This document shows, one piece after another, positions 1-64,000 of a stretch of 64,000 bases of DNA. The stretch is taken from positions 8,896 to 72,895 of the forward strand of contig CALVJT010000021.1 of NCBI GenBank assembly GCA_944332315.1, read 5' to 3'. Within the stretch, counting starts at the first letter, position 1; each line of letters starts with the position of its first letter. The notes under the pieces are model-generated. The model searched no databases, was not told the origin of the DNA, and saw only the letters and a list, made by a program, of their open reading frames with translations. This DNA is from an uncultured Clostridia bacterium. GTDB lineage: Bacteria > Bacillota > Clostridia > Christensenellales > UBA1242. The translations under genes and the position numbers were made by a program.

Positions 1-546
1 CTGTGTATTATTCCGCTTTTACTTATGGAACCATATAGATTAGAGCGCTTAATAGCCTTTTTGGACCCTTGGTCTAATGCGCAGGATGAGGGCTTTCAGT
101 TGGTGCAAAGTTTGTATTCTTTGGGCTCTGGTGGTCTATTTGGAGTAGGACTATTTGAAAGTAGGCAAAAGTATTTGTTTTTACCATTTGCCGAAAGCGA
201 TTTTATCTTTTCTATTATAGGCGAGGAATTGGGTCTAGTTGGTTGCTTGTTTATTATGGCAATATTTTTTGTATTGATTTATTATGGCTTTAGGGTAGCT
301 AAAAATGCTAGTACGCGTTTTGGTAGTCTACTTGCTTGTGGCATAACATTTGTTATAGCAATTCAGGTAATCTTTAACATTGCTGTTGTTACGGGTAGCA
401 TTCCGCCAACTGGGCTTCCGCTTCCGTTTATAAGTGCGGGCGGAACATCAATTGTAGTATTTCTATCGGCAATTGGCGTGTTGCTTAATATTGATAAGCA
501 GAGCAAGCGCGATATGCAAAACTATGCATTTGTGCCACAAAGATAA
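1..546 (+). CDS. SEDS-family protein (FtsW/RodA/SpoVE), C-terminal part; the 5' end lies upstream of the window
   Basis: The frame is open from nt 1, with no stop before the listed ATG at 25. The translation has family hallmarks (FLDPW, QSLYSLGSGGLFGVG, FLPFAESDFIFSIIGEELG, PFISAGGTS) and TM helices. It is followed by murA and an FtsQ-like gene. Confidence 0.85.
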   Translation: MCIIPLLLMEPYRLERLIAFLDPWSNAQDEGFQLVQSLYSLGSGGLFGVGLFESRQKYLFLPFAESDFIFSIIGEELGLVGCLFIMAIFFVLIYYGFRVAKNASTRFGSLLACGITFVIAIQVIFNIAVVTGSIPPTGLPLPFISAGGTSIVVFLSAIGVLLNIDKQSKRDMQNYAFVPQR

Positions 547-588
547 GTTTTTGCATAAAATGGAAAGTAATAGTATAGCGAGGATAAA

Positions 589-1854
589 ATGAAAAAATAC
601 ATAATAAATGGGGGTAATATGCTGTTTGGCGAGGTGGAGATAGAAACTTCAAAAAATAGCTTGCTCCCAATACTATCAGCAACAATACTTACAGATGAGC
701 AGTGCATTATACATAAAGTTCCAGATTTTTTAGATATTAAAAATATGCTAAATATACTAAAACATACAGGCTTAAAAATTATACATAATGATGATACTGT
801 TATAATAGATGGTGCAAATGCTAATACCTGCGAATTGAGTATTGAACTTTCATCTCCGTTGCGTTCGTCCATATATGCAATGGGTGCATTTTTAGGGCGT
901 TTTAGAAAGGCAAAAATTTGCTACCCCGGTGGTTGTGATATCGGGCTAAGGCCGATAGATTTACACTTGCGTGGGCTCAAAGATTTAGGCGCAAAGATTA
1001 TAGAACAACATGGCAACATATACTGTGATGGCAGTAATATGAAAGGAGGTAAAGTCTTTTTAGATTTTCCCTCAGTAGGTGCTACGGTAAATATTATGCT
1101 TGCAAGCGTTTTAATAGAGGGAACAACCACAATTTATAATTGCGCTAAAGAGCCCGAAATAGTAGATTTGCAAAAGTTCTTAAATGCAATGGGCGCAAAA
1201 ATTCGTGGTGCAGGCTCCTCTACAATTACAATTAAAGGCGTAAAAAAATTACATAAGGTAGATTGGACGCCTATTGGAGATAGAATAGTTGCAGGGACAT
1301 ACATGATTGCCTGCGCAATGTGCGGGGGCAAAATTACAATAAAAAACGCCATTTACGAACACAATCAATACCTTATTAATTTGCTGATGCGTGCGGGTTG
1401 TAATATAGTACTCAAAAATTCAAATTTAATTGTGGAATGCAGTAAAAGAACAAAGTGCATACAAAAAGTTGAAACAATGCCATATCCCGCATTTCCTACC
1501 GATTTGCAACCACAGTTGATGGCTCTAGAGTGTGTGAGTAGTGGCAATAGCATTATAGTTGAAAATTTGTACGAAACGCGATTTAAGCATGTTCCAGAGC
1601 TACTAAAAATGGGAGCAAACATAATTGTAAAAAATCAAACAGCCTTTATAAGTGGGGTCGAAAAGCTTTATGGGGCAGAAGTAAAAGCCAGCGATTTAAG
1701 GGCGGGGGCAGGGCTAATACTTGCAGGCTTATGCGCGCAAGGATATACTACAATAAATTCAATAGAACACATTTTGCGTGGGTACGAAAATATTGATAAA
1801 AAATTGACGCAATTAGGTGCAGATATAAAACTAGTTGATGATAAATTAAAATGA
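589..1854 (+). CDS. murA: UDP-N-acetylglucosamine 1-carboxyvinyltransferase
   Basis: 421 aa. The N-terminus (INGGNMLFGEVEIETSKNSLLPILSATIL) and overall length are typical of MurA. SD GAGGA lies upstream of the ATG. Confidence 0.9.
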   Translation: MKKYIINGGNMLFGEVEIETSKNSLLPILSATILTDEQCIIHKVPDFLDIKNMLNILKHTGLKIIHNDDTVIIDGANANTCELSIELSSPLRSSIYAMGAFLGRFRKAKICYPGGCDIGLRPIDLHLRGLKDLGAKIIEQHGNIYCDGSNMKGGKVFLDFPSVGATVNIMLASVLIEGTTTIYNCAKEPEIVDLQKFLNAMGAKIRGAGSSTITIKGVKKLHKVDWTPIGDRIVAGTYMIACAMCGGKITIKNAIYEHNQYLINLLMRAGCNIVLKNSNLIVECSKRTKCIQKVETMPYPAFPTDLQPQLMALECVSSGNSIIVENLYETRFKHVPELLKMGANIIVKNQTAFISGVEKLYGAEVKASDLRAGAGLILAGLCAQGYTTINSIEHILRGYENIDKKLTQLGADIKLVDDKLK

Positions 1855-1964
1855 TAAGTTTTAAGGCTTGTCATTTTTTAACATAAAAAACTATCTTGCG
1901 ACAAAAATATTTTTATTCTTAAATATTTTTCTAAAGAAAATATAAAGTAAAGTGTATTATTTCA

Positions 1965-1993
1965 TTGACAAAATCTGCAAGAATTGATAAACT
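1965..1993 (+). promoter_or_regulatory. sigma-A-type promoter upstream of the ftsQ-like gene
   Basis: TTGACA (1965-1970), 17-nt spacer, TGaTAAACT extended -10 (1985-1993). Confidence 0.5.
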
Positions 1994-2049
1994 TATATAG
2001 ATATTGTTTGATGCCCATTTGTGGCGTTTAGGATGTTAAAGGAGAGAGA

Positions 2050-2841
2050 ATGAAGACAAAAAGACTTGTTATACTACTTTCAATTTTTGCTTTAATTATA
2101 ATGATTGTAGTCCTTTCGAGTACAGTTTTTTCTCTATCTAAAGTACAAGTTTCTTTTGTCGAAGTTCCAACAAATTATTCCATTGCCGACGAGCAAGCTA
2201 TAATTGATAGTGGCAAGTTTGATTATGGAACTAGCATTTTTTTAGTAAATAAAAGTTCTCACATAGATAAAATTGAAGCGCAATTTCCTAATCTTATGGT
2301 TGTAAATATCGAAACGATATTCCCCAATAAGCTAATGATACAAGTAGTAGAACGACAAGAATTTCTAGCGCTATACAACAGCGGTCAAAGTACCTACTAT
2401 GTTGTTGATGGCGATATGAAAGTTTTGAGAGTTGTTGATAATGCCAGCGCAGTTTCAAATGTGGCTAAGTGTATGGTAACGCAAGATTTGCAAAATTATG
2501 AACATGGCGATTTTGTAGCCTTAGATAATGAAACAACGCTTTTGAGTCAATTGTGTAGTGCTTTTTGGCAGTGTGAATATAGCGAAAAGGAGCTAAACTC
2601 GCTTGTCCGTAGCGTTTACTTTGATAGTGTAAACAATGAACTCATTATATCTACATATTGTAGATTTTGGTTTACTATAAAAAATCCTTATACAAGGTTG
2701 CCCGAAAAGTTGTATGCTGGTAACGATGCTGTTTTTGGCGCGCAAGGCGTTGGCGAGGATTTTGTTGGCGAAATTTTGGTTTACGAGAATGCACAAAATA
2801 ATTCTATAGATGTAAACGCTATTTTGAATGGGAGCAATTGA
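2050..2841 (+). CDS. FtsQ/DivIB-like cell-division protein (N-terminal TM anchor plus POTRA-like region)
   Basis: Strong SD (AAAGGAGAGAGA). One N-terminal TM helix. A POTRA-like block (VQVSFVEV...IFLVNKSSHIDKIEAQFPNLMVVNIETIFPNKLMIQVVERQEF). dcw-type context after the SEDS gene and murA. Confidence 0.6.
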   Translation: MKTKRLVILLSIFALIIMIVVLSSTVFSLSKVQVSFVEVPTNYSIADEQAIIDSGKFDYGTSIFLVNKSSHIDKIEAQFPNLMVVNIETIFPNKLMIQVVERQEFLALYNSGQSTYYVVDGDMKVLRVVDNASAVSNVAKCMVTQDLQNYEHGDFVALDNETTLLSQLCSAFWQCEYSEKELNSLVRSVYFDSVNNELIISTYCRFWFTIKNPYTRLPEKLYAGNDAVFGAQGVGEDFVGEILVYENAQNNSIDVNAILNGSN

Positions 2842-2844
2842 TAA

Positions 2845-3405
2845 ATGAATAAGTTGGTGATTTACGGCTCTATTTATGGAGCTACAAAAGATTATGCAAA
2901 CGAATTGGCAAATTCTATTGATGCAAATATTGTAAGTATAAAAGATATTGATGCAAACGATTTAGATGCCTTTGATGTAATCGTAATTGGTAGCGGTATA
3001 TATGCAAGTGGTTTGGTAGCATCAAAAAAGATACACAAAATTCTAAAGAACTACAAAGATAAAAATAAAAAATTTATCGTATATACAGTAGGAATCGCTG
3101 ACCCCAAAAATAATGCTAAACATTTGCACGATTTGGTGTACAAGCAATTACCCAAAGAGGAATGTGCCACTTTTGAACTATTCCATTTAAGAGGGTGCCT
3201 TGATTATAGCAAATTATCTTTGAAACACAAAATTATGATGTTTATGCTAAAACAAATGATTAAACATAAAAAACAAAAAACAATCGAGGATGAATACATC
3301 CTTAAAACTTATGGTTCAGTTGTAAATTTTGTTGATTTTGATACGCTCAAACCTATTGTAGATTCTGTAAATGCGTTTGAAAATTCAAAAAATGAGAAGG
3401 TCTAA
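2845..3405 (+). CDS. flavodoxin-domain protein
   Basis: The N-terminus MNKLVIYGSIYGATKDYANELA and the later VIVIGSGIYASG fit a flavodoxin-like fold (HemG/flavodoxin_5-like). Confidence 0.5.
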   Translation: MNKLVIYGSIYGATKDYANELANSIDANIVSIKDIDANDLDAFDVIVIGSGIYASGLVASKKIHKILKNYKDKNKKFIVYTVGIADPKNNAKHLHDLVYKQLPKEECATFELFHLRGCLDYSKLSLKHKIMMFMLKQMIKHKKQKTIEDEYILKTYGSVVNFVDFDTLKPIVDSVNAFENSKNEKV

Positions 3406-3443
3406 TCTCATTTTTTTTCTTTTTATAGAAAATTGACTTTATT

Positions 3444-3508
3444 CAAAATGTTGTGGGCAACTTCGTAAATAATAGATAATTAATACCCCAATATTGATTA
3501 TAGAATCT
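3444..3508 (+). repeat. intergenic repeat family R2, copy 1
   Basis: CAAAATGTTGTGGGCAA ... CCCCAATATTGATTATAGAATCT. Its reverse complement matches 20565-20638 block for block. Confidence 0.7.
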
Positions 3509-3677
3509 AAAATATCAAAAACGGATAATTGATAATCTTATAACAAAGATATATTTGTTTGATGATAAGTTTATCATCTACATTGATTTGCTTGATATAA
3601 ATAACGTCGAATTTATCAAAGTGTCAAAAGATATAGAATCTTTTGAAAATAAAAGTGAGTTCGTATATCAAACGAAA

Positions 3678-3753
3678 TGGTGGACCATCAGGGACTCGAA
3701 CCCTGGACACACTGATTAAGAGTCAGTTGCTCTACCAACTGAGCTAATGATCC
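3678..3753 (-). tRNA. tRNA-Lys (anticodon CUU)
   Basis: Reverse complement GGATCATTAGCTCAGTTGGTAGAGCAACTGACTCTTAATCAGTGTGTCCAGGGTTCGAGTCCCTGATGGTCCACCA. It has a 7-bp acceptor stem (one G-U), anticodon stem ACTGA/TCAGT, loop CUCUUAA, a GTTCGAGTC T-loop, and an encoded CCA. Confidence 0.92.
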
Positions 3754-3766
3754 AAGCGATAGCCAT

Positions 3767-3795
3767 AGTTTATCACAAACAAATGTTTTTGTCAA
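3767..3795 (-). promoter_or_regulatory. sigma-A-type promoter for tRNA-Lys
   Basis: On the minus strand: TTGACA, 17-nt spacer, TGaTAAACT. The -10 ends about 13 nt before the tRNA 5' end. Confidence 0.5.
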
Positions 3796-3812
3796 CTTAT
3801 TTTGCATTTTTT

Positions 3813-3842
3813 TTGCTTTTATATTAAAATATGTGTTATAAT
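3813..3842 (+). promoter_or_regulatory. sigma-A-type promoter for truA
   Basis: TTGCTT (3813-3818), 18-nt spacer, TGtTATAAT (3834-3842). It overlaps the ATG at 3831 used by the ORF track, which argues for the downstream start. Confidence 0.45.
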
Positions 3843-3860
3843 ATCTCAAATGAGGTATGT

Positions 3861-4592
3861 ATGAGAATAAAAGCCGTTATTGAGTACGATGGTGGGAACT
3901 ATGCTGGTTGGCAGGAACAATTTGGAAAGTCTACTATACAGGGAGAGTTGCAAAGGGCATTACTAGATTTAACTGGACAAAATATAATTTTGCATGCTAG
4001 TGGTCGCACAGATGCTGGAGTGAGTGCAAAAAATCAAGTAGTTCATTTTGATATTGATACAAACTTAAAAATGTATAATTTGATGATGGCGCTCAATATG
4101 CGTTTGCCAGATGATATTAGAATAAAAAAAATGGAGCAGGTAAGTGCAGATTTTCATGCTAGATACAGTGCAAAAAAGAAAATATATACATATCGTATGT
4201 ATGCCTCTTCTATAGAAAGTCCACTTAGGCGCAAAACGCACCTTCAGGTATGGCCAAATTTAGATTTTAATTTAATGCAAGAAGCTTGTAGATATTTTGT
4301 GGGTACGCACGATTTTATTGGTTTTAGCCACCAAAACCCCCAAATAGTATCTACTATTAGAACAATATATTCTTGTGAAATGTTAAAACGGGATGATGAT
4401 ATAATTATTAAAATTTGTGGAAATGGCTTTTTACACAATATGGTAAGAATTATCTGTGGAACCATTCTAAAAGTGGGGCAAAGAAAAATTAAGTTATCTG
4501 ATTTACCTGATATCATAAACAGTAAAGATAGAAAGCGAGCTGGGCAAACTTTGCCCGCCTTTGCATTGACGCTTGAAAACATTGAATATTGA
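3861..4592 (+). CDS. truA: tRNA pseudouridine(38-40) synthase TruA
   Basis: MRIKAVIEYDGGNYAGWQ...ILHASGRTDAGVSA (catalytic Asp motif). The start was moved to ATG 3861, which has TGAGGT upstream. Confidence 0.9.
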   Translation: MRIKAVIEYDGGNYAGWQEQFGKSTIQGELQRALLDLTGQNIILHASGRTDAGVSAKNQVVHFDIDTNLKMYNLMMALNMRLPDDIRIKKMEQVSADFHARYSAKKKIYTYRMYASSIESPLRRKTHLQVWPNLDFNLMQEACRYFVGTHDFIGFSHQNPQIVSTIRTIYSCEMLKRDDDIIIKICGNGFLHNMVRIICGTILKVGQRKIKLSDLPDIINSKDRKRAGQTLPAFALTLENIEY

Positions 4593-4623
4593 ACAATCTT
4601 ATTAGTAAATTGTTTGCAAAGCA

Positions 4624-4652
4624 CTTGACTTTTGTTAAAAAATTTGATATTA
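4624..4652 (+). promoter_or_regulatory. sigma-A-type promoter for rplM-rpsI
   Basis: TTGACT (4624-4629), 17-nt spacer, TGaTATTAT extended -10 (4644-4652). It leaves a leader of about 115 nt. Confidence 0.55.
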
Positions 4653-4774
4653 TATTCAAGTCAAACTGATAATGCTTGTTTAGTCCCAAGCATTCTTTAT
4701 GTACGACAATGCATATTAGATGTGCTTCTAATCTAATATCACCATATTTTTAATTTAACTCGGAGGAAATTTAA

Positions 4775-5218
4775 ATGAAAACATTTATGGCTAATCCGCA
4801 AAATGTTGAACGCAAATGGTACGTCGTAGACGCTGAAGATATGATTTTGGGTCGTCTTGCAAGTGAAGTTGCTGCAATATTGCGCGGTAAACACAAACCA
4901 ACATACACTCCACATGTAGATTGTGGCGATTATGTTATTGTTGTAAATTGCGATAAAGTTCGCGTAACTGGCAAAAAATATACCGAAAAGCTTTATAGAA
5001 GGCACACTGGATACCCTAATGGGTTTAGAGAGGTTGCCTACAAAGATTTAATTGCTAAAAAACCAACTTATGCTGTAGAATTAGCAGTTAAGGGTATGTT
5101 ACCAAAAAATAATCTTGGCAGAAAGATGCTAAAGCACCTAAAATTGTATGCAGGTCCTGAACATCAAAATCAAGCACAAAAACCTGAAAAGTTAGAAATT
5201 CAAGGAGGTAAAAGATAA
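4775..5218 (+). CDS. rplM: 50S ribosomal protein L13
   Basis: 147 aa. [30 protein letters not shown] is a canonical L13 N-terminus. SD GGAGG. Confidence 0.95.
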
Positions 5219-5637
5219 TGGCAGCAAAAGCAACACTTAAATCAAAAAAAGTGCAATATCTTGGTACTGGTAGAAGGAAAAAATCAGTAGCTAGAGTTAG
5301 AATTTTGCCTAATGGAACAGGCAAAATAGTTATTAATAAGGTTGACATTGATACTTACTTCCCAATGGATACAATGAAATATGTTGTTCGTCAACCACTT
5401 GCTTTAACTAATACAGAAACAAAGTACGATATTTATGTAAATGTATACGGCGGTGGTTTTTCTGGGCAAGCCGGTGCAGTTCGTCATGGAATAGCAAGAG
5501 CGCTTGTAAAAGCTGATGAGGCTCTTAAGCCAGAATTAAAGAAAGCAGGTTTCTTGACAAGAGATTCAAGAATGAAGGAGAGAAAGAAATACGGACTCCA
5601 CAAAGCAAGACGCGCTCCACAATTTTCAAAGCGTTAG
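5218..5637 (+). CDS. rpsI: 30S ribosomal protein S9
   Basis: The C-terminus [27 protein letters not shown] is canonical S9. The start overlaps the rplM stop (TAATG). Confidence 0.95.
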
Positions 5638-5644
5638 TCGAACA

Positions 5645-5675
5645 AAAAAGTTGCAATTATTTGCAACTTTTTTTG
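5645..5675 (+). terminator. rho-independent terminator after rpsI
   Basis: Stem AGTTGCAA/TTGCAACT, loop TTAT, then a T-run (TTTTTTGTT). Confidence 0.8.
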
Positions 5676-5690
5676 TTGGCTAATAATAAA

Positions 5691-5790
5691 GGTTCTTTAT
5701 TATTTATGGTGTATATAAAGTTAAGGGTTCAAACCTTTGCTAAATATTTTCTGCTAAATATTTAACTAACCCCACGAATATTATAGAAAC
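5691..5790 (+). repeat. intergenic repeat family R1, copy 1 (~100 nt)
   Basis: GGTTCTTTATTATTTATGG...GGTTCAAACCTTTGCTAAA...GCTAAATATTTAACTAACCCCACGAATATTATAGAAAC. It aligns by eye with 16279-16378, 43933-44030, 46440-46532 (reverse) and more weakly with 20646-20731. Confidence 0.75.
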
Positions 5791-5940
5791 ACAATAAAAA
5801 GCTTTTTGTTAAAAGGTAGATTGTTTGCGACGAGCGGGCGATAGTGATTTTTACAATTTTGCTACAATATTCCTAGGGAACGATACAAACTACCGACTAA
5901 ACCATTAGTTGTGATTTGGCTATTAATTCTAAATTCTTGA

Positions 5941-5965
5941 AAAGGGAGTATTTAATACTCCCTTT
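5941..5965 (-). terminator. hairpin terminator downstream of the GDPD gene
   Basis: AAAGGGAGTA / TACTCCCTTT stem (10 bp), loop TTTAA. The U-run on the minus strand is short (CCCUUUUC). Confidence 0.5.
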
Positions 5966-5995
5966 GTGTTTATTTGTAGTTTAAGATATTAAATT

Positions 5996-6844
5996 TTATG
6001 CAACATCTTTGTTTTCTTGCTCTGCAACAGTATTAGTGCTTGATGATTGTACAGGATCATCACCATTGTTTGGTTTTAGCAACTCTGATTTATTGCAAGG
6101 TAATACTCTTGGCTCAAACCCCTCAAATATAATATTATCAACATACTTAAAGCATTTTCTATATTCCTCTTGTGATTTTACTGTCCAACCTATTACAGGC
6201 AATTCGGAATATTTTTTTACAAATCTGTTTGGTAGGGCGGAAGCATCGTACGAGATAAAGTTAGGTTTAGCTCTTTTGTTTAATTTCATACGCCTTAAAA
6301 ACATTCTTTTAAGTAGGGACATATGCTTAAATTCACGGCCCTTAAAGGTGCAAGATATTTGCCCGCGTAGTACATTTGGTGAGTACTTGGCAAACCACTC
6401 CAATGATAGGGGATTAAACGACTGTATAGCCACATCGCCTTTATAGTTTCTAATTAGTTTGCATACAGCTTTTTCAAGTTGACCTACACGAGTCTGGTTA
6501 TCTTTAAGGTCTAGCAAAATGCCAACCTTGCCATCTACAAGTTCAAAAACTTGCTCTAAGGTAGGTATACATTCATCGGTACCTAGCAATTTATAATCTT
6601 CTAGTTGTGCTTTAGTAAGATTTTTTACATATCCATCTTGCCCTGTCATTTTAGAAAGTTGATCGCCACCAAAAACAACCACAGTACCATCTGCAATTAA
6701 CTGGACATCGCATTCAATTATATAATTCTTTTCCATTGCTTTTTTGAATGCGGATAAAGAGTTTTCTGGTGTAAGATGGTCATGTAGCCCTTTATGAGCA
6801 ATAAAGTTTTTAGTTATAAAAGGTTCATCAATTTCAATATTCAT
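5996..6844 (-). CDS. glycerophosphodiester phosphodiesterase family protein
   Basis: FIAHKGLHDHLTPENSLSAFKKAMEKNYIIECDVQL matches the GDPD HR/E/D-type N-terminal motif pattern. SD AAGGAG. Confidence 0.8.
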   Translation of the reverse strand: MNIEIDEPFITKNFIAHKGLHDHLTPENSLSAFKKAMEKNYIIECDVQLIADGTVVVFGGDQLSKMTGQDGYVKNLTKAQLEDYKLLGTDECIPTLEQVFELVDGKVGILLDLKDNQTRVGQLEKAVCKLIRNYKGDVAIQSFNPLSLEWFAKYSPNVLRGQISCTFKGREFKHMSLLKRMFLRRMKLNKRAKPNFISYDASALPNRFVKKYSELPVIGWTVKSQEEYRKCFKYVDNIIFEGFEPRVLPCNKSELLKPNNGDDPVQSSSTNTVAEQENKDVA

Positions 6845-7073
6845 AAATTCTCCTTATGACTATTGGCAACAACTTGATTGGCAACTCATTGCCAAAGCCC
6901 AAACAATATTTTATAATCTCGCATTAAGCGTTAAGTTCATTTTTGATAATGTATTATACCATATTTATATGAAAAAGTCTAGTATAAAATGCAAGAAAAA
7001 GCAATATTTTTGCAATATAAAGGCACATTTTGGTGTGTTTTGTAGCACATTTTTGCTAAAAACTTAAATTTTG

Positions 7074-7110
7074 CCCCAAAATATTGTTTTAATATGAAAT
7101 TATAGAAAAT
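7074..7110 (+). repeat. partial, diverged R2-like repeat
   Basis: CCCCAAAATATTG...ATTATAGAAAAT resembles the CCCCAATATTGATTATAGAATCT half of R2. It is preceded by a TTTTTGCTAAA block that also occurs in R1. Confidence 0.35.
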
Positions 7111-7320
7111 CATTAAAGGTTAAATATTTTACAACTAAGAGACAAAAATGTCATGTAATAATTGCGCAATTTGGTAAAAGATAAAGAATAAAAATCTAAA
7201 AACTCGATTTTATTTGCAACATATATCAATTTAAGATTATTTAAGAATAGTCTACTTTATATTATATGAATAGTCTGCTTTTTATAAATATTAGCGCAAA
7301 TTTGATATATCCACAATTAC

Positions 7321-7349
7321 TTGACAATTTATGCTAAAAAAATTATAAT
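7321..7349 (+). promoter_or_regulatory. consensus sigma-A promoter for lepA
   Basis: TTGACA (7321-7326), 17-nt spacer, TATAAT (7344-7349). Confidence 0.65.
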
Positions 7350-7367
7350 TTAATGATTGGAGATAGT

Positions 7368-9164
7368 ATGAACGATAGGCAAAAATATATAAGAAATTTT
7401 TGTATAGTAGCACACATAGACCACGGAAAATCGACGCTTGCCGATAGGATGCTTGAGCTGACGCAAACGGTTGCTAAAAGGGATATGGAGGAGCAGATTC
7501 TTGATAGTATGGACCTAGAGCGTGAGCGGGGCATAACCATAAAACTCACTCCTACTAGAATGCACTATAAATACAATGGACAAGAATATACACTAAACCT
7601 TATTGATACCCCTGGGCATGTGGACTTTACCTATGAGGTATCGCGCTCGCTTGCAGCATGTGAGGGGGCGGTGCTAGTTGTAGACGCAACGCAGGGTGTC
7701 GAGGCGCAGACGCTATCCAACGTATATTTGGCACTAGATAATGATTTAGAGATTATTCCAGTAATTAACAAAGTAGATTTGCCAAGTGCAAGAATAGAGG
7801 AGGCAATGCAAGAAATAGAGGAAAGTATAGGTTTGCCAGCAAAGGATGCTCCGCAAATATCAGCCAAGGAGGGCATTAACATAGATAAAGTGCTTGAGGC
7901 GATTATAGAGAATGTGCCACCGCCAAGCGGGGATACGGATGCTCCGCTGAGGGCATTGATATTTGACTCTAAATACGATAACTTTAAGGGCGCGGTTTGT
8001 ATTATAAGAGTTGTGGATGGAAGCGTAAAGATGGGCAGTAAAATAAAACTTATACAAACTGGTAAGACTTTTGAAGTTACAGAAGTTGGAGTGTTTTCGC
8101 CAAAGGCATGCAAAACAAATGTACTACAAGCGGGGGATGTTGGTTATTTGTGTGCAAGCATAAAAGAAGTGGCTGATGCCAAGGTAGGTGGAACATTTAC
8201 AGATATTGATGCAGATGTCCAACCGCTAGCAGGCTATAAGCAAGTAGTGCCAGTAGTATTTAGCGGAATCTTTCCAGTGGATGGCAATGACTATGAGGAA
8301 TTAAAAGATGCTTTAGAAAAATTAAAGCTCAATGATTCCTCATTGCAAGTACAACCAGAAGTATCGCAAGCGTTGGGCTTTGGTTTTAGATGTGGCTTTT
8401 TGGGCCTGTTGCATATGGAGGTTATTACCGAAAGAATAGAGCGAGAGTTCAATATAGGAGTTATAACAACAGCGCCAAATGTTAACTATAAGGTTTATAA
8501 AACAAATGGCGAAATGGTAGAAGTTTCGAATCCGGTCAATTTGCCAAAACCGGTGGAGATAGAGCATATAGAGGAGCCGTATGTTAACTTGCATGTTTAT
8601 GTGCCATCTGAATATGTGGGTTCCATAATGGAGCTTTGCCAAGAAAAGCGCGCTAATTTTATTGATATGCAGTATGTAGATGGTAAGCGTGTTAAATTGA
8701 CTTATGATATACCACTAAATGAAATTATCTATGATTTCTTTGACCAACTAAAATCACGCTCTAAAGGCTATGGTAGCCTTGATTATGAATTAAGCGAATA
8801 TAAGCCTAGCGACTTAGTGAAACTTGATATATTGTTAAACAACGAGATATGTGATGCATTAAGTATTATAGTGCACAAAGATAAAGCGTACGCAAAAGGT
8901 AGAAGTATTACAGAAAAGCTTAAAGAGGTTATACCAAGGCAAATGTTTGAAGTGCCCGTGCAAGCGTGTATAGGCAACAAAGTAATTGCGCGCGAAACAA
9001 TCAAGGCATATAGGAAAGATGTGCTAGCAAAATGTTACGGCGGGGATATTACAAGAAAACGCAAGTTGTTAGAAAAACAAAAGGAAGGGAAAAAGAAAAT
9101 GAGAAAGATTGGCTCGGTAGAATTGCCGAGTGAGGCTTTCTTATCCATCTTAAAAACCAATTAA
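7368..9164 (+). CDS. lepA: translation elongation factor 4 (LepA)
   Basis: [36 protein letters not shown] GTPase motifs and a LepA C-terminal domain. The start was moved to ATG 7368 (SD GGAGA). Confidence 0.95.
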
Positions 9165-10267
9165 TGAGAAGTTTATATATACACATTCCATTTTGCGAGC
9201 AAAAATGTTATTACTGCGATTTTTGTAGCTTTGTTGTAGGCGAAAATGATATAGAGTGCTATATTAAAAAACTTTGCGCGGAAATAGTAAAAAAAGGCAC
9301 AGGTGAGTCTCTTAAAAGCGTTTATATTGGTGGGGGAACGCCTAGCTTATTAAACAATGTGCAAATAGTTACAATACTTGAAAGCACGCAAAAAGCCTTT
9401 ACTATTAATAGTGAATGCGAAATATCCATAGAGTGCAACCCCAACTCGCTTACTATAGATAAATTAAAAGCCTATAAAGACGGCGGAATAAATAGAATAA
9501 GCATAGGTGTACAATCATTAAACGATGACATACTAAAAGCTATAGGTAGGGTGCATACATCTTTGGATGTTTATAAAATTGCAGATAAAATAGCTTGCTA
9601 TATACCGAACTTTAACTTTGATGTTATGATAGGCTTGCCCAATTTGACTATTGAAGATTTAATTAATACTCTTGAAAAATTGATATCTTTTGCTCCTACT
9701 CATATATCAATGTATTCTTTAATACTAGAAAGTGGCACCCCTTTATATAAGCGCGTAAAGCAAAAGCTGGTACAGTTGCCTAACGCTGATTATGTTGTGG
9801 AACAGTACGATGCTGGGCTAAACTACTTGCAAAGCAATGGGTACGATAGATACGAAATATCTAATTTTGCTAAACAAGGCTATCAATGTAAGCACAATTT
9901 GCAATACTGGCAGTGTGGAGAATACTATGGGGCGGGACTAAATGCTCATTCCTATATAGATGGAGCAAGATACTGCAATACCAATAGTTTGGAGGAATAT
10001 CTTAAAGGAGATTTTCAGCCCAACTATTTGGAGCATTTGACCCAAAGTGAAAAGATAGAGGAATGTATTATGCTTGCAATGAGAACTGCTTGCGGGCTAA
10101 ATACAGTAAACCTAAAAGCGCAACTTGGCTATGACATTATAAAAGAAAAAAGCAAAGAAATAGATTGGTTAATAAAAAATAAATTTATAGAAAGGCAAGG
10201 GGATAATCTTTGTATTTGCAAAGATAAATTTTATGTAAGCAATTCTATAATCGAAAAACTTTTGTAA
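9164..10267 (+). CDS. hemW: radical SAM heme chaperone HemW (HemN-like, coproporphyrinogen oxidase family)
   Basis: The N-terminus LYIHIPFCEQKCYYCDFCS carries a CxxxCxxC radical-SAM cluster. It has the conserved position downstream of lepA, with a start/stop overlap. Confidence 0.85.
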   Translation: MRSLYIHIPFCEQKCYYCDFCSFVVGENDIECYIKKLCAEIVKKGTGESLKSVYIGGGTPSLLNNVQIVTILESTQKAFTINSECEISIECNPNSLTIDKLKAYKDGGINRISIGVQSLNDDILKAIGRVHTSLDVYKIADKIACYIPNFNFDVMIGLPNLTIEDLINTLEKLISFAPTHISMYSLILESGTPLYKRVKQKLVQLPNADYVVEQYDAGLNYLQSNGYDRYEISNFAKQGYQCKHNLQYWQCGEYYGAGLNAHSYIDGARYCNTNSLEEYLKGDFQPNYLEHLTQSEKIEECIMLAMRTACGLNTVNLKAQLGYDIIKEKSKEIDWLIKNKFIERQGDNLCICKDKFYVSNSIIEKLL

Positions 10268-10445
10268 GCCAAAACTGTATTTTATTTTTTATAATAGTTT
10301 GTAAAAGAATATGCATTTTTGGATAAACAAACAAAATTACTGCACTAGCTTCGTATAGCTGTGCCAATTAATAAATATTATAATACACCTTATAAAGGGT
10401 ATTTTATAAATATAATACACAACATATAGATATTGGGAGTAGAAT

Positions 10446-11774
10446 ATGAAATTAAAACCAACAGTGGCAATAGTAGGCCGACCAAATGTGGGCAAAAGCA
10501 CACTATTTAATAAACTTGTAGGCAAACGCGTTAGCATTGTAAAGGATGAACCTAATGTTACGCGCGATAGAGTTATTATGGATGCCGAATGGCTAAACTA
10601 TAAGTTCACTTTAGTAGATACAGGCGGGCTGGAATTAAAAAGTCAGGATGAAATGCATAAGCACATAGTGTACCAAGCAAAACTGGCAATTGATGTTGCG
10701 GATGTGATAATATTTATGGTGGATGGCAAACAAGGCGTTTTGCAGGGCGATTACGATGTTGCCGAAATTCTGCGAAAATCTAAAAAGCCAGTAGTGCTAG
10801 CCGTAAATAAAGTGGATAATAACAGGTGCGATACTCTATACGATTTTTATGCTCTAGGGCTAGGCGAGCCTATGGCAATTTCTAGCGAGCAAGGCAAAGG
10901 GTTAGGGGATATGCTAGATGTAGTTGTAAAGGACTTTGAGCAAATACCTGCCGATAGCGAGGAAAATGAGCCACTAAAAATTGCAATAGTGGGCAGACCC
11001 AATGTAGGTAAATCTAGTTTGACTAATCGATTGCTTGGCAGTGATAGAATGGTGGTGGCCGATAAAGCGGGCACCACGCGTGATAGCATAGATAGCTTGT
11101 TTAGATACAATGGCACCGATTATATTTTAATAGATACCGCAGGTATACGCCGAAAAAATGCAATAGAGATGGACAGCGTGGAATACTATAGCGTTATACG
11201 CTCGCTCGATGCAATTAAGCGCGCAGATGTAAGCATTATTGTGCTAGATGCCAGCGAGGAAGTTACTGAACAGGATGTAAAAATTGCAGGGCTTGTGCAC
11301 GAGCAAGGTAAGCCATCGGTTGTAGTTTATAATAAATGGGATAAGCTAGAAAAAGATGAATCTACTGCCCGTAGATATAAGCAAAAACTGGATGAGGACC
11401 TTAAATTTATGTCGTACTTTGTGCCACTTTATGTATCTACAAAAACGGGACAAAGGCTATCAAGCATAATGCCCGCAGTGCTTAAAGTTTACGAAAATGC
11501 ATCTAAACGCCTGCAAACAAGCACATTGAACCAAATTCTTATGGATGCCATAACTATAACACCGCCTCCATCACAAAACGGCAAAAGATTAAAAATAAAG
11601 TATATGACGCAAGCATCCACAAATCCGCCTACATTTATACTGTTTGTAAACGATAGCACTTTGCTACACTATAGCTACGAAAGATACCTTGAAAATCAAT
11701 TGCGCAACGCCGTAGATTTTAGCGGTACCCCAATATTACTTATAGCCCGCGATAAGGGCGCAAAAGAGGAATGA
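10446..11774 (+). CDS. der: ribosome-biogenesis GTPase Der (EngA)
   Basis: Two tandem G-domains (GRPNVGKSTLFN at aa 10 and GRPNVGKSSLTN at aa ~183) plus a KH-like C-terminus. Confidence 0.95.
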   Translation: MKLKPTVAIVGRPNVGKSTLFNKLVGKRVSIVKDEPNVTRDRVIMDAEWLNYKFTLVDTGGLELKSQDEMHKHIVYQAKLAIDVADVIIFMVDGKQGVLQGDYDVAEILRKSKKPVVLAVNKVDNNRCDTLYDFYALGLGEPMAISSEQGKGLGDMLDVVVKDFEQIPADSEENEPLKIAIVGRPNVGKSSLTNRLLGSDRMVVADKAGTTRDSIDSLFRYNGTDYILIDTAGIRRKNAIEMDSVEYYSVIRSLDAIKRADVSIIVLDASEEVTEQDVKIAGLVHEQGKPSVVVYNKWDKLEKDESTARRYKQKLDEDLKFMSYFVPLYVSTKTGQRLSSIMPAVLKVYENASKRLQTSTLNQILMDAITITPPPSQNGKRLKIKYMTQASTNPPTFILFVNDSTLLHYSYERYLENQLRNAVDFSGTPILLIARDKGAKEE

Positions 11775-11950
11775 TTGAATTAAGAATAGGTTTATTAGCA
11801 AAAATAAAGTTATAAACGATAAATTATCTTTGCTAAATTTGATATAAGCCAAATTATAATTTTAAGCCAAATTTTTATTAAATAAAACTAAAATTTTATA
11901 AAAACCGAAAACAAAAATAAACAACAAGAATAAACAAATAGGAGCTTCCT

Positions 11951-12754
11951 ATGGAATGGTATATGTTTGTGGTGCTGGGGCTCGAAGTTTTGGCATCATA
12001 CTTTTTTGGCAATATAAGTGTTGCTAGAATAATTTCCAAAATAAAAAAGGGTGATATTACAAAAGTGGGCAGTGGCAACCCAGGGTCGACCAATATGCTG
12101 AGGGCGTATGGAGCAAAACTTGGCTTTTTGACATTGCTACTAGATATTATAAAAGGTGTTTTGCCCGCTTTGATGGGGTACCTAACTTTTATGTTTGTAG
12201 ATGACGGCAACTTTATGCTTGTGGGCTTATATGCCTGTGGGCTAGGTGCCGTTGTGGGACATATGTTTCCTGTGTGTTATAAATTTAAGGGCGGTAAAGG
12301 GGTAGCCACCACACTAGGGGTGTTTGCCGTTGCCGACCCGCTGATAATGTTGTTTGTATTTGTAGGCGCGTTTATATATGTAATATTTTTTGAATATGTG
12401 TCAGTGGCATCACTACTGCTTGTAACAGCAATGGCAATAGTAGAGGTTTATAAAATACCCGAAGGTTTGCCAAGTGGGGTATCACTCACCATTCGAGTGC
12501 TTATATTTGTACTGTTTACACTTGTGTGGTTTGCGCATAGACAAAACATACAACGCCTGCTTGTAGGCAAAGAAAATAAAGCCAACCTTAAAAAAGCCTT
12601 GCGCAAAATGCTAAAACAAGAGAAAAAAGAGCAAAAACAACAAAAGAAAATTGAACATAAAGAATTAAAAGCAATTAAAAAGCAAAAGAAAAAGCTCAAA
12701 AAGCATAGAGCCTCATTGATTGTATCTCATGAATATAAGGGCATAAATCATTAA
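11951..12754 (+). CDS. plsY: glycerol-3-phosphate acyltransferase PlsY with a ~65-aa Lys-rich C-terminal extension
   Basis: GSGNPGSTN and the FKGGKGVAT motifs with multiple TM helices. The tail KENKANLKKALRKMLKQEKKEQKQQKKIEHKELKAIKKQKKKLKKH lies beyond the usual ~200-aa PlsY core. Confidence 0.85.
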   Translation: MEWYMFVVLGLEVLASYFFGNISVARIISKIKKGDITKVGSGNPGSTNMLRAYGAKLGFLTLLLDIIKGVLPALMGYLTFMFVDDGNFMLVGLYACGLGAVVGHMFPVCYKFKGGKGVATTLGVFAVADPLIMLFVFVGAFIYVIFFEYVSVASLLLVTAMAIVEVYKIPEGLPSGVSLTIRVLIFVLFTLVWFAHRQNIQRLLVGKENKANLKKALRKMLKQEKKEQKQQKKIEHKELKAIKKQKKKLKKHRASLIVSHEYKGINH

Positions 12755-12803
12755 AGGAGCAATTAAAAACATAAAATTAAAGTTAAATATACTCACAAAA
12801 TAG

Positions 12804-12833
12804 TTGATTAAAAATAAAATTTTATGTTATACT
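12804..12833 (+). promoter_or_regulatory. sigma-A-type promoter upstream of the poly-G leader and surface-protein gene
   Basis: TTGATT (12804-12809), 18-nt spacer, TGtTATACT (12825-12833). Confidence 0.5.
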
Positions 12834-12893
12834 CTATTAAATAATACAAACGAAAAAGGAGAACAAAGTATGTTTAATTTTAATAAAATGGTA

Positions 12894-12907
12894 GGGGGGG
12901 GGGGGGG
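12894..12907 (+). repeat. homopolymeric G14 tract inside the 5' coding region of the surface-protein gene (candidate slipped-strand switch)
   Basis: 14 consecutive G counted directly. SD AAGGAG (12856-12861) and ATG 12870 lie upstream. The ATG frame stops at TAG 12912-12914. The large ORF is in the +1 frame. Confidence 0.9.
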
Positions 12908-12960
12908 TAGGTAGTAGAGATAGTACTACTAAAAACTCTAGCGAATCTACAAATAAAAGT

Positions 12961-15900
12961 TTGCCAAATGTAAATGCGGGGTACAATATTAATGAATCGG
13001 GGGATATTAGTACTTATAAAAATCAAAGAGCGGGCAAACTTTTATGCGAGCAATTAAACATAAAAACTAGCAACTCTAAAACACAAGATACGCATACAAA
13101 ATCTTATATTACAAGCGCAAAGCGTATAAAAAGCAATAAAAATAGAAATAGTAATATAGGTGATAGTATGCAAAATAGAATAAATAATAAAGATACCAAA
13201 AATTTAATAAATAATCGAGCAACAAATAAAGCAAGGTATGCAAATATAAAAGTTGCACCGCTGCAAAAATCTGCACTACAAAGAGTAATGTGGCTTTTGG
13301 CATTTATAACTTTGTTCGTATTGGCTCTGCAACCCGTGCTGCAAAATAGGGGCAATATAGCACAGGCAGGTGGACCAACCAGCGGAACAGGTTATACCAA
13401 TGCTCCTGCTACACAGGTAGGCGGTGGTAAAGCGTTGTTTATAGCCAACAATTCAACAGACAGTTCGGAACAAAGCTATAAATCATTAGGAATAAATCCA
13501 AATGTTTTATTTGATTTATTCGAAAAAATAAATGATGAAAGTGTTTGGGGGAATAAAGAAGTATTAAGTAGTGGAGTTACCTATTTAAGCGCTAAAGATT
13601 TTGGACAATATGATCCAAACACAAACAATGCGCAAATAATACTAAAGCTATTAGGTAGCACAAGCACCACTGACAATGATGTAGATGATGCGGCAAACCA
13701 ATACTGGCAAGTTGTATACCGCAGTGTGAGCAAGGATGAGGATGTACTAACACTATATATGACGCAACCATATAAAACTTCGGTTTTTGAAACAAATTAT
13801 TACGAAGGCAATTATAGCGTTAGCAATATAAGAACGGCAATACAAAACACATATTCAAAAATGGCAGAAACATACTCGGTACTAGATGAATATGTAGTAG
13901 CGCCATACCAACTATCCTCAAGTACAGCATCCGAAATACAAAATTCAAAAAATGCAGATTTACAAGGTAAAACAGACTTTTTGAACCTAGGTGGCTGGCA
14001 AAGCAGTGCATACCAAACATCTGCAAACAGCAATGGTGAATATTATAATGGCACAGGATTTAATAGCGGAACAACTACTTATGGAGACCATGCTTTAGGC
14101 TCAAGTGGTTACGGCAGTGATACAAATACAGAATTGGGCACAGTTTATAACTTAGGCAATGGGCTTGATGGTTTAAGCGTGAAGTACAAGGATCGTGGCT
14201 ATGAATGGGAAAGTGAATTTACAAGCGCATACAATGATAAGATGTGGCTACCAAGTGCATTTGAGGTGCTCTACACAGGATACGCGGGGGAATCACATAG
14301 CACATTACCTGGCACAGAAAGGGGATATGATGGAGATACTAATACTGAATCGTATGTAGATGATCCTTCTAGCGCAGGTGCAACACTTAATGTCCGTAGT
14401 CGTTCAGGGCTCTGGGAACTAAATGGTTACGATAGAGCTTGGGGTGATACATCCGTGGTGGGGGACTGGGCGTGGCTGCGTTCCGGCGTTTCCGGTTACA
14501 ATAGTTGCGCGTGCTCTATCGACTGGCGTGGTTCCTACAGCCCTTACGCTGTCAACGGTAATAACGGGTTGCGGGTTGCGCTCCATCTCAACCTTAAGGA
14601 ACTTGCAAACGCCGTGTTTGCAAGTGTATCTGCTGACGCGTCAGCGGGCAGCGTTGGCTCCCCAAGCGTAAGCTTCCCCGATAGGGGATGGGAGCCAACC
14701 ATCGAAAGTAAATATTCCAATTTAATAATAAAAAACTCTTCGGAATCTTCGATTTCTGCAACATATTCTTTTAATACTAATAAAAAAATGACCTCTTTTA
14801 CACTCAATGGAGAGCCAGTTACAGTGAGTGGCAATTCTGGTAGAGGGTCAGTTAGTGGGGTATGCGATTATAGTTATCAAGTGGGTAGCGGAAATGTAGT
14901 AATTACAATCAGCAATGCCTCGCAAAATGTAAATATTGAGGCACAAATTGATGATGCGGGTTATGCATTGACATTTGATTATGAAACAAATGGTGGAACT
15001 AGCACAACTGCTACAAACGGCATATATGTACAAGGGGCAACCGTTGACCTATCAAATATGCAAGCCGACAAAGGTAATGGCTGGGAATTTGAGGGCTGGA
15101 GTGAAAACCCAAATGCACACAGTGGCAGCATAACAACTTTTCAAATGCCGGGGCAGGCAACCACATTGTATGCAATATTTTCAAAAACCTTAACCGCAAG
15201 TTTTTATCAAATAAACACATCTAGTGCAGAGACTAGGGATGTGACAATTTATAATACAGCTACAAATGGCAATATCATTGATATTCCAGTGGTAAACACA
15301 TCGCTATCCATAGCGGGTGCAACTAATATAACAGCAGTTGGATGGGTAAAAGATGATTCACTCGAAGATACAACTGGTGGTATTACGATAAGTGAGGATG
15401 TAGCGTACTATGCGCGGGTTAATTACACTATAACTATCACATACAACGGCAATGGTGGCAGTGTAAGTCAAGCAAGCAGTACGGGCACAGTTACTATGAC
15501 TGCAAATGGACAAGCAACTGGAGCCACTCCAACAAATGCGCAGATACCTCTTGCAAACAACACAACACCACGACCAAACTACACATTTGTTGGTTGGAAC
15601 TCAAATAGCGGAGGAACAGGCACATCATACACTGCAGGGGAAAGCTACAGCTTTAGTGCAAGTACAACGCTTTATGCTGTGTGGGATAAAACCACAACTA
15701 CAGCTCAACTGACAATAACGCTAGCAACACCGAGCGAGGCTGGAGTTATAATTTATCTTGTGCAAGACAACAAGGTGGCAAAGCAGTTTGTAGTGATGGG
15801 GGAAACAAAAACTATAAGTGTAGAACTAACCAAGGGAGCGGAATACAAAATAATAGTATCTAAGCCATATACATGGCAAGTAGAGTACACAGGTAATGGC

Positions 15901-16014
15901 AGTGTACAAAACGATAACTATGTATTCACGGCATCAAGCGCAGATGTTAGCGAGACTCAGTACACAATTACTGTAAGCGGTGGCAGTATACCAAACAATT
16001 GGTGGATAGTATAA
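12961..16014 (+). CDS. large membrane-anchored surface protein with Listeria-Bacteroides (Flg_new-type) repeats; the true 5' end is uncertain (ATG 12870 via frameshift at the G tract, or internal ATG 13168)
   Basis: One TM/signal-anchor helix (VMWLLAFITLFVLALQPVL). There is a WLRS...GLRVALHLNL lectin-like module. Repeats such as YTLTFDYETNGGT...GWEFEGWSENPN...TLYAIF and ITYNGNGGS...YTFVGWNSNSGGTG...TLYAVW are present. The track start is a TTG without an SD. The frame is open back to 12895. Confidence 0.8.
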   Translation: MPNVNAGYNINESGDISTYKNQRAGKLLCEQLNIKTSNSKTQDTHTKSYITSAKRIKSNKNRNSNIGDSMQNRINNKDTKNLINNRATNKARYANIKVAPLQKSALQRVMWLLAFITLFVLALQPVLQNRGNIAQAGGPTSGTGYTNAPATQVGGGKALFIANNSTDSSEQSYKSLGINPNVLFDLFEKINDESVWGNKEVLSSGVTYLSAKDFGQYDPNTNNAQIILKLLGSTSTTDNDVDDAANQYWQVVYRSVSKDEDVLTLYMTQPYKTSVFETNYYEGNYSVSNIRTAIQNTYSKMAETYSVLDEYVVAPYQLSSSTASEIQNSKNADLQGKTDFLNLGGWQSSAYQTSANSNGEYYNGTGFNSGTTTYGDHALGSSGYGSDTNTELGTVYNLGNGLDGLSVKYKDRGYEWESEFTSAYNDKMWLPSAFEVLYTGYAGESHSTLPGTERGYDGDTNTESYVDDPSSAGATLNVRSRSGLWELNGYDRAWGDTSVVGDWAWLRSGVSGYNSCACSIDWRGSYSPYAVNGNNGLRVALHLNLKELANAVFASVSADASAGSVGSPSVSFPDRGWEPTIESKYSNLIIKNSSESSISATYSFNTNKKMTSFTLNGEPVTVSGNSGRGSVSGVCDYSYQVGSGNVVITISNASQNVNIEAQIDDAGYALTFDYETNGGTSTTATNGIYVQGATVDLSNMQADKGNGWEFEGWSENPNAHSGSITTFQMPGQATTLYAIFSKTLTASFYQINTSSAETRDVTIYNTATNGNIIDIPVVNTSLSIAGATNITAVGWVKDDSLEDTTGGITISEDVAYYARVNYTITITYNGNGGSVSQASSTGTVTMTANGQATGATPTNAQIPLANNTTPRPNYTFVGWNSNSGGTGTSYTAGESYSFSASTTLYAVWDKTTTTAQLTITLATPSEAGVIIYLVQDNKVAKQFVVMGETKTISVELTKGAEYKIIVSKPYTWQVEYTGNGSVQNDNYVFTASSADVSETQYTITVSGGSIPNNWWIV

Positions 16015-16233
16015 ATCTACAAAAGGTTGTATTATAAAATAGCATTAATAAATAAGTTAAATACATTTTTCAAGTGTAGGGGTTAGCATTTGAGAACATA
16101 AAACTTGTTCATAATGTAAATCAAAGGGGAAGGGGAACTATATTTTATAGCAGAGAGATTTATAAAATGAGATTTTAGTCTACGATATGATTCCTCTTAT
16201 AAAAATTATTAGTATTAAATGAAAAAAGAGTTT

Positions 16234-16268
16234 AAGACTACAAAGGGTGTATCCTTTGTAGTCTTTTT
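16234..16268 (+). terminator. rho-independent terminator, 220 nt after the surface-protein stop
   Basis: 13-bp stem AAGACTACAAAGG / CCTTTGTAGTCTT, loop GTGTAT, then TTTTT. Confidence 0.8.
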
Positions 16269-16278
16269 ATATATTCTT

Positions 16279-16378
16279 GTTCTTAATTTTAGTGGTGGAA
16301 TAGTATGTTATTAATTTAGATTTTTGCTAAACTCTTTATTCTAAATATTTAACTAACCCTATTGAATATAATAGAACC
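16279..16378 (+). repeat. intergenic repeat family R1, copy 2
   Basis: GTTCTTAATTTTAGTGGTGG...TTTTTGCTAAACTCTTTATTCTAAATATTTAACTAACCCTATTGAATATAATAGAAC. Confidence 0.65.
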
Positions 16379-16440
16379 TATAATATTCTTTATAATATGG
16401 GCTTAATAAGTTAGACATTAAATAGTTAAATTATTTTATG

Positions 16441-16518
16441 CAAAATGTTGGGTTATTGGCATAAATAATAGTTAAAGCTTAACTAAATTGCACTAACGGC
16501 CTAACTTGATTATAGAGT
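16441..16518 (+). repeat. intergenic repeat family R2, copy 2
   Basis: CAAAATGTTGGGTTATTGGCATAAATAATAG...CTTGATTATAGAGT. It has the same end blocks as 3444-3508 with a longer middle. Confidence 0.55.
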
Positions 16519-16666
16519 TTTTGGTTATCTATAAAATTTAGGTGTGTAGTAGGTACATAAAAGCAATTATAGTTATTATAAGCATTTAATTATCTTACAT
16601 CTTTATAGTGGTAATATTAATTTTATATCCTCATTAAAACAATTATAATCTATTTTTGTGTTTTAA

Positions 16667-16695
16667 TCATAAAGCCAAAAAGGCGTGAATATAAT
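16667..16695 (+). promoter_or_regulatory. candidate mother-cell (sigma-E-like) promoter of spoIVA
   Basis: TCATAAA, 14 nt, AATATAAT. The same 7-14-8 arrangement (TCATAAC-N14-AATATAAT) precedes spoIIIAA at 39798-39826. Confidence 0.4.
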
Positions 16696-16718
16696 GTTAT
16701 AAATCTAGGAGGAGTTTA

Positions 16719-18188
16719 ATGGAAAACAGCATTTACCAAGATATAGCACAGCGCACTAATGGCGATATTTATTTAGGCGTTGTGGGGCCTGTTAGGGTAG
16801 GAAAATCTACCTTTATAACAAATTTTATGGAAAAGTTAGTTATTCCCAACATACAAGATAGCAATGTTAAAATTAGGGCGGTGGACGAACTGCCTCAATC
16901 TGCCGATGGCAAGACTATAATGACTACGCAACCCAAGTTTGTGCCTAGCGAGGCGGTTAGCATAAACATTGATAACATTGCTATGAATGTGCGCCTTATA
17001 GACTGCGTGGGCTACTTTGTTGCTGGTGCTTTGGGGAGCAGTGAGGGAGAAAAACCTAGGCTTGTAAAGACGCCGTGGAGTGATGAGGATATGCCTTTAG
17101 AGCGCGCTGCCGAAATAGGGACTGAAAAGGTTATAAAAGAGCACTCCACTGTAGGCATTGTTATGACTGCCGATGGCAGTTTTGGCGAACTACCTAGGGA
17201 TGCTTTTATCGAGGGGGAGGAGCGCGTTATTAATGAGCTAAAGGAAATTAATAAGCCATTTGTTGTGATACTAAATAGTGCGTATCCAAAATCGCCCGAT
17301 ACAATAGAGCTTGCGGATAATTTAACGCAAAAGTACGGGGTAAAGGTTATGGCTGTGGATGTATCTAATTTAAGCGAGGATAACATCAACGAGATGTTTG
17401 CCAACCTTTTGCGCGAATTTCCTATTGTTGCAATTGAGGTGGCTATGCCAAAGTGGATGCAGGCACTGCCATTTGAGCATCCGCTTATTGAAAGAGTTGT
17501 AGATGAATTTAGGCAACACGCCGAAAATCTTTATAAAATAGGCGACCTTAATAAAGGGCAATTATTTATAGAATCGGCTGATTTTGAACCTATAAATGCC
17601 TCGCTTGTAAAACTGGGCGAGGGCAAAATTGAGTTTGAAATTAAAACAAAACCTCAACTTTTCTATAAAGTTTTAAGCCAAGAGTGCGATATGAACATAG
17701 AGGATGACTACCATCTAATGAGCCAAATAAAAGACCTTGCTTTTGCTAAAAAAGAATACGATAAACTTAAAGATGCTTTGCAATCTGTGGAGGAAACGGG
17801 CTACGGTGTTGTTAACCCTAAACTTACTGATATGGTATTAGATGAGCCTGTTGTTGTAAAGCAAGGCAACCGATATGGGGTAAAACTGCACGCAAGTGCA
17901 CCTAGTTTGCATTTAATGAAGGTGGATATCGAAACCGATTTATCTCCTTTAGTAGGCACCGAGGACCAAACAAACGATTTTGTAAAGTACTTGCAAAGCG
18001 AGTTTGAAAACAACCCGCAATCTTTGTGGGATACCAATGTGTTTGGGCGCTCTTTAAGTGACCTTATCGAGGATGGTATGAAATCTAAACTAAATGGTAT
18101 GCCTGTTGATGCTCAACGCAAAATGCGCCGTACGCTAACAAAAATTGTAAACGAGGGCAAGGGTGGCATTATTTGCATATTGCTATAA
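16719..18188 (+). CDS. spoIVA: stage IV sporulation protein A (spore-coat basement-layer ATPase)
   Basis: 489 aa. N-terminus YQDIAQRTNGDIYLGVVGPVRVGKSTFI (Walker A) and C-terminus ...NEGKGGIICILL are highly characteristic of SpoIVA. Confidence 0.92.
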   Translation: MENSIYQDIAQRTNGDIYLGVVGPVRVGKSTFITNFMEKLVIPNIQDSNVKIRAVDELPQSADGKTIMTTQPKFVPSEAVSINIDNIAMNVRLIDCVGYFVAGALGSSEGEKPRLVKTPWSDEDMPLERAAEIGTEKVIKEHSTVGIVMTADGSFGELPRDAFIEGEERVINELKEINKPFVVILNSAYPKSPDTIELADNLTQKYGVKVMAVDVSNLSEDNINEMFANLLREFPIVAIEVAMPKWMQALPFEHPLIERVVDEFRQHAENLYKIGDLNKGQLFIESADFEPINASLVKLGEGKIEFEIKTKPQLFYKVLSQECDMNIEDDYHLMSQIKDLAFAKKEYDKLKDALQSVEETGYGVVNPKLTDMVLDEPVVVKQGNRYGVKLHASAPSLHLMKVDIETDLSPLVGTEDQTNDFVKYLQSEFENNPQSLWDTNVFGRSLSDLIEDGMKSKLNGMPVDAQRKMRRTLTKIVNEGKGGIICILL

Positions 18189-18214
18189 ATAATAAAAGCA
18201 ATAGTCTACATTTT

Positions 18215-18243
18215 AAGGTCTAAAATATTCTAGACCTTTTTTT
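18215..18243 (+). terminator. rho-independent terminator after spoIVA
   Basis: Stem AAGGTCTA / TAGACCTT, 8-nt loop, T-run TTTTTTT. Confidence 0.75.
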
Positions 18244-18329
18244 ATTTTGTTATAGCTTTTTATCTTTAAGGCTAAAAAAAGTATTATTTGTGTATCAATA
18301 CAAAAAATATATATCCTGCTTTTGTTTAA

Positions 18330-18358
18330 TTGTAATATATTTTTTAGTGTGCTATAAT
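18330..18358 (+). promoter_or_regulatory. sigma-A-type promoter for tkt
   Basis: TTGTAA (18330-18335), 17-nt spacer, TGcTATAAT (18350-18358). Confidence 0.5.
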
Positions 18359-18375
18359 TTTATAAGGAGATTATT

Positions 18376-20352
18376 ATGACTGATAGAGAAATTGCCATAA
18401 ATGAACTGCGCGTGCTGGGCTCTATGGAAATTAGCAATGCAAAATCTGGGCACACGGGCATAGTGCTTAGCAGTGCACCAATTTTGTTTGCACTTTTTAA
18501 TGACCATTTAATGTTTAACCCTAAGGATACCTCTTGGCTTATGCGTGATAGGTTTATTATGAGTGCGGGACACGGCAGTGCTTTGCTTTATGCAATTTTG
18601 CATATGTTTGGCTACGATTATTCGATTAATGACTTAAAGAGTTTTAGGCAACTACACAGCAAGTGTGCGGGGCATCCCGATTATGGTGCATCGGGTGTAG
18701 AGGTTACAACGGGGCCATTGGGGCAGGGCATTGCTAATGCGGTGGGCATTGCGCTTTGCGAGAAAAAACTTAATGAGCTATCCAAAGAAAAAACCGATGG
18801 TTTTTTTAGCCATTATACCTATGTTTTGGTGGGTGAGGGAGATATTTCGGAGGGGATATCCTACGAGGCTTGCTCGCTTGCGGGGCTTTGGAAGTTAAGC
18901 AAACTTATTGTTTTGCTAGATAGCAACAATATGACTATAGAGGGCAAGGCGGAGCTTGCGCTGGGGGATGATTTGGTAAAGCGCTTTGAGGCGCAGGGCT
19001 TTTTTGTGCAAACTGTTGATGACGGCAACGATAGTGTAGCTATATCGCAAGCAATTAGTCAAGCAAAGGCGCAGGATGAAAAGCCTAGTCTTATAATTTG
19101 CAAAACAAAGCTTGGTTATGGTTGCGAGTTTGAGGATAACCCTAAAATACATGGCAGTGCTTTGGACGAAAAAGGGCTAGATTATTTGCGCGAAAAACTT
19201 GGTGTTGATATGCGAGATTGGAAGTTTAGCAAAAGCACAAAGGCACTAATAAATCAAAGTCTAAAAAGCAAAAAAGCATACTACACCCAAAGTGTGGCTA
19301 AATTAAAAAAGTTTTTGCAGGACGATTTCTTTAAGCCTTTAGATGTGCAGGGGATAACCGAACAACTCTTAAATCAAAATTGGTTTTATGATGTTGCTAC
19401 GCGCGAGAGCAGTGGAAAGGTGCTAAATTTTATTAAAGATAAAATACCTAATTTAATTGGTGGCAGTGCGGACCTTGCGCCATCTACAAAGGCGGTTTTT
19501 GCAGATGAGCCTTTCTTTTCGGCGCAAGATGTTTTGGGCAGGAACATCCACTTTGGCATACGCGAACACGCGATGGGCGCCATTTGCAACGGCATACAAG
19601 TTTATGGCGCATTTAGAAGTTTTTGTTCTACATTTTTTGTGTTTTATGATTATCTTAAGCCTAGCCTAAGGATGTCTGCTATTATGGGGCTAAATGTTTT
19701 ATATATTTTAACGCACGATAGCATTATGGTGGGTGAGGATGGCATAACGCATCAGCCAATAGAGCAGTTGGCAAATATTCGCTCTGTTCCAAACTTGCTG
19801 GCATTTCGTCCTTGCGATACGCGTGAAACTGTGGCGGGCTATATACTGTATCTACAAAATAATAATAAACCTACTGCACTAATACTATCTAGGCAAGAAC
19901 TAAAAATGCAAAATTCTGATATCGAGAAGGCTTTGCTTGGTGGGTATGTAATAGAAAATAGTCCGCTTGATAAATGTGATATCACTTTAATAGGTAGTGG
20001 TAGCGAGGTTGCCACTTGTGTTGCGGTGCGCGATGCTTTGTTCAAAAAAGGTTACACGACACGCATTGTTTCAATGCCGTCCGAGGGCATATTTAGTATG
20101 CAACCTAAAAAATATCAAAGGCAAGTTTTAGGAGATGGCTTGCGAGTGTTTATAGAATTATCTAACGATGATATCTATCAAAAATACTTGCGTGAATATG
20201 ATGCGGTGTTTAATTTATCTGGTTTTGGCGAAAGTGGAAAAGCGGGGGATGTTTTGGATGACCTTGAGATGTCTGCTTCAAAACTTTTGCCTAAAATAGA
20301 AAAGGTTATAAAAACTTATAAAAAATATAATCGAACTCTTTTAGATAATTAG
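18376..20352 (+). CDS. tkt: transketolase
   Basis: 658 aa. It has SGHTG, FIMSAGHGSALLYAILH and GPLGQGIANAVG (TPP-binding motifs) and an HDSIxxGEDGxTHQPIE block. Confidence 0.9.
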   Translation: MTDREIAINELRVLGSMEISNAKSGHTGIVLSSAPILFALFNDHLMFNPKDTSWLMRDRFIMSAGHGSALLYAILHMFGYDYSINDLKSFRQLHSKCAGHPDYGASGVEVTTGPLGQGIANAVGIALCEKKLNELSKEKTDGFFSHYTYVLVGEGDISEGISYEACSLAGLWKLSKLIVLLDSNNMTIEGKAELALGDDLVKRFEAQGFFVQTVDDGNDSVAISQAISQAKAQDEKPSLIICKTKLGYGCEFEDNPKIHGSALDEKGLDYLREKLGVDMRDWKFSKSTKALINQSLKSKKAYYTQSVAKLKKFLQDDFFKPLDVQGITEQLLNQNWFYDVATRESSGKVLNFIKDKIPNLIGGSADLAPSTKAVFADEPFFSAQDVLGRNIHFGIREHAMGAICNGIQVYGAFRSFCSTFFVFYDYLKPSLRMSAIMGLNVLYILTHDSIMVGEDGITHQPIEQLANIRSVPNLLAFRPCDTRETVAGYILYLQNNNKPTALILSRQELKMQNSDIEKALLGGYVIENSPLDKCDITLIGSGSEVATCVAVRDALFKKGYTTRIVSMPSEGIFSMQPKKYQRQVLGDGLRVFIELSNDDIYQKYLREYDAVFNLSGFGESGKAGDVLDDLEMSASKLLPKIEKVIKTYKKYNRTLLDN

Positions 20353-20476
20353 TTTTATTTAAGTTTAGCTTTATAAATTTGGGTGACATTGAATTTTATT
20401 AAAATATGCTTATTATAAATAATTATACATTATAAGCAAAACAGTCTAATTATCGAATTTAATTATTAGAATACGC

Positions 20477-20516
20477 AAAATATAGAGTATTATAAAAATA
20501 TAATACTCTATATTTT
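20477..20516 (+). terminator. long hairpin terminator after tkt
   Basis: 16-bp stem AAAATATAGAGTATTA / TAATACTCTATATTTT with an 8-nt loop. The U-run is partly inside the stem. Confidence 0.6.
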
Positions 20517-20564
20517 GTATTTATAAAAAATATGATACATCCATATATAAATATGTTTTTTATT

Positions 20565-20638
20565 AGATTCTATAATCAATATTGGGGTATTGATATAATT
20601 TAATTCTATTAAATATAATATTTGCCCCCAACATTTTG
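20565..20638 (-). repeat. intergenic repeat family R2, copy 3 (inverted relative to copies 1 and 2)
   Basis: AGATTCTATAATCAATATTGGGG...TTGCCCCCAACATTTTG is the reverse complement of the end blocks of 3444-3508, with 1 mismatch in the second block. Confidence 0.7.
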
Positions 20639-20645
20639 CATAGAA

Positions 20646-20731
20646 TCTTTTATTATTAATGTTACATAGTGGTTTATAAATCAGGCTTTTGCTAAGCTCT
20701 TTATGCTACCTACATGCAAATATTATAGAAC
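20646..20731 (+). repeat. diverged R1-like repeat
   Basis: TCTTTTATTATTAATG...GGCTTTTGCTAAGCTCTTTATGCTA...AATATTATAGAAC. It shares the TTTGCTAA and ATATTATAGAAC blocks but lacks the AATATTTAACTAAC core. Confidence 0.4.
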
Positions 20732-20843
20732 TTAAAATATTAAACGCTTATTTATATATTTGCAAATTAAAATTGCACCATAATTATAAAATTTAGATAG
20801 TTAATTTGTTTAATATTTACAAAAATTTATGGGTAAAATCTTT

Positions 20844-20871
20844 TTGAAAATGTCAAAAAATGTGCTATAAT
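20844..20871 (+). promoter_or_regulatory. sigma-A-type promoter for the topoisomerase B-subunit gene
   Basis: TTGAAA (20844-20849), 16-nt spacer, TGcTATAAT (20863-20871). Confidence 0.55.
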
Positions 20872-20901
20872 GCTTTTGTTATGTGTTTGGGAGGTTAGGC
20901 A

Positions 20902-22869
20902 TTGAAAGAATATAATTCTAAAGATATAGTGGTGCTAGAGGGGCTGGAGGCGGTTCGTTTGCGCCCTGGTATGTATATTGGCACTACGAGTTCAAAAGGG
21001 CTACACCACTTGTTGTGGGAAATTATAGATAACTCCATTGATGAAATTGCAAATGGCTTTGGTAATAAAATCACGGTTACATTATATAAAGATGGCAGTG
21101 TATCGGTTCAAGATAATGGGCGCGGTATTCCTGTAGATAAGCATCCGCAGTTGGGTATATCGGGTGTAGAGGTGGTGTTTACGCAGTTGCACGCGGGGGG
21201 TAAGTTTAATAACGATAACTACAACTTTTCGGGCGGGTTGCATGGTGTGGGTGCATCTGTTACAAATGCTTTGAGCGAGTGGTTAGAGGTTATAACTAAT
21301 AAAAACGGCAAAAAGTATAAGATAGAGTTCCATTCTGTTCCAAACTCGAAAGGTAAAATTTTGGGAGGGACTGTAAAAACTCCTTTGCGTTGCCTTGGCT
21401 CGACTACCGAAACGGGGACATTTGTGCGTTTTATGCCTGATGCTAGAATTTTTGAAACTACCAACTTTAGTGGCGAAGTTATTGCTAAGCGCTTAAAGGA
21501 ATACGCTTTTTTGAACAAGGGCGCTACGATTGAACTTATTGATGAAAACATGTTAAACGAGGATGGCTCCTGTTTAAGGCGCGTTTATAAGTACGATGGC
21601 GGTATCAAAGATTTTGTAACCTATCTAAACGAAGGTAAAAATCCGCTGTTTGCTACGCCTATTTATTTTGAGGCAAAGTCTGATAAAGTAAAGGTAGAGT
21701 GCGCAATTCAATACACCGATGCTTATGTCGAAAATATTTTTAGTTATGTAAATAATATCTCCACTTCCGAGGGGGGGACTCACGAAACTGGCTTTAAGAC
21801 TGCTCTCACTCGAGTATTTAACGATGCGGGTCGCGAGGCGGGATTTTTGAAGGAAAAGGAAGCGAATTTGGTTGGGGAGGACTATCGCGAGGGTATCACG
21901 GCAGTACTTTCTATAAAAATGAAAAATGTGCAGTTTGAGGGGCAGACAAAGACAAAGCTCGGCAACCCAGAGGCTAAGTCGGAGGTGGAAAATCTTGTCT
22001 ACACGCACTTGCTTGCCATTATGGAAAAAGCCGATAGTAAAAAAGTTTTGGAAGCCATTATAAATAAAGGTAAGCTGGCTGCGCACGCGCGTATTGCATC
22101 TAAAAAAGCAAAAGAGCTAACTCGTGCTAAAAATAGTTTGGAGGCCACCGCTCTTATAGGTAAGCTATCCTCATGTAGTGGTAGAGATGCTAAAAAGAAT
22201 GAGCTTTATATTGTTGAGGGCGATAGTGCGGGCGGAAGCGCAAAGATGGGGCGCGATAGGTCGTTTCAAGCAATTTTGCCTTTGCGCGGAAAGCCTCTTA
22301 ATGTCGAAAAAAAACGCCTTGAACAGGTTTTGCAGAACGATGAGTTCCGTTCAATTATCACTGCTCTTGGGGCTGGCATTGGCGATGACTTTAGCGTTGA
22401 GGACCTTAAATATGATAAAGTAATAATTCTTGCAGATGCAGATCAGGATGGGGCTCATATTAGGGCAATTTTGTTGACTTTCTTTTATAGGTATATGAAG
22501 CCTCTTATATTGGATGGGCATGTGTACATAGGTGTACCGCCACTATATAAGATATCTAAAAAGAATGATGTTAAATATGCATACTCCGATGAGCAGTTGC
22601 GCGAGTATGCTGACGAGTTCGGCAAGGGCTATGACATACAAAGATATAAGGGTTTGGGCGAAATGAACCCCGAACAGTTATGGGAAACCACTATGGACCC
22701 TAAAAATCGAACTATGATAAGAGTTTCTATAGATGATGCTGCTGAGGCTGAAAAATTAATTACTACCCTTATGGGGGACGACATAGAATCGAGAAAGATT
22801 TATATTTCGGAATATGCTAACTTTAATAAAGAGCCTGACGAATTTGATAAACTTAAAAAAGTTAAATAA
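20902..22869 (+). CDS. parE: type IIA topoisomerase ATPase subunit (ParE/GyrB family; ParE inferred from the partner gene)
   Basis: 655 aa. It has LEGLEAVRLRPGMYIG, LHHLLWEIIDNSIDE, EGDSAGGSAK and PLRGKPLNV motifs. TTG start with SD GGGAGG. The adjacent A subunit lacks a GyrA box. Confidence 0.8.
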   Translation: MKEYNSKDIVVLEGLEAVRLRPGMYIGTTSSKGLHHLLWEIIDNSIDEIANGFGNKITVTLYKDGSVSVQDNGRGIPVDKHPQLGISGVEVVFTQLHAGGKFNNDNYNFSGGLHGVGASVTNALSEWLEVITNKNGKKYKIEFHSVPNSKGKILGGTVKTPLRCLGSTTETGTFVRFMPDARIFETTNFSGEVIAKRLKEYAFLNKGATIELIDENMLNEDGSCLRRVYKYDGGIKDFVTYLNEGKNPLFATPIYFEAKSDKVKVECAIQYTDAYVENIFSYVNNISTSEGGTHETGFKTALTRVFNDAGREAGFLKEKEANLVGEDYREGITAVLSIKMKNVQFEGQTKTKLGNPEAKSEVENLVYTHLLAIMEKADSKKVLEAIINKGKLAAHARIASKKAKELTRAKNSLEATALIGKLSSCSGRDAKKNELYIVEGDSAGGSAKMGRDRSFQAILPLRGKPLNVEKKRLEQVLQNDEFRSIITALGAGIGDDFSVEDLKYDKVIILADADQDGAHIRAILLTFFYRYMKPLILDGHVYIGVPPLYKISKKNDVKYAYSDEQLREYADEFGKGYDIQRYKGLGEMNPEQLWETTMDPKNRTMIRVSIDDAAEAEKLITTLMGDDIESRKIYISEYANFNKEPDEFDKLKKVK

Positions 22870-23173
22870 TATAGCAAGTGTTTTACAGTATTGATGCCTA
22901 GCATTTAGCAAGCAACGCAAATTGCGTAGGGTATATAGCATTTATTTAATAAAACATAAATAGCGGTTTTAGGATTAAATTTTATAAACTTATAATGTGT
23001 CAACACTGATATGCTTATATCAAAAAAGAATGTTTTTTAATTATCAATCAATAAATTTTACATTTTATTAGCTAATTTTATAAAGCGAATGCAATCAAAT
23101 TATTTTTAGAAATTTCAAATAGTCTAAATAAATTCAATTTTTGTTATCACTATTTATACTTTAGGAGAGAATT

Positions 23174-26100
23174 GTGTCATTTGATAATGATGATATGGAT
23201 GAGGAGGAGTTCACAAATCAGCCTATAGAAGGGCAAATGTCGATTTTTGAACTGCCTCAACAACCTGAACCTAATGAGGAAGAGGTTTTTACAAATCAGC
23301 CGGTGCAGGGGCAACTTGATTTGTTTGAATATTATGATGCTGTTAATTCACGCAGTGGTAAAGTAGAAAATTTGTATAAAAATGCAAATAGTGATGATGA
23401 TATTTTAGATACAAATTTACAATATGTAAAAGTAGAAAATATTTATAGCGATGAAAATGTAGATAATAAAGTAGTAGATAATAAAAAAATAAATGATAAA
23501 CAAAAAAGCAATCAAAATATAAAAAGTATTGAGGAAAATAAACATAGTGCTGTTGATAAAAATAAAATCTCAGATTATGAGCAGGTGGATGAGCGAGTAT
23601 CTGCTGATGATTATCACGAAAATATTGTTGAGAACGAGTGTGATATAAATGGGGCAGATACAGAATATGTGGATGCGGACAATGAACCTATCAAAACACA
23701 TTTATCAAATTCGAATAACTTGAGTGATGAATCTATTCAATTTGATGTAGTGGAAAACAATCAAGATACTGTTGTGGGTGCGCCAGATTATGAGCAATCT
23801 GAAACGCAAACGCAAACTTACAAAAATGAATTGAAAGATAATACAGAATTCAATTATCAAAGTGATGAACACGATAGAAAAATTATTTACGAAAATAGTG
23901 GTAAACTAATAAGACAACCAAAGAAATATCAAAGAGAGGGTAGAAAAATGGCTAATACTGATGAGCCTATTAAAAGCAATGTCAAGGGGGGTGGCGGGAA
24001 CAATGAAGGTGGACTTCTTGTACAATCTATTGATGAAGTTTTGCACAATTCAATGATTCCTTATAGTGAATTTGTATTGCTAGATCGTGCTTTGCCAAGG
24101 GTAGAGGATGGGCTAAAGCCTGTTCAGAGGCGTATACTTTACACTATGCTAGAGTTGGGCATGACGCCGGATAAGGCGTATCGAAAGTGCGCTAGAATTG
24201 TCGGCGATTGTTTAGGTAAATATCATCCTCATGGCGATACTTCTGTTTATGATGCGCTTGTGCGTATGGCTCAACCTTTTAATATGCGCGGGATATTAGT
24301 GCAAGGGCACGGCAATTTTGGTTCTGTTGATGGTGATAGTGCGGCGGCTATGAGGTATACCGAGGCAAAACTTGCACCGCTTGCAATGGAATTGTTGAGA
24401 GATTTAGAAAAAGAAACCGTTAAATGGAGCTTTAATTTTGATGATACGCTAAAGGAGCCTGATACATTACCGGGGCGTTTTCCTAACTTGCTTGTAAATG
24501 GTGCGGTGGGTATAGCTGTTGGTCTTGCCACCAACATACCAACTCATAACCTAAACGAAGTTATTGATGGCGTTGTTGCTTTGATTGAACATCCTTCCAT
24601 TCAGCTAAAGGAAATGATGAAAATAATTAAAGGCCCAGACTTTCCTACTGGTGCGATAATTTCTACTGATGAACTTTATCAAGCATATGAAACGGGTCGT
24701 GGTAAAATTACTATGAGGGCAAAGACGCATTTTGAGGATGCGGGAAATGGCAAAACAAACATAGTTATTACCGAAATACCATATCAAAAGAATAAATCAA
24801 GTTTACTTGCTAAAATTGCCGATGTTCGAGAGGATAAAAAGGGCGTATTGCTTGGCATACAGGATATTAAAGATGAATCTGATAGGAATGGGATTAGGGC
24901 AGTTATAACCGTTAAAGCGGGGTACAATGCTAATGACATTCTCAATTTACTATATAAATACACCGATTTACAATCTAGTTTTGGTATAAATATGGTAGCT
25001 ATAGCCGATGGTAAGCCAAAACAACTTGGGTTAATGACAATACTAAAGTACTATCTAGATTATCAAGTTGATATTATTGTGCGCAGAACGCGTTTTGACC
25101 TTAATAATGCTAAAGAGCGTATGCACATTTTAGAGGGGCTACACATTGCAATTGTAAATATCGATGAGGTTGTTGCAATTATAAAGAATAGTTCTAACAC
25201 TACCGAGGCTAAAGTGCGTTTAAGGCAAAGGTTTTTACTATCCGAAAAGCAGGCTCAAGCAATTTTGGATATGCGCCTTGCGCGTTTGACAAGTTTGGAA
25301 GTTTATAAAATCGAACAGGAAATTGCAGAACTTAAGGTGCTTATAGAAAAACTGACTGCAATTCTTAATTCAAAGCGCTTGCAACTTGATGTTATAAAAA
25401 ATGAACTACTTGATATTAAGAGAAAATACTCTATGCCTCGATTAACTAAAATTGTAAAGAGTTTTGGCGAAATTGATGTTGAGAGCATTTTGGAAGCTAA
25501 CAAAGTGGTTGAGGAAACTATTGTTGCTTTAACGCAAAGTGGCACAATCAAAAGGATGCAACCTAAACACTTTGAGACGACTGTAAAAGAGTTTAATTCG
25601 CAACTCACCGAAAACGAGTTGCACTACAATATACTTAAGACATCTACAGATAAAACTTTGGTTGCGTTTACAAACAAGGGCAACGCGTGCAGAATATCTG
25701 TTGAGGATATTAAAGAAGTTAAGTGGAGAGATAAGGGGACAAACTTTAGGGCTATTTGCAAAGAGTTGGATGTGGATGAAAAGATTTTATCTTTGTTTGA
25801 AATAAATAAAAATGATGATAGAGAAATTATTTTTGGCACCAAGCACGGGCTACTAAAACGAACTGCCCTAAAGGAATATGATGTATCAAAACAAAAATTT
25901 ACTGCAATTAAGTTAAAAGAGGATGATGAGCTTGTTAGTGCAGTATTGGCAGATAATAAAAAGACTATACTTATGGTAACAAAACACGGTATGGCGCTTA
26001 ATTGCGAGATTGGTGCAGTGCCAACAAGTGGTCGTGTCAGTCAAGGTGTAAAGGGTATGAACCTATCTAGCGACGATTGCTTTGTGTTTGTGGGGCTTAT

Positions 26101-26416
26101 GCCTCTTAACGCCGAGTTGGTACTAGCAACGAAAAAAGGCTTTGCAAAGAGGTTTAATGTGGGGGGCATTGAACTTTCGCAAAGGGCAAGAAAGGGTTCA
26201 AAGGTTTTTGCCATAAATGAGAATGATGAGATAATTTTTGTAGATATTGAAAAGGGCGATGCTGATTATGTAGTAAAATTCTATGGGAACGATAATTTTG
26301 TAAAAAAGAATATCAAGGAATTTTTCCCTGATAAAAAACAGGGTAAGGGCAAGAGTTTATCTACAAATAAAAATGGGTTAAGAATAACTTCCATTTATAA
26401 ATACAATATAGAATAA
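23174..26416 (+). CDS. parC: type IIA topoisomerase DNA-cleavage subunit, ParC-type (no GyrA box), with a 258-aa acidic N-terminal extension
   Basis: GTG start with AGGAG 6 nt upstream. The canonical domain starts near aa 280 (DRALPRVEDGLKPVQRRILY, AAMRYTE catalytic Tyr region). Where GyrA has QRRGGKG, the CTD first blade reads HFETTVKEFNSQL. An alternative internal start is ATG 23948. Confidence 0.8.
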   Translation: MSFDNDDMDEEEFTNQPIEGQMSIFELPQQPEPNEEEVFTNQPVQGQLDLFEYYDAVNSRSGKVENLYKNANSDDDILDTNLQYVKVENIYSDENVDNKVVDNKKINDKQKSNQNIKSIEENKHSAVDKNKISDYEQVDERVSADDYHENIVENECDINGADTEYVDADNEPIKTHLSNSNNLSDESIQFDVVENNQDTVVGAPDYEQSETQTQTYKNELKDNTEFNYQSDEHDRKIIYENSGKLIRQPKKYQREGRKMANTDEPIKSNVKGGGGNNEGGLLVQSIDEVLHNSMIPYSEFVLLDRALPRVEDGLKPVQRRILYTMLELGMTPDKAYRKCARIVGDCLGKYHPHGDTSVYDALVRMAQPFNMRGILVQGHGNFGSVDGDSAAAMRYTEAKLAPLAMELLRDLEKETVKWSFNFDDTLKEPDTLPGRFPNLLVNGAVGIAVGLATNIPTHNLNEVIDGVVALIEHPSIQLKEMMKIIKGPDFPTGAIISTDELYQAYETGRGKITMRAKTHFEDAGNGKTNIVITEIPYQKNKSSLLAKIADVREDKKGVLLGIQDIKDESDRNGIRAVITVKAGYNANDILNLLYKYTDLQSSFGINMVAIADGKPKQLGLMTILKYYLDYQVDIIVRRTRFDLNNAKERMHILEGLHIAIVNIDEVVAIIKNSSNTTEAKVRLRQRFLLSEKQAQAILDMRLARLTSLEVYKIEQEIAELKVLIEKLTAILNSKRLQLDVIKNELLDIKRKYSMPRLTKIVKSFGEIDVESILEANKVVEETIVALTQSGTIKRMQPKHFETTVKEFNSQLTENELHYNILKTSTDKTLVAFTNKGNACRISVEDIKEVKWRDKGTNFRAICKELDVDEKILSLFEINKNDDREIIFGTKHGLLKRTALKEYDVSKQKFTAIKLKEDDELVSAVLADNKKTILMVTKHGMALNCEIGAVPTSGRVSQGVKGMNLSSDDCFVFVGLMPLNAELVLATKKGFAKRFNVGGIELSQRARKGSKVFAINENDEIIFVDIEKGDADYVVKFYGNDNFVKKNIKEFFPDKKQGKGKSLSTNKNGLRITSIYKYNIE

Positions 26417-26440
26417 TTTCAAAAGATAGTGGAGTTTTAT

Positions 26441-27835
26441 ATGAGTGAAATACTAAATAAATATGATGTAGTTATTATTGGGGGCGGTATTGGCGGTATT
26501 ATGACTGCCTATAGGCTGAGTCAAAAAAACGATAAACTAAAAATACTTTTACTTGAAAAGGGGAATGATTTATCGGAAAGAAAGTGCCCCTTAATTGTGC
26601 AAAATAGGGGTAAGGGTGGATGCCTTAAATGCCCTAATTGTGCAATAATGAGTGGAATGGCTGGAGCTGGGGCTTTTAGTGATGGTAAATACATTATCGG
26701 CACAGAATATGGTGGATGGCTAACCGATTATTTGCCAAATGATGTGGTTTTATCTTATATAAAGCAGGCGGATGAGGTTTTAGTGCATTTTGGTGCAACT
26801 ACAAAAATATTCCACCCTAATGACGAATTAAAAAGGGAGTGCCTTAAATATGATTTACATTTAAGGCAGACGGACTTAAAACACTTGGGCACTGACGATA
26901 ACTATAACACAATGCTAAAGTTGATAGAATACCTAAAAAGCAAAATTACTATACTTACGCGTGCAAAGGCATTTGATGTAGATAAAAACACTAATACTGT
27001 GCTTTTTAACTACCAAAATACCGAAGTTTCCGTTCGCGGGGAGCACATTGTGTTTGCTGTTGGTAGGGCTGGAAGTCAAGATTTTAGGACTTGGTGTGAT
27101 AAAAACGGCATTGAGTGCAACAATAATCAAGTAGATTTGGGTGTTAGGGTAGAGTTGCCATCTATTGTTTGGGATAAATTTAGTAGGCAAATTTATGAAC
27201 CTAAAGTTTGGTACAGGACGAAAGGTTATGGTGATGTTGTTCGAATGTTTTGCTTTAATGAACGCGGTCATGTTGTTATGGAGAATACGGATAGTGTACT
27301 TACAATAAATGGACATAGCTATGCTCAAGAGAATAAAAAAACATCCAATAGCAATTTTGCATTGCTCTCTACAAGCACTTTTACGCAACCGTTTAAGGAG
27401 CCTATAGAATATGCACGATATGTGGCATCGCTTGCTAACAAAATAAGTGGTGGGAGTGTGCTTGTACAGAGATTTGGTGATTTAGTCAAAGGGCGCCGAA
27501 CTACGCCAGAAAGGCTGGCGCAATCTACAACAGTTCCAACGCTAGAAGCTGTCCCTGGAGATTTAGCTCTTTGTATGCCTAAAAGGCAACTAGATAATAT
27601 TGTCGAAACAATTTATGCGCTAGATAAAATAGCCCCTGGAACCGCAAATACGGATACCTTGCTTTATGGCATAGAGTGCAAATACTATGCTACTCGTCCA
27701 GAAACTACAGATTTTGAAATTAATGGATGTAACAATTTATATGCCATAGGTGATGGCGGGGGATTTACTCGAAGTTTGAGCCACGCTGCTGCTCATGGCT
27801 TATACATTGCAGATAAAATTATCAATTCTAAATAA
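26441..27835 (+). CDS. FAD-dependent oxidoreductase-like protein (COG2509-type)
   Basis: YDVVIIGGGIGGIMTAYRL dinucleotide-binding motif and a C-terminal LYAIGDGGGFTRS motif. The start was moved to ATG 26441. Confidence 0.6.
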   Translation: MSEILNKYDVVIIGGGIGGIMTAYRLSQKNDKLKILLLEKGNDLSERKCPLIVQNRGKGGCLKCPNCAIMSGMAGAGAFSDGKYIIGTEYGGWLTDYLPNDVVLSYIKQADEVLVHFGATTKIFHPNDELKRECLKYDLHLRQTDLKHLGTDDNYNTMLKLIEYLKSKITILTRAKAFDVDKNTNTVLFNYQNTEVSVRGEHIVFAVGRAGSQDFRTWCDKNGIECNNNQVDLGVRVELPSIVWDKFSRQIYEPKVWYRTKGYGDVVRMFCFNERGHVVMENTDSVLTINGHSYAQENKKTSNSNFALLSTSTFTQPFKEPIEYARYVASLANKISGGSVLVQRFGDLVKGRRTTPERLAQSTTVPTLEAVPGDLALCMPKRQLDNIVETIYALDKIAPGTANTDTLLYGIECKYYATRPETTDFEINGCNNLYAIGDGGGFTRSLSHAAAHGLYIADKIINSK

Positions 27836-27843
27836 GGAACATT

Positions 27844-29139
27844 ATGAAAATAAAAATAATAAACGCAACAATCATAGATGCTGAAAATGCTACATTTACC
27901 CCCAATATGACCGTATGTATTGAGGAGGATACTATTTCTTATATAGCTGATGATAACAATTTGTTTTGTTTATCCTTTGTTGCGGATAGAATAGTAGATT
28001 TTGATGGCGATATTTTATGTGCGGGCTTTATTAATGCCCACGCACACAATGCTATGACGCTTTTTAGGGGACTTAAAGATGATGTGCCACTGCAAGAATG
28101 GCTTTATGACAATATGTTTATTATAGAAAAACACTTGCAACCACAAGATATCTACTATGGAACACAGTTAGGGTTGCTTGAAAGTATTAAAAGTGGTATA
28201 ACAACTAATTTAGATGCCTATTTTGAACCCACAAAAATTGTAGAGGCTAATTTAGATATGCACACGCGTCTAGTTTGCGCATTAGGTGCAGGTGATTATA
28301 AAAATCGATACGAAGGGTTAATTGAGGAATGCAACAAAGTGCCTCATAATAATGGACTTATAAGCTATTTTGCCTATGCGCATTCTATATATACTGTTGA
28401 TACAAAAGGGTTAGAGGATACAGTGTACTTTGCAAAAGATTATAATTTGCCTATGCACATTCATTTATCCGAAACATTAACAGAGGTTGGGGAGTGCGTG
28501 CAAAAATATAACAGAACGCCCGTACAGTACTTGGAGGATATTGGTTTTTTCGAGCATAATTGTCTTGTTGCACACGGCGTACACATAGATAAAGATGACT
28601 ACGATATTATGTTGCAACACAATGTTTCGGTGGCGCATTGTCCAGCAAGCAATATGAAGCTTGGTAGCGGTATTGCCCCCATTTTTTCAATGTCGAATGC
28701 AGGGATTAATGTTTGTTTGGGTACGGATGGCGTTGCAAGCAACAACTCTATTGATATGTTCCGTGAAATGTATTTGGGCTCATTACTACAAAAAGTCAAT
28801 TTGTACCAAACAGATATAATGTCTGCAGATACTATGCTAAGAATGGCCACCATTAACGGGGCTAATGCCCTTAAGCTTGGGGATAAAATAGGTCGCATTA
28901 AGGTGGGGTACAAAGCAGATTTAGTTAGAATATCGATACACGATATAAATATGCAACCAGTAAATAATTTTATCTCTAATTTAGCTTACTCTGCTAAACC
29001 AGAAAATGTAAAAATGACTATGGTCGATGGAGTAATTTTGTACGAAAATGGCAAATTTGCAGATTTTATTGATGTAGATAAGATTATATTTGAAGCAAAT
29101 AATTCATTAAAAAGGCTAAAAACTGTAAGCAAAAGGTAG
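27844..29139 (+). CDS. amidohydrolase, MtaD-like (5-methylthioadenosine/S-adenosylhomocysteine deaminase family)
   Basis: GFINAHAHNAMTLFRGLKDDVPLQEWL (HxH metal motif), HIHLSET, and a VAHGVH...GTDG pattern. Confidence 0.7.
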   Translation: MKIKIINATIIDAENATFTPNMTVCIEEDTISYIADDNNLFCLSFVADRIVDFDGDILCAGFINAHAHNAMTLFRGLKDDVPLQEWLYDNMFIIEKHLQPQDIYYGTQLGLLESIKSGITTNLDAYFEPTKIVEANLDMHTRLVCALGAGDYKNRYEGLIEECNKVPHNNGLISYFAYAHSIYTVDTKGLEDTVYFAKDYNLPMHIHLSETLTEVGECVQKYNRTPVQYLEDIGFFEHNCLVAHGVHIDKDDYDIMLQHNVSVAHCPASNMKLGSGIAPIFSMSNAGINVCLGTDGVASNNSIDMFREMYLGSLLQKVNLYQTDIMSADTMLRMATINGANALKLGDKIGRIKVGYKADLVRISIHDINMQPVNNFISNLAYSAKPENVKMTMVDGVILYENGKFADFIDVDKIIFEANNSLKRLKTVSKR

Positions 29140-29231
29140 TTTTTATAAAATAAATTAATATAGATTATCAATTTACTTGCAAAATTGCTTTTATTTTGAT
29201 AGAATAAAAAAGATTGATTAAGAGGTGAATT

Positions 29232-29762
29232 ATGCAATTAGAAATACTTTCAAAAAATTATAATATTAGTGATAAACTTAAAGATATTATCACTAAAAAA
29301 ATAAATAAACTAGATAGATATTTTAATGACGAGGCTAGGGCACAAGTTTATTGTAAGTACGAAAACGGTCTTTATAAAATGGAAATTACTATTAAAGATA
29401 GGTATACTTTCTTTAGAAGCGAAGTTGCAAGCGATAATATGTATGTAAACATAGATACAGCCCTATCTAAAATTGAAAGACAAGTTTATAAAAATAAAGA
29501 TAAACTCAAAGATAAATTCAAAAAATCATCCTTCGATGTGCCAGAACTTGAATTTTTATCAGATGAGCCTAAAGTGGTTAACAACAAAGTTACTAGGGTA
29601 AAGAAATTTGAACTTGACCCTACAGATGTTGAAGATGCCATTGCAAGTTTGGAAATGACCGATCACGATTTTTATGTTTTCCTTAATGCCGAAACAGGCA
29701 AAGTTAATGTTGTATATCGCCGTCATGATAACGATTTTGGGCATATTGAACTTGAATATTAA
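29232..29762 (+). CDS. hpf: ribosome hibernation-promoting factor, long form
   Basis: 176 aa. It has the N-terminal YfiA/HPF fold (ITKKINKLDRYF...) and the C-terminal dimerisation domain (FELDPTDVEDAIASLEMTDHDFYVFLNAETGKVNVVYRR). Confidence 0.85.
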   Translation: MQLEILSKNYNISDKLKDIITKKINKLDRYFNDEARAQVYCKYENGLYKMEITIKDRYTFFRSEVASDNMYVNIDTALSKIERQVYKNKDKLKDKFKKSSFDVPELEFLSDEPKVVNNKVTRVKKFELDPTDVEDAIASLEMTDHDFYVFLNAETGKVNVVYRRHDNDFGHIELEY

Positions 29763-29780
29763 TAATGGCGGAGGTAAACA

Positions 29781-30488
29781 GTGAAAGATTTTGCTGAAGT
29801 ATTCGATATAATATCAAAAGAACGTAAAGACTTGTTTGCCAAACTTAAAGAAAAAAAAGATTTACAACAACAAGAGTACGAGGAGATAAAAAACTTTAGC
29901 GAACGAACTAAAGCAAAATATAAAGAATTTTACGATAAGATAAATGCAGATATTGATGGTATAAATTCCGCTATGCTACAATATCAAGATGACCTATTGA
30001 TTGGGGGATTTATTGATATACAAAAATTTGCCAACGATATTTCTTCTTTAATGTCAAGGAACACTAACTATGAGTGGGAAATTTTGGCAATTGCTTTTAC
30101 TTATAAAAAAAGACAAAAGGGCGTGTTCGGTTTACAATTAATAAATACCGATGCTAACATTATTGCTGTTGCAAAAAAGGATTGTTTTTCAAAAGAATTG
30201 ACCGATGTCATTTTTAAGCAGAAAGATTGGCTAAACAATAATGGGGCAATGATGGCTTTTTTAGAGCATGTAAAAAGGGGAGATGTTGTCCTTTTACATA
30301 TTGTTGAAAAAGAAAATGATAAGGAAAAGTTATTAAATCTTTTTGAAAGCGGTTTTAATGGAGATTTTGATAGGTATTTATTAAGGTTTGATTTGGCTTA
30401 TAACGACAAAAATCCAGTAAATAGATATCCATTTTTGCAAAATTATTTGGATGATTATGTATTAAATAAACTTATAGATAAAAAATAA
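29781..30488 (+). CDS. hypothetical protein (N-terminal coiled-coil-like region, no recognisable domain)
   Basis: GTG start with SD GGAGG. 235 stop-free codons in AT-rich DNA, followed by a terminator hairpin. Confidence 0.5.
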   Translation: MKDFAEVFDIISKERKDLFAKLKEKKDLQQQEYEEIKNFSERTKAKYKEFYDKINADIDGINSAMLQYQDDLLIGGFIDIQKFANDISSLMSRNTNYEWEILAIAFTYKKRQKGVFGLQLINTDANIIAVAKKDCFSKELTDVIFKQKDWLNNNGAMMAFLEHVKRGDVVLLHIVEKENDKEKLLNLFESGFNGDFDRYLLRFDLAYNDKNPVNRYPFLQNYLDDYVLNKLIDKK

Positions 30489-30507
30489 AGGGTCTTATCG
30501 ACCCTTT
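30487..30507. terminator. bidirectional terminator hairpin between convergent genes
   Basis: Stem AAAGGGTC / GACCCTTT, loop TTATC, with A/T runs on both sides. Confidence 0.6.
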
Positions 30508-30538
30508 ATTAGGTAAGCACACAATTAAATAACTCAAA

Positions 30539-30673
30539 TTATAGTTTTTCAACTTGTTTTTTGAGTTCGGCTTTGCCTTTTTCTACGGCTTTTTGTACTG
30601 GTTCGCAGGTGTGCGCTAGTATGGCACCAACAACTATACCTGCCATCATACCAAGTATTAAACCTTCTTTCAT
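30539..30673 (-). CDS. small membrane protein, 44 aa (YtxH-like: TM helix plus amphipathic Lys/Glu tail); absent from the ORF track
   Basis: The minus strand reads AGGAGGcataagATG AAA GAA GGT... giving MKEGLILGMMAGIVVGAILAHTCEPVQKAVEKGKAELKKQVEKL-stop. The SD is a perfect AGGAGG with a 6-nt spacer. Confidence 0.6.
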   Translation of the reverse strand: MKEGLILGMMAGIVVGAILAHTCEPVQKAVEKGKAELKKQVEKL

Positions 30674-30756
30674 CTTATGCCTCCTATAAGAAACCTTAAG
30701 GTTTCAAAATATTATTTGCATTTTTTGTCAATATATTATAAATAAAGGATTTTTAT

Positions 30757-31290
30757 ATGAAAAAAAATATTGTAGTAAATTTATTTGGCGCGCCTGGCTC
30801 TGGCAAATCAACTGCTATGGCGTACATCTTTGCATCACTAAAAATGAGAGGCATAAATTGTGAAATGGCTCCCGAGTATGCTAAGGAACTATTTTATGAG
30901 GAAAATTATACCGCTTTCGAAAATCAGGTTTTTATTTTTGGTAATCAATTTTATCGTATAGCACGCCTTATGGATAAGGTAGATGTCGTTATAACTGATG
31001 CTCCCGCGTTTATAAGCGTTTATTATAATAATTTGGAGTGTGCCAAAGAGGAGTTTAATATGTTTGTTGCGCAAGTTAACAATACATTTAATAACCGCAA
31101 TTATTATCTTAAACGAGTAGTAGAGTACGATACTAATGGTAGACATCAATCAGAACAACAGGCCAATGAAGTTGGCGAAACCATCCTTGAATTACTAAAT
31201 AGGTACGGCATAGATTATGAATTTGCCGATTCTTTGCCAGAGACTTTAGATAAAATCGTTGATGATATTATTAAGGAAGTAACTCAATAA
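30757..31290 (+). CDS. P-loop NTPase, nucleoside/nucleotide-kinase-like
   Basis: Walker A at FGAPGSGKST (aa 10-19) and a Walker-B-like VDVVITDAP. 177 aa. Confidence 0.55.
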   Translation: MKKNIVVNLFGAPGSGKSTAMAYIFASLKMRGINCEMAPEYAKELFYEENYTAFENQVFIFGNQFYRIARLMDKVDVVITDAPAFISVYYNNLECAKEEFNMFVAQVNNTFNNRNYYLKRVVEYDTNGRHQSEQQANEVGETILELLNRYGIDYEFADSLPETLDKIVDDIIKEVTQ

Positions 31291-31418
31291 AGAATAAATT
31301 TTATTTTATTGCCTAAAATAAATTAGATATCAAATGGCTTATTTGTGCAAGTTTTTGATGTCAATTTGCTTTGCTTTTTTATTAAAATGTGGTAGAATTA
31401 TCATGGTGGCAGGCAAAT

Positions 31419-31832
31419 ATGAGAAAACTTGGTGTCGATTTAGGTCAAGTGCGCATAGGAATTGCTTTATCAGATTCCTTAAATATTTTTGCATCGGCGC
31501 TTGAAACTTACACTCGAAAAAACTTGAAAGACGATTTATTGCATATTGCAGATTTAGCAAATAAATACGATGTTGATGTCATTGTATTTGGTTTACCTAT
31601 AAATATGGATGGCACTCAAGGTGTTAAGTGTCAAGAAACTTTCGAATTTGCAGATAAATTAAAAGAATTTTGCAAGCAGGAAATTGTGTTTCAAGATGAG
31701 CGTTTAACTACTGTAAGTGCAGAGCGTGCTTTAATTGATGCCAATGTATCTAGGAAGGATAGAAAACAAGTAATTGATAAAGTTGCGGCCACTTTTATCC
31801 TACAAAGTTATTTAGATAAAAAAAGAGTATAG
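31419..31832 (+). CDS. ruvX: Holliday-junction resolvase-like nuclease RuvX (YqgF)
   Basis: MRKLGVDLGQVRIGIALSD is the canonical YqgF N-terminus. The upstream GTG 31389 lies inside a TGgTAGAAT -10 element, so ATG 31419 is preferred. Confidence 0.85.
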   Translation: MRKLGVDLGQVRIGIALSDSLNIFASALETYTRKNLKDDLLHIADLANKYDVDVIVFGLPINMDGTQGVKCQETFEFADKLKEFCKQEIVFQDERLTTVSAERALIDANVSRKDRKQVIDKVAATFILQSYLDKKRV

Positions 31833-31842
31833 GAGTTTTATT

Positions 31843-32151
31843 ATGGAAAAAAATGCTATTGAAAGATTATTAGACGAAAATGACCTTGGTACTATTGTGC
31901 TTTATGACGAAAATGATAAAGAGGTTGAGTTTGAGCAAATTGCTATTATACCTTATAACAACGAGGTTTATGCTATTCTAAAACCTTTAGAGGAAATGGA
32001 AGGTGTGGCTGACGATGAGGCTATTGTATTTTTATTGGATGCCGATGAAGAAACTGACGAAGTTTTATCTGTGGTTGAAGACGAAAATATTATAGACGCT
32101 GTTTTTGATGCTTATTATAAATTGTTAGATGAAGAAGAAAATAATGAATAA
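31843..32151 (+). CDS. DUF1292-family acidic protein
   Basis: 102 aa and very acidic. It has the DENDKEVEFEQIAIIPYNNEVYAILKP pattern and the typical position downstream of ruvX in Firmicutes. Confidence 0.7.
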   Translation: MEKNAIERLLDENDLGTIVLYDENDKEVEFEQIAIIPYNNEVYAILKPLEEMEGVADDEAIVFLLDADEETDEVLSVVEDENIIDAVFDAYYKLLDEEENNE

Positions 32152-32156
32152 ATTAC

Positions 32157-32185
32157 TTGACTAATTCATATAAGTGTGGTATACT
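32157..32185 (+). promoter_or_regulatory. sigma-A-type promoter of the rimP-nusA-infB operon
   Basis: TTGACT (32157-32162), 17-nt spacer, TGgTATACT (32177-32185). Confidence 0.6.
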
Positions 32186-32206
32186 AAAGATGTTAATTGA
32201 GAGTGG

Positions 32207-32237
32207 CTTTGCCACTCTCAATTTTATAAGAGGGGAA
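32207..32237 (+). promoter_or_regulatory. leader terminator-like hairpin (candidate attenuator) upstream of rimP
   Basis: 11-bp stem TTGAGAGTGGC / GCCACTCTCAA, loop TTT, then TTTTAT. It lies between the promoter and the rimP SD. Confidence 0.55.
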
Positions 32238-32238
32238 T

Positions 32239-32697
32239 ATGGCTAATAAATTAGAAATAATTGAAAATGAAATTTCACCAATAGTAGAATCTTGTGGATG
32301 TAGATTAATAGAGGTAGAATACGCAAAAGATGGCGATGATATGACCCTTACTGTTTTTATAGATAAAGATGGTGGAGTTACAATAGACGATTGCGAAAGA
32401 GTGCATAACGCTATTGATGCCAAGGTTGAGGATATAGATATATCTAACGGAGAATCTTATAATTTAAGTGTATCATCTTTTGGACTGACAAGACAATTAA
32501 AAAACACAAAAGAACTGATGTATCGCTTAAATGAAATCATTGATATCAAACTATTTAGCCCTGTAGATAATAAAAAGGAATACAGCGGTAAATTAATTGA
32601 AGTTAAAGATGATAGCATTGTTTTACAAATTGGTAATGTAACCCAAGAATTTTTAAGAAAAAATATTGCAAGCGCAAAATTAAAGATAGATTTTTAG
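32239..32697 (+). CDS. rimP: ribosome maturation factor RimP
   Basis: 152 aa. IENEISPIVESCGCRLIEVEY and its position directly upstream of nusA. Confidence 0.85.
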   Translation: MANKLEIIENEISPIVESCGCRLIEVEYAKDGDDMTLTVFIDKDGGVTIDDCERVHNAIDAKVEDIDISNGESYNLSVSSFGLTRQLKNTKELMYRLNEIIDIKLFSPVDNKKEYSGKLIEVKDDSIVLQIGNVTQEFLRKNIASAKLKIDF

Positions 32698-32706
32698 GAG
32701 TATAAA

Positions 32707-33927
32707 ATGGTAAGCAAAGATTTTTTTAACGCACTAAATGATTTAGAGGAACAAAAAAATATCAATAAAGATGAATTCATTCAAATATTGGAATCCGCGC
32801 TCACTTCCGCATACAAAAAGAATTTTGGTGAGGCAAGGTCCGCTTTTGTTAAGTTGATTCCCGAAAAAAACACCATAAAATTGTATGCATACAAAAGCGT
32901 GGTTGATGAGGTAGAGGACCCCGAAAAACAGATAAGCGTAGCAGATGCTAATGCTGGTCTATCCCGTGCAAAGTATAAAGTAGGGGATTTAATTACTGAA
33001 GAAGTGGTTCCTAAAGAGGAATTTGGTAGAATCGCAGCTCAAACTGCAAAGCATATTATAATGCAAAAGATTCACGAAGCAGAAAAAGAAAAATTGTTGC
33101 AGGAAATGAATGGCAAGGAAAATGAAATTATCACTGGCATAATTAATAGAAAAGACGAAAAAAATGTATATGTCGAAATAGCTGGCTCCAATATATATGG
33201 AGTATTAAGTAATTATGACCAAATTCCTAATGAAAAATACAACATAGGCGATAAACTTAAAGTTTTTGTTAAGCAAATTAAGGATACTCCCTTTGGGCCA
33301 CAAATTTGTCTTTCAAGAAAAGCTGCCGGATATGTGCGTAGGTTGCTTGAGATAGAAGTGCCTGAAATTGAAAGCGGTGAAGTTGAAATAAAAAGCATTG
33401 CTAGAGAAGCTGGAGTTAGAACTAAAATTGCGGTTGCCTCTGTAAATGGGACTATAGACCCCGTTGGTGCGTGTATCGGCAACAAGGGTGCTCGTATTAA
33501 CACAATCACTGCTGAATTAGGTGGTGAAAAGATTGATGTCATTGAGTATAGTGATGACCCGTTTGTTTATATAGCAAGGGCATTATCACCGGCTACAGTA
33601 AAGAGCGTTGAGATTGACGAATTAAATCACAGTGCTAAGGTGATTGTCGATAAAGATAAGTTATCTCTTGCCATTGGTATGAATGGGCATAACGTACGTC
33701 TTGCAGCTAAGCTAACTGGATATAAGATAGATGTTAAAACTGAGGAACAAGAAGTTAAAGATTCTATGTATAATTCTGGAATAGCTGATAAATTAGATGA
33801 GAACGATTTTGTTTTATCTGATGAGGACGAATTTGCGTTTGATGAGGACACTGTTGAGCAAGAGGAACAAGATGTCGATGAGTTCGATAGCAGTGATTTT
33901 GAAGTAAGTTTTGATGATGAAAAATAG
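32707..33927 (+). CDS. nusA: transcription termination/antitermination factor NusA (acidic C-terminal tail)
   Basis: N-terminal domain, S1 and two KH regions (GVRTKIAV...DPVGACIGNKGARI; LSLAIGMNGHNVRLAAKLTGYKIDV). Confidence 0.95.
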   Translation: MVSKDFFNALNDLEEQKNINKDEFIQILESALTSAYKKNFGEARSAFVKLIPEKNTIKLYAYKSVVDEVEDPEKQISVADANAGLSRAKYKVGDLITEEVVPKEEFGRIAAQTAKHIIMQKIHEAEKEKLLQEMNGKENEIITGIINRKDEKNVYVEIAGSNIYGVLSNYDQIPNEKYNIGDKLKVFVKQIKDTPFGPQICLSRKAAGYVRRLLEIEVPEIESGEVEIKSIAREAGVRTKIAVASVNGTIDPVGACIGNKGARINTITAELGGEKIDVIEYSDDPFVYIARALSPATVKSVEIDELNHSAKVIVDKDKLSLAIGMNGHNVRLAAKLTGYKIDVKTEEQEVKDSMYNSGIADKLDENDFVLSDEDEFAFDEDTVEQEEQDVDEFDSSDFEVSFDDEK

Positions 33928-33934
33928 GTGAATT

Positions 33935-34183
33935 TTGAAAGAATCGTTGAGAATGTGTGTGGTTTGCAGGAGTATGAAACCACGCAACGAATTAATCAGG
34001 GTAACCTTATGTAACGGTGTAACTCATATAAATAACGGTAAACAAAAATACTTTGGTAGAAGTGCCTATGTATGTAATTCTAAAGAATGCATTGAAACTG
34101 CCATAAAAAAGCGCAGTTTTAATAGGGCATTTCGCAGAGAAATAGACCATAAAACTTATGAAGAATTGACAAAATTTCTATAA
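33935..34183 (+). CDS. ylxR: YlxR/RnpM-family (DUF448) RNA-binding protein
   Basis: RMCVVCRSMKPRNELIRV...GRSAYVC motif. Located between nusA and infB. TTG start with AGGTGA upstream. Confidence 0.8.
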   Translation: MKESLRMCVVCRSMKPRNELIRVTLCNGVTHINNGKQKYFGRSAYVCNSKECIETAIKKRSFNRAFRREIDHKTYEELTKFL

Positions 34184-34214
34184 TATGGTAAAATGATAAA
34201 AAGAGGTAGTAGCA

Positions 34215-36584
34215 TTGGAAACTGATAAAAAAACAGCAAAAAACACGGTAGTTTTGGATAATCTTAAATTAATTGCAAAATTAAACCAAAGTAATGGGGA
34301 TATTTTTGTACTATCAAGCGAACTTAAAACTGCTAAAGCAAACCTAGAGAACATTCTAAAACGTGCTAAAGCACAAGAACGCTTGTTAAATACGGAAAAA
34401 ACAGATAAAAAAGAGAATCTAGAAACTGCGCCTATTAAAGAAGTAGATGTAGCGCAAGCTACACCTGTAACCGAAAAAGTTAATGTTCAAAAAAGAGTAT
34501 TTGATAAACCTGTAGAAAAAAGAGATAATTACCAAAATAGAACGGCGTCTCAAAAAGATAGGCAAAAACCTAAAACAGATTCTACAAATACTAAAAATGA
34601 TGCAAAGGCTCAAAAACCAAAAGTTGAAAAAAAAGTAGCCTTTGCGGATGTAGTTATTGATAAAGGTAAAAATAAATTTCAAAACAATCAGGCAAATAAA
34701 AAGAAAAATGAACATAAACAATATGAGGTTAAAAAAGGTCGCGTAACTAAATACGATTCGGCTATTAATGATGTAGAATACTTTGGTAAAAAGAAAAAGA
34801 AAGGTAAAACTGCAGAAAATCCAAACTACATTAAAATTGATCATGCTGTTATAACCACGCAAGAGGTATCAGTTAAAACATTATCTGAAAAAATTGGGCA
34901 AACTGCTTCTGATATTATTAAAAAGCTCATTATTCTTGGAATTATGGCAAACATAAATACTAATATAGATTTTCCTACAGCCGAATTAATTGCTGATGAA
35001 TTTGGTGTTAAACTGGAATTAAGACTAGAAAAGAGTGCCGAGGAACAGTTATTAGAGAAAATTCAAGAACAAGATAACAAGGAAAACACAATTAATCGTC
35101 CGCCAGTAGTTACCGTTATGGGGCATGTTGACCACGGTAAAACGTCACTCCTTGATGCTATTAGAAAAACCGATGTTACTTCTAGTGAGGCGGGTGGTAT
35201 TACTCAGCATATAGGCGCATACACCATTGATTATAATGGCAATAAAATTACTTTTATTGATACTCCAGGACACGAAGCATTTACAGCTATGAGAGCCAGA
35301 GGTGCCAGTGTTACAGATGTGGCAATCTTGGTAGTTGCTGCGGATGATGGAGTAATGCCTCAAACCAAAGAAGCGATAGAACATATACGCAATGCGGGCG
35401 TGCCTATGGTTGTTGCCATAAACAAAATTGATAAACCCGAAGCTAATGTTGAAAGAATTAAACAACAGTTGGCTGAGTGCAATGTACTACCAGAGGAATG
35501 GGGCGGGGATACTATGATGGTTGAAATCTCTGCTAAAAATAAATTAAATCTAGATAAATTGTTGGAAGTTGTTTTATTGGTAAGCGAGGTGAGCGATTTA
35601 AGGGCTAACCCTAATAGAACCGCTGTTGGTAGTATTATTGAGGCTAAATTAGATAAAGGAAGAGGTCCAGTTGCTAATGTATTAATTACAAATGGTACAC
35701 TACATGTTGGAGATACAATTGTATCAGGGCTAGCAGTAGGTAGAGTAAGAGCCATGACAAATGATAAAGGTCAAAGGATAACCGAAGCAACGCCTTCTAC
35801 TCCAGTATCTGTGCTTGGCCTTGACAGGGTTCCTAATGCTGGTGATACTTTAATAGCTGTGGATGAAAAAACTGCAAAGCAGGTTATTGATGACAGGAAA
35901 AATAAGGTACAACTTGCAAAACAAAAAGCAGTTACGAGTATGTCTGCCGATGAGTTCTTACGTCATATGGATGATAAGACACCATGTAATTTTATAATAA
36001 AAACGGATGTGCAAGGTTCTTTGGAGGCTTTGGAACAGATGTTGTCTGCTGTGGAGAATGAGGAAGTAAAAGTTTTCTGTATTCACGGTGGTGTAGGAGC
36101 TGTAACTGAAAATGATGTTGAACTTGCCATTGCCTCAAATGCGACAATTGTAGCCTTTAATGTTAAGGTAGAAAATAATGCTCAAGAATTAGCAGATCAA
36201 CACGATGTAGAAATTAAAAAGTATAAAATTATTTATCAAGTGCTTGAAGATGCTAACGCAAAAATAAAATCTATGTTAAAGCCAATTTTTGTTGAAAAAG
36301 TGATTGGACATTGTGAGGTAAGAGTACTGTTCAAAATTAGTAGAATAGGTACAGTAGCCGGATGCTATGTGCTTGATGGAAAGATTACAAGGAATTCTCA
36401 TATAAGGGTTATGAGAAATGCGGAATGTGTTGTTGATACTACTATTACAACATTCCAAAAGGAAAAGCAAGAAGTCAAAGAAGTTATGCAGGGATATGAA
36501 TGCGGTATAAAATTGGATAACTTTAATGATATCAAAGAGTTGGATATTTTTGAAGCATATGTTATGGAGCAAGTAGAAAGATAA
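34215..36584 (+). CDS. infB: translation initiation factor IF-2
   Basis: 789 aa. Lys-rich N-terminus, G domain ([29 protein letters not shown]) and C-terminal domains. TTG start with SD AGAGGT. Confidence 0.95.
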
Positions 36585-36916
36585 TGGCAAATAGAATTGA
36601 AAAATTAGAAGAAGAATTTTTGAAGGCTTTATCATCGATTTTTAGAGATGAATTAAAAGATCCGAGAATTGATGGTATGATAACTATTAGTGAGGTTAAA
36701 ATAACTAAAGATTTATCTCACTGTAACATTTACATTAGTATTTTTAATTCAAATGATAAAAAAGAATGTTTCAAAACGATAAATGAATGTTCTGGATTTA
36801 TTAGAAAGAAAATTGCGGAGATGGTAGATATAAGAGTTATGCCAGAGTTGCACTTTCATTTAGATGAAACATTAGACTATGTAGATAAAATCAATGCTTT
36901 ACTTAAAAAAATATAA
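36584..36916 (+). CDS. rbfA: ribosome-binding factor A
   Basis: 110 aa. RIEKLEEEFLKALSSIFRDELKDPRI... is typical of RbfA. The start overlaps the infB stop. Confidence 0.9.
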   Translation: MANRIEKLEEEFLKALSSIFRDELKDPRIDGMITISEVKITKDLSHCNIYISIFNSNDKKECFKTINECSGFIRKKIAEMVDIRVMPELHFHLDETLDYVDKINALLKKI

Positions 36917-36920
36917 ATAA

Positions 36921-36947
36921 AAGGCTTATTACTATTAAGCCTTTTTT
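36921..36947 (+). terminator. hairpin terminator after rbfA
   Basis: Stem AAGGCTTA / TAAGCCTT, loop TTACTAT, T-run TTTTTT. Confidence 0.7.
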
Positions 36948-36959
36948 GAAAGGAATAAA

Positions 36960-37919
36960 ATGTTGAATGATAATTACTCGGTTATAACACAAAATATATC
37001 TAGTGCTAAAAATATTGCCATATTTACTCATATTTTACCTGATGGAGATGCAATTGGCTCATCCTGTGCGCTTGCGTGTTTATTGCAAAATATGGGCAAA
37101 AATGCTAAAGTTTATTTGCAATCTCCAATACCTGATGAATACAAATATTTCTTTATTGATGATATTGTAGCTTATGAAGTTCCTAAAAATTTAGATTTAG
37201 TAATTATAACAGATTGCGCCGATGTAGATAGGCTAGGCAATTTTTCAAGATTTGTTAAAAATGCTGAAAAGAGCATAGCCATAGACCATCATAAAACATT
37301 TGTACCTTTTGCTAAACATAATTTTGTGTCGGAAACAAGTTCTAGCGCAAGTGAATTTTTATGTGACATATTTAATAATCAGAGTTTAAGTCTAGATAAA
37401 CGCATAGCAGAGTTTTTGTATCTTGGCATTTTGCGAGATACAGGTGGGTTTATGCACGATTGCACATCATCACATACCTTAAGGGTTGTAGCAGATTTGC
37501 TTGATTACAATATTGATGCAGAAAATATTAATAGGCATTTTATGATGCGTACCACATATAAAACTACAATGTTATTAAAAGTTGTTTTGAATAATTTAAG
37601 CTTTTATAATTTTGGTAAAATTGCAATATCAAATATTTCTAAAGCAGAATTAGATAGTTATAATGCTTTAGTGGAGGATACGGGTGGCATAATAGGGCAT
37701 ATTTTATCTATTGATACGGTCGAAATTGCTGTCTTGATTACAGAAGCTTCGCCTAATGTACACAAAGTGAGTATTAGGAGTAAATACAATTTGGATGCTA
37801 GTGATGTTGCTAAAGATTTTGGTGGCGGTGGGCATAAAAAAGCTTCAGGGTGTCAAATGTATGGACAAATTCAAAAAATAACGAATGCATTAGTTAAAGC
37901 AATACAAAGAAGGCAATAA
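36960..37919 (+). CDS. nrnA: DHH/DHHA1 phosphoesterase (NrnA-like oligoribonuclease / pAp phosphatase)
   Basis: DGDAIGS, AIDHHKT (DHH motif) and GGGGHKKASG (DHHA1 GGGH motif). Located between rbfA and truB. Confidence 0.75.
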   Translation: MLNDNYSVITQNISSAKNIAIFTHILPDGDAIGSSCALACLLQNMGKNAKVYLQSPIPDEYKYFFIDDIVAYEVPKNLDLVIITDCADVDRLGNFSRFVKNAEKSIAIDHHKTFVPFAKHNFVSETSSSASEFLCDIFNNQSLSLDKRIAEFLYLGILRDTGGFMHDCTSSHTLRVVADLLDYNIDAENINRHFMMRTTYKTTMLLKVVLNNLSFYNFGKIAISNISKAELDSYNALVEDTGGIIGHILSIDTVEIAVLITEASPNVHKVSIRSKYNLDASDVAKDFGGGGHKKASGCQMYGQIQKITNALVKAIQRRQ

Positions 37920-37921
37920 AG

Positions 37922-38770
37922 ATGAATGGAATAGTAAATTTATATAAGCCATCAAATATGTCAAGTAATACTGCTTGTAGAAAGGTAGGTAAAATATTAG
38001 GCGAAAAAAAGGTCGGTCATCTAGGAACATTAGACCCTTTAGCTGAGGGCGTTTTGCCGGTTACATTGGGTAAATGCACAAAACTATTTGACTATTACTT
38101 GCAAAAAGATAAAGCGTACATTGCCGATTTTACTTTTGGTGAGGAAACTGACACGCTAGATGCGGAAGGGGAAATAATTGATAAATGCAATTTGATTCCA
38201 AAAGCTGATGAAATAGAAAATGTATTGCCATATTTTATTGGAGAGCAAGAGCAAGTACCACCAAGATATTCGGCTAAAAAATTGGGGGGAGTAAGAGCTT
38301 ACGATTTGGCAAGAAACAACAAAGATTTTGAACTGAAGCCAAAGTTAATCCACATTTACAATTTAAAATTATTAAAACAGATAAACAATACAACGTTTAG
38401 ATTTTTAATTGAGTGCTCATCCGGCACATACATTAGAAGCATTGCTAGAGATTTGGCATACAAGGTAAATTCTTTGGCTTATATGAGCTACTTACAGCGT
38501 ACAAAATGTGGGGATTTTTGTATCGAAAATTCTGTAAATTTTAATAATATCACCGAAAACTCAGTTATAACTATAGATGAACTTTTTAGAAATATTGACA
38601 AAATCGAGATTCTATTGCAAGATGAATATAAATTATTTTTGAACAGCAGTAGAGTTAGGGTTATGGATGATACAAAAGCGGGGAATGCTGTACTCACATA
38701 TAAAGATAAAATAATTTCGTTTGGCATACTAGATAATGGGTATTTTATAAGTAAAATACGCTTTATATAG
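37922..38770 (+). CDS. truB: tRNA pseudouridine(55) synthase TruB
   Basis: GIVNLYKPSNMSSN...KVGHLGTLDPLAEGVLPV (catalytic Asp motif). Confidence 0.9.
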   Translation: MNGIVNLYKPSNMSSNTACRKVGKILGEKKVGHLGTLDPLAEGVLPVTLGKCTKLFDYYLQKDKAYIADFTFGEETDTLDAEGEIIDKCNLIPKADEIENVLPYFIGEQEQVPPRYSAKKLGGVRAYDLARNNKDFELKPKLIHIYNLKLLKQINNTTFRFLIECSSGTYIRSIARDLAYKVNSLAYMSYLQRTKCGDFCIENSVNFNNITENSVITIDELFRNIDKIEILLQDEYKLFLNSSRVRVMDDTKAGNAVLTYKDKIISFGILDNGYFISKIRFI

Positions 38771-38785
38771 TATTTTAGGTGTAAA

Positions 38786-39649
38786 ATGATTAAATTTGGA
38801 CCATCTGGTAATGATGAAAAATTTTATGAACAAGGGCATAAAAGCAGTAAGGAAGTTTTTGAATGGCTCAAGGGTATGGGATTAGATTTATATGAATATT
38901 CTTTTGGGCGTGGAATACTGCTAAAGGATGAAACTGCGGTGGAATTTTCGAAACTTGCTAAAATTAATGGTATTGAAATAAGTGTTCACGCTCCTTATTT
39001 TATTAATTTAGCTAATCCTGACCAAAATCAAATAACAAAATCATATGATTACATAACTGATTCTATTAAAAAATTATTGTTGATGAATGGAAAAATGTGT
39101 GTGGTACATTTAGGTAGTTGTATGAAAATGGATAGGGGCGAGGCACTAAAAAATATCAAATACAATTTAGAAAAATATATGGATATTTTTGATGAATATT
39201 TTTCAAAACACAATATATTTTTTTGCCCAGAAACTATGGGAAAATTTCAACAGATTGGTACCTACAAAGAAATAGTAGATCTATGCGTTCTGCATAAGTC
39301 GCTAATTCCTACTTTTGATTTTGGACATATTAATTGCATATTGCAAGGTAAGTTAAATAAGGAGGAATACAAAAGAATAATTGATTATTTGTTTGATAAT
39401 CTTGGAGAATTTAAGGCAAAAAAACTGCATATTCACTTTAGTAAAATAGCTTTTTCCGAAAAAGGAGAGGTTAAGCATTTAACACTAGATGATGCAATGT
39501 ATGGGCCTGAATTTGAACCGCTAGCACAGTTACTTATTGATTACAAAATGGATGAAGTTACCATTATTAGTGAATCTAAAAATGTAATGGCACAGGATGC
39601 TCTTAAACTTAAAAACATTTATTCTAACATACTCAATAAAAACAAATAG
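38786..39649 (+). CDS. TIM-barrel protein of the xylose-isomerase-like / endonuclease IV-like superfamily
   Basis: MIKFGPSG...ISVHAPYFINLANPD...VVHLGS...FDFGHINC pattern resembles AP-endonuclease-2 family metal-ligand blocks. Confidence 0.5.
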   Translation: MIKFGPSGNDEKFYEQGHKSSKEVFEWLKGMGLDLYEYSFGRGILLKDETAVEFSKLAKINGIEISVHAPYFINLANPDQNQITKSYDYITDSIKKLLLMNGKMCVVHLGSCMKMDRGEALKNIKYNLEKYMDIFDEYFSKHNIFFCPETMGKFQQIGTYKEIVDLCVLHKSLIPTFDFGHINCILQGKLNKEEYKRIIDYLFDNLGEFKAKKLHIHFSKIAFSEKGEVKHLTLDDAMYGPEFEPLAQLLIDYKMDEVTIISESKNVMAQDALKLKNIYSNILNKNK

Positions 39650-39701
39650 CACCTTATATTAATCGTTATATTACTATTAATGTGAGTATTTCACTAATCA
39701 T

Positions 39702-39729
39702 AAGCAACCTTTTTGGGTTGCTTTTTTGT
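39702..39729 (+). terminator. rho-independent terminator
   Basis: Stem AAGCAACC / GGTTGCTT, loop TTTTTG, then TTTTTGTT. Confidence 0.75.
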
Positions 39730-39797
39730 TGCCTTCAAAAGAAAATTGTGCAGGCGTAATTTTATAAAAGTTATCTATGTTTTAGTAAAATCTTTTA

Positions 39798-39826
39798 TCA
39801 TAACTTATAGGCTTGTCTAATATAAT
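39798..39826 (+). promoter_or_regulatory. candidate mother-cell (sigma-E-like) promoter of the spoIIIA operon
   Basis: TCATAAC, 14 nt, AATATAAT. This is the same arrangement as upstream of spoIVA. It overlaps the upstream TTG/ATG candidates, which favours ATG 39846 as the start. Confidence 0.4.
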
Positions 39827-39845
39827 GATTAAAAAGGGGCTTTTT

Positions 39846-40751
39846 ATGTTAGATGGATATTTACCTAGTCAAATTATTAATGCATTAAAGCATTTAAGTA
39901 TTAATAAATTAAATGAAATTAGGTTAAGGGTTGGAAATCCTGTTGTCATAGACTATGGTGGACTGTACTATTTATCTAGTGTAGGTATTACAGATGTTAT
40001 TGGAAAATCTATAATTTGTACAAAAGATATGATTGAATATACTGTGGCACAGGCATGCGAAAACTCTATTTATGCTTATAATGATGATATAAAACAAGGC
40101 TATTTAACAATTCCTGGAGGGGCGAGAATTGGCCTTGCAGGCACTTGTGTTAGAGAAGGACCGACTATCAAAACCATTAAAAACATATCCTCATTGAACA
40201 TAAGAATTCCACACGAAGTTAAAAATTGTAGCCTAAAGATATTAGAGTTTGTTACGGAGCCATCTATCCACAACACTTTAATACTTTCGCCTCCTGGGGC
40301 AGGTAAAACTACTTTGTTGAGAGATTTGGCTTTTCAAATTTCGCAAAGGTATTTGCAAAATATTCTTATTATAGATGAAAGGAATGAAATAGCTAATACG
40401 ATTAATGGCATCCCCCAATACAAACTTGGAATTTTTTGCGATGTTATGACTAACTGTACAAAAAAATTTGGCTTAGAAAATGGTATTAGGAGTATGCGTC
40501 CAGATGTTGTAATGACAGATGAGATTGCAAATGCAAGTGATGTACAAGCTATACACTATGCACTAGGTTGTGGTGTGAAGGCTATTGCTACAACCCATTG
40601 CGATAGTTTGATTGCTTTAAAAGATAAAAAAGATTTTGAACAACTTATAGAAAAGAAAACTTTTGAAAGATACATATTGCTATCTACAAAAAATGGCGCT
40701 GGTACTATTGAAGGAGTTTTTGACAAAAATTTTAAGTGTCTATGTATGTAA
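39846..40751 (+). CDS. spoIIIAA: stage III sporulation protein AA (ATPase)
   Basis: LNEIRLRVGNPVVI, Walker A at LSPPGAGKTTLLRDLA, IDERNEI. It is the first gene of a spoIIIA-type cluster. Confidence 0.85.
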   Translation: MLDGYLPSQIINALKHLSINKLNEIRLRVGNPVVIDYGGLYYLSSVGITDVIGKSIICTKDMIEYTVAQACENSIYAYNDDIKQGYLTIPGGARIGLAGTCVREGPTIKTIKNISSLNIRIPHEVKNCSLKILEFVTEPSIHNTLILSPPGAGKTTLLRDLAFQISQRYLQNILIIDERNEIANTINGIPQYKLGIFCDVMTNCTKKFGLENGIRSMRPDVVMTDEIANASDVQAIHYALGCGVKAIATTHCDSLIALKDKKDFEQLIEKKTFERYILLSTKNGAGTIEGVFDKNFKCLCM

Positions 40752-41222
40752 ATGATTACAATATTAATTGCATTGTTGGTTGTGGGGTGTTCCTCATATC
40801 TAGGTTGGGGCATAGGAAATTACTACAAAAAGCGCGTTAAATTTTTTAGGGATGTAAAAGATATGTTGAATTATTTGATAAACAACATAAATTTTTACAA
40901 AGATAGCGTCAATTACAATTTAGAAAAATTTATTAATCAATATAAGCCTAACACTACATTAATTGAAATAGTAAATGATTATAAAGATAAAAAAATTAAA
41001 AGTTATGCTTTGTTAAAAAATGATGAATTTCATTTAGTGAACAACATTTTTGAACATTTAGGAAAAAGTGATAGCGAAAATCAAATAATGGGCCTAAAAA
41101 ACTTTTCTTTTCAAGTTGATGAATTAATAAATAAATGCGATGAAGATTATAACAAAATAGGAAAAATTTCCAATAAATTAGGCACTTTATTAGGCATCAC
41201 TTTAGCAGTATTTTTTATATGA
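40752..41222 (+). CDS. spoIIIAB: stage III sporulation protein AB
   Basis: 156 aa with an N-terminal TM helix. Called from size and its position between AA and AC. Start ATG abuts the AA stop codon (TAA then ATG). Confidence 0.65.
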   Translation: MITILIALLVVGCSSYLGWGIGNYYKKRVKFFRDVKDMLNYLINNINFYKDSVNYNLEKFINQYKPNTTLIEIVNDYKDKKIKSYALLKNDEFHLVNNIFEHLGKSDSENQIMGLKNFSFQVDELINKCDEDYNKIGKISNKLGTLLGITLAVFFI

Positions 41223-41229
41223 GGTATTT

Positions 41230-41424
41230 ATGGGAATAGAAATAATTTTTAAGATAGCAGCTATTGGAATTTTAACTGCTATAGTAAATCAGGTTTTGAA
41301 ATATGCTGGTAAAGATGAAATTGCAACACTTGCTACTTTAGCCGGAGTTATTATAGTTTTGTTAATGTTAATAAATATGATTGGGGAACTATTTGAAAGT
41401 GTAAAAGTTTTGTTTCAGTTGTAG
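41230..41424 (+). CDS. spoIIIAC: stage III sporulation protein AC
   Basis: 64 aa with two TM helices. IFKIAAIGILTAIVNQVLKYAGKDEIATLATLAGVIIVLLML matches the conserved AC pattern. Confidence 0.8.
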   Translation: MGIEIIFKIAAIGILTAIVNQVLKYAGKDEIATLATLAGVIIVLLMLINMIGELFESVKVLFQL

Positions 41425-41430
41425 GCGAAT

Positions 41431-41814
41431 ATGGAAATATTAAAAATTATTGCTATAGGAATTATAACCACAATTGCAGTGCTTATAGTAAAGCAAACTA
41501 AACCTGAAATAGCTGTTCTTTTAGGACTTGCTGGCTCTATTTTAATTTTTTTTGAACTAGTAGATATGCTAAACAATGTTTTTGTAGTTTTTAATAATAT
41601 TGTAGAACAAACAGGTGTATCTAACGAACTATTTGGAATTTTATTAAAAATTATAGGAGTAGGGTATTTGACGGAATTTAGTGCAAGCCTTTGTGCAGAT
41701 AGTGGCAATTCGTCTATAGCAGATAAAATAATGTTGGGTGGAAAGGTAGTTATACTTGTTTTAGCTTTGCCTATTTTTACATCTATTTTGAACATAATAT
41801 TAGGTTTATTATGA
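41431..41814 (+). CDS. spoIIIAD: stage III sporulation protein AD
   Basis: 127 aa. KIIGVGYLTEFSASLCADSGNSSIADKIMLGGKVVILVLALPI matches the conserved AD pattern. Confidence 0.8.
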   Translation: MEILKIIAIGIITTIAVLIVKQTKPEIAVLLGLAGSILIFFELVDMLNNVFVVFNNIVEQTGVSNELFGILLKIIGVGYLTEFSASLCADSGNSSIADKIMLGGKVVILVLALPIFTSILNIILGLL

Positions 41815-43064
41815 AAAATAATGTTTATCAAAAAAAACTTTATAAACGCAAGTACCAAATAAATAAAAAAGATGTTGTTATTTGTCTACTAGCTTTAATA
41901 ATTTTAGTTTTATCTAATTTTATGTTAGCTACTACATTAAGCACCGATACATCTACCGATCTAAATGAAATAGAACAAGAGCTAACTGAAACTGTAGATG
42001 AACAATTAAGTGGAATAGACTTAAGCGAATTTCAAAATTTATTAGAAGGTTTAAGTGAGCAAGAAATATCATTATTTGGCGCATCAAGTTTTTATGATAA
42101 AGTATCACAACTTCTGACAAGCGATTTATCAACTGACCAATCACTATTTTCACAATTATTAGCGATTTTATTGGATGAGTTATTAAATTTTATCCCTTTA
42201 TTGGCCACCATTTGTGCAATAGCAATTCTTTCGAGTTTTATTTCTAATTTAAGAGTAAAATCCAATGACCATTCCATAGCGGATATTGTACATTTTGTAT
42301 GCTTTGGTGTTATTATTGTAATAATTTCGGGTGCTGTGCTATCATTAGTGGGGATGACTAGAAACTTACTATCATCAATTCAAGCGCAAATGCAAATAAT
42401 ATTTCCTATTTTATTAACGCTTTTAACAAGTTTAGGGGGCATAGTTTCTGTAAGTGTTTTTCAGCCGATGGTAGCAGTGCTAATATCGGGAGTTATGCAG
42501 ATATTTAATTATGTAGTTTTTCCTCTATTTATATGTGCATTTATATTTACTGTAGTGGGGAATTTGAGCAATAGTATAAAATTAGATAAATTTATTTCTT
42601 TTTTCAAAAGCGCATTCAAGTGGGTTACTGGTTCAGTAATGACGCTATTTTTTACTTTCATTACAATACAAGGCATTACTGCAGGAAGTTTTGATGGTAT
42701 TTCGGTGCAAACAGCAAAATATGCTATAAAAAGTTATGTGCCTATAGTTGGGGGATATTTATCAGATGGATTCAATTTGATAATGTCAAGTTCAATTTTA
42801 ATAAAAAATGCCCTTGGTGTAGCTGGGTTATTGTTACTTTTTGCAACTATTGTTGTTCCAGTAATTAAAATTGTAATATTTAGTTTAGGGTTAAAATTAA
42901 CTGCAGCTGTAATTGAACCACTTACCGATTCTAGGACAAGTAATTTTATTTTTACTATTTCTAAAAATATGGGTTTTTTAGTTGCAACAATTCTAAGCAT
43001 TGCATTTATGTATTTAATTTCAATTGGTTTGATTATTATATCCGGTAATGCTTTCTATACATAA
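41811..43064 (+). CDS. spoIIIAE: stage III sporulation protein AE
   Basis: 417 aa polytopic membrane protein with an N-terminal signal/anchor. Translationally coupled to AD, with the expected size and position. Confidence 0.75.
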   Translation: MKNNVYQKKLYKRKYQINKKDVVICLLALIILVLSNFMLATTLSTDTSTDLNEIEQELTETVDEQLSGIDLSEFQNLLEGLSEQEISLFGASSFYDKVSQLLTSDLSTDQSLFSQLLAILLDELLNFIPLLATICAIAILSSFISNLRVKSNDHSIADIVHFVCFGVIIVIISGAVLSLVGMTRNLLSSIQAQMQIIFPILLTLLTSLGGIVSVSVFQPMVAVLISGVMQIFNYVVFPLFICAFIFTVVGNLSNSIKLDKFISFFKSAFKWVTGSVMTLFFTFITIQGITAGSFDGISVQTAKYAIKSYVPIVGGYLSDGFNLIMSSSILIKNALGVAGLLLLFATIVVPVIKIVIFSLGLKLTAAVIEPLTDSRTSNFIFTISKNMGFLVATILSIAFMYLISIGLIIISGNAFYT

Positions 43065-43070
43065 TAAAAC

Positions 43071-43099
43071 TTGACATTATGTTTTGTATTAGTTATAAT
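43071..43099 (+). promoter_or_regulatory. perfect consensus sigma-A promoter for the GNAT gene
   Basis: TTGACA (43071-43076), 17-nt spacer, TATAAT (43094-43099). It starts 6 nt after the spoIIIAE stop. Confidence 0.65.
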
Positions 43100-43130
43100 A
43101 GATTATATTAAAAAAGGAAGGTTTGCTAGT

Positions 43131-43595
43131 TTGAATATTACTTATAGAGAATTGGATGAAAATGATTACGATACAATAAAAGATGTATTTGGGGATATTA
43201 TAAAAAAATATAACTTATCTTATTTTAGAGAAAAAAGTTTTACATATGGCGCTTTTGATGGTCAAAAATTAGTTGGAATAATTTCGGTTGTTGTTTTGCC
43301 ATTATTAAGCCCTTTAGTTGGGGAGGAGGCTTTTATAAACTATGTTGGTGTACTGAGTGCTTATCGAAGGCAAGGCATAGGTAGTCGCTTGATGGAGATG
43401 GCTGAGAAATGGACAAAGGAAAGAGAGCTTTTTCAGTTGCGTGGCTGGAGCAGTACCTATACTGTTGAAGCTATAATGATGGCAAACAAACTGAAATACG
43501 CTTTGGCACATTCTATAATCTACGATGTAGATGCTCCTTTGGATGATAAAGATAAGTTTATAATTGGATATAATTGGGTTAAAAGATTCGATTAA
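43131..43595 (+). CDS. GNAT-family N-acetyltransferase
   Basis: VLSAYRRQGIGSRLMEMAEKWTKE is an acetyl-CoA-binding motif A (Q/RxxGxG/A). The start was moved to TTG 43131 (SD GGAAGG), because the track start lies on the promoter -35. Confidence 0.75.
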   Translation: MNITYRELDENDYDTIKDVFGDIIKKYNLSYFREKSFTYGAFDGQKLVGIISVVVLPLLSPLVGEEAFINYVGVLSAYRRQGIGSRLMEMAEKWTKERELFQLRGWSSTYTVEAIMMANKLKYALAHSIIYDVDAPLDDKDKFIIGYNWVKRFD

Positions 43596-43932
43596 GCCCC
43601 ACACATTTTTTAATATTATTTTTTGCTAATGTTTTGTAAATTAAAAAAGGGTCTTATGAGTGTTTTGATGTTTTGAATATATTATATGATTTGTAATAAA
43701 TTAATTCTTATCGACATTAATAATGATAGTATATCTTAAAAAACTAGCAATATTTTTTGCTTGTTTTTTATGTTTTAATTACGGGGGTAGGTTAGTTATT
43801 GATAGCGTTTATCAATAACTTATAATTAGTTTTAGATATATTTTGGTCTGTTTTAGTATACTCTTACCAAATGAAATTAGAGTTAGGGGAACTTAGCGTG
43901 TAAAGTATATAATTCTTTTAGCATATTTATTG

Positions 43933-44030
43933 GGTTCTTTATTAATTAGGGGTTTGTAGTTATAGGTTCAAATTTTTGCTAAACTCTTTTTGCTTAATAT
44001 TTAACTAACTCTATGAATATTATGATATTA
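43933..44030 (+). repeat. intergenic repeat family R1, copy 3
   Basis: GGTTCTTTATTAATTAGGGG...GGTTCAAATTTTTGCTAAACTCTTTTTGCTTAATATTTAACTAACTCTATGAATATTATGATATT. Confidence 0.75.
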
Positions 44031-44043
44031 TAATATTCAAAAC

Positions 44044-44070
44044 ATAAAAAAACACGGTTTTACCGTGTTT
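44044..44070 (-). terminator. terminator hairpin downstream of tRNA-Glu (usable in both directions)
   Basis: Stem AACACGGT / ACCGTGTT, loop TTT, flanked by an A-run on one side and a T-run on the other. Confidence 0.7.
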
Positions 44071-44074
44071 TTTT

Positions 44075-44150
44075 TGGTACTCCCAACGGGGGTCGAACCC
44101 GTGTTACCAGCGTGAGAGGCTAGCGTCCTAGGCCACTAGACGATGGGAGC
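44075..44150 (-). tRNA. tRNA-Glu (anticodon CUC)
   Basis: Reverse complement GCTCCCATCGTCTAGTGGCCTAGGACGCTAGCCTCTCACGCTGGTAACACGGGTTCGACCCCCGTTGGGAGTACCA. It has a Glu-type D-arm (TCGTCTAGTGGCCTAGGAC), anticodon loop CUCUCAC, a GGTTCGA T-loop, and an encoded CCA. Confidence 0.88.
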
Positions 44151-44174
44151 ATATTGTACAAAAGTACAATTTTA

Positions 44175-44426
44175 TTATTCAAAACCTTTTGGTGGCAGGC
44201 AAAATAGTACAATACCAACTACGAATATAATAAGAGCTATTATTCGAATTGTTGTAACCATTCTGTTGTTTGTTTCTACATTATCAGATTTTTTTATGAC
44301 CATAGTCAATCTTTTGGCTAAAATATACAATGCAATACCTATAACAATTAGCACCATTGCAACTATATGGTACCAAGTTGAAATCCATTCGCCAAATGTA
44401 ACTCCTAAAATTAATGAATTAATCAT
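44175..44426 (-). CDS. small membrane protein (two TM helices), function unknown
   Basis: SD GAGGT lies 6 nt upstream of the minus-strand ATG. The hydrophobic-charged-hydrophobic layout is plausible. Preferred over the overlapping plus-strand ORF 44143-44442, which has no SD. Confidence 0.55.
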   Translation of the reverse strand: MINSLILGVTFGEWISTWYHIVAMVLIVIGIALYILAKRLTMVIKKSDNVETNNRMVTTIRIIALIIFVVGIVLFCLPPKGFE

Positions 44427-44517
44427 AACCTTACCTCGTTAGTATTATATCATAAGCTTATATAATTGTCAATAATTTTAGAAAATTTTAATGGAACTTA
44501 TTAAATTATTTTATATG

Positions 44518-45108
44518 TTATTTATTTATTGTTTTGCTATCATCTTTTTCGGGCTCAGAGCTATTATTGACTTCAACATTGTTATTTTTTCGGTTTAATT
44601 TTTTGGTAAAAAATAAATAGACATAATCAAAACCAGCAATAATTGCAATTATGATACCCGCATAAATTATATAGACATTAGCATTGCCAATCCATTCAGT
44701 AAAAAAGCTAAGCACAATTCCTACAGATATAACAAATGTTCCAGTTTTGCCTATCCAGTTACTAGGTATGGTTATACTTTTTTTATATAAACAAATACCA
44801 CTTATAATCATAGCTAAGTCGCATACAATCATTATAACAACCACCCATATTGGCAAATTTATAAATATAAGAGAAATTAAAGCAGAGGCTTTCATTAGTT
44901 TATCGGCAAAAGGATCTAAAACTTTACCTAAATCTGTTATTGTATTATAGTGCCTTGCAATGTATCCATCCAGTAGATCTGTTAAAGATGCAAGAATAAA
45001 AATTCCTAATGCCACGTATTGATTTATCAAAAAGAACGAAATCAAATAGATTGGAACCATGAGTAGTCTAATAAAACTTAATATATTTGGTACATATTTT
45101 ATGTTCAT
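44518..45108 (-). CDS. pgsA: CDP-diacylglycerol-glycerol-3-phosphate 3-phosphatidyltransferase
   Basis: CDP-alcohol phosphatidyltransferase motif DLLDGYIARHYNTITDLGKVLDPFADKL. SD AGGTGA. Confidence 0.85.
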   Translation of the reverse strand: MNIKYVPNILSFIRLLMVPIYLISFFLINQYVALGIFILASLTDLLDGYIARHYNTITDLGKVLDPFADKLMKASALISLIFINLPIWVVVIMIVCDLAMIISGICLYKKSITIPSNWIGKTGTFVISVGIVLSFFTEWIGNANVYIIYAGIIIAIIAGFDYVYLFFTKKLNRKNNNVEVNNSSEPEKDDSKTINK

Positions 45109-45265
45109 ATTTCACCTATGATATTATAACATAAAAATATTTCTATTACAATTATTTTGCACATATAGTAAATTTTTGTCGAAAAATCAAAAAGAACATC
45201 TAATGTTTTTATAGAATATAATGGAATGTATAATCTTGCTTTTATACAATAAATAGGGAGGAAAT

Positions 45266-46255
45266 ATGAAAATAACAAATGTACTTATTGCTATAGCATT
45301 GGGTGTAGTTATTGCATTTAGCGGTTGTGGCGGTTCAAGCAACACAATAAAATTAAATGAGGTTACTCATAGCATTTTTTATGCACCACTCTATATTGCA
45401 ATAAACAATGGATACTTTGAGGATGAGGATATTGAGATAGAATTGATTAATGGTGGTGGTTCGGATAAATCTATGACAGCTCTTATTTCGGGGCAAGCAC
45501 AAGTTGCTTTACTTGGTCCTGAAACAGCAGTTTATGTAGCAGCTCAAGGGTCTACTGACCAACCAATCATTTTTGGTCAGCTCACTAAGAGAGATGGTAC
45601 TTTATTAATTGGCAGAGAAGCTGAACCTAATTTTGATTGGGCAGATTTAGCTGGCAAGGAAATTTTGGGCGGTAGACGCGGTGGAATGCCTGCAATGACA
45701 CTAGAATATGTCTTGAAGCAAAATGGAGTAGGTGATACTGCAAGAATTAATTTAGATGTTGCATTTGATTTGATGGTCAGCGCATTTGAAAATGGTACAG
45801 CAGATTATTGTACTATGTTTGAACCAACTGCTAGTGATTATGTAGCTGCAGGAAAAGGGTACGTTGTAGCATCTATTGGCCAAGAAAGTGGGGAAGTTCC
45901 ATACACTGCTTTTATGGCCACACCTTCGTGGTTAAATGATAATCCAGATAAGGCTGAAGGCTTTTTGACTGCGTTTATGAGAGGTTATGAGTATTTAATG
46001 ACTGCAGAAATAAATGATGTTGTTGATTCTTTGATGCCTTCGTTTACAGGCAGTACTCGAACATCTATACAAAGTGCTGTAGAAAGCTATAAATCTATTG
46101 ATGCGTGGGTTGATAATCCTGCCATGAAAGAAAGTGCTTACAACAACTTATTAGATATAATAAGCAGTGCTGGCGAATTGACAGAAAGAGTACCATTTAG
46201 CACTGTAGTAGATAATAATATTGCAAATAAAGTAGCGCAAAAATTTGTAGCGTAA
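45266..46255 (+). CDS. ABC-transporter substrate-binding lipoprotein, NMT1/THI5-like (NitT/TauT family)
   Basis: Signal peptide with lipobox (IAFSGCGG). HSIFYAPLYIAINNGYFEDEDIEIELINGGGSDK is typical of NMT1-like SBPs. No permease or ATPase gene is adjacent. Confidence 0.75.
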   Translation: MKITNVLIAIALGVVIAFSGCGGSSNTIKLNEVTHSIFYAPLYIAINNGYFEDEDIEIELINGGGSDKSMTALISGQAQVALLGPETAVYVAAQGSTDQPIIFGQLTKRDGTLLIGREAEPNFDWADLAGKEILGGRRGGMPAMTLEYVLKQNGVGDTARINLDVAFDLMVSAFENGTADYCTMFEPTASDYVAAGKGYVVASIGQESGEVPYTAFMATPSWLNDNPDKAEGFLTAFMRGYEYLMTAEINDVVDSLMPSFTGSTRTSIQSAVESYKSIDAWVDNPAMKESAYNNLLDIISSAGELTERVPFSTVVDNNIANKVAQKFVA

Positions 46256-46439
46256 TTTAATATGTTTTAACAAAATAAATAGTAGTTCTATTTAGCATGG
46301 TGCAGTTAAATATAAAAAAATATCAAGCTATTGCGCGCTCTAAAATGACTAAAAGTTATTGGTTAAAATTGTCAATAGAGCCTAAAAATGTTTGTTGATG
46401 TTAAGATTGCATGTTCCAACATATTGAATAGAATTAAAA

Positions 46440-46532
46440 ATGTTCGTGGGGGGTTAATTAAATATTTTGCATAAGGAACTTAAGCAAAAGTTTGAATTCT
46501 TAACTTCTATGTCCCCATAATAATAAAGAACC
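46440..46532 (-). repeat. intergenic repeat family R1, copy 4 (inverted)
   Basis: Reverse complement: GGTTCTTTATTATTATGGGG...AATTCAAACTTTTGCTTAAG...AAAATATTTAATTAACCCCCCACGAAC. Confidence 0.7.
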
Positions 46533-46539
46533 TAAAAAA

Positions 46540-46584
46540 AATAACACGCCACCTCCTAACTTAATAGGAGAAAGGCGTGTTATT
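46540..46584 (-). terminator. terminator hairpin overlapping the TSCPD gene stop codon
   Basis: 11-bp stem AATAACACGCC / GGCGTGTTATT around a 23-nt loop with an inner CTCCT/AGGAG stem. T-runs on both strands. Confidence 0.65.
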
Positions 46585-46945
46585 TTTTGCTTTGTATAGA
46601 TAATCCTAAACTTGTGATAGGAGGTTTTCTTTTAGAATGTAGTTGAGTGATATCCACTCCGCTATGTACTAAAATAGCTTCGTTGAGTGCTTTAGATAAT
46701 TCCATAGCGCAGGAAGTATTATTTTTGCAAACGCCCAAATTTTCGAGTTCCGAAACTACATCTTTTGCTTTACGGTTTTTGATAATGCAGTTAAGAGTAG
46801 AAATCATGCCTTTGCATCCATCTCCAAGAGTGCGAACATCTCGGCAGATTAAATCATTGTTTTCATCGACATCAAAATTAATAACAAATTGAGTATAACA
46901 AATACCTTGTGGCTTATAAGATTGTGGTTTACTTCTTGTTGTCAT
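46580..46945 (-). CDS. TSCPD-domain protein (TIGR03905-like)
   Basis: KPQGICYTQFVINFDV...LGDGCKG...VCKNNTSCAMELSKALNEAI follows the G-C...GGC-G...TSC-D-L pattern of the family, with the Pro replaced. SD AGGAGG. Confidence 0.6.
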   Translation of the reverse strand: MTTRSKPQSYKPQGICYTQFVINFDVDENNDLICRDVRTLGDGCKGMISTLNCIIKNRKAKDVVSELENLGVCKNNTSCAMELSKALNEAILVHSGVDITQLHSKRKPPITSLGLSIQSKK

Positions 46946-46954
46946 AATTTCCTC

Positions 46955-47500
46955 CTAATCAAGTAAATCTTCTAAAATTTTTTCATAAATAATTGGCGCT
47001 TTATCTTGCCATTTTTTGCAGGCATTAATGGCGCTTCGGCGTGAATCTACTTTGACTTGAATTTTTAATATAGGTTGAAACCCTTTGGGACTATTTATTC
47101 TCAACACTATAGTATGAGAACCATCATTATTTTTGTGATATACAGAAACATACTCTTGAACTCGTTTGAATGTTATCCTGTTTTGTTTGCAAAAATCAGA
47201 AATATCTTCTCTAATAGATTGAGGTATTTTAGCAAAAAAATGCGATAGACAATCTCTACCTTCGGCTGTTATTGAATACAGGCCTTCATCTTTGTTATTT
47301 GGATTTTGGTCGTAATAAACAAATTTTGCCTTTACTAATTGCCATAGAATATCCTTACAATCCATATATGTTAGCCAAGTATTTCGGCTAGTTGCAATGT
47401 CCATAATGGAGTTTTCGGTTAAAGGAATTTCCATTTTGTCCAAAATGAACAACAAAATGAGTTTATTTTCTGTTTCGTCTGGGACAAACTGAGTGCTCAA
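46955..47500 (-). CDS. DUF4364-family putative regulator
   Basis: ENKLILLFILDKMEIPLTENSIMDIATSRNTWLTYMDCKDILWQLVKAKFV fits the DUF4364 N-terminal pattern. TTG start with SD AAGGAGGAG. Confidence 0.55.
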   Translation of the reverse strand: MSTQFVPDETENKLILLFILDKMEIPLTENSIMDIATSRNTWLTYMDCKDILWQLVKAKFVYYDQNPNNKDEGLYSITAEGRDCLSHFFAKIPQSIREDISDFCKQNRITFKRVQEYVSVYHKNNDGSHTIVLRINSPKGFQPILKIQVKVDSRRSAINACKKWQDKAPIIYEKILEDLLD

Positions 47501-47587
47501 AAATTCTCCTCCTTGTAGATTTTATATCGGTATTTTATCACAAAATTTCCGATTTGCCAACTGTTTTTAATAAAGCATAGAAAAATA

Positions 47588-47616
47588 TTTGTAATAATGT
47601 ATCTTGTATGGTATAA
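47588..47616 (+). promoter_or_regulatory. sigma-A-type promoter
   Basis: TTGTAA (47588-47593), 17-nt spacer, TGgTATAAT (47608-47616). Confidence 0.55.
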
Positions 47617-47637
47617 TATTAACATTCGAGGTGAGAT

Positions 47638-48357
47638 ATGGAAACAAATGAACAGAGACCTTTTGTGGAATTGTGCAACAATTTTATAGATGCCAAGTAT
47701 ATTATGATGGGCAACAATATAAATAAATTGATAGAAAGTATTTATAAAGATGAAAGTTTAAGAGAAATTGTAAAAAAATGCATCAATAATTTTGATTTCA
47801 CAACCGAATTGGGCTTAGCTATTTCTGCGAATGAAAATACTCCAAAAGATTTTGTTATGCCAAAGGAAAATGACAAAATTGTTGCTCTTTGCTATTTAAT
47901 ACTGCAACAAATAGTGCTAAATAAAATAGATTACGAAGCTTTTATTAGCAAACACTTTATTTATGATGGCACAATAAATGATGTTTATGTAAATTTTGGG
48001 CACTATTTTATTCTGCCTTTCAAAAATGCTATGCTTTATTTGGAAAATGCTAAAAATATTAAACTTGATATTGACGATGAGCAATCCGATGAAGTAGAAA
48101 ATGATGAAAATGGCGAAAATGATGAATTAAAAGACATAGCTTTAGATATGGAAAGAGTTATTGAATCTGATTATAAAATAAAAGAGGATAAAGAGGATGA
48201 ACTCAAATTTTATATCAAAGCTTTTAGAGAGGCTATAAAATTAAAAAACAATTTGCTTATAAAGGCTTTAGGTAGGGTACTATTGGGGGATATAGAAAAA
48301 ATAAAATCGTTGAGAGGTGTTTACAACCGCCTTTACGATGTTTTGATAGAGATGTAA
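47638..48357 (+). CDS. hypothetical protein with an acidic central stretch
   Basis: SD GAGGTGA and a 239-codon open frame. No recognisable domain. Confidence 0.5.
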   Translation: METNEQRPFVELCNNFIDAKYIMMGNNINKLIESIYKDESLREIVKKCINNFDFTTELGLAISANENTPKDFVMPKENDKIVALCYLILQQIVLNKIDYEAFISKHFIYDGTINDVYVNFGHYFILPFKNAMLYLENAKNIKLDIDDEQSDEVENDENGENDELKDIALDMERVIESDYKIKEDKEDELKFYIKAFREAIKLKNNLLIKALGRVLLGDIEKIKSLRGVYNRLYDVLIEM

Positions 48358-49365
48358 TTACATAAAAATATTTGAAAGTATTATTGAAACGGCACATGCA
48401 AGAAGCGCATGTGTTATTTTTTGTTTTAGGAAAAATGATATTTTTATATTGCACTTTTGTAGGAATGTCATTGCTTGAAGATGCGTTGAAAGTCCACCAA
48501 ACGATATTATAAATGTGTTTATGATTGTTGCAATTTTGATATCTGTAAAAATAAGTGAATTCTCGTAGCATCCTCTTGTCATTTCAAATATACCAGTTGA
48601 AATGCCTACTGCGTAGTCACTTGATATGCCAAATAAGGATAGTATTTTGCCTATGGCGCCACTCATTAAACTGATAATGCCAATATCATAGAAAATGTCT
48701 ATTAAAATAAAAAACATTGCTATGTAGCCACCCACAACTAATACAGAATTAATTGCACTGAGCATAGATTTTTCTAAAATATTATCATCAAATCCGTTAT
48801 ATTTGAATTTTTGGTTGATTTCTAGTTTTTGATTTTGTGAATAATCTGAATTACGATATAGCAAACCATTTAATAAAGCTCCAATGAAGTGTGAAATAAG
48901 AATGATAAATCCCATTGCTGTACTTGCAAACATTCCAACTCCAACAGTTCCTATTACAAAAAGAGGGCCTGAAGTTGAGGTAAAAGTGACAAGCCGTTTT
49001 GCCTCGCTAGATGATATCATTTGTTTTTCGTACAGTTCACTTGTTATTTTTGCTCCAACAGGGTATCCGCTCATAATGCTTGTCAAAAACACATAACTAC
49101 CCATACCATTTACATGAAAAATTTTTTGCATAAATTTTTGCATTGAATTTGCTAGTATTTTTATCCCGCCCAATTCCGTTAATAGTTTGGTTAGGAAAAA
49201 GAAGGGGAATAAAGCAGGCAGTACTGCTTTAGCCCATATCAAAATACCATTAAAAGCCGAATTTATGTATTTATTGGGATTAATTATCAAAAATATTATT
49301 ACAATAAATAAGAAAATAGAACACAAAAGCATTGTTCTAAATCCTTTAACCTTAACGCTTATCAT
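48358..49365 (-). CDS. ylbJ: sporulation integral membrane protein YlbJ (nucleoside-recognition-domain family)
   Basis: NGILIWAKAVLPALFPFFFLTKLLTELGG and a polytopic architecture. The start is uncertain: ATG 49365 has no SD, and the in-frame ATG 49332 has AAAGGA upstream. Confidence 0.7.
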   Translation of the reverse strand: MISVKVKGFRTMLLCSIFLFIVIIFLIINPNKYINSAFNGILIWAKAVLPALFPFFFLTKLLTELGGIKILANSMQKFMQKIFHVNGMGSYVFLTSIMSGYPVGAKITSELYEKQMISSSEAKRLVTFTSTSGPLFVIGTVGVGMFASTAMGFIILISHFIGALLNGLLYRNSDYSQNQKLEINQKFKYNGFDDNILEKSMLSAINSVLVVGGYIAMFFILIDIFYDIGIISLMSGAIGKILSLFGISSDYAVGISTGIFEMTRGCYENSLIFTDIKIATIINTFIISFGGLSTHLQAMTFLQKCNIKISFFLKQKITHALLACAVSIILSNIFM

Positions 49366-49451
49366 AATAAATTTTATGATTTATGATGTGGCAATATTCT
49401 TTTTAGAATGAGTTATAGTATAATATGTAAAAAAATACATAGAATAAATGT

Positions 49452-50009
49452 ATGGATAAAGTTAAGACGCTATCAATAGGGTTATCTTTAGTTGTTTTAT
49501 TTGCATCTATTCTTACATTTGTGATATATATAGAAGTGATGTATCCATTAAGATATGTAAACGAAATCGAGACTGCTGGTTATATCTACGATGTAGAACC
49601 CGCTTTAATAGCGAGTTTAATAAACGAGGAAAGTAGTTTTGATAATTTATGCGAATCGCCAAGTGGGGCAATAGGTTTGATGCAGATTATGCCTGATACA
49701 GCCGAGTGGTTAAGTGTTAGAATGGGAATTTCTGATTATACAGTCACAAAATTATATGAACCACAATTTAATATAAATATGGGGACATTTTATTTGAGAT
49801 ATTTATTAGATAGATTCACAGATAATTACACTGCTTTGTGTGCATACAATGCGGGTGAAGGGTTAGTTAGAAATTGGCTACAGGATACACAATATTCACA
49901 AAACAATCAGTCATTAGATATCACCCCATACAGTTCTACAAATGCTTATGCCGAAAAAGTTATAAAAAATATAGATAAGTACAGGACTAGATTTGAAATG
50001 AGATTTTAA
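49452..50009 (+). CDS. lytic transglycosylase (SLT domain) with an N-terminal anchor
   Basis: EESSFDNLCESPSGAIGLMQIMPDTAEWL and AYNAGEG are SLT catalytic-Glu and signature motifs. Confidence 0.8.
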   Translation: MDKVKTLSIGLSLVVLFASILTFVIYIEVMYPLRYVNEIETAGYIYDVEPALIASLINEESSFDNLCESPSGAIGLMQIMPDTAEWLSVRMGISDYTVTKLYEPQFNINMGTFYLRYLLDRFTDNYTALCAYNAGEGLVRNWLQDTQYSQNNQSLDITPYSSTNAYAEKVIKNIDKYRTRFEMRF

Positions 50010-50144
50010 TATTTTTATTTGTTATATCAAATTTATTCAATTGTTGACAGGAGTATAAACATAAAATTCTGATGATACTATTGACATTAGGGTTGCAACT
50101 ATAAGTGTTATTTTTAGCATAAAATAAGTACTTGTTTTGATTTT

Positions 50145-50417
50145 TTAGACTCTTTTATATGAGTCTATATTTTTTTTATTACTAGATTGTGTTGTATTAT
50201 TGTTTATACTTAGATTAGTTTGCGTTGATATATTATTTTGAGCCTTAAAACTGTTCATTAAACTGTTTATAACACTTATGCCACCGAAAGAATCTATTGT
50301 ATCTACTATATTTTGTATTTGCGGTATGTAGGGCTCGATAGGAGAATTGCTTAAATATTGGTTAGCTATTGGTAAAAATGTTTTTATAACATTATATAAG
50401 TTCTCTAAATTATCCAT
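50145..50417 (-). CDS. hypothetical 90-aa protein
   Basis: SD GAAGG upstream of the minus-strand ATG. Asn/Ser/Gln-rich C-terminus. No recognisable domain. Confidence 0.4.
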   Translation of the reverse strand: MDNLENLYNVIKTFLPIANQYLSNSPIEPYIPQIQNIVDTIDSFGGISVINSLMNSFKAQNNISTQTNLSINNNTTQSSNKKNIDSYKRV

Positions 50418-50495
50418 AAATACCTTCTATACAGTTTGTCAAAATATTTTATGAGTGCATAAAATATAATGTTCGCAAACATAAAGGAGAGTGTT

Positions 50496-50816
50496 ATGAA
50501 TATAAAAGATTTTAACAACACAGATATAAATAAATTTGTTTATGATGCAAAAGAAAATAATTTAGACGATAATCAACAGCAAGCACTTGATGAGCTAAAA
50601 CAACAATATGGCCCACAAATTGATGAAATGATAGGGAAGTTTCAAAATATGAGTGAAGCCGAATTGATTACTGAGGTTTTCAAAATAATTAATGAAAAAA
50701 AGAAAAACGGAACTTTTAACCCCAATGATATAGATAATTTAGCAAAAATGATAAGTCCTTTATTAAATGATGAGCAAAAAAGAAAAATGGAACAGTTAAT
50801 TCAATTAATAAAATAA
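50496..50816 (+). CDS. hypothetical ~106-aa helical protein
   Basis: SD AAGGAGAG precedes ATG 50496, so the track start at 50469 would include the SD. No recognisable domain. It lies upstream of the S8 protease gene: 6 nt before the track ORF start (50823), 54 nt before the preferred ATG 50871. Confidence 0.45.
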   Translation: MNIKDFNNTDINKFVYDAKENNLDDNQQQALDELKQQYGPQIDEMIGKFQNMSEAELITEVFKIINEKKKNGTFNPNDIDNLAKMISPLLNDEQKRKMEQLIQLIK

Positions 50817-50870
50817 CTAAATATGGTGTATTTATATAATTATAATACACCATATTTTGAGGTGATTACT

Positions 50871-52028
50871 ATGCACAATAAGTTGGATATGTCTTTATTT
50901 AGATTAATTAAAACACAAAGCGTTGATAACGATAAAATTTCGGTTATAGTATATGTAAAAGATATAGATAAAGCTTTAAAATTTTTTGATAATGCCAAAT
51001 ACAAAGTTAAGGCTATCTACAGATTTATAAATGCTATTTGTGTTGAGATAGATATAAGTGATTTAAGGGGGTTAGTAAAATCAAATTACATAAACTTTAT
51101 ATCATCACAGGCTAAAGTTTTTGCGCAAGTAAATGTTGCAAAAAGAATAATAAGATTGCAAGATTTTTATGCAGATAATATTCTAGGGCAAGGTATAAAT
51201 GTTGTAGTTATAGATACGGGCGTTGCACCGCATACAGATTTTTTATTCCCTAGCAAAAGGATAATATACTTTAAAGATTTTGTTAACAAAAAAGAAAATT
51301 TTTATGATGATAATGGGCATGGGACTTTTATTGCTGGGCTTATTGGGTCGAATGGCGTATTGAGTGGCAAAAAGTATTCTGGTATAGCTCCTTTATGTAA
51401 ACTTATTATTTTGAAAGCGTTAGATAAAGATGGGCAGTCATCCTCGGTTGAAATGCTTGAAGCAATGCAATGGGTTTTTGATAATAAAGATGCATTTAAT
51501 ATTGACATCGTGTGTATGAGTTTTGGAGCGTTACCGACATCGAGATTAGACCCTTTAATGAAAGGGGCTGAGAAGCTGTGGGATAAAGGCATAGTTGTTG
51601 TAGCCGCAGCTGGCAACAGCGGACCCGATAGAGCCACAATTAAATCTCCAGGTGCTAGCCGAAAAATTATTACCGTTGGCTCAATGGATGATTCTCGCAA
51701 TGAAAATGGAGAATTTGATGTAAAAAAATTTAAGATTGCTGATTTTTCATCCCGTGGACCAGCATTTGAATTCTATAAGCCCGATATGGTGGTATCGGGG
51801 GTAAATTTGACATCTTGCGGAATTAGTTCTATATATACAACAATGAGTGGAACAAGCGTAAGCGCACCTATTGTAGCGGGCATTAGTGCGCTGATATTGC
51901 AAAAATACAATAAAAAAATTAGTCCCAATCAAGTAAAAACTCTTTTGGAGCATTATTGTCATCCAATAGCTAGGGATAGAAATGTAGAGGGCTTTGGATA
52001 TTTAGCATTTGAAAAAATTATAAAATGA
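50871..52028 (+). CDS. subtilisin-like serine protease (peptidase S8) with an N-terminal propeptide-like region
   Basis: Catalytic triad blocks VVVIDTGV (Asp), DDNGHGTFIAGLIG (His), MSGTSVSAPIVAG (Ser). The start was moved to ATG 50871 (SD GAGGTGA). Confidence 0.85.
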   Translation: MHNKLDMSLFRLIKTQSVDNDKISVIVYVKDIDKALKFFDNAKYKVKAIYRFINAICVEIDISDLRGLVKSNYINFISSQAKVFAQVNVAKRIIRLQDFYADNILGQGINVVVIDTGVAPHTDFLFPSKRIIYFKDFVNKKENFYDDNGHGTFIAGLIGSNGVLSGKKYSGIAPLCKLIILKALDKDGQSSSVEMLEAMQWVFDNKDAFNIDIVCMSFGALPTSRLDPLMKGAEKLWDKGIVVVAAAGNSGPDRATIKSPGASRKIITVGSMDDSRNENGEFDVKKFKIADFSSRGPAFEFYKPDMVVSGVNLTSCGISSIYTTMSGTSVSAPIVAGISALILQKYNKKISPNQVKTLLEHYCHPIARDRNVEGFGYLAFEKIIK

Positions 52029-52056
52029 TGTAAATTATAACCTTTACATCGTTTTT
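52027..52056 (+). terminator. rho-independent terminator after the S8 gene
   Basis: Stem GATGTAAA / TTTACATC, 8-nt loop, then GTTTTTATT. Confidence 0.65.
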
Positions 52057-52216
52057 ATTGTTAGATGACAAATAGGTTTTCGGTAAAAGATGATTATATA
52101 TTGTGATATTTTGAAAGAATATTATATTATTCTTTTTTTATTTGTAGAATAGTTTTATTTTAATTGACAAAAATATTTATATTAGATAAAATAATATTAT
52201 TCTTTTGGAGGTTATA

Positions 52217-53422
52217 ATGGAAAGAAAATTGAGAGTAGCAATGTATGGTTGCGGAAAAATGTCGCAGTATTTGATGCGCTATGTTTACGAAAAAGGTGGC
52301 GAAATTGTTTGCGCGTTAGATATTGATAAGAGTAAATTTGGCAAAGATATTGGCGAAATTATAAAAGATGGTAATACATATAATGTTAAAATAGAGGATG
52401 CAAATAAGGCAAAAGATGTTTTTGCAGAAACTAATCCAGATATTTGCATTATTGCAACAATGAGCCTTATGAATGACCTTAAAGATGCTTTGCTTGTTTG
52501 TGCCGAATGTGGCATAAATGCTATTACTACTTGCGAGGAAGCTTTTTACCCATGGAATTCAAACCCAGAACTTACTGCTGAGGTTGATGCTTTGGCAAAG
52601 GAAAATGGTTGCACTATTTGCGGTTCCGGCTACCAAGATGTTTTTTGGGGTAATCTTATCACAACTATTGCAGGGGCAACACAAACTATCAAAAAAATAC
52701 GCGGTAGAACAAGCTATAATGTAGAGGATTATGGCATTGCACTAGCTAGAGCACACGGTGCTGGACTAAACTTAAAGGAATTTGATGAGCAAGTTGCAGC
52801 AGCAGATAAAATATCGGATTCTGCTAGACAGAAATTGATTGATAGTGGCAAGTATACTCCATCGTATATGTGGAATACAAATGGATGGTTGTGTTCTCAG
52901 CTAGGACTAACCGTAAAGAGCCAAACACAACAATGTGTTCCTCAAGTTTACGATAAAGATTTGCACTCGGATACCCTGAATATGACTATTAAGGCAGGGG
53001 ATGCTCGTGGTATGAGTGCTGTTGTTACAACAGAAACAGAAGAGGGCATTACACTGGAAACTCAATGCGTTGGTATGGTTTATGGCCCTGAAGATTTTGA
53101 TAGCAATGTATGGACTATAGAAGGAGAACCAAGCACTACTATAACTGTTGAAAGGCCAAGTACTGTTGAGTTGACTTGTGCTACAATTGTAAACAGATTG
53201 CTAGATGTTTTGGAGGCAGAGCCTGGTTATGTTACTACAGAAAAAATGCCAAGAGCACAGTTTGTTCAAGGATTTTCGGTAGTGGAAATTGACCCTAACG
53301 ATTATCATGGTTGTGACTGCGGGTGTCACGAACACCATTGCGATTGTGGAGATGATGATTGTTCTTGTGGTTGCCACGACGAACACTGCTCGTGTGGTTG
53401 CCATGATGACGATAAAAAATAA
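52217..53422 (+). CDS. DapB-like / NAD(P)H-dependent amine-dehydrogenase-family protein with a Cys/His-repeat C-terminal tail
   Basis: N-terminal Rossmann motif LRVAMYGCGKMSQ, with size and layout like the 2,4-diaminopentanoate-dehydrogenase-type family. Tail: HGCDCGCHEHHCDCGDDDCSCGCHDEHCSCGCHDDDKK. Start at ATG 52217 (SD GGAGG). Confidence 0.65.
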   Translation: MERKLRVAMYGCGKMSQYLMRYVYEKGGEIVCALDIDKSKFGKDIGEIIKDGNTYNVKIEDANKAKDVFAETNPDICIIATMSLMNDLKDALLVCAECGINAITTCEEAFYPWNSNPELTAEVDALAKENGCTICGSGYQDVFWGNLITTIAGATQTIKKIRGRTSYNVEDYGIALARAHGAGLNLKEFDEQVAAADKISDSARQKLIDSGKYTPSYMWNTNGWLCSQLGLTVKSQTQQCVPQVYDKDLHSDTLNMTIKAGDARGMSAVVTTETEEGITLETQCVGMVYGPEDFDSNVWTIEGEPSTTITVERPSTVELTCATIVNRLLDVLEAEPGYVTTEKMPRAQFVQGFSVVEIDPNDYHGCDCGCHEHHCDCGDDDCSCGCHDEHCSCGCHDDDKK

Positions 53423-53503
53423 TTGAAAATAAGATTTAATGCAGGGATAAAATTTTAAATCGTCTTTATGAATAAGTTTATAAATTTAGCATAAAGTAAA
53501 AAC

Positions 53504-53542
53504 ACCTTATTGAATAGTATAAATTATTCAATAAGGTTTTTT
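53504..53542 (+). terminator. rho-independent terminator
   Basis: 13-bp stem ACCTTATTGAATA / TATTCAATAAGGT, 8-nt loop, TTTTTT. Confidence 0.75.
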
Positions 53543-53677
53543 ATATGGCATAAGCACTATATTTAATTAGGAACATATAAATATTTTTCAATAAAAAAGT
53601 TATAGAACGAATTGCAATATTGCAAAAATATTTGATTGATAAAGCCCTGAACATACTATTTATTTGCCATATGCATA

Positions 53678-53711
53678 GAAAAAAATAAGAGATTGCCTAT
53701 TGGCAATCTCT
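53678..53711 (-). terminator. rho-independent terminator of the ABC permease/ATPase operon
   Basis: Stem AGAGATTGCC / GGCAATCTCT. On the minus strand it is followed by UAUUUUUUU. Confidence 0.75.
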
Positions 53712-53788
53712 ATAACCACCCAATCTCTAGGCAGTTAGGATAGACTTTTGAATTAATCGCTATACTATTTATCTTAAGTGAATTTATA

Positions 53789-54601
53789 TTATCTATGCTT
53801 TTTATTGTAGTATTTTTCAAGGAGAGCGACTGCAAAATACATTAATCCTGCAAGTATACACAACAAGACTGTGCTTGTCATAACTAGGTCTAGTCTAAAT
53901 ACTTGAGAGCCGTACACAATTAAATAGCCGAGTCCTGCGCTACTAGATAGATATTCTCCCATTATGGAGCCCACCCAACTCATACCAACATTAATTTTTA
54001 GCATTGATATAAAATTAGGGATTGAATATGGGATAACTAATTTGAACAAAATTTTTAGTTTATTAGCTCCCATAGATTTCATGAGCAATATTTTATCCTC
54101 ATCGCAGGATAAAAATGCATTGAGCATAGTTATAATGGTTATTATAATACAAATTAGTACGCAAATAGCTATAATTGCACTTGTTCCGGAGCCAACCCAT
54201 ATTATAATTAGGGGACCTAATGCAATTTTTGGCAGACTATTAAGAATTACTATATATGGTTCTAAAATTTTTCTTACCGTTTCACTCCACCAAAGTAAAA
54301 TTGCAATAAAAGTACCTAGCAATGATGCTATAAGGAAGCCTACTAAAGTTTCGAGTAGAGTTACTCCCATATGCATAAACAGGTCGCCACTTGCAAACAG
54401 TTCTCCAACGGTATTTATTATTTTTGATGGCGAACTTGTTATGAATGAATTTATTAATCCAGTTCTAGCAAGTAGTTCCCACAAAAACAAGAATAAAATT
54501 AGCAATCCTATTTGACTTGATAGAACAACTATTTTGTTGTTTTTTCTTTTTTTTAGATATATTAAATGCTCTTTTGAGTAGTTTTCTTTTGAATTTTTCA
54601 T
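53789..54601 (-). CDS. ABC transporter permease (NitT/TauT family, BPD_transp_1)
   Basis: 270 aa with about 6 TM helices and an EAA-like loop (LMKSMGANKLKILFKLVIPYSIPNF). Confidence 0.85.
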   Translation of the reverse strand: MKNSKENYSKEHLIYLKKRKNNKIVVLSSQIGLLILFLFLWELLARTGLINSFITSSPSKIINTVGELFASGDLFMHMGVTLLETLVGFLIASLLGTFIAILLWWSETVRKILEPYIVILNSLPKIALGPLIIIWVGSGTSAIIAICVLICIIITIITMLNAFLSCDEDKILLMKSMGANKLKILFKLVIPYSIPNFISMLKINVGMSWVGSIMGEYLSSSAGLGYLIVYGSQVFRLDLVMTSTVLLCILAGLMYFAVALLEKYYNKKHR

Positions 54602-54605
54602 TTAA

Positions 54606-55349
54606 TTAATTCTCCAAATCCTTCCAAACTTCATTAAATAATTTAGAAAATTCGCTACATTCACGCCTATTAAAAGGTGTTCCGTATTTTTGCAAATTTA
54701 GTGTAATTATTTTTTTTACTTCGGCAGGACGGGGAGTCAAAATGATGATTCTATCTGCCATAGAGATAGCCTCTGAAATGTCGTGAGTCACTAAAATTGC
54801 AGTTTTTTTCTCGTTTTTTATTATATTGCTAACATCATCACAAACATTTAATCTGGTTTGATAGTCTAGTGCCGAGAAGGGTTCATCAAGCAATAGAACT
54901 TTAGGATTAAGTGCCAGTGTGCGTATTAGTGCTACTCTTTGACGCATACCCCCAGATAATTCTCGAGGGAATTTGTCTCTAAAGTCATATAGACCATATT
55001 TTTTTAAGAGTTTATTAAGATACTCAAAATTTTGAGCATTCTTTTTCTTTTGTATTTCAAGTCCTAAAATAATATTTTGCCAAATAGTGCGCCATTCAAA
55101 AAGATGGTCGCGTTGGAACATATAACCTATAAAGTTTTCGCTATCACCATTTTTGATAATTTCGCCACTACTAGGTTTTATAATTCCAGCTATTAATGAT
55201 AAAATAGTTGTTTTCCCACAACCGCTAGGGCCCACAATTGCTATAAATTCATTATCGTTTACATCAAAAGTAATATCTTTTAGAGCCCGTGTTTCGCCTT
55301 TAGGTGAGTGGTAATTAAGACTTATATTCTTTAGTTGTAATAAACTCAT
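54606..55349 (-). CDS. ABC transporter ATP-binding protein (NitT/TauT family)
   Basis: Walker A GPSGCGKTT, signature LSGGMRQRVALIRTLA, Walker B VLLLDEPFSALD. Confidence 0.9.
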   Translation of the reverse strand: MSLLQLKNISLNYHSPKGETRALKDITFDVNDNEFIAIVGPSGCGKTTILSLIAGIIKPSSGEIIKNGDSENFIGYMFQRDHLFEWRTIWQNIILGLEIQKKKNAQNFEYLNKLLKKYGLYDFRDKFPRELSGGMRQRVALIRTLALNPKVLLLDEPFSALDYQTRLNVCDDVSNIIKNEKKTAILVTHDISEAISMADRIIILTPRPAEVKKIITLNLQKYGTPFNRRECSEFSKLFNEVWKDLEN

Positions 55350-55602
55350 TTTTTCCTATCCTTGCTGGTCAAAAGTCAGGTTCATTGCGAAGTAGGGAAG
55401 TAAGCAACGAACCTATTACATACTATTCTAATTTTTCAAAATGTGTAACCAAATTTTTAATAAAAGTTCTAAAACTTTGCAAATGGGCATATTCTATAAT
55501 AAATCATTGTGTGAAAAGTTTGATATAATTCATTTTTAGACATAATCTGACAAAACTTACAAAAAAATGATATTAAATAATTTATATAATTGGGGTGCAT
55601 AA

Positions 55603-56370
55603 ATGAAATTTATTGTGTTTAAGTTAAGCAACATAAAAAAAATAATACTTGTTTTTGTATTACTTGCGCTTTTGTGTATTAACTTGGATGGGGGTAGAGC
55701 AGCAGGAGTGTTTTTGGGTGAAACTATTAGAAAAGTACCAATATATAGTGTCGAAACTCAGGAACAAAAGGTTGCTATTTCATTTGATGCGGCATGGGGT
55801 GCAGATAAAACTGAACAAATATTGCAAATTTGTGAGGAATATGGAGTAAAGGCGACATTCTTTTTAGTTGGCTTTTGGGTTGATGAACATCCTGAACTTG
55901 TACAAAAAATTAACGAAAGTGGGTTTGAAATAGGAACTCATAGCAACACACATCCTGATATGACTAAATTGAGTGCCGAAAATCAAAAATTAGAACTTAC
56001 TACTTCTATTGAAAAAATAGAAAAAATCACTAACAAAAAAGTTGAATTATTTAGGGCACCTTATGGAGCTTACAATAATTCATTGATAGAACAAGCAGAC
56101 GGTTTAGGCTTAAAAACAATTCAATGGGATGTAGATTCGTTAGATTGGAAAGGGCTTTCTGCCCAAGACATTACAATTAGAATAGTCAACAATGCAAAGA
56201 ACGGTAGCATTATACTTTGCCACAACAACTCCGAACACATTTTAGATGCACTGCCTATGATTCTTGATAGGTTGCAGAAAAAAGGCTATACAATTACCAA
56301 TATTGGCAACCTTGTTTATCAAGATGACTATGTAATTAACAGTCAAGGAATTCAAAGCAAAAATTCGTAA
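55603..56370 (+). CDS. polysaccharide deacetylase (NodB domain), PdaA/PdaB-like, with an N-terminal anchor
   Basis: VAISFDAAWGADKTEQIL...GVKATFFLVGFWVDEHPELV...GFEIGTHSNTHPDM are NodB motifs 1-3. Confidence 0.85.
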   Translation: MKFIVFKLSNIKKIILVFVLLALLCINLDGGRAAGVFLGETIRKVPIYSVETQEQKVAISFDAAWGADKTEQILQICEEYGVKATFFLVGFWVDEHPELVQKINESGFEIGTHSNTHPDMTKLSAENQKLELTTSIEKIEKITNKKVELFRAPYGAYNNSLIEQADGLGLKTIQWDVDSLDWKGLSAQDITIRIVNNAKNGSIILCHNNSEHILDALPMILDRLQKKGYTITNIGNLVYQDDYVINSQGIQSKNS

Positions 56371-56389
56371 AGCACATTGGAGGTAAAAA

Positions 56390-57046
56390 ATGAATTACGA
56401 GCAAATGAACAACAACAAAGTATATGTATATGGCGAGATAGTTAGCAATGCTGAATATAGCCATGAAGTTTATGGAGAAGGTTTTTACAATATGGCCATA
56501 AAAATAGAAAGGCTATCTGGTCAAAGCGATTTTATTCCTATTACAATATCGGAACGCATTTTGCGTGAGGAAGGTATTAAGTTGGGTGATATGGTTGCGT
56601 TAAAAGGGCAATTCCGTAGCTATAACAAGCAGGTTGACGGCAAAAGCAAGCTTGCACTAACAATATTTGTACGAGAAGTTGTTCCTAAACAAGATAATAT
56701 GCCAACCAACACAATTGAATTATCTGGGTATATTTGTAAGGAACCTATTTATAGAACCACACCTTTTAATAGAGAAATTTGCGATGTACTTTTAGCAGTT
56801 AATAGAGCATACAATAAATCGGACTATATTCCATGTATAGCATGGGGCAGAAATGCAAGATTTGTAAAGTCTATAGAAGTTGGTGAAAAAGTTGTTCTAC
56901 AAGGTCGTATTCAAAGTAGAGAGTATCAGAAAAAAATCGACGATTACAATGTGGAAAATAGGGTGGCGTATGAAATATCAATCAGCAAAATTGCGCTTGC
57001 CACCACAGATGATGGCTTAAGAGAAAACAATGTATTTGTTTCGTAA
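56390..57046 (+). CDS. SSB-family protein with two tandem OB folds, lacking an acidic C-terminal tip
   Basis: The second half (NTIELSGYICKEPIYRTTPFNREICDVLLAVNRAYNKSDYIPCIAWGRNARFV...LQGRIQSREY) resembles SSB. The first half repeats the pattern (VYVYGEIVSNAEY...IPITISERIL...LKGQFRSYN). Confidence 0.6.
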   Translation: MNYEQMNNNKVYVYGEIVSNAEYSHEVYGEGFYNMAIKIERLSGQSDFIPITISERILREEGIKLGDMVALKGQFRSYNKQVDGKSKLALTIFVREVVPKQDNMPTNTIELSGYICKEPIYRTTPFNREICDVLLAVNRAYNKSDYIPCIAWGRNARFVKSIEVGEKVVLQGRIQSREYQKKIDDYNVENRVAYEISISKIALATTDDGLRENNVFVS

Positions 57047-57122
57047 AGGTTACTAGATAATACACAAAATGATTTGATATTTTTACATTATGTGATATAA
57101 TAAAAAACAGTGGAGAAAAGCA

Positions 57123-58067
57123 ATGGTAAATTTGTTGGAAATCGGAGTTGCATTTGAAATTTTTGGATTATCAATTAAGTGGTATGGTATAATTATAGCG
57201 ACAGGCGTTCTTGTCGCTGTTTTGGTTGCTTGTTATAATGCTAAATTCAAAAATTATAGCAAAGATTTTCCTTACGAAATTTTACTTTGGTGTTTTCCGC
57301 TTGCCATAGTTGGGGCAAGAGTTTACTATATTCTATTTTCAGGTGAATCTTATACTTTTGTTGAGGCTATATCCATTTGGAATGGTGGATTGGCAATTTA
57401 TGGTGGAATAATAGGGGGGCTTATTGGGCTTATACTCTATTCCCTAATACGCAATCAAAATTTGTTAAAAGTGACTGATTTGGTGGTTCCTAGCCTTGTA
57501 ATTGCTCAAGCTATTGGTAGATGGGGCAATTTTGCTAATCAAGAGGTATATGGAACAGTTGTCAACAATCCAGATTTACAATGGTTTCCTTTTGCCGTAT
57601 ACATTGATAGACTACAAGAATGGCACTACGCTACATTTTTTTATGAAAGTATGATTTGTGTGCTTATTTTTGTTGTATTGATGATTATATTTAGAAAAAC
57701 TAAAGCTTTTGGTATTATTTCGGGCGTATACTTGATTTTGTATGGCATAGAGCGATATTTCCTAGAGGGGATGCGTCAGGAAAGTGAGATTCTCTTTATT
57801 GGTGATACAAATATCCCAGTATCGCAAGTTGTCAGCATTATTTGCGTAATAGCAGGGCTTGGGTTGCTAATATATGTAACTGTTATGAAACTTAAAAAAG
57901 TTCGAGCAGAGTTGGCTATGCAAAACAACAATAGTAATCATTTGCAAAACTTGGCTGAAACTACTGAAAGTAATAATAAAATTGTAAACGCTACAGATGT
58001 AGATACTATCAAAGAAAATGCTGAACAAAAAGAAATAATAGAGAATAAAGTGGAGAATAAAAGTTGA
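57123..58067 (+). CDS. lgt: prolipoprotein diacylglyceryl transferase
   Basis: IKWYGIIIATGVL, GGLAIYGGIIGG and GRWGNFANQEVYG are Lgt signature blocks. It has a ~55-aa polar C-terminal tail. Confidence 0.9.
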   Translation: MVNLLEIGVAFEIFGLSIKWYGIIIATGVLVAVLVACYNAKFKNYSKDFPYEILLWCFPLAIVGARVYYILFSGESYTFVEAISIWNGGLAIYGGIIGGLIGLILYSLIRNQNLLKVTDLVVPSLVIAQAIGRWGNFANQEVYGTVVNNPDLQWFPFAVYIDRLQEWHYATFFYESMICVLIFVVLMIIFRKTKAFGIISGVYLILYGIERYFLEGMRQESEILFIGDTNIPVSQVVSIICVIAGLGLLIYVTVMKLKKVRAELAMQNNNSNHLQNLAETTESNNKIVNATDVDTIKENAEQKEIIENKVENKS

Positions 58068-58468
58068 ATAAAATAACGATTTATAACATAGTATTTTTTA
58101 GTCTTATTGCAGTATATTTATTGTGTTTAGTACTAAATTTGTGTGGCGTATCAGCATTTGAATTTATAGTAGTATTTTGGTTTCAAATATTTTTGTATGT
58201 AATGGGTGTACTAGTTTTGACTAGAGGTATACTATTTAAACTAGATTCATCAATTTTTGCAGGTATTGCATTAATTTTAGTGGCAACTGTATTTTTATTG
58301 CGTGATATATTTGTATTGCCTTTTTACTACATCTTAACACCACTAGCTGGCAGTTTAACACTTTCGTTTATAATTGTATATTTTATATTCAAAAATAAGT
58401 TATATCTAAAACTATTTTTGTATTCACTCATACTATTGGGTTTAAGTTGTATTGGCTATGCTTTTTGA
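58064..58468 (+). CDS. hypothetical polytopic membrane protein
   Basis: TTG start overlapping the lgt stop, with GGAG upstream. Four predicted TM helices. Confidence 0.45.
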   Translation: MNKITIYNIVFFSLIAVYLLCLVLNLCGVSAFEFIVVFWFQIFLYVMGVLVLTRGILFKLDSSIFAGIALILVATVFLLRDIFVLPFYYILTPLAGSLTLSFIIVYFIFKNKLYLKLFLYSLILLGLSCIGYAF

Positions 58469-58480
58469 TAAGGAGAAAAT

Positions 58481-59353
58481 ATGGAAGGATTTGATATTGA
58501 GCGTAAGGGCTATAATAAAAAAGAAGTCGATGAATATATAATGGGGCTAAAGAATCAGTATGATGATATGTTGGAAAAACTTAAGCAGGAATCTATGCAG
58601 GCACAAGCCGAGTTAATGCAGTGCAAAATGGAGCTTGAAACCTATCATAATAAGGACGACCAAATTTCTAATGCCCTAGTTGTGGCTGTTGAAACTGCAA
58701 AGGAAATAGAATCTAGTGCCAAAACCATCTATGAATTAGAAATTAAAAGAGTAAAAGTTCTTTATAAAAAATGGAAAAATATTTTGAATGAAATTAAAGC
58801 GCTTTATCCAAATATAAAAAGCACGAGTGGCATATCTATTTTATTCAATGAATTTGAAGATGCCTTAAACAAAATTTTATCCAAAGAAACCGAATTATCA
58901 TCTATGCCTAGTAATGTAAATAAAACAGCAGAAAAAATATACGCAAAAACACTGTTATCTAGGATGTGGGGAAATAATCAGGTTGCTGGCGTAAAGCCTA
59001 ATGAAGTTTCAGAAGTACCAACTATTAAACGAAAGGATGTTAAGGATAGGGCAAATTTGGATGTACAACCCAAAGAGGCAAAAGAACCTGCAAAGGATGT
59101 AAACGCAGATAATGAAGGCGACTTTGAAAAATTCCTTAAAAGTGAATTTGATGACTTTGATAATTTTCAATACAAAAAAACTCATAAGGATGCAAAAGTA
59201 TCTCCAAATAGTAAGTCAAGCTATCTAACTGCTCTAGAACAAAGCATAAACAAGCAGGCATGTAGTGATGATGATAAATTTGATATGCTAGAAGCATTGA
59301 AACCTAAAGAGGACTTAATGGATATTATGAAAAGTTTTAATCTAGACGATTAA
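58481..59353 (+). CDS. DivIVA-domain protein
   Basis: The N-terminus FDIERKGYNKKEVDEYI is the DivIVA N-terminal motif (F..x..GY...EVD.F/Y), followed by a coiled coil. Confidence 0.7.
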   Translation: MEGFDIERKGYNKKEVDEYIMGLKNQYDDMLEKLKQESMQAQAELMQCKMELETYHNKDDQISNALVVAVETAKEIESSAKTIYELEIKRVKVLYKKWKNILNEIKALYPNIKSTSGISILFNEFEDALNKILSKETELSSMPSNVNKTAEKIYAKTLLSRMWGNNQVAGVKPNEVSEVPTIKRKDVKDRANLDVQPKEAKEPAKDVNADNEGDFEKFLKSEFDDFDNFQYKKTHKDAKVSPNSKSSYLTALEQSINKQACSDDDKFDMLEALKPKEDLMDIMKSFNLDD

Positions 59354-59393
59354 AAGATATGGTGTATTCTATTTTTAGAATACACCATATCTT
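59354..59393 (+). terminator. long hairpin after the DivIVA-domain gene
   Basis: 17-bp stem AAGATATGGTGTATTCT / AGAATACACCATATCTT, loop ATTTTT. The trailing U-run is weak. Confidence 0.5.
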
Positions 59394-59753
59394 GTATTAT
59401 ATCTATTTTAGATGTTTTGCTCAATATAAAAGATTATTCTTTTTATTTATATATTAAATTAATGATATGCAAAAAATTTTATATAATAACTATATTACCC
59501 CAAAATTAAAATTTTTTTAAGAAGTAATTTTAGATAGTACCACGAATTACCATTTATTTAAGGTACTATTTTTTCTTTAGGTCGCAAAATCAAAATAGGA
59601 TGAAAAGACAAATTAATATTGTGTTGATAAAGTAGATTTGTTTTTTAGAATAGCAAACTTCAATATTTAGTATAAATCAGTAAAGATTCTATGTTAAATA
59701 TTGGCGTGTAGTTGAGTTTGATAAGAACAATAGACTTTAATATTAAAATAGAA

Positions 59754-59784
59754 TAAAAAATAGGTATGAGATTACCATACCTAT
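59754..59784 (-). terminator. terminator hairpin overlapping the cvpA stop codon
   Basis: Stem ATAGGTATG / CATACCTAT. On the minus strand it is followed by UUUUUUAUU. Confidence 0.65.
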
Positions 59785-60500
59785 AAACTTAAAGATAGAT
59801 TGTAGCGCGAAGTAAAGTTATCTATTAAATCAAATATCCAATTAGCATAATCGTTTAGTATCGTGGTCTTATCTAGCCAAGTTGTTACAAAGTCATTTAT
59901 GGCAGGGACAACACAAAGAATATTTAATATAGCTATTACAACTGCAACAAATATCAAACCTTTTACTGCACCGAAAAAGAATCCAAGTACTCTATCAAGC
60001 CCGTTGATTGCTCTATTTTCGGTAATTTTATCAAATAGTTTTGAAAGTAGAGCTAGCACAATTCTGATTAACAGGAACAGCAATACTGCGCCACAAAGCG
60101 TAGTGAGCAATCCACCTAGTTTTAGCGAGAACCAAGCAAGGACATTGGTGCCTTCTGCAAGAACCTCACTGCCTAGCATTATATCTAAAAGCGATTTTAG
60201 AATTCCATTGACATCAAAAGTATCAATTAGGGTAGAAGCCGTAGTTGCTGTTTGTACTTCATAATTCAATTCTCCGAAGCCTGAGACAACTCCATTCATT
60301 AAATCGGCAAACATACTCGATATTGAACCATCGAATAGATTATCGATAAAACTCGAGAAAGGAGGAGCCAACCAAACGGCAAGCACTATAGATAATGCTA
60401 TACCAACTAAAGATACTAATGATGCTAGAAAGCCCTGTTTTAGACCCCATAATGCAAATAATACAATGAGGACGATAAAAACAATATCAATCCAAAACAT
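59781..60500 (-). CDS. cvpA: CvpA-family membrane protein
   Basis: MFWIDIVFIVLIVLFALWGLKQGFLASLVSLVG is a typical CvpA N-terminus. SD AGGAG. Confidence 0.8.
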   Translation of the reverse strand: MFWIDIVFIVLIVLFALWGLKQGFLASLVSLVGIALSIVLAVWLAPPFSSFIDNLFDGSISSMFADLMNGVVSGFGELNYEVQTATTASTLIDTFDVNGILKSLLDIMLGSEVLAEGTNVLAWFSLKLGGLLTTLCGAVLLFLLIRIVLALLSKLFDKITENRAINGLDRVLGFFFGAVKGLIFVAVVIAILNILCVVPAINDFVTTWLDKTTILNDYANWIFDLIDNFTSRYNLSLSL

Positions 60501-60631
60501 CTTTTACTCCTATGAATATATTAATATAATATCATAAAAAAAAATTTTTGTCACTAGTTTTAGCCATATAAAATGCAAAAATTGCAATTTTTGATAATTA
60601 AATACAAAAAGTCCCATAAAAAAGGGGACTT

Positions 60632-61411
60632 TTATGCCGAAAATATGTATAATTCTTTTATTTTGCCGTTTTTTCTTGCGTTTTTTATTACATTTTGCGT
60701 TATGATATTGCCCTTTTTAGCAATTAGTTCTTTTGATTGGTTATATAAATTTTGAGTTATAACTCTGCCTAATAAAATATCTGCCGAACCTGTTATTTTT
60801 AAGGGTAGGGTAGTAGATAAATGTTTATCGATATTAAAGTTTTGGATGGCGGGACTATCTTTTCTTAAAATTTTAATGGGTTCTGAGGTTTTCTCTACAC
60901 TTGGTCTTTTTATTCTAAATCGATTAATTTCTATTTCTTTATTTTTATCCTGCATTAAAACAAGTCCGTTGCCTAGTGTGGCCAACTTTTCTATGCTGAC
61001 TTCATTGTTATCGTCAATAACGCAAGAAATAACATTAAAATTATTATCAAAATTGATGTCAAATATTTTTCCTATTCTTTTGCCTAAAACGGTATACACT
61101 TCGGAATTAATTGGGTTCATATATTGTATATCAGGCTCTAGAGTACTATAATTAAAAATGCAACTGTTGTTTCTTACAATAATGGCATCTTGTCCAATAA
61201 TATAAACATCTTTTGTGGCAAGTATTTTAATTTCGTTTAGCATATCATCTGTAGTAGATTCAATGGGTTCATCTAAAATAAGCAGGTGCTTTATTTTTTG
61301 CATTTTTTTATCGAAAGATGCATTGATTATAGTACCCTCTATTTGTCCATTATATAAAGAGATTACTGGTCTTCCTAGTATATTTGAGAGTTTGTTCATA
61401 AGTTCCTCCAA
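60632..61411 (-). CDS. PRC-barrel-like domain protein (two YlmC/YmxH-like modules)
   Basis: GRPVISLYNGQIEGTIINASFD and EVYTVLGKRIGKIFDINFD resemble PRC-barrel N-terminal strands. SD GGAGG. Confidence 0.45.
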   Translation of the reverse strand: MEELMNKLSNILGRPVISLYNGQIEGTIINASFDKKMQKIKHLLILDEPIESTTDDMLNEIKILATKDVYIIGQDAIIVRNNSCIFNYSTLEPDIQYMNPINSEVYTVLGKRIGKIFDINFDNNFNVISCVIDDNNEVSIEKLATLGNGLVLMQDKNKEIEINRFRIKRPSVEKTSEPIKILRKDSPAIQNFNIDKHLSTTLPLKITGSADILLGRVITQNLYNQSKELIAKKGNIITQNVIKNARKNGKIKELYIFSA

Positions 61412-61515
61412 TCTTATTTATTTTTATGATAAAATTGTGTTATTTATGAGTGATTTTATAAAATTATATTGTTTGCTTGCAAATTGTGGCAATATATGAT
61501 AAACTACCTTTAGTT

Positions 61516-62265
61516 ATGTTTAGTAAAAAAATTCTGAGCCCTTTTGAAGAGGGGAAATGTACGCAAGATAAAATTAGGGTGCGCAAGATTAAGCTTGGTT
61601 CTAAACTGATAGTAGATGAAAATCAGGTTGCTTATATTGTGGTAAAGGGTAAACCACTTGATAAGTTTGTTACTGGCGAATTTGAGTTGGAGGGGGGCTT
61701 ACTGCCTAAATCGTATAAAGTACTAAACTTGAATAAGGCTCGCAAAGGGCGAATTACTAAAAAGATGTATTATCCTACAAGTTTTAGGGCAAGTATTGTT
61801 TTTATCAATTTACAAGCATTTCATAATATGCCATATAAAACAAATAGTATATTGCTTTTTGATAGGTTGGATGACTTTAAGTTTAAGTTATCGGGTACTT
61901 ACGATTTTAAGATATGTGATGTAGATACATTTGCTAAATTCGTATCTAAAATAGGTCGGGGAAACGATTTTGTATTAAAAAAGATAAACAAAGTTGTATC
62001 AAAGCGGGTGCGATACGAATTTCATAAAGAGGAATTTGAAATTGAAAATTTTATTATGAAAGATAAAGCTATATTTGATAGAATTGTTGACAAACTCAAT
62101 AAAAGGCTTTCAAAATATGGTATTGAGTTTTCTAACCCTACAATAGATGATTTTATTACAAACAACAGGAATTCGAACAAAATAAATGCCTACATAAGTG
62201 ATGGGCAAATTAAGTTGCGTTATCAAAATATTATTCAAGGAGAAAGCGATGTTATCACTCAATAA
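61516..62265 (+). CDS. SPFH-like (YdjI-type) domain protein
   Basis: SKLIVDENQVAYIVVKGKPLDKFVTGEFEL and the later FKLSGTYDFKICD resemble YdjI/virion-core-like SPFH proteins. Start taken as ATG 61516. Confidence 0.4.
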   Translation: MFSKKILSPFEEGKCTQDKIRVRKIKLGSKLIVDENQVAYIVVKGKPLDKFVTGEFELEGGLLPKSYKVLNLNKARKGRITKKMYYPTSFRASIVFINLQAFHNMPYKTNSILLFDRLDDFKFKLSGTYDFKICDVDTFAKFVSKIGRGNDFVLKKINKVVSKRVRYEFHKEEFEIENFIMKDKAIFDRIVDKLNKRLSKYGIEFSNPTIDDFITNNRNSNKINAYISDGQIKLRYQNIIQGESDVITQ

Positions 62266-62986
62266 TGTTACCAAAGTATTCAAAAAATACGATAAAAATT
62301 TTGTGGCTGTCGATGATTTAACTTTTAGCATCAAGGAAGGCGAAATTTTTGGCTTAATTGGTACGAATGGCGCGGGTAAAACCACCACTATGCGTATGAT
62401 AGCCACAACACTAAAACCTACTTATGGGGATATAAAAGTTTGTGGGTACGATTCTGTTAAAGATGATTCGATGGTGCGCAGGTGTTTAGGTGTTTTGTAT
62501 GGGGGAGATACTGGGCTTTATGATAGACTTACGGCTCGAGAAAATATTGAATATTTTGGCAGATTAAATGGGCTTACTGATGACGCCATAAAAAAGCAAA
62601 TGGATTATTTAGTACAGGCTTTTGGATTGCAAGATTATTTGGATAGAAGGTGCGGGTCCTTTTCAAGGGGGATGAAACAAAAAACTTCGTTTGCGCGCGC
62701 TATCATCCATAACCCACAAGTTATGCTTTTTGATGAGCCAACTTCGGGGTTAGATATACTTGCTAGCGAGGATGTTTTGAACTTTATAAAGCAATGCAAA
62801 AAAATGGGCAAAACGATTTTGCTTTCCTCGCACAATATGCAGGAAGTACAAGAATTATGCGATAGGGCCCTTATTATAGATAAAGGGCAAACGCTCTGTA
62901 CGGGCACTTTGAACCAAATTATGGAGCAAACTAAAACCTCATCCATAAAAGAGGCATTTATTAAACTTGTTAAAAGGGAAATTTAG
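62249..62986 (+). CDS. ABC transporter ATP-binding protein (NatA-like, ABC-2 exporter)
   Basis: Walker A GTNGAGKTT, signature FSRGMKQKTSFARAI, Walker B VMLFDEPTSGLD. Start at ATG 62249 (SD AAGGAGAAA). Confidence 0.88.
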   Translation: MLSLNNVTKVFKKYDKNFVAVDDLTFSIKEGEIFGLIGTNGAGKTTTMRMIATTLKPTYGDIKVCGYDSVKDDSMVRRCLGVLYGGDTGLYDRLTARENIEYFGRLNGLTDDAIKKQMDYLVQAFGLQDYLDRRCGSFSRGMKQKTSFARAIIHNPQVMLFDEPTSGLDILASEDVLNFIKQCKKMGKTILLSSHNMQEVQELCDRALIIDKGQTLCTGTLNQIMEQTKTSSIKEAFIKLVKREI

Positions 62987-62988
62987 TA

Positions 62989-64000
62989 ATGAAAAATAAA
63001 ATGTTTAATCAATATAGTATAGTTCTAAAAAAAGAACTAAAAGATGCGTTTCGAGATAAAAAGAGCATTTTAGCGACATTTGTTCTACCGCTTATACTGT
63101 TTCCTATATTTTTTCTTATTATAGGACTAAGTGGAGATAGTTTGTCAGAAAAGGCAGTTAATCCTAGGTTGACTATTGTGCAGGGGGAATCTGTTGCAAG
63201 TGTTGCTGTAGATAGTGCTGAGTACGATTATTTTTTTGATAATATTTTCCCATTAGGTCAAAATCTCCAAGTTAATTATGTTGAAGTAGATGATTTTAAG
63301 CAAGCGCTTATTGATGGAGATATATATTTAGCTATTATAATTTCCGATTCATTTTTGGATGATATTGCCAACGCAAATAAAAGCGTAGATATTCAAGTTA
63401 TCTACGATGACCGCTCCACTAGTGGTAGCACAAGCGCTGGCGTTATTGTAGATTTATTAAGCATATACAGTGACCAATTACTTGCTGATAGGGTGGGCGA
63501 AATTGACCCCGATATTTCAATGACTCCAGTTGTTGGAAGTTCTCTATCACTATCGCAGGCGTATGATGACATTGATAGGTATGGTACAGATAGCGCAATT
63601 TTACATTTAATTATTCCTATGTTGTTGACTATGCTAATATCAATTGGTGGCGCTTCTATAGCTACAGATTTAGTTGCGGGCGAAAAAGAAAGGAATACCT
63701 TTGAGCCTTTGCTTTCCACAGGGGCAAGCAGATTTAGCATACTATCGGCAAAATATACTGTTATAATTATTTTTAGTTTTTTGAGTGCGATAGCGGAAGT
63801 TTTATCCATAGTAGTATCAATGCTAATAACTAAGGATGTCTTTACAACAAGTGCGTTTTCATCTATCTACTTGCCTGTAGATGGGATAATTTTGGTTGTT
63901 CTAAATCTGTTGATGCTTGCAGCGCTATTTAGTGGTTTGTTGCTAATTTTGACAAGCACAAGTAGCACGCTAAAGGAAGCACAAAGCAAATCTACAATCA
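62989..64000 (+). CDS. ABC-2 type permease (NatB-like), 3' end beyond the window
   Basis: I translated by hand from ATG 62989 and found no stop up to nt 64000. It contains AGEKERNTFEPLLSTG, the NatB-type conserved loop. It is absent from the ORF track because it is unterminated. Confidence 0.75.
   Translation, partial: MKNKMFNQYSIVLKKELKDAFRDKKSILATFVLPLILFPIFFLIIGLSGDSLSEKAVNPRLTIVQGESVASVAVDSAEYDYFFDNIFPLGQNLQVNYVEVDDFKQALIDGDIYLAIIISDSFLDDIANANKSVDIQVIYDDRSTSGSTSAGVIVDLLSIYSDQLLADRVGEIDPDISMTPVVGSSLSLSQAYDDIDRYGTDSAILHLIIPMLLTMLISIGGASIATDLVAGEKERNTFEPLLSTGASRFSILSAKYTVIIIFSFLSAIAEVLSIVVSMLITKDVFTTSAFSSIYLPVDGIILVVLNLLMLAALFSGLLLILTSTSSTLKEAQSKSTI

Follow-up and report, generated by a model that had tools for sequence, protein, structure and literature searches.

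Short sequences of about 100 bp recur between the genes of the DNA studied here, and the question that they raise is what kind of sequence they are. The window (the whole 64-kb stretch that was analysed) encodes SpoIVA, ribosomal protein S9, transketolase and GyrB, and comes from a spore-forming, Clostridia-type organism. An earlier note on this DNA described a dispersed repeat, here called R1, and proposed that it is either a family of non-autonomous, MITE-like elements or a conserved small-RNA or protein-binding module.

R1 copies in the window

R1 is present in the window as five homologous intergenic copies of about 100 bp, which are given here in the order of their positions:

5691-5790, plus strand, R1 copy 1, 100 bp, both termini retained
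16278-16378, plus strand, R1 copy 2, 101 bp
20646-20732, plus strand, R1 copy 5, 87 bp, most diverged of the five
43933-44029, plus strand, R1 copy 3, 97 bp
46431-46532, minus strand, R1 copy 4, 102 bp

The earlier note had placed five copies at these positions, and their limits have moved by a few bases at most. Its description of R1 as strictly intergenic and free of ORFs also holds, with all five copies lying between ORFs. The similarity was confirmed using nhmmer: a profile made from copies 1 to 4 recovers those same four at E-values of 1e-24 to 1e-32 (1.2e-32 for copy 1, 1.2e-24 for copy 2, 5e-28 for copy 3 and 1.8e-27 for copy 4). The same profile detects copy 5, which is absent from the model, at 5.8e-7 over 20649-20745, and it finds no further window position below E ~1. 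A flank-free profile that includes copies from other strains scores the five copies at 1e-14 to 1e-22 overall (3.3e-22, 1e-16, 1.2e-16 and 1.4e-22 for copies 1 to 4, respectively, and 3.8e-14 for copy 5 with the flank-free core profile) and gives no sixth window match below E = 2. An inverted R1 fragment that had been thought possible at 43775-43800 is not supported, as nhmmer finds no match there even at E <= 50. The three-block pattern GTTCTT..TTTGCT..ATATTTAAYTAA matches the window four times, against 0.00 matches expected from 100 dinucleotide shuffles. Pairwise identity among the window copies is only 59-78%, and the copies are therefore old.

With 33.8% G+C in the window and an A/T-rich repeat, the similarity could be suspected to be mere A/T low complexity or chance, and pattern scans of large sequence collections did return chance matches only, in unrelated taxa (see below). 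This explanation, however, retains almost no probability. The nhmmer E-values reach 1e-32, copy 5 was recovered independently of the model, and the three-block pattern is found far beyond expectation; in addition, other strains carry R1 with identical boundaries, and the ends of R1 match those of an insertion sequence (IS). Chance and low complexity are excluded because of the E-values together with the shared, sharply bounded ends of R1.

Genomic context of the copies

Most copies are found close to transcription terminators. Copy 1 starts ~20 nt past the rplM-rpsI terminator, and copy 2 lies 12 nt past the terminator (16234-16265) of an ORF for a 1017-aa surface protein and 340 nt upstream of spoIVA. 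Copy 3 adjoins the terminator of a minus-strand tRNA-Glu gene, and copy 4 is found 2 nt past the terminator T-tract of a gene for a TSCPD-domain protein (46580-46945, minus strand). Copy 5 is located in the spacer between tkt and gyrB, where its left end abuts a shorter element at 20566-20647 (described below). The orientation of R1 is that of the upstream gene in all five window copies (p ~0.06). For three of the five, the flanking genes are convergent, which disfavours R1 as the promoter of a downstream gene.

Two of these loci have further features of their own. The ORF for the 1017-aa protein (12961-16014, plus strand) contains a Listeria-Bacteroides repeat (Flg_new), an InlB-like B-repeat and DUF6273 domains and is located, together with R1 copy 2, between a PlsY-like gene (11951-12754) and spoIVA. 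In two relatives (L040 and L045), spoIVA comes immediately after a PlsY-family gene (PF02660); the PlsY-spoIVA interval is a site at which the insertion of surface-protein genes varies. A non-coding stretch of ~170 nt (5800-5970, plus strand), located in the interval from R1 copy 1 to the GDPD gene, is well conserved among strains. It contains two hairpins (5820-5842 and 5941-5965) and has a weak DapZ-like match of 29 bits, below the gathering score of 56. This stretch might represent a small RNA or, for the GDPD gene, its 3′ UTR together with a bidirectional terminator.

Terminal inverted repeats and internal blocks

The R1 consensus, GGTTCTTTATTATTATGGGGGTATAGAAGTTAAAGATTCAAACTTTTGCTAAGTTCTTTATGCTAAATATTTAACTAACCCCACGAATATTATAGAACC, begins with GGTTCTTTATTATTATGGGGGT and terminates with ACCCCACGAATATTATAGAACC. 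The absence of obvious terminal inverted repeats (TIRs) reported in the earlier note was a mistake: the consensus has imperfect TIRs of ~22 bp, whose two arms can be aligned starting at base 1 (GGTTCT...TGGGG), and only 4 of 2000 shuffles gave an equal score. The TIR pattern matches the window seven times, with 0.59 matches expected. Agreement between the two TIRs of a copy is 14-16 of 22 positions in copies 1, 2 and 5 and 9 of 22 in copies 3 and 4. The TIRs of copy 1 are as follows:

5691-5712, left TIR of copy 1, GGTTCTTTATTATTTATGGTGT
5769-5790, right TIR of copy 1, reverse complement GTTTCTATAATATTCGTGGGGT

The 8-mers that flank copy 1, ATAATAAA and ACAATAAA, agree at seven of eight positions and are a candidate target-site duplication. 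The remaining copies have decayed to different extents. In copy 2, the left terminus is mutated to TGTTCT and the right terminus (...AATAGAACC) is intact, with 15 of 22 TIR positions in agreement. The left TIR is intact in both copies 3 and 4; the right terminus of copy 3 is degraded (…GAATATTATGATATT), and that of copy 4 is degraded in the window and intact in the strain contig L069 (…CCCCACGAATATTATAGAACC). Copy 5, which terminates with ...ATATTATAGAACT, has a 12-nt internal deletion that takes out the AATATTTAACTAAC block. A 3′ hairpin of copy 2, GAATATAATAG-AAC-CTATAATATTC, was considered as a feature of R1 and rejected: it extends past the R1 boundary into flanking DNA, and most copies do not have it.

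Inside R1, the earlier note had pointed to a core palindrome of A/T bases, TAAATATTTA. Such a 10-bp palindrome does exist, exactly, in window copies 1 and 2, but conservation does not extend to the other window copies or to the strain copies. The palindrome is nevertheless the natural centre for a reading of R1 as a protein-binding or regulatory module, for example an operator or a site for a nucleoid protein, and copies 1-3 contain the surrounding AATATTTAACTAAC block exactly and copy 4 almost exactly. Other copies of the same species, however, read TAAATTTTTG (L060a), TAAGTGTTTAG (L060b) or TTAATTTTTGA (L069) at the position of the palindrome, and in window copy 5 the palindrome is wholly deleted. 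Conservation peaks away from it, at the termini and in the TTTGCTAA block, which are the best-conserved parts of R1. Moreover, the three copies between convergent genes have nothing downstream to regulate, and the number of R1 copies at one locus varies among strains. The regulatory-site reading fails because the palindrome is unconserved in same-species copies and deleted in copy 5, and we consider it highly improbable.

The partner insertion sequence

A possible source of the R1 termini was found in another strain. Contig L061 encodes an identical rpsI protein followed by a near-identical terminator and carries, downstream of rpsI, an R1 copy and then an IS. This partner IS occupies L061:1114-2475 (1362 bp), contains a single ORF, begins with GGTTCTATAATATTCGTGGGGGT and terminates with ...ACCCCCATTATTGACAAAGAGCC. 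The same two IS termini are found 1359-1362 bp apart in five contigs: L061, L074 (which encodes an identical transposase) and L075, L076 and L077 (which encode a transposase of 76% identity). All five left flanks differ, and similarity among the IS copies stops exactly at GGTTCT and GAGCC. Thus, with shared ends, differing flanks and a similarity that ceases exactly at these bases, the IS termini are genuine.

The ORF encodes a transposase of 389 aa that scores 291.2 bits on the NCBIfam model NF033550, 'ISL3 family transposase' (cut-off 180), and matches the Pfam domain DDE_Tnp_ISL3 (PF01610) at E = 2.7e-64 with 217.7 bits; Zn_ribbon_ISL3 and HTH_Tnp_ISL3 (PF14690 and PF13542) are also above their cut-offs. 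Judged by these sequence models, the partner IS belongs to the ISL3 family. Members of this family, as described in ISfinder, are ~1.2-2.3 kb long, with imperfect inverted repeats (IRs) of ~15-39 bp and direct repeats of 8 bp. The length of the partner IS (1359-1362 bp) and its imperfect IRs of ~23 bp, which start with GG, fit this description. Its flanks display no clear duplication: L074 agrees at 6 of 8 positions, and the remaining contigs are likely to be chimeras of metagenome assembly.

Among 72,556 plasmid records, the IS DNA has no match, and the best ISL3 transposases are ~30% identical to the one encoded here. The closest relatives of the transposase are unnamed metagenome proteins with 76-80% identity. 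By these comparisons, the partner is a divergent IS and not a named member of the ISL3 family. A tblastn search of the 64-kb window found no ISL3 transposase.

The ends of R1 correspond to those of the partner IS. When reverse-complemented, the right end of R1 agrees with the left end of the IS at 21 of 21 positions (0 of 2000 shuffles as good), and in copy 1 window positions 5770-5788 are identical to IS left-end bases 3-21 (19/19). The left ~40 nt of R1 match the right end of the IS at 32 of 40 positions (1 of 2000 shuffles as good). For the middle ~40 nt of R1, no detectable counterpart was found in the IS interior.

Polymorphism among strains and distribution among lineages

Other members of the species were sampled as 14 short contigs from other samples, which were retrieved by exact-protein look-ups (rpsI and the TSCPD protein); the R1 profile matches all 14 of them. 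The spacer between rpsI and the GDPD gene is 107-108 bp longer in L060, L062 and L065 than in the window. These three contigs carry an extra R1 copy within the T-tract of the rpsI terminator (L060:1480-1579), and the T-tract is uninterrupted in the window, L063 and L064, which thus represent the empty site. The search for empty sites in strains that the earlier note had suggested was therefore successful: R1 is polymorphic, filled or empty, at the rpsI terminator. The motif C-T(6-8)-G is found on both sides of this insert and once in the empty site, with a register that is off by 1-3 nt, and the rpsI-terminator polymorphism probably comes with a target duplication.

Target-site duplications, which the earlier note had also proposed to look for, could be recovered only in part. 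They are seen as the 7/8 agreement at copy 1 and as the duplicated T-run plus G at the polymorphic insert, but none is clear at the other copies. Clean 8-bp duplications are thus found at only one or two of ~6 independent insertions, and the rest are ambiguous or decayed. Copy 3 of the window is also found in the strain contig L066, and look-ups with its GNAT and PgsA neighbours added no further contig in which to compare it; copy 4 is found in all eight strain contigs that cover its locus. The DNA beyond the IS (L061:2476-2687) and the DNA beyond R1 copy 4 (L069:600-1072) are replaced by a common, different segment that reads …CTATATTTAATATTATARTG…ACAAGCGAAAAGGAGTGATGCTT…; this suggests that the IS or MITE was involved in a rearrangement, or that a cassette moves together with these elements.

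Beyond the species, SpoIVA homologues form a small uncultured clade with 75-86% identity, and the next homologues are only ~63% identical. R1 and the R1-type terminal motif are absent from the syntenic loci of four relatives in this clade (L038-L047, 75-86% SpoIVA identity), and some of the relatives' spacers (rpsI-GDPD and tkt-gyrB in L045 and L040) are much shorter than those of the window. Because the syntenic loci of these four relatives do not carry R1, it is specific to the lineage and not a conserved functional module.

Scans of larger collections gave no R1 copy. In 185,579 species-representative genomes, among which the source species is evidently either not included or not within reach, the pattern TTTGCT-N14-17-AATATTTAAYTAAC gave 36 single matches in unrelated taxa, and none of the 36 is recognised by the R1 profile. 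The three-block pattern gave 12 matches in JGI metagenomes, all of them chance matches that the R1 profile rejects. Viral contigs scanned with the IS end and with the R1 pattern gave no match.

Structured RNA and terminators

Positions just past terminators, together with an orientation shared with the upstream gene in five of five copies, would also suit genes for small RNAs or a structured RNA module that acts in cis after terminators. In the minimum-free-energy folds of copies 1 and 2, the 5′ GGUUCU even pairs with the 3′ AGAAC, although this pairing of the ends is explained by the inheritance of TIRs from the IS. A conserved structure, however, did not emerge: RNAalifold predicts 0 consensus pairs over 10 distinct copies, a result that goes against the small-RNA option of the earlier note, and folds of single copies have z-scores of -0.5 to -1.8, indistinguishable from those of shuffles. 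Rfam has no match over R1 at the gathering threshold or at E <= 1. Promoter-like sites occur at the level of shuffles, and none recurs in register among the copies. The 3′ end is lost in two window copies, an internal stretch of 12 nt is deleted in a third, and R1 is absent from the sister species. An RNA module is, on this evidence, very unlikely.

The association with terminators could also have a different meaning. Four of the ~6 independent R1 insertions are in a terminator T-tract or at most 20 nt after it, and two independent insertions behind rpsI are no more than 20 bp apart. The constant co-orientation of R1 with the upstream gene is not what simple random insertion would predict, although five of five corresponds to only p ~0.06. 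It is conceivable, if improbable, that the ISL3 transposase and R1 actively target intrinsic terminators and that the retained copies have been co-opted as post-terminator modules instead of being neutral relics. If this were true, they might serve, for example, as transcription insulators or as determinants of 3′ ends.

A shorter family of related elements

The window contains a second, shorter family with ISL3-type ends, to which the following copies are assigned:

20566-20647, plus strand, mini-MITE, 82 bp, second family, abuts R1 copy 5
3432-3507, minus strand, mini-MITE copy 2, 76 bp, between a plus-strand gene and tRNA-Lys
16433-16519, minus strand, tentative mini-MITE copy 3, nhmmer E = 0.0012 with a two-copy model

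The copy at 20566-20647 is hardly more than two ISL3-type TIRs, GATTCTATAATCAATATTGGGGT ... CCCCCAACATTTTGCATAGAATC, with the TIR pattern at 20566-20587 (plus strand) and 20626-20647 (minus strand); its nhmmer E-value is 8.6e-21 with a mini-family model that includes this copy. At 3432-3507, 32 nt at one end share 97% identity with the copy at 20566, the TIR pattern is found at 3486-3507, and the other terminus is partly decayed; this copy is likewise part of the model that gives it an E-value of 6.3e-18. As a family, the mini-MITEs of ~76-82 bp consist of ~30 variable bases enclosed by the ISL3-type terminal repeats GATTCTATAATCAATATTGGGGT ... CCCCAACATTTTGCATAGAATC. The weak copy at 16433-16519 lies 55 nt downstream of R1 copy 2. 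Because two of the three mini-MITE copies adjoin R1 copies, insertion hot spots or end-targeted insertion are suggested.

Other short repeats were seen nearby and elsewhere in the window. The segment 59661-59706 is 75% complementary to the junction between the mini-MITE and R1 copy 5 and includes the TIR-like GATTCTATGTTAAATATTGGCG; neither the R1 profile nor the mini-MITE profile matches it, and it is possibly a further decayed element. A motif of ~40-54 nt (…ATAAAGGGTATTTTATAAATATAATAC…) is repeated at 10372-10429, 20460-20517 and 38733-38770 with 76-82% identity; in the tkt-gyrB spacer, one of its copies precedes the mini-MITE by ~50 nt.

Origin and fate of R1

Taken together, these results make it highly probable (about 0.9) that R1 is a MITE: a non-coding, internally deleted derivative, ~100 bp long, of the 1362-bp ISL3-family IS of the same species. 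MITEs are well under ~600 bp and have no coding capacity; R1 is 87-102 bp long and lies between ORFs. It also has TIRs, ends homologous to those of an IS, multiple dispersed copies (five in 64 kb), and filled and empty sites. Between the two options raised at the outset, the non-autonomous, MITE-like element is thus upheld by TIRs that match an IS, by insertion polymorphism and by absence from the sister species, but the small-RNA or protein-binding module is not, as structure predictions, Rfam, promoter-like sites and the palindrome all failed to support it.

As a MITE of this origin, R1 would have kept at its left end ~40 nt of the IS right end (GGTTCTTTATTATTATGGGGGTATAGAAGTTA...) and at its right end the outermost ~21 nt of the left end of the IS (...CCCCACGAATATTATAGAACC). 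An ISL3 transposase encoded by a full-length IS at another genomic location would bind both TIRs of R1 and could move it into AT-rich targets, typically the T-tract just past intrinsic terminators, and ~8 bp of the target would be duplicated upon insertion. Mobilisation in trans and a duplication of ~8 bp as the general rule are inferred here from the behaviour of ISs and MITEs that depend on DDE transposases.

We infer that R1 insertions in post-terminator DNA are neutral, and most window copies are probably fossil insertions in such neutral DNA, because they are old, two right termini are lost and the window contains no transposase gene. Several copies are probably also immobile, since copies 3 and 4 have no right terminus and copy 5 is internally deleted.

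For annotation, the value of this assignment is that an unrecognised Clostridia repeat can be named as an ISL3-derived MITE and that its likely autonomous partner is identified. R1 explains length polymorphism among strains, as well as breaks around rpsI and elsewhere when the species is assembled from metagenomes, and its insertions could act as strain markers. The finding raises no new biological question.

Comparison with known systems

Several families of short, dispersed, intergenic, non-coding repeats are known in bacteria, including RUP of S. pneumoniae (related to IS630-Spn1), the Correia elements of Neisseria, and ERIC, REP and BOX. RUP and Correia elements possess TIRs and rely on a transposase that is provided in trans. 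The ends of R1, however, are of the ISL3 family and not of the IS630 or Correia type, and unlike BOX, R1 has no modular boxA/B/C structure. REP/BIME elements are defined by an imperfect palindrome of ~35-40 bp that forms a stable hairpin and by a RAYT (TnpA-REP) transposase. R1 was rejected as a member of this class: it has no conserved hairpin, and its transposase is a DDE enzyme of the ISL3 type instead of a Y1/RAYT enzyme.

The closest parallels are MITEs associated with ISL3-family ISs. In Methanosarcina acetivorans, a MITE related to ISMac21 (ISL3) is 179 bp long and present in six copies (PMC3852290). The table that describes it lists 22 and 7 for direct/inverted repeats, and 22 is taken here as the inverted repeat (PMC3852290). 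Like R1, this MITE shares its terminal repeats with an ISL3 partner, and the R1 TIRs of ~22 bp would be comparable in length. Unlike R1, it resides in an archaeal host, is longer and has no sequence similarity to R1.

In Microcystis aeruginosa, an ISL3-associated MITE is 187 nt long, the ends of both IS and MITE start with GGCTCTTCG, and direct repeats of 8 nt are present (PMC11448079). Like R1, it is short and non-coding, and its imperfect TIRs match those of ISL3-family IS copies in its own genome (PMC11448079). Compared with the Microcystis ends (GGCTCTTCG), the right end of the IS described here starts with GGCTCTTTG, and GGTTCT is the start of both R1 and the left end of this IS; past the first 6-8 terminal bases, the sequences of R1 and the Microcystis MITE are unrelated. 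R1 is also about half the size, clean 8-bp duplications are found at only some of its copies, and its host is an uncultured spore-forming member of the Clostridia and not a cyanobacterium. ISL3-derived MITEs have already been described, and R1 is of the same kind, smaller and in a different, uncultured host; the ~100-bp R1 and its ~80-bp sister family extend the short list of such elements.

Follow-up and report, generated by a model that had tools for sequence, protein, structure and literature searches.

Organisation of the locus

The window (the whole 64 kb stretch of DNA that was analysed, with a GC content of 33.8%) carries a translation start region that is separated from a long open reading frame by a run of 14 uninterrupted guanines. 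The elements of the start region are, in order:

12804-12833, + strand: promoter-like site of the sigma-A type with extended -10 element (TTGATT at 12804-12809, 18 nt, then TGtTATACT ending at 12833)
12856-12861, + strand: Shine-Dalgarno (SD) sequence AAGGAG, read directly, 8 nt 5' of the ATG at 12870
12870-12893, + strand: leader of eight codons, MFNFNKMV, beginning with the start codon (atg ttt aat ttt aat aaa atg gta)
12894-12907, + strand: G14 homopolymer, the proposed hypermutable tract, which leaves the leader out of frame as assembled
12912-12914, + strand: TAG stop of the leader frame at G14 (the tract runs into ggt agg TAG), the product being MFNFNKMVGGGGGR followed by the stop

The original prediction for this DNA had named the promoter, the SD, ATG 12870 with seven further codons and the G tract, and direct reading confirms each of them, together with the end of the ATG frame at TAG 12912-12914. 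Its placement of the large ORF in the +1 frame also holds: this frame is open from 12895, just after a TAG at 12892-12894, to the stop at 16012-16014, a length of 1,039 codons. The tract, longer than the roughly 8 nt from which a homopolymer counts as hypermutable, begins 24 nt after ATG 12870 and lies inside the translated 5' region. As anticipated, a tract length congruent to 1 modulo 3 fuses ATG 12870 to the ORF; removal of one G gives the reading frame MFNFNKMVGGGGVGSRDSTTKNSS..., and with 13 or 16 G the leader is in frame with the long ORF, forming a single ORF of about 1,040-1,047 codons.

The G14 tract is the only run of more than seven G or C in the window, where 7e-6 runs of 14 or more G would be expected per 64 kb strand. 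Between 12895 and 13290 the frame of the ORF contains no stop codon, the two alternative frames having 11 and 23, and the probability of 91 stop-free codons is 4e-4, which agrees with the earlier suggestion that this region is under coding constraint. Given the uniqueness and improbability of the tract and the absence of stops, a chance origin is excluded. The promoter-like site at 12804-12833 is also listed by a motif scan, with the TG preceding the -10, but such matches, taken together, show no enrichment in the AT-rich DNA of the window (16 found versus 17.2 expected). It is therefore called on account of its conservation in homologous loci and not by the match alone, and is regarded as a putative working promoter.

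The downstream ORF and its protein

The region 3' of the tract contains the following features:

12895-13281, + strand: coding region of an N-terminal extension in the +1 frame, rich in K, N, S and T and containing a semi-conserved K-Q-D-T-H-T motif
12961-16014, + strand: annotated ORF of 1,017 aa with a TTG start, encoding DUF6273, Flg_new and Flg_new_2 repeats and a C-terminal β-rich domain
13282-13347, + strand: hydrophobic signal or anchor segment RVMWLLAFITLFVLALQPVLQN, identified by hydropathy scan and followed by NIAQA/GG
16234-16265, + strand: intrinsic terminator-like hairpin 3' of the ORF, of 14 bp followed by a T-rich tail

The annotated TTG start at 12961 is without an SD sequence, and the gene looks monocistronic because of the terminator-like hairpin downstream of the ORF. 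Pfam assigns Flg_new (PF09479, the Listeria-Bacteroides repeat) at 40.6 bits, above its gathering score of 27, Flg_new_2 at 25.3 bits (cutoff 23.6), and DUF6273 (PF19789), which matches residues 416-544, at 26.5 bits (cutoff 23.5). The AF2 model of the protein has a mean pLDDT of 61; the N-terminal extension is disordered (pLDDT below 50 over residues 1-101), a helix of residues 103-131 covers the hydrophobic segment and the ectodomain reaches pLDDT values of 70-96. Around the hydrophobic segment the family alignment has the consensus W-L-L-x-F...L-x-P...A-G-G. A Foldseek comparison of the model with the PDB returned nothing at E<=1e-3 and only weak similarities to β-sandwich and pilin structures, and a PDB profile search gave no matches. 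DUF6273 proteins are C-type-lectin-like according to published models of other members of this family (PMC10743442), and by extension from that literature the DUF6273 domain of the window protein may adopt the same fold. The single hydrophobic segment and the domain types suggest that the product is located at the cell surface; no anchoring motif was identified in the protein. An Rfam scan of the 5' region and of the whole window found only two tRNAs, both elsewhere.

A second potential start site lies within the annotated ORF, where it overlaps a predicted RNA structure:

13158-13170, + strand: internal SD AGGTGAT and ATG 13168 (M70 of the annotated ORF), 38 codons 5' of the hydrophobic segment
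13092-13171, + strand: predicted mRNA hairpin with arms at 13092-13112 and 13151-13171

AGGTGAT, three nucleotides and ATG occur at the equivalent place in the homologous loci L008 and L079; in both of these and in the window, 24-38 codons separate the site from the hydrophobic segment downstream, and in L071 and L001 the SD motifs are weaker. In the predicted hairpin the His codon CAU (13093-13095) pairs with the internal AUG and a portion of its SD; the minimum free energy is -17.2 kcal/mol and the z-score -3.7. Equivalent helices anchored on CAU:AUG, counted by script, comprise 9 bp in L071 and 12 bp in L008 and L079, with compensatory changes, and are absent in L001. Pairing of both the internal AUG and a portion of its SD is predicted for four of the five loci, with z-scores of -2.8 to -4.7 and a pair probability of 1.0 for the AUG. 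RNAalifold returned no structure for the internal-start region, whose MAFFT alignment left the arms out of register. Subfamilies with short extensions (MKYLTKW..., MNRKMIML... and others) are without an in-frame internal start that bears an SD, and for the short-extension proteins P0034, P0042 and P0018 the gene callers use a Met inside the hydrophobic segment. The original prediction had pointed to ATG 13168 as the first in-frame ATG, with AGGTGA 4 nt upstream; the site is indeed present, and conserved in the closest subfamily, but its accessibility is put in question by the predicted hairpin that masks it. It could express a shorter, signal-bearing protein whatever the length of the tract, and with such a conserved site the OFF state at G14 might not be absolute, although the modelled masking of SD and ATG may keep that state tight.

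A conserved G tract in homologous genes

Approximately 30 homologous genes from about 10 metagenome-assembled genomes (MAGs) of uncultured Clostridia and from ENA gut assemblies were compared. They share a common layout that consists of an extended -10 promoter, an SD, an ATG, 2-12 leader codons, a G9-G17 tract and a long ORF. The encoded proteins are 30-46% identical, and the G run is found at the equivalent place and on the coding strand; in the DNA of the homologues the uninterrupted tracts lie 2-38 nt past the upstream ATG and 9-38 nt past the SD-linked ATG. Most of the loci (including L008, L079, L078, L002, L004, L007, L020, L072-76 and L031) have a promoter-like TTGAT(A/T/C)-17/18-TGnTA..(A/C)T 33-84 nt 5' of the SD-linked ATG, and AAGGAG or GGAGG precedes the start at matching spacing. 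Alignment of the subfamily leaders gives the consensus M-x-[FLM]-K-x-x-K-K-[VIL], and the frame between the tract and the hydrophobic segment, a span of 31-138 codons, is open in all loci examined.

The consensus states of 28 loci place the long ORF in frame with the SD-linked start in 12 and out of frame in 16. G14 is the commonest tract length, and is in frame in L002, L020, L027a, L031 and L080 and out of frame in L001, L008 and L029. The fusion frame foreseen for the window exists in L071, which among the homologues has the leader most like that of the window. It carries G13 and reads in frame as MFKNNKIVGGGGVGSS..., its post-tract DNA (taggtagtag) being identical to that of the window. 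The comparison of the locus among relatives that had been recommended as a check thus reveals a tract that is conserved in the family and occurs in mixed frame states.

The tract leaves its mark on the called proteins, 36 of the 193 retrieved starting with M-x(0-12)-GGG(G)(G), while the other ~126,000 residues contain GGGG just 14 times. A conserved Gly4 peptide was considered as a reading of this pattern. GGG accounts for 19.6% of the Gly codons in the ORFs of the window, which gives four in succession a probability of ~0.0015, and codon usage, tract lengths that are not multiples of three and the out-of-frame states reject this reading. The tract, always pure G, is conserved beyond coding need, and this supports the view that it is a conserved feature of the gene family and not a one-off frameshift.

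A family scan of JGI metagenome contigs yielded only distant homologues (23-31% identity), of use solely as an outgroup. They have the family gene without an adjacent G tract, and the tract is therefore an acquisition specific to the clade. One of these, L054, has a single unrelated G9 run. Related genomes contain several tract-bearing family genes, with 4-8 copies each (at least 4-5 per MAG). Many contigs are broken at the tract, for instance L018, which starts with G17, L040 and L024; such breaks are expected for long, heterogeneous homopolymers. A poly-G read artefact of two-colour chemistry was also considered, and is rejected by the homologous position of the tracts, their presence in independent assemblies of different studies and the coherent flanks on both sides.

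Length differences at individual loci

Near-identical assemblies differ in the length of the tract. One strain is represented by two assemblies, L080 with G14 in frame and L081 with G15 out of frame (ENA samples ERZ27286952 and ERZ27286953); across 4,698 aligned bases a single position distinguishes them, and this is the tract. L073 and L074 have G13 and L075 has G14, with upstream DNA that is 99.8% identical, and the upstream DNA of L079 (G13, in frame) and L008 (G14, out of frame) is 96% identical. At these homologous loci the repeat length is therefore polymorphic with constant flanks. Clusters of proteins at 90% identity contain nested N-terminal variants (624/618/565, 607/601/548, 642/582, 617/610 and 750/744 aa), which match differing frame states. 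Variants that are typical of contingency loci are also found, namely an interrupted G8-T-G4 in L078 and G-T-G13 in L072, while L011 has an independent internal tract and its paralogue L012 has none. Artefacts at G tracts have been described and Illumina consensus lengths of G13-G15 are error-prone (PMC9187656), so that single ON/OFF calls, including the one-base difference between L080 and L081, could have a technical origin. The annotated window protein is not on record by exact look-up, and an exact DNA search of metagenome contigs with the tract and its 3' flank gave no matches, so that the locus of the window itself came up in no other assembly.

A proposed phase-variable switch

It is likely that the G14 tract is a slipped-strand phase-variation switch in the 5' end of a surface-protein gene, whose product is best explained as a protein that is secreted or anchored in the membrane and carries a DUF6273 domain and Flg_new repeats. 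A slipped-strand ON/OFF switch was the core of the original prediction, and the conserved tract, the mixed frame states, the in-frame L071, the L080/L081 pair and the nested N-termini lend it support. Transcription would proceed from the extended -10 promoter at 12804-12833, and ribosomes would load at AAGGAG/ATG 12870 and enter the tract after the eight codons of the leader. A tract of 13 or 16 G would be read as Gly4-5 and translation would go on for ~1,040 codons, giving an ON product that consists of a disordered basic N-terminal extension, the hydrophobic segment, the DUF6273 ectodomain, the Flg_new repeats and the C-terminal β domain. With 14 G translation would end at TAG 12912 after 14 codons, which corresponds to the OFF state. 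The tract probably also slips in the source organism, where the gain or loss of a single G during replication would flip the state in a heritable and reversible manner; it is therefore proposed that a clonal population always mixes expressers and non-expressers. As related genomes have several tract genes each, their surface make-up could vary combinatorially, and selection on this variation would probably come from host immunity (IgA) or phages.

A more elaborate scheme is put forward tentatively. The tract may act as the master input to a translational device of two tiers, present in 4-8 copies per genome, which together with cassette-like hypervariable ectodomains at each locus would combine combinatorial ON/OFF switching with antigenic variation in a commensal. 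Only an in-frame leader would bring ribosomes ~200 nt downstream to melt the CAU:AUG hairpin, such that ON cells would make the long form and possibly also, by unmasked initiation, the normal signal-peptide form, while in OFF cells the ancestral ribosome-binding site (start AUG and SD) would stay shut. Independently of this scheme, the ectodomains are probably hypervariable among alleles of the same locus.

Several other explanations of the tract have to be weighed against the slipped-strand switch. A consensus error, in which the true or majority tract is G13, the gene is intact and its OFF state an artefact of assembly, is somewhat unlikely. It draws on the bad calling of long G runs by short-read platforms (PMC9187656), on related contigs that break at the tract or carry artefacts such as the C50 at the start of L024, and on the G13 of L071; the prevalence of G14 among the homologues, in frame in some and out of frame in others with no systematic +1 bias, speaks against it, and an error would in any case alter only the current state and not the nature of the element. 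Alternatively the M70 protein could always be made from ATG 13168, and the tract would then add a version with a ~100-residue cytoplasmic N-terminal extension. This isoform switch is unlikely, since the internal AUG and part of the SD fall in a predicted stable hairpin in four of five loci and the short-extension subfamilies are without an in-frame SD-bearing internal start, although the conserved AGGTGAT-3nt-ATG of the window, L008 and L079, the weaker SDs of L071 and L001 and the semi-conserved K-Q-D-T-H-T motif in the extension are in its favour.

Long homopolymers can cause transcriptional slippage, as established mostly for A/T runs. Recoding without a change in the DNA, by slippage of RNA polymerase or ribosomal frameshifting, would restore the frame in a constant share of transcripts or ribosomes and result in constitutive low expression, and is compatible with the position of the tract within the translated region. 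It is nevertheless very unlikely: near-identical loci differ at the DNA level and in-frame and out-of-frame genotypes are both common, recoding sites normally have a constant length but the tract ranges from G9 to G17, and neither a stimulatory structure directly 3' of the tract nor an Rfam family match was found. Hardly credible is a decaying pseudogene, in which a chance homopolymer has frameshifted a dispensable gene. The SD-less TTG start at 12961 and the curtailed leader ORF would be as expected for such a gene, but the downstream frame is intact over more than 1,030 codons, the tract position is conserved in ~30 loci at 30-46% identity, many of them in frame, and promoter, SD and leader are conserved as well.

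Implications

The mechanism itself is already known; what is new is the lineage, the protein family and the multi-copy arrangement. A search of the available literature found no description of phase variation by simple sequence repeats (SSR) in Clostridia, which is not proof of its absence; in the papers covered, phase variation in this class operates by the invertible DNA of C. difficile. The slipped-strand switch would extend a mechanism known mainly from pathogens to uncultured spore-forming gut commensals of the Clostridia, and the family points to a poly-G phasome in these organisms, made up of dispersed paralogous large, putatively lectin-like surface proteins, each with its own G tract and with ectodomains that differ sharply between strains. 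It has been asked in a review whether genomes with many phase-variable loci are truly confined to pathogens or whether this reflects sampling bias (PMC11868660), and the two-tier combinatorial system, if true, would bear on this question. Phase variation probably affects how well these Clostridia colonise, how IgA recognises them or how susceptible they are to phages. On a practical level, the starts of the family genes are systematically mis-annotated, with a TTG, a GTG or an internal Met being picked according to tract length, and long G tracts are one cause of the fragmented assembly of these genomes.

Comparison with known systems

Homopolymer-driven phase variation is textbook knowledge for Neisseria, Haemophilus, Campylobacter, Helicobacter and mycoplasmas. 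In Neisseria pilC, a poly-G tract lies in the 5' coding region, in the signal-peptide part, of a surface adhesin gene. The poly-G genes of Neisseria gonorrhoeae and N. meningitidis resemble the present family in their translational ON/OFF control and independently switching paralogues (PMC5320596, PMC5084427), but they belong to Gram-negative organisms, encode outer-membrane or pilus-associated proteins and have neither a long N-terminal extension nor a masked internal ribosome-binding site.

Intragenic replication slippage at G tracts is also described for the sortase-dependent pilus genes bbr_0113 and bbr_1889 of Bifidobacterium breve UCC2003 (PMC9187656). B. breve is likewise a Gram-positive gut commensal, in which G10-G12 in the 5' part of the first gene splits an ORF with start and signal peptide from the remaining surface-protein ORF; tract length decides on their fusion, and conserved tracts are present in other species of the genus (PMC9187656). 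Unlike the 34% GC Clostridia studied here, however, B. breve is an actinobacterium of high GC content, where G runs are less improbable, and its switched genes encode LPXTG pilins in sortase operons at one or two loci per genome. The Clostridia genes encode DUF6273 and Flg_new proteins without a sortase motif, look monocistronic and are scattered in 4-8 copies, and their tract lies 5' of the signal segment and not 3' of it as in B. breve.

The poly-G phasome of Campylobacter jejuni offers a parallel in an AT-rich genome, with poly-G/C as the dominant SSR, many loci per genome, ON/OFF switching by frameshift and surface targets, and selection by both phages and the immune system has been demonstrated for its contingency loci (PMC6321876, PMC8437040). 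C. jejuni is a Gram-negative pathogen in which mostly glycosyltransferase and flagellar-modification genes are affected and tracts usually lie anywhere in the ORF, whereas here a single paralogous family of large surface proteins has the tract fixed just past the start codon.

Within the class Clostridia, the spore-forming Clostridioides difficile switches surface or signalling proteins ON and OFF at cwpV, flgB, cmrRST and pdcB by site-specific inversion of a promoter/5'UTR segment between inverted repeats (PMC11868660). In the present gene the proposed switch is a homopolymer within the coding frame. An invertible promoter was considered and rejected, as no inverted repeats bracket 12804-12870 and the pairs found are intra-ORF or short AT-rich matches. 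The tentaclins, receptor-binding DUF6273 proteins of C-type-lectin fold that are diversified by diversity-generating retroelements (DGRs), share the ligand-binding DUF6273 domain and an ectodomain that is highly variable between alleles (PMC10743442). A DGR target would be accompanied by a reverse transcriptase and by a nearby template repeat ~90% identical to the variable region, with differences specific to adenines. By the template repeat the present gene is rejected as a DGR target, since the 64 kb window contains no direct repeat involving 14400-14650 and, unlike in the tentaclins, no exact or approximate copy of the variable region that could serve as a template. Ectodomain diversity in the Clostridia family looks instead to be allelic or recombinational and to be combined with ON/OFF switching.

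A homopolymeric G tract at the start of the surface-protein gene

The start of the large surface-protein gene had been read in the original prediction as a candidate slipped-strand ON/OFF switch, and the elements on which this reading was built are all present in the window. The locus comprises:

12804-12833, promoter-like site read in the sequence: TTGATT (12804-12809), 18 nt, then TGtTATACT ending at 12833
12856-12861, Shine-Dalgarno (SD) sequence AAGGAG, 8 nt from the start codon
12870, start ATG, which with seven further codons directly precedes the G tract
12894-12907, homopolymer of fourteen G
12961-16014, large ORF annotated from a TTG, 1,017 aa
13158-13164 and 13168, internal start: AGGTGAT and ATG
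16234-16265, strong terminator-like hairpin after the surface-protein gene

At fourteen G the leader frame continues as ggt agg TAG (12912-12914) and its product is MFNFNKMVGGGGGR, followed by the stop, while the large ORF lies in the +1 frame, which is open from 12895. No other run of G or C in the 64 kb window (33.8% GC) exceeds 7, and 7e-6 runs as long as the tract are expected. Between 12895 and 13290 the ORF frame contains no stop, and the other two contain 11 and 23. A promoter scan recovers the 12804-12833 site, but promoter-like matches in general are not enriched in DNA as AT-rich as this. Comparison of the 5' region of the gene with Rfam matched no family, and no inverted repeats were found flanking its promoter.

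Distribution of the tract in the protein family

A protein search identified 30 relatives with 28-46% identity (the annotated protein itself excluded), many of which have called N-termini of the form M-x(0-8)-GGGG:

P0004, MFKNNKIVGGGGVGSS
P0005, MLMKIRKKVGGGGVFS
P0008, MRMKKNKMLGGGGVDS
P0012, MLKFKKKVGGGGVDR
P0013, MKFAQKSGGGGGYN
several relatives, MGGGGYNSYPQL

Of the 1.84 billion representatives scanned in a full HMM search, no more than 356 belong to the family at E<=1e-3. A run of three to five glycines falls inside the first ~17 residues of 36 of the 193 retrieved proteins, and GGGG occurs only 14 times in the ~126,000 other residues of the set. About 10 MAGs of uncultured Clostridia supplied 47 loci that were read as DNA, and ENA gut assemblies a further 12. 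The glycine run is always encoded by a pure G homopolymer (G9-G17) on the coding strand, 2-38 nt past an upstream ATG and 9-38 nt past the SD-linked ATG, and the ORF that follows has 430-1,034 codons. GGG accounts for only 19.6% of the glycine codons in window genes, and the tract lengths in the family are not multiples of three. Most loci are preceded by a similar extended -10 promoter, TTGAT(A/T/C)-17/18-TGnTA..(A/C)T. At L018, L040 and L024, among others, the contig breaks off exactly at the tract; the C50 then C8 that open the L024 contig (1-62) beside its family gene probably arose at a tract as an artefact of sequencing or assembly.

Distant homologues from other metagenomes (23-31% identity) have no tract beside the family gene, and some paralogues in the Clostridia MAGs (L012, L022, L023) start with an ordinary short signal peptide and lack a tract. 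L011 begins with the same ordinary signal peptide as L012 (MKNTRLKRFYVVF...) and carries an out-of-frame G14 inside its ectodomain-coding region (4129-4142, ~codon 85), which is an independent gain. From its spread over family loci, its absence from distant homologues and its different place in L011 it follows that the tract arose on more than one occasion, and was retained, within a particular clade.

Reading frame and tract length across loci

The frame state of each locus was scored against the SD-linked start.

Frame states of family loci (L-numbers) with tract lengths
In frame (12): L071 G13, L079 G13, L002 G14, L004 G12, L020 G14, L080 G14, L010 G16, L027a G14, L027b G13, L028 G9, L031 G14, L078
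Out of frame (16): window G14, L001 G14, L008 G14, L007 G15, L081 G15, L082 G15, L072, L073/74 (counted once), L075, L076, L077, L011, L016 G13, L029 G14, L041 G15, L044 G12

The leader closest to that of the window belongs to L071 (...aaaggagcgaagaaaATGtttaagaacaataaaatagtaG13taggtagtag...), which is in frame, and its GGGGVGSS is the very fusion that had been foreseen for a tract of 13 G. The clearest case is that of L080 and L081, whose ENA samples have neighbouring accession numbers. They differ at one position in 4,698 aligned bases, and that difference is the tract length: L080 (G14) encodes a 624-aa product with the N-terminus MKHLTKWGGGGYNSY, whereas in L081 (G15) the gene is called only from a Met within the hydrophobic segment (565 aa). 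Length also varies at one locus between L073 and L074 (G13) and L075 (G14), with upstream DNA 99.8% identical, and at another between L079 (G13, in frame) and L008 (G14, out of frame), with upstream DNA 96% identical. Five protein clusters at 90% identity each hold variants of a single gene with nested N-termini. At the level of sequence comparison, a tract that holds its position, differs in length and is found both in and out of frame bears the signature of contingency loci.

Two loci have interrupted tracts, L078 (1528-1540, G8-T-G4, in frame, belonging to a cluster of 7 sequences) and L072 (1501-1515, G-T-G13); both resemble a switch that has become stabilised, fully or in part. The MKHLTK subfamily (L072, L073, L075, L077) reads aaATGtGTG(G)n and has start codons in all three frames beside the tract: one is the SD-linked ATG, another an ATG located 4 nt upstream of the tract, and the third a GTG that begins 2 nt ahead of the tract and takes the tract's first G as its last base. 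At any tract length, gene callers will thus find a 'start' (P0010, P0027, P0028).

An internal start and a predicted masking hairpin

The window, L071, L001, L008 and L079 form the long-extension subfamily, in which an SD and an in-frame ATG stand 24-38 codons upstream of the hydrophobic segment; the AGGTGAT-3nt-ATG of the window recurs unchanged in L008 and L079. The window RNA 13080-13185 is predicted to fold into a hairpin (-17.2 kcal/mol, z -3.7) in which GCAUAC (13092-13097) pairs with GUAUGC (13166-13171), containing the AUG, and CUUAUAUUAC pairs with GUAAUAUAGG, the latter holding part of the SD. Within this hairpin (13092-13171) the His codon CAU (13093-13095) stands opposite the internal AUG at 13168. 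CAU:AUG-anchored helices are also predicted in L071 (CATACTACA / TGTAGTATG, 9 bp, z -2.8) and in L008 and L079 (12 bp; z -4.7 and -3.5), with two compensatory changes between L071 and L008; the helix is absent from L001. Its 5' arm overlaps a semi-conserved peptide motif, D-T-H-T / N-A-H-N. The hairpin may hold the internal start closed when upstream translation aborts, a putative role based on three independent lineages and on predictions.

The probable mechanism and its alternatives

Slipped-strand ON/OFF phase variation of translation is the best-supported reading of the G14 and probably the correct one; the recurrence of the tract in the family, the mixed frame states and the length-variable same-locus pairs support the original interpretation. 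Tract lengths of G13-G15 from short-read consensus are unreliable (PMC9187656), and any single ON/OFF call, that of the window included, may be wrong by one base. There is an appreciable minority chance that the window consensus is off in this way and its copy is ON, which would leave the nature of the element unchanged.

A switch between isoforms in place of ON/OFF is rather unlikely; the internal start could give tract-independent expression, and the short-extension subfamilies have no internal start. Transcriptional or ribosomal recoding, by which the out-of-frame ORF would be read without a change in the DNA, is improbable beside same-locus copies that differ in length. That the gene is a pseudogene is hardly credible.

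The product and its genomic setting

The product of the surface-protein gene exceeds Pfam thresholds for Flg_new (Listeria-Bacteroides repeat), Flg_new_2 and DUF6273. In published models DUF6273 is a C-type-lectin-like ligand-binding domain, known both from receptor-binding proteins of phages and from an IgA protease of the gut (PMC10743442, PMC12402451). The AlphaFold model (mean pLDDT 61) has disordered residues 1-101, a single long helix spanning the hydrophobic segment (103-131), a confident globular region (~150-560) and a beta-rich C-terminal part; PDB fold and sequence searches with the product gave no significant match.

Alleles at the same chromosomal locus were compared in two pairs, L073 (1800-2900) with L075 and L079 (1800-3700) with L008. 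Their flanks are 96-100% identical and their 5' leader/extension and 3' ends 90-97% identical, whereas identity in the ectodomain-coding centre falls to 38-70% and 26-60%, respectively. Such a pattern suggests either that the centre is exchanged in the manner of a cassette or that the lectin-like domain is under strong diversifying selection.

The neighbours of the window gene are core housekeeping genes, with lepA, hemN-like, der and plsY upstream and spoIVA, tkt, gyrB and gyrA downstream. Each family gene is inserted singly, between housekeeping genes that differ by genome: plsY/spoIVA in the window (12754-16719), where tkt adjoins gyrB, tkt/gyrB in L078, upstream of hrcA in L073, and polA/comM-like in L072, L080 and L081. 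An 85-nt intergenic repeat family (62-75% identity, core TTTGCTAAA...TAAATATTTAACTAAC) occurs at 5700-5784, 16287-16371 and 43939-44023, one copy coming directly after the terminator-like hairpin of the surface-protein gene, another adjoining a tRNA.

Other G tracts

L073, L074 and L075 contain a GC-rich intergenic element (~870-1010) with four hairpins, which matched no Rfam family and is flanked by a gene for 199-223 aa and a tRNA on the minus strand. A tract of its own, which varies in length (G12, G13 and G9 across three samples), occupies the loop of ggttggtcgt...acgacaaaccaacc in this element, and the region of L003 beyond 3659 looks related to it. In L029 a G12 tract (67-78) straight after ATGCCTATTTT is followed in another frame by a hydrophobic small ORF of 76 codons, and thus MAG CAZSGM has a second, unrelated gene type with a 5' G tract. 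In the JGI metagenome contig L054 a lipoprotein-like gene is preceded by a consensus promoter (TTGACA-18 nt-TATAAT) with a G9 (438-446) inside its spacer, a candidate site of transcriptional phase variation.

Comparison with known systems

The proposed mechanism is classical, and among the closest known systems are the poly-G genes of Neisseria, such as pilC. The G-tract switch of the Bifidobacterium breve pilus genes (PMC9187656) and the Campylobacter poly-G phasome (PMC6321876) also belong here. Phase variation in Clostridia is reviewed as acting via invertible promoters (PMC11868660), and the literature searched for SSR phase variation in Clostridia yielded no example. What is new is the lineage, the protein family and the multi-copy dispersed arrangement, to which the predicted RBS-masking hairpin is a possible addition.

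Follow-up and report, generated by a model that had tools for sequence, protein, structure and literature searches.

A twin-motif N-terminal tail on a ParC-type topoisomerase subunit of gut Clostridia as a candidate sliding-clamp tether

The parE-parC locus and the enzyme it encodes

The window, by which is meant the whole stretch of 64,000 nucleotides that was analysed, holds a parE-type gene followed by a parC-type gene with an unusually placed start, and the features of the locus are collected in Table 1. The ATPase subunit is recognized by NCBIfam subfamily NF004189 (883 bits against a cut-off of 740), and parE lies directly 5' of parC in nearly all related loci. Neighbours of the pair within the window include lepA, der, plsY, spoIVA, and a transketolase gene, dnaA and dnaN being absent; the pair is located outside the origin region. 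The gene plsY adjoins parE-parC in Bacillus, Staphylococcus, and Streptococcus. Since SpoIVA and SpoIIIA genes are both found within the window, the organism is a spore-former and therefore possesses chromosome-translocation machinery. The AT-rich spacer between the two topoisomerase genes is long (304 nt, compared with about 42-69 nt in the closest relatives); it matched no Rfam family, and a scan of it returned no terminator-like site and only shuffle-level promoter-like matches.

Table 1. Features of the parE-parC locus (positions in the window)
Feature	Position	Strand	Remarks
plsY (glycerol-3-phosphate acyltransferase)	11951..12754	+	Pfam G3P_acyltransf 3.4e-46
parE-type ATPase subunit, partner of ParC	20902..22869	+	655 aa; Pfam HATPase_c, DNA_gyraseB, Toprim, DNA_gyraseB_C
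AT-rich parE-parC spacer	22870..23173	.	304 nt, 22% GC
Shine-Dalgarno AGGAG	23163..23167	+	6 nt 5' of GTG 23174
ParC ORF	23174..26416	+	1080 aa + stop
Conserved N-terminal module, candidate docking element (aa 1-57)	23174..23344	+	acidic lead-in, motif 1, 21-residue spacer, motif 2
Motif 1, PIEGQMSIFEL (aa 17-27)	23222..23254	+	core QMSIF 23234-23248
Motif 2, PVQGQLDLFEYY (aa 43-54)	23300..23335	+	core QLDLF 23312-23326
Acidic Asn/Asp/Glu-rich linker, predicted disordered (aa 58-258)	23345..23947	+	AF2 + charge-hydropathy
Internal SD-like GAGAGGG + ATG (M259)	23934..23950	+	presumed ancestral ParC start, possible secondary start
Type IIA topoisomerase A-subunit breakage-reunion core (aa 305-745)	24086..25408	+	Pfam DNA_topoisoIV 2.1e-159
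C-terminal β-pinwheel domain, ParC-type	25511..26398	+	Pfam DNA_gyraseA_C, 4 stretches

Judged by its sequence, the product of the second gene is the A subunit of topoisomerase IV (ParC), not GyrA. The lineage is divergent, and the assignment therefore rests on a core with the catalytic tyrosine, a C-terminal domain (CTD) without a GyrA box, and a parE neighbourhood away from the origin. Many GyrA and ParC chains of the PDB were matched by the core (E-values down to 1e-165); the conserved N-terminal domain is found as DRALPRVEDGLKPVQRRILY at aa 304-323, and the catalytic Tyr395 lies within AAAMRYTE (24341-24364), R394, Y395, and T396 being invariant among 73 homologues. The GyrA box (Q[RK]RGG[RK]G) is absent from the CTD: in the HMMER alignment the QKRGGKG of M. 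tuberculosis GyrA coincides with a gap of 4 residues in the query, the query residues where the box should align are TTVKEFNSQL, and the box position (aa 799-811; 25568-25606) reads HFETTVKEFNSQL. Among solved structures the CTD is closest to 1WP5 (a C-terminal-domain chain of 323 aa, deposited as 'topoisomerase IV'; 7e-31), GyrA CTDs reaching 6e-24. A preliminary description of this stretch had called the protein Topo IV-like and lacking the box, and the gap at the box, the nearest CTD structure, and the adjoining parE all bear this out.

Gram-positive ParC/GrlA (e.g., 1WP5, and 2NOV, deposited as 'DNA topoisomerase 4 subunit A', ParC55) has in common with the window's protein the breakage-reunion core with its catalytic tyrosine, a β-pinwheel CTD without a GyrA box, a gene directly 3' of parE, and the plsY neighbourhood. 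Unlike Gram-positive ParC, the window's protein scores below the cut-off of the NCBIfam parC_Gpos equivalog (TIGR01061; 742 bits, cut-off 813), and whereas a canonical ParC starts some 30-45 residues before DRALP, here 258 residues more stand in front.

Coding status and make-up of the N-terminal extension

The preliminary description had placed the start of the ORF at GTG 23174, 6 nt downstream of AGGAG, and had taken this far-upstream start to be the real one. All of its coordinates, these included, were re-checked and found to be correct, and the Shine-Dalgarno sequence with its GTG, the open frame, and the motifs are all kept in relatives, where the far-upstream start shows the same arrangement as in the window (AGGAG or GGAG, a spacer, and GTG or ATG). 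An in-frame TAG (23162) precedes the start by three codons, and a protein of 1080 aa identical to the window's ParC (P0030) comes from an NCBI record for a contig of 152,935 bp. The 258-codon extension is real coding sequence, because 258 stop-free codons would arise by chance with a probability of only ~1.3e-11 at the base frequencies of the extension itself (42% A, 26% T) and because the AGGAG+GTG start is conserved; the remaining five frames across this stretch contain 8-54 stops.

The internal ATG 23948 (M259), preceded by GAGAGGG (23934-23940) at a distance of 7 nt, likewise lies exactly where it had been reported. An ATG located -43 to -47 codons from DRALP, after a purine-rich SD-like run, is found in 6/6 clade-A loci; M259 is presumed to be the ancestral ParC start and may also act as a secondary one. 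Two natural frameshift variants, L081 and L082, from two metagenome samples (ERZ24773234 and ERZ28615593), carry independent deletions of 16 nt and 28 nt by which the tail is uncoupled from the core, leaving the internal ATG as the only start for the latter. As the core must be started there in both, the tail is not strictly required, unless these variants are defective or are assembly errors. Thus, the upstream start is real, as had been proposed, but M259 is not irrelevant, being needed by these two variants. For the split variants, a programmed -1 frameshift at the A-run that lies ahead of the internal ATG was weighed and rejected, because the tail frame reaches its stop codon before A AAA AAG. 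The short form, of 823 aa, is represented by one database entry (P0050).

The extension had been characterized as very acidic and Asn/Asp-rich, which its composition confirms (N 12%, D 11.6%, E 12%; net charge -35). Most of it consists of a linker predicted to be intrinsically disordered: pLDDT values in the AF2 model are 24-34 over aa 60-282, without secondary structure, the charge-hydropathy measure places the linker in the disordered class, and it is unalignable even among relatives with 83% identical cores.

The module at the tip is better conserved, with 54-60% identity among six clade-A loci versus 6-16% for the linker and 83% for the core. AF2 assigns it pLDDT values of 37-64 and no confident structure; the values for motif 2 are 58-64, and a helix (aa 50-60) begins within that motif. 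The module contains two repeats (aa 11-26, EEFTNQPIEGQMSIFE, nt 23204-23251, and aa 36-52, EEVFTNQPVQGQLDLFE, nt 23279-23329) that had been described as a tandem duplication visible at both the protein and the DNA level. Repetition is indeed present at both levels, with 38 identical bases in 53 aligned DNA columns, one 3-nt indel, and two small indels, on account of which the pair was missed by a gapless repeat finder; nevertheless, the duplication is not recent. Because the twin arrangement is old, being common to clades with catalytic cores only ~50-55% identical, the DNA similarity of the window's repeats is best read as the outcome of protein-level constraint.

Each repeat carries a pentapeptide resembling the clamp-binding motif: QLDLF (aa 47-51) matches QL[SD]LF exactly, and QMSIF (aa 21-25) comes near to it and fits Qxx[LI]F. 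Among 16 loci, P17, G20, and Q21 of motif 1 and G46 and Q47 of motif 2 are invariant, and L27 of motif 1 is kept in 90% or more. Close relatives keep both motifs, QMSIFE being identical throughout the clade-A proteins and the second motif reading QLDLF in close relatives and QYS[MLI]F in the next sub-clade.

Distribution and conservation among relatives

The preliminary description had asked whether relatives keep the extension. Of the 118 best homologues for which scoring was possible, 78 carry one, of 56-402 aa (module plus linker), and these carriers are all uncultured gut Clostridia/Christensenellales-like MAGs. At the level of genomic loci, the window included, 19 of 81 have an extension of ~100 aa or more, 17 of these 19 falling between 144 and 421 aa, and the motif is found in all 19; extension lengths among relatives range from 56 to about 535 aa. 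Extensions in the 78 homologues have a mean net charge of -0.18 per residue, and G-Q-Φ-x-Φ is present in 75 of them. In total the extensions contain 128 motifs against 1.6 expected, an 80-fold excess (the maximum in 1000 shuffles was 7). The module is built of one or two P-[IVL]-[DE]-G-Q-Φ-x-Φ motifs, twins being spaced 24-29 residues apart with a mode of 27.

No match to the extension was obtained in Pfam, where the preliminary description had proposed a search, or in NCBIfam. When aa 1-258 alone were searched against 5.8 billion proteins, a single fragment was returned; queries of low complexity are apparently overlooked when candidates are picked through the word index. A search with full-length ParC recovered dozens of extended homologues. 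In profile searches with the module, every interpretable match was the N-terminus of a ParC, in some cases as a fragment at a contig end, and the module thus appears to be restricted to ParC; matches to P0170 (7629 aa, eight short matched stretches) and to P0182 (an RTX-repeat protein) were read as low-complexity noise. An apparent motif-less carrier, P0053, is uninformative, as it starts 39 nt from a contig end. A split tail was suspected at two loci with a long parE-parC gap and a short ParC (L024 and L048), and the gap proved to be filled by unrelated inserted genes. Among 40 proteins of extension-less relatives, none has a replacement clamp motif at the C-terminus.

Conservation within the motif differs from clade to clade. 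Both motifs of the window's clade fit the β-clamp consensus (QMSIF, QLDLF), and this clade and its sister together follow Q-[LMIY]-[SDN]-[LIMF]-F in both copies (e.g., QMDIF, QMNIF, QIDLF, and QIDFF). In the second copy of a third clade the motif reads Q[LIM]D[ILFM]W. The phenylalanine gives way to W, D, E, or G at position 5 outside the window's clade and its sister; about half of the lineages with an extension have D, E, or G there, position 3 often being G (examples with an acidic position 5 are QLGLEDLYY, QISLDDL, and QVGFDDF). A single pattern, P-[IVL]-[DE]-G-Q-Φ-x-Φ-x-x-Φ, holds family-wide, and in it Q1 and the hydrophobic position 4 are invariant or nearly so in all clades. The match to the clamp motif on which the preliminary description was centred consequently stands for both copies in the window's clade, but its phenylalanine at position 5 is not a family-wide feature.

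Possible partners of the tail

Clamp-binding motifs of the consensus QL[SD]LF (PMC12309361; PMC6511837) usually reside in flexible terminal regions (PMC6511837), and in E. coli changes at motif positions 1, 4, and 5 weaken or abolish clamp binding and a glycine at position 3 weakens it (PMC12309361). The motifs of the window's ParC lie within 54 residues of the N-terminus, in a region of low AF2 confidence that continues into the linker. Relative to known clamp-motif proteins (Pol III alpha, PolC, Pol II, Pol IV/V, MutS, MutL, and Hda, with QL[SD]LF or QLxLxL), the pentapeptides are identical (QLDLF) or close (QMSIF), and the flexible terminal placement is shared (PMC6511837). Unlike those proteins, the carrier is a type IIA topoisomerase with two copies at a fixed spacing, in ParC tails the glutamine follows a conserved P-[IVL]-[DE]-G, and sister clades have W, D, or E at position 5. 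The clamp motif of E. coli MutS is QMSLL (compare QMSIF), and that of Hda is N-terminal, as in the window's ParC. Motif 2 (QLDLFEYY) also fits the eukaryotic/archaeal PIP box (QxxLxxFF; as a pattern, Qxx[L]xx[FY][FY]), which it further resembles in the AF2 helix beginning inside it (PMC6511837). The spacing of the PIP box is shared with the family-wide Q-Φ-x-Φ-x-x-Φ, although most members of the ParC-tail family, unlike the PIP box, are without the two aromatic residues. To our knowledge, bacteria have no PCNA.

The reading that we favour, with a confidence falling just short of an even chance, is that topoisomerase IV is tethered by the leash to a partner that is a dimer, the DnaN clamp being the likeliest candidate. 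With translation from GTG 23174, the ParC N-terminus is extended by two elements, a candidate docking module of ~57 residues and an acidic leash of ~200 residues that is predicted to be disordered; as the ParC N-terminus adjoins the TOPRIM/DNA-gate region of ParE, the leash would project from the ParC2ParE2 body, with two motifs per ParC and four per enzyme. On this reading the motifs most likely occupy the hydrophobic clefts of the β sliding clamp dimer (DnaN), the putative partner, and with their constant ~27-residue spacing both clefts of one clamp may be filled by a single tail, in what we infer to be bivalent binding. Topoisomerase IV would thereby be concentrated on clamps that stay on freshly replicated DNA in the wake of the fork, where precatenanes arise and where the tail presumably acts, and the negative charge may keep the leash extended and off the DNA. 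The fuller proposition, namely that an order-level group of gut Clostridia hitches topoisomerase IV to DNA-loaded sliding clamps by a bivalent motif pair on an acidic leash and maintains an untethered, tail-less second pool from the internal start, is put forward tentatively, as something appreciably short of an even bet.

Only for E. coli (MukBEF, SeqA) is it understood how the decatenase is recruited to the precatenanes that trail the fork. Were docking on the clamp true, decatenation would be coupled directly and structurally to the wake of the replisome, in a manner not known to have been described for any type II topoisomerase; leftover clamps on new DNA would serve as landing pads, a simple and general answer for one lineage; a type II topoisomerase would join the clamp's client list; and a natural bivalent clamp ligand would be at hand. 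The preliminary description knew of no report of this architecture, and no precedent for a clamp-motif tail on a topoisomerase was found in Pfam, NCBIfam, or the literature searched.

Some observations run counter to the clamp. Position 5 is acidic or glycine in about half of the extension-bearing lineages, the conserved P-[IVL]-[DE]-G flank before the glutamine is no known feature of clamp motifs, the deletions of L081 and L082 separate the tail from the core, and the AF2 helix runs across the second half of motif 2; clamp-bound peptides are extended. The twin motif on its leash might instead meet another dimeric or multimeric chromosome protein (SMC-ScpAB, the SpoIIIE/FtsK translocase, ParB/Spo0J, or SSB), an explanation we regard as rather unlikely and one that would suit a family-wide pattern longer than and different from the clamp pentapeptide, the acidic position 5 of many lineages, and a spore-former with its chromosome-translocation machinery. 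It has a precedent in E. coli, where topoisomerase IV is recruited by MukBEF and SeqA (PMC5061553; PMC11253446), and the logic is the same in that a decatenase is concentrated through a protein-protein contact of ParC (MukB hinge-ParC CTD, SeqA, and FtsK; PMC5061553; PMC11253446). The E. coli contacts involve folded surfaces of the ParC CTD, whereas the candidate contact here is a linear motif on a disordered N-terminal leash. FtsK, too, positions topoisomerase IV in E. coli; as far as we know, MukBEF and SeqA are lacking in Firmicutes. What weighs against these alternative partners is that the window's clade fits the clamp consensus in two copies, that F or W is kept at position 5 in three sub-clades, and that we know of no motif of SMC-ScpAB, SpoIIIE/FtsK, ParB/Spo0J, or SSB resembling the tail sequence. 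Even with another partner, the tail would remain a clear-cut example from nature of a short linear motif being conserved on an acidic leash that drifts freely, attached to an essential enzyme and drug target. It is less probable still that the tail is an intramolecular regulator, a DNA-mimicking polyanion folding back on the basic ParC CTD or the DNA gate, with the motifs as its anchor on ParC or ParE itself, that would tune DNA binding or substrate choice. The charge is kept across the homologues as sequence and length drift freely, which suggests selection on charge, and the loss of the tail by frameshift with retention of the core gene is as expected of a modulator; yet a pure polyanion has no need of G-Q motifs that are invariant and evenly spaced at its far end, the module attains no confident structure in the AF2 monomer, and a length of 56 to about 535 aa fits poorly with a defined reach. 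The acidic C-terminal tail of E. coli GyrA, reportedly described by Tretter and Berger in 2012, is said to be autoregulatory, acting on DNA wrapping by the GyrA CTD. It is likewise an acidic disordered appendage on a type IIA A subunit; unlike the tail of the window's ParC, it sits at the opposite end of the protein, is short (~35 aa), and has no conserved tip motif.

Two further explanations would deprive a docking tail of its function or of its place behind the fork. That translation starts only at M259, the upstream frame being low-complexity drift or an annotation artefact without function, is scarcely credible: the conserved internal ATG with its SD-like run in clade A, its obligatory use in the two frameshift variants, and the short-form database entry are what such a view would predict, but the frame has a chance probability of ~1e-11, stays open over 56-535 codons in dozens of lineages behind a conserved Shine-Dalgarno sequence and start codon, and encodes a motif conserved at the protein level, at a fixed spacing and far above shuffled expectation. 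Alternatively, the enzyme could be a second DNA gyrase, its tail then serving supercoiling ahead of the fork and not decatenation behind it. The NCBIfam gyrA models do outscore the Gram-positive parC model (858 and 842 bits against 742), and the best PDB matches of the core are GyrA chains; we nevertheless consider a gyrase very improbable, given that the gyrA equivalogs also remain below their cut-offs (902 and 877 bits, respectively), that the CTD lies nearer 1WP5 and is without the GyrA box needed for wrapping and supercoiling, and that the locus differs from dnaA-dnaN-recF-gyrB-gyrA. The sole ParC/GyrA model of NCBIfam that was passed is subfamily NF004044, 'DNA topoisomerase (ATP-hydrolyzing)' (770 bits, cut-off 654), and one extension-bearing homologue is titled 'DNA topoisomerase 4 subunit A' in its NCBI record.

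The extended ParC-type subunit and its relatives

The extension of 258 codons upstream of M259 set out in the preliminary description is confirmed; it is real and conserved, with the anatomy of a leash for docking a partner. On recheck, every position given there proved exact, from the repeats and both pentapeptides to the internal ATG, the SD-like run before it, and the site of the GyrA box. The 1080-aa frame opens with a GTG that has AGGAG 6 nt 5' of it and an in-frame TAG three codons upstream. The extension codons are rich in A (42%) and T (26%); at this composition, 258 codons would stay free of stops by chance with a probability of ~1.3e-11, and 8-54 stops occur in the other five frames of the stretch.

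The protein is a divergent ParC-type enzyme. Residues 305-745 constitute a type IIA breakage-reunion domain (2.1e-159), the catalytic tyrosine Y395 (within AAAMRYTE) is invariant in 73 homologues, and GyrA/ParC beta-pinwheel blades lie at the C-terminus. Because curated equivalog cut-offs were reached by neither the parC nor the gyrA models, with only a subfamily model passing, the assignment rests on the C-terminal domain (CTD), the missing GyrA box, and gene context. Among solved structures the CTD is nearest to 1WP5 (323 aa, deposited under the name 'topoisomerase IV'; 7e-31, vs 6e-24 for GyrA CTDs), and in the CTD alignment a 4-residue gap stands opposite the M. tuberculosis GyrA box; the earlier view of a Topo IV-like protein without this box is thereby borne out. 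In the AlphaFold2 monomer, pLDDT drops below 50 in several stretches of residues 294-453, the N-terminal part of the well-conserved catalytic core, which may reflect the absence of the ParC dimer, ParE, and DNA from the model.

Scanning a genome collection in which each species is represented once yielded 80 loci, every one of them in a gut MAG of uncultured Clostridia or Christensenellales-like bacteria. With the window included, 19 of 81 loci carry an open frame of at least ~100 codons beyond the canonical N-terminus (144-421 codons in 17 of the 19), with an SD and start codon at the far-upstream end; the others have 29-100 codons, mostly 30-60, 5' of the DRALP motif, and lack the Gln-centered motif described below. 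A whole-protein search returned P0030, identical over all 1080 aa, together with many relatives 860-1227 aa long; of the 118 best scorable homologues, 78 had at least 40 extra residues. In an approximate neighbour-joining tree built on the cores, clades with and without the extension are intermingled, a pattern that fits several losses or several gains.

Positions of features in the window, or in related loci where indicated
Feature	Position	Remark
tRNA genes	3681-3753 and 44078-44150 (minus strand)	only Rfam matches in the window
Genes between plsY and parE	12961-20352	1017-aa protein with Listeria-Bacteroides repeats and DUF6273; spoIVA; transketolase
spoIVA	16719-18188	
Full GyrB/ParE-type subunit	20902-22869	gene 5' of parC
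parE-parC spacer	22870-23173	304 nt, 22% GC
Palindrome ACGCAA-A-TTGCGT	near 22915-22927	within the spacer
ParC-type ORF	23174-26416 (+)	GTG 23174; stop 26414-26416
KVENLY	23360-23377	aa 63-68
KVENIY	23429-23446	aa 86-91
Internal SD-like run and ATG	23934-23950	same position in relatives L001-L005
Low-confidence core region	24053-24532	aa 294-453
spoIIIAA/AE	39813-43064	
Deletions in variants L081 and L082	1440-1503 in each locus	equivalent to window ~23900-23950
Insert between parE and parC, L024	~2940-4000	tail-less relative; predicted membrane protein
Insert between parE and parC, L048	~3200-4040	tail-less relative; methyltransferase-like

A conserved module on a drifting linker

In six loci that share 83% identity in the core, residues 1-60 retain 54-60% identity; residues 61-220 fall to 6-16% and are not alignable. 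The conserved part holds P-[IVL]-[DE]-G-Q-Φ-x-Φ (Φ, hydrophobic) twice, and P17, G20, Q21, G46, and Q47 are invariant across 16 loci from three clades. In 78 extended homologues, G-Q-Φ-x-Φ occurs 128 times, against a mean of 1.6 and a maximum of 7 in 1000 shuffles, and at least one match is found in 75 of the 78; of the remaining three, one has Lys for the Gly before Gln, one is degenerate, and one lies at a contig end. Close relatives keep both extension and motifs, as the earlier proposal would require. Extensions longer than ~120 aa all contain the motif, nearly always in two copies (in P0136 the second is divergent and lacks the Gly) with a Gln-to-Gln distance of 24-29 residues (mode 27), and short extensions (~56-100 aa) mostly contain one.

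Length (56-402 aa, and ~535 in P0169, from the profile search) and sequence otherwise drift freely, with net charge remaining negative (mean -0.18 per residue in the 78 homologues). AlphaFold2, supplied with a 73-sequence alignment, assigned residues 60-282 a pLDDT of 24-34 and no secondary structure, and residues 41-60 a pLDDT of 58-64 and a helix spanning 50-60. A charge-hydropathy measure likewise classes the extension as disordered. Together these features are characteristic of short linear motifs borne on a disordered leash. The linker also contains a short KVENLY/KVENIY repeat, which could not be aligned with any stretch in relatives.

Candidate partners of the twin motifs

In the window's clade, motif 1 reads QMSIFEL and motif 2 QLDLF.YY or QYS[MLI]F, with QMDIF/QMNIF and QIDLF/QIDFF in the sister clade; these conform to the consensus for binding the bacterial clamp, QL[SD]LF or, in its looser form, QxxLF (PMC12309361, PMC6511837). 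Clamp-binding motifs usually sit in flexible terminal regions (PMC6511837), as the ParC motifs do. The clamp-like character initially ascribed to them holds in these two clades; in other clades, position 5 departs. A third clade pairs QM[RC]YDELL with Q[LIM]D[ILFM]W; others pair Q[LIV]G[LI]E[DE]LYY with Q[MIV]S[LF][DE]DL, or carry one motif only, QVG[FL][DE][DE][FL]. Because the variants differ among clades, the sole universal pattern is Q-Φ-x-Φ-x-x-Φ behind the P-[IVL]-[DE]-G flank, which shares its spacing with the PIP box but differs from the clamp pentapeptide at position 5, with position 3 often Gly; in E. coli, position 5 is important for clamp binding and Gly at position 3 weakens it (PMC12309361).

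Judged from sequence, the reading best supported in the window's clade is a tether to the clamp (DnaN), weakened by sister-clade motif variants, and the chance that DnaN is the partner may be put somewhat below even. A different partner is less likely, and an intramolecular regulatory role for the tail is improbable. Reviews name topo IV contacts for E. coli only (MukBEF, SeqA, and FtsK-type). The module is specific to ParC, since its profiles, searched against 5.8 billion clustered proteins and 1.84 billion representatives, gave as interpretable matches only ParC N-termini or contig-end fragments that enter the ParC core where long enough.

Were the clamp the partner, its two clefts, which lie ~50 Å apart on the same face, could plausibly be bridged by the 21-residue spacer between the motifs, and such bridging would explain their constant spacing. 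Each of the two identical clamp protomers contributes one cleft (PMC12309361). As topo IV resolves precatenanes behind the fork (PMC11253446, PMC5061553), a clamp tether would place it where its substrate forms. The architecture is a ParC plus a clamp-type linear motif. Searches of open-access and bioRxiv full text turned up no paper that describes either a clamp motif in topo IV or gyrase or a contact of these enzymes with the clamp, in keeping with the initial impression of an undescribed arrangement.

Internal start and gene neighbourhood

All six loci of the window's clade retain an ATG that precedes DRALP by 43-47 codons and is itself preceded, at 8-13 nt, by a purine-rich SD-like run; some other clades have no Met there. 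This ATG is presumed to be the ancestral ParC start, and its conservation with the SD-like run may mark a second, tail-less isoform; the two are kept though the surrounding protein is only ~30% conserved. In L081 and L082, from two metagenome samples, independent deletions, 16 and 28 nt long by comparison with L002, are located just 5' of the internal SD. Both are out of frame, such that the tail becomes a separate 215-219-aa ORF retaining both motifs and the 823-aa core (P0050) is startable only at the internal ATG; the same species-level group includes at least 14 distinct intact sequences. Unless assembly errors account for them, the deletions demonstrate a competent internal start and a covalent tail that is not strictly essential, and they make a tail-less isoform in wild-type cells plausible.

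The neighbours (lepA, a radical-SAM gene, der, plsY, a large surface protein, spoIVA, and transketolase) are not those of the origin cluster. The usual Firmicute arrangement is plsY-parE-parC, and here three genes interrupt that adjacency. In L001, L002, and L005, the window's closest relatives, the parE-parC spacer measures ~42-69 nt; in the window it holds a small palindrome, with no Rfam match, no terminator-like site, and no surplus of promoter-like sites. Two tail-less relatives have an unrelated gene inserted between parE and parC, the product in L048 being judged from reading its translation. Finally, the presence of spoIVA and spoIIIAA/AE indicates that the source organism is an endospore-former.
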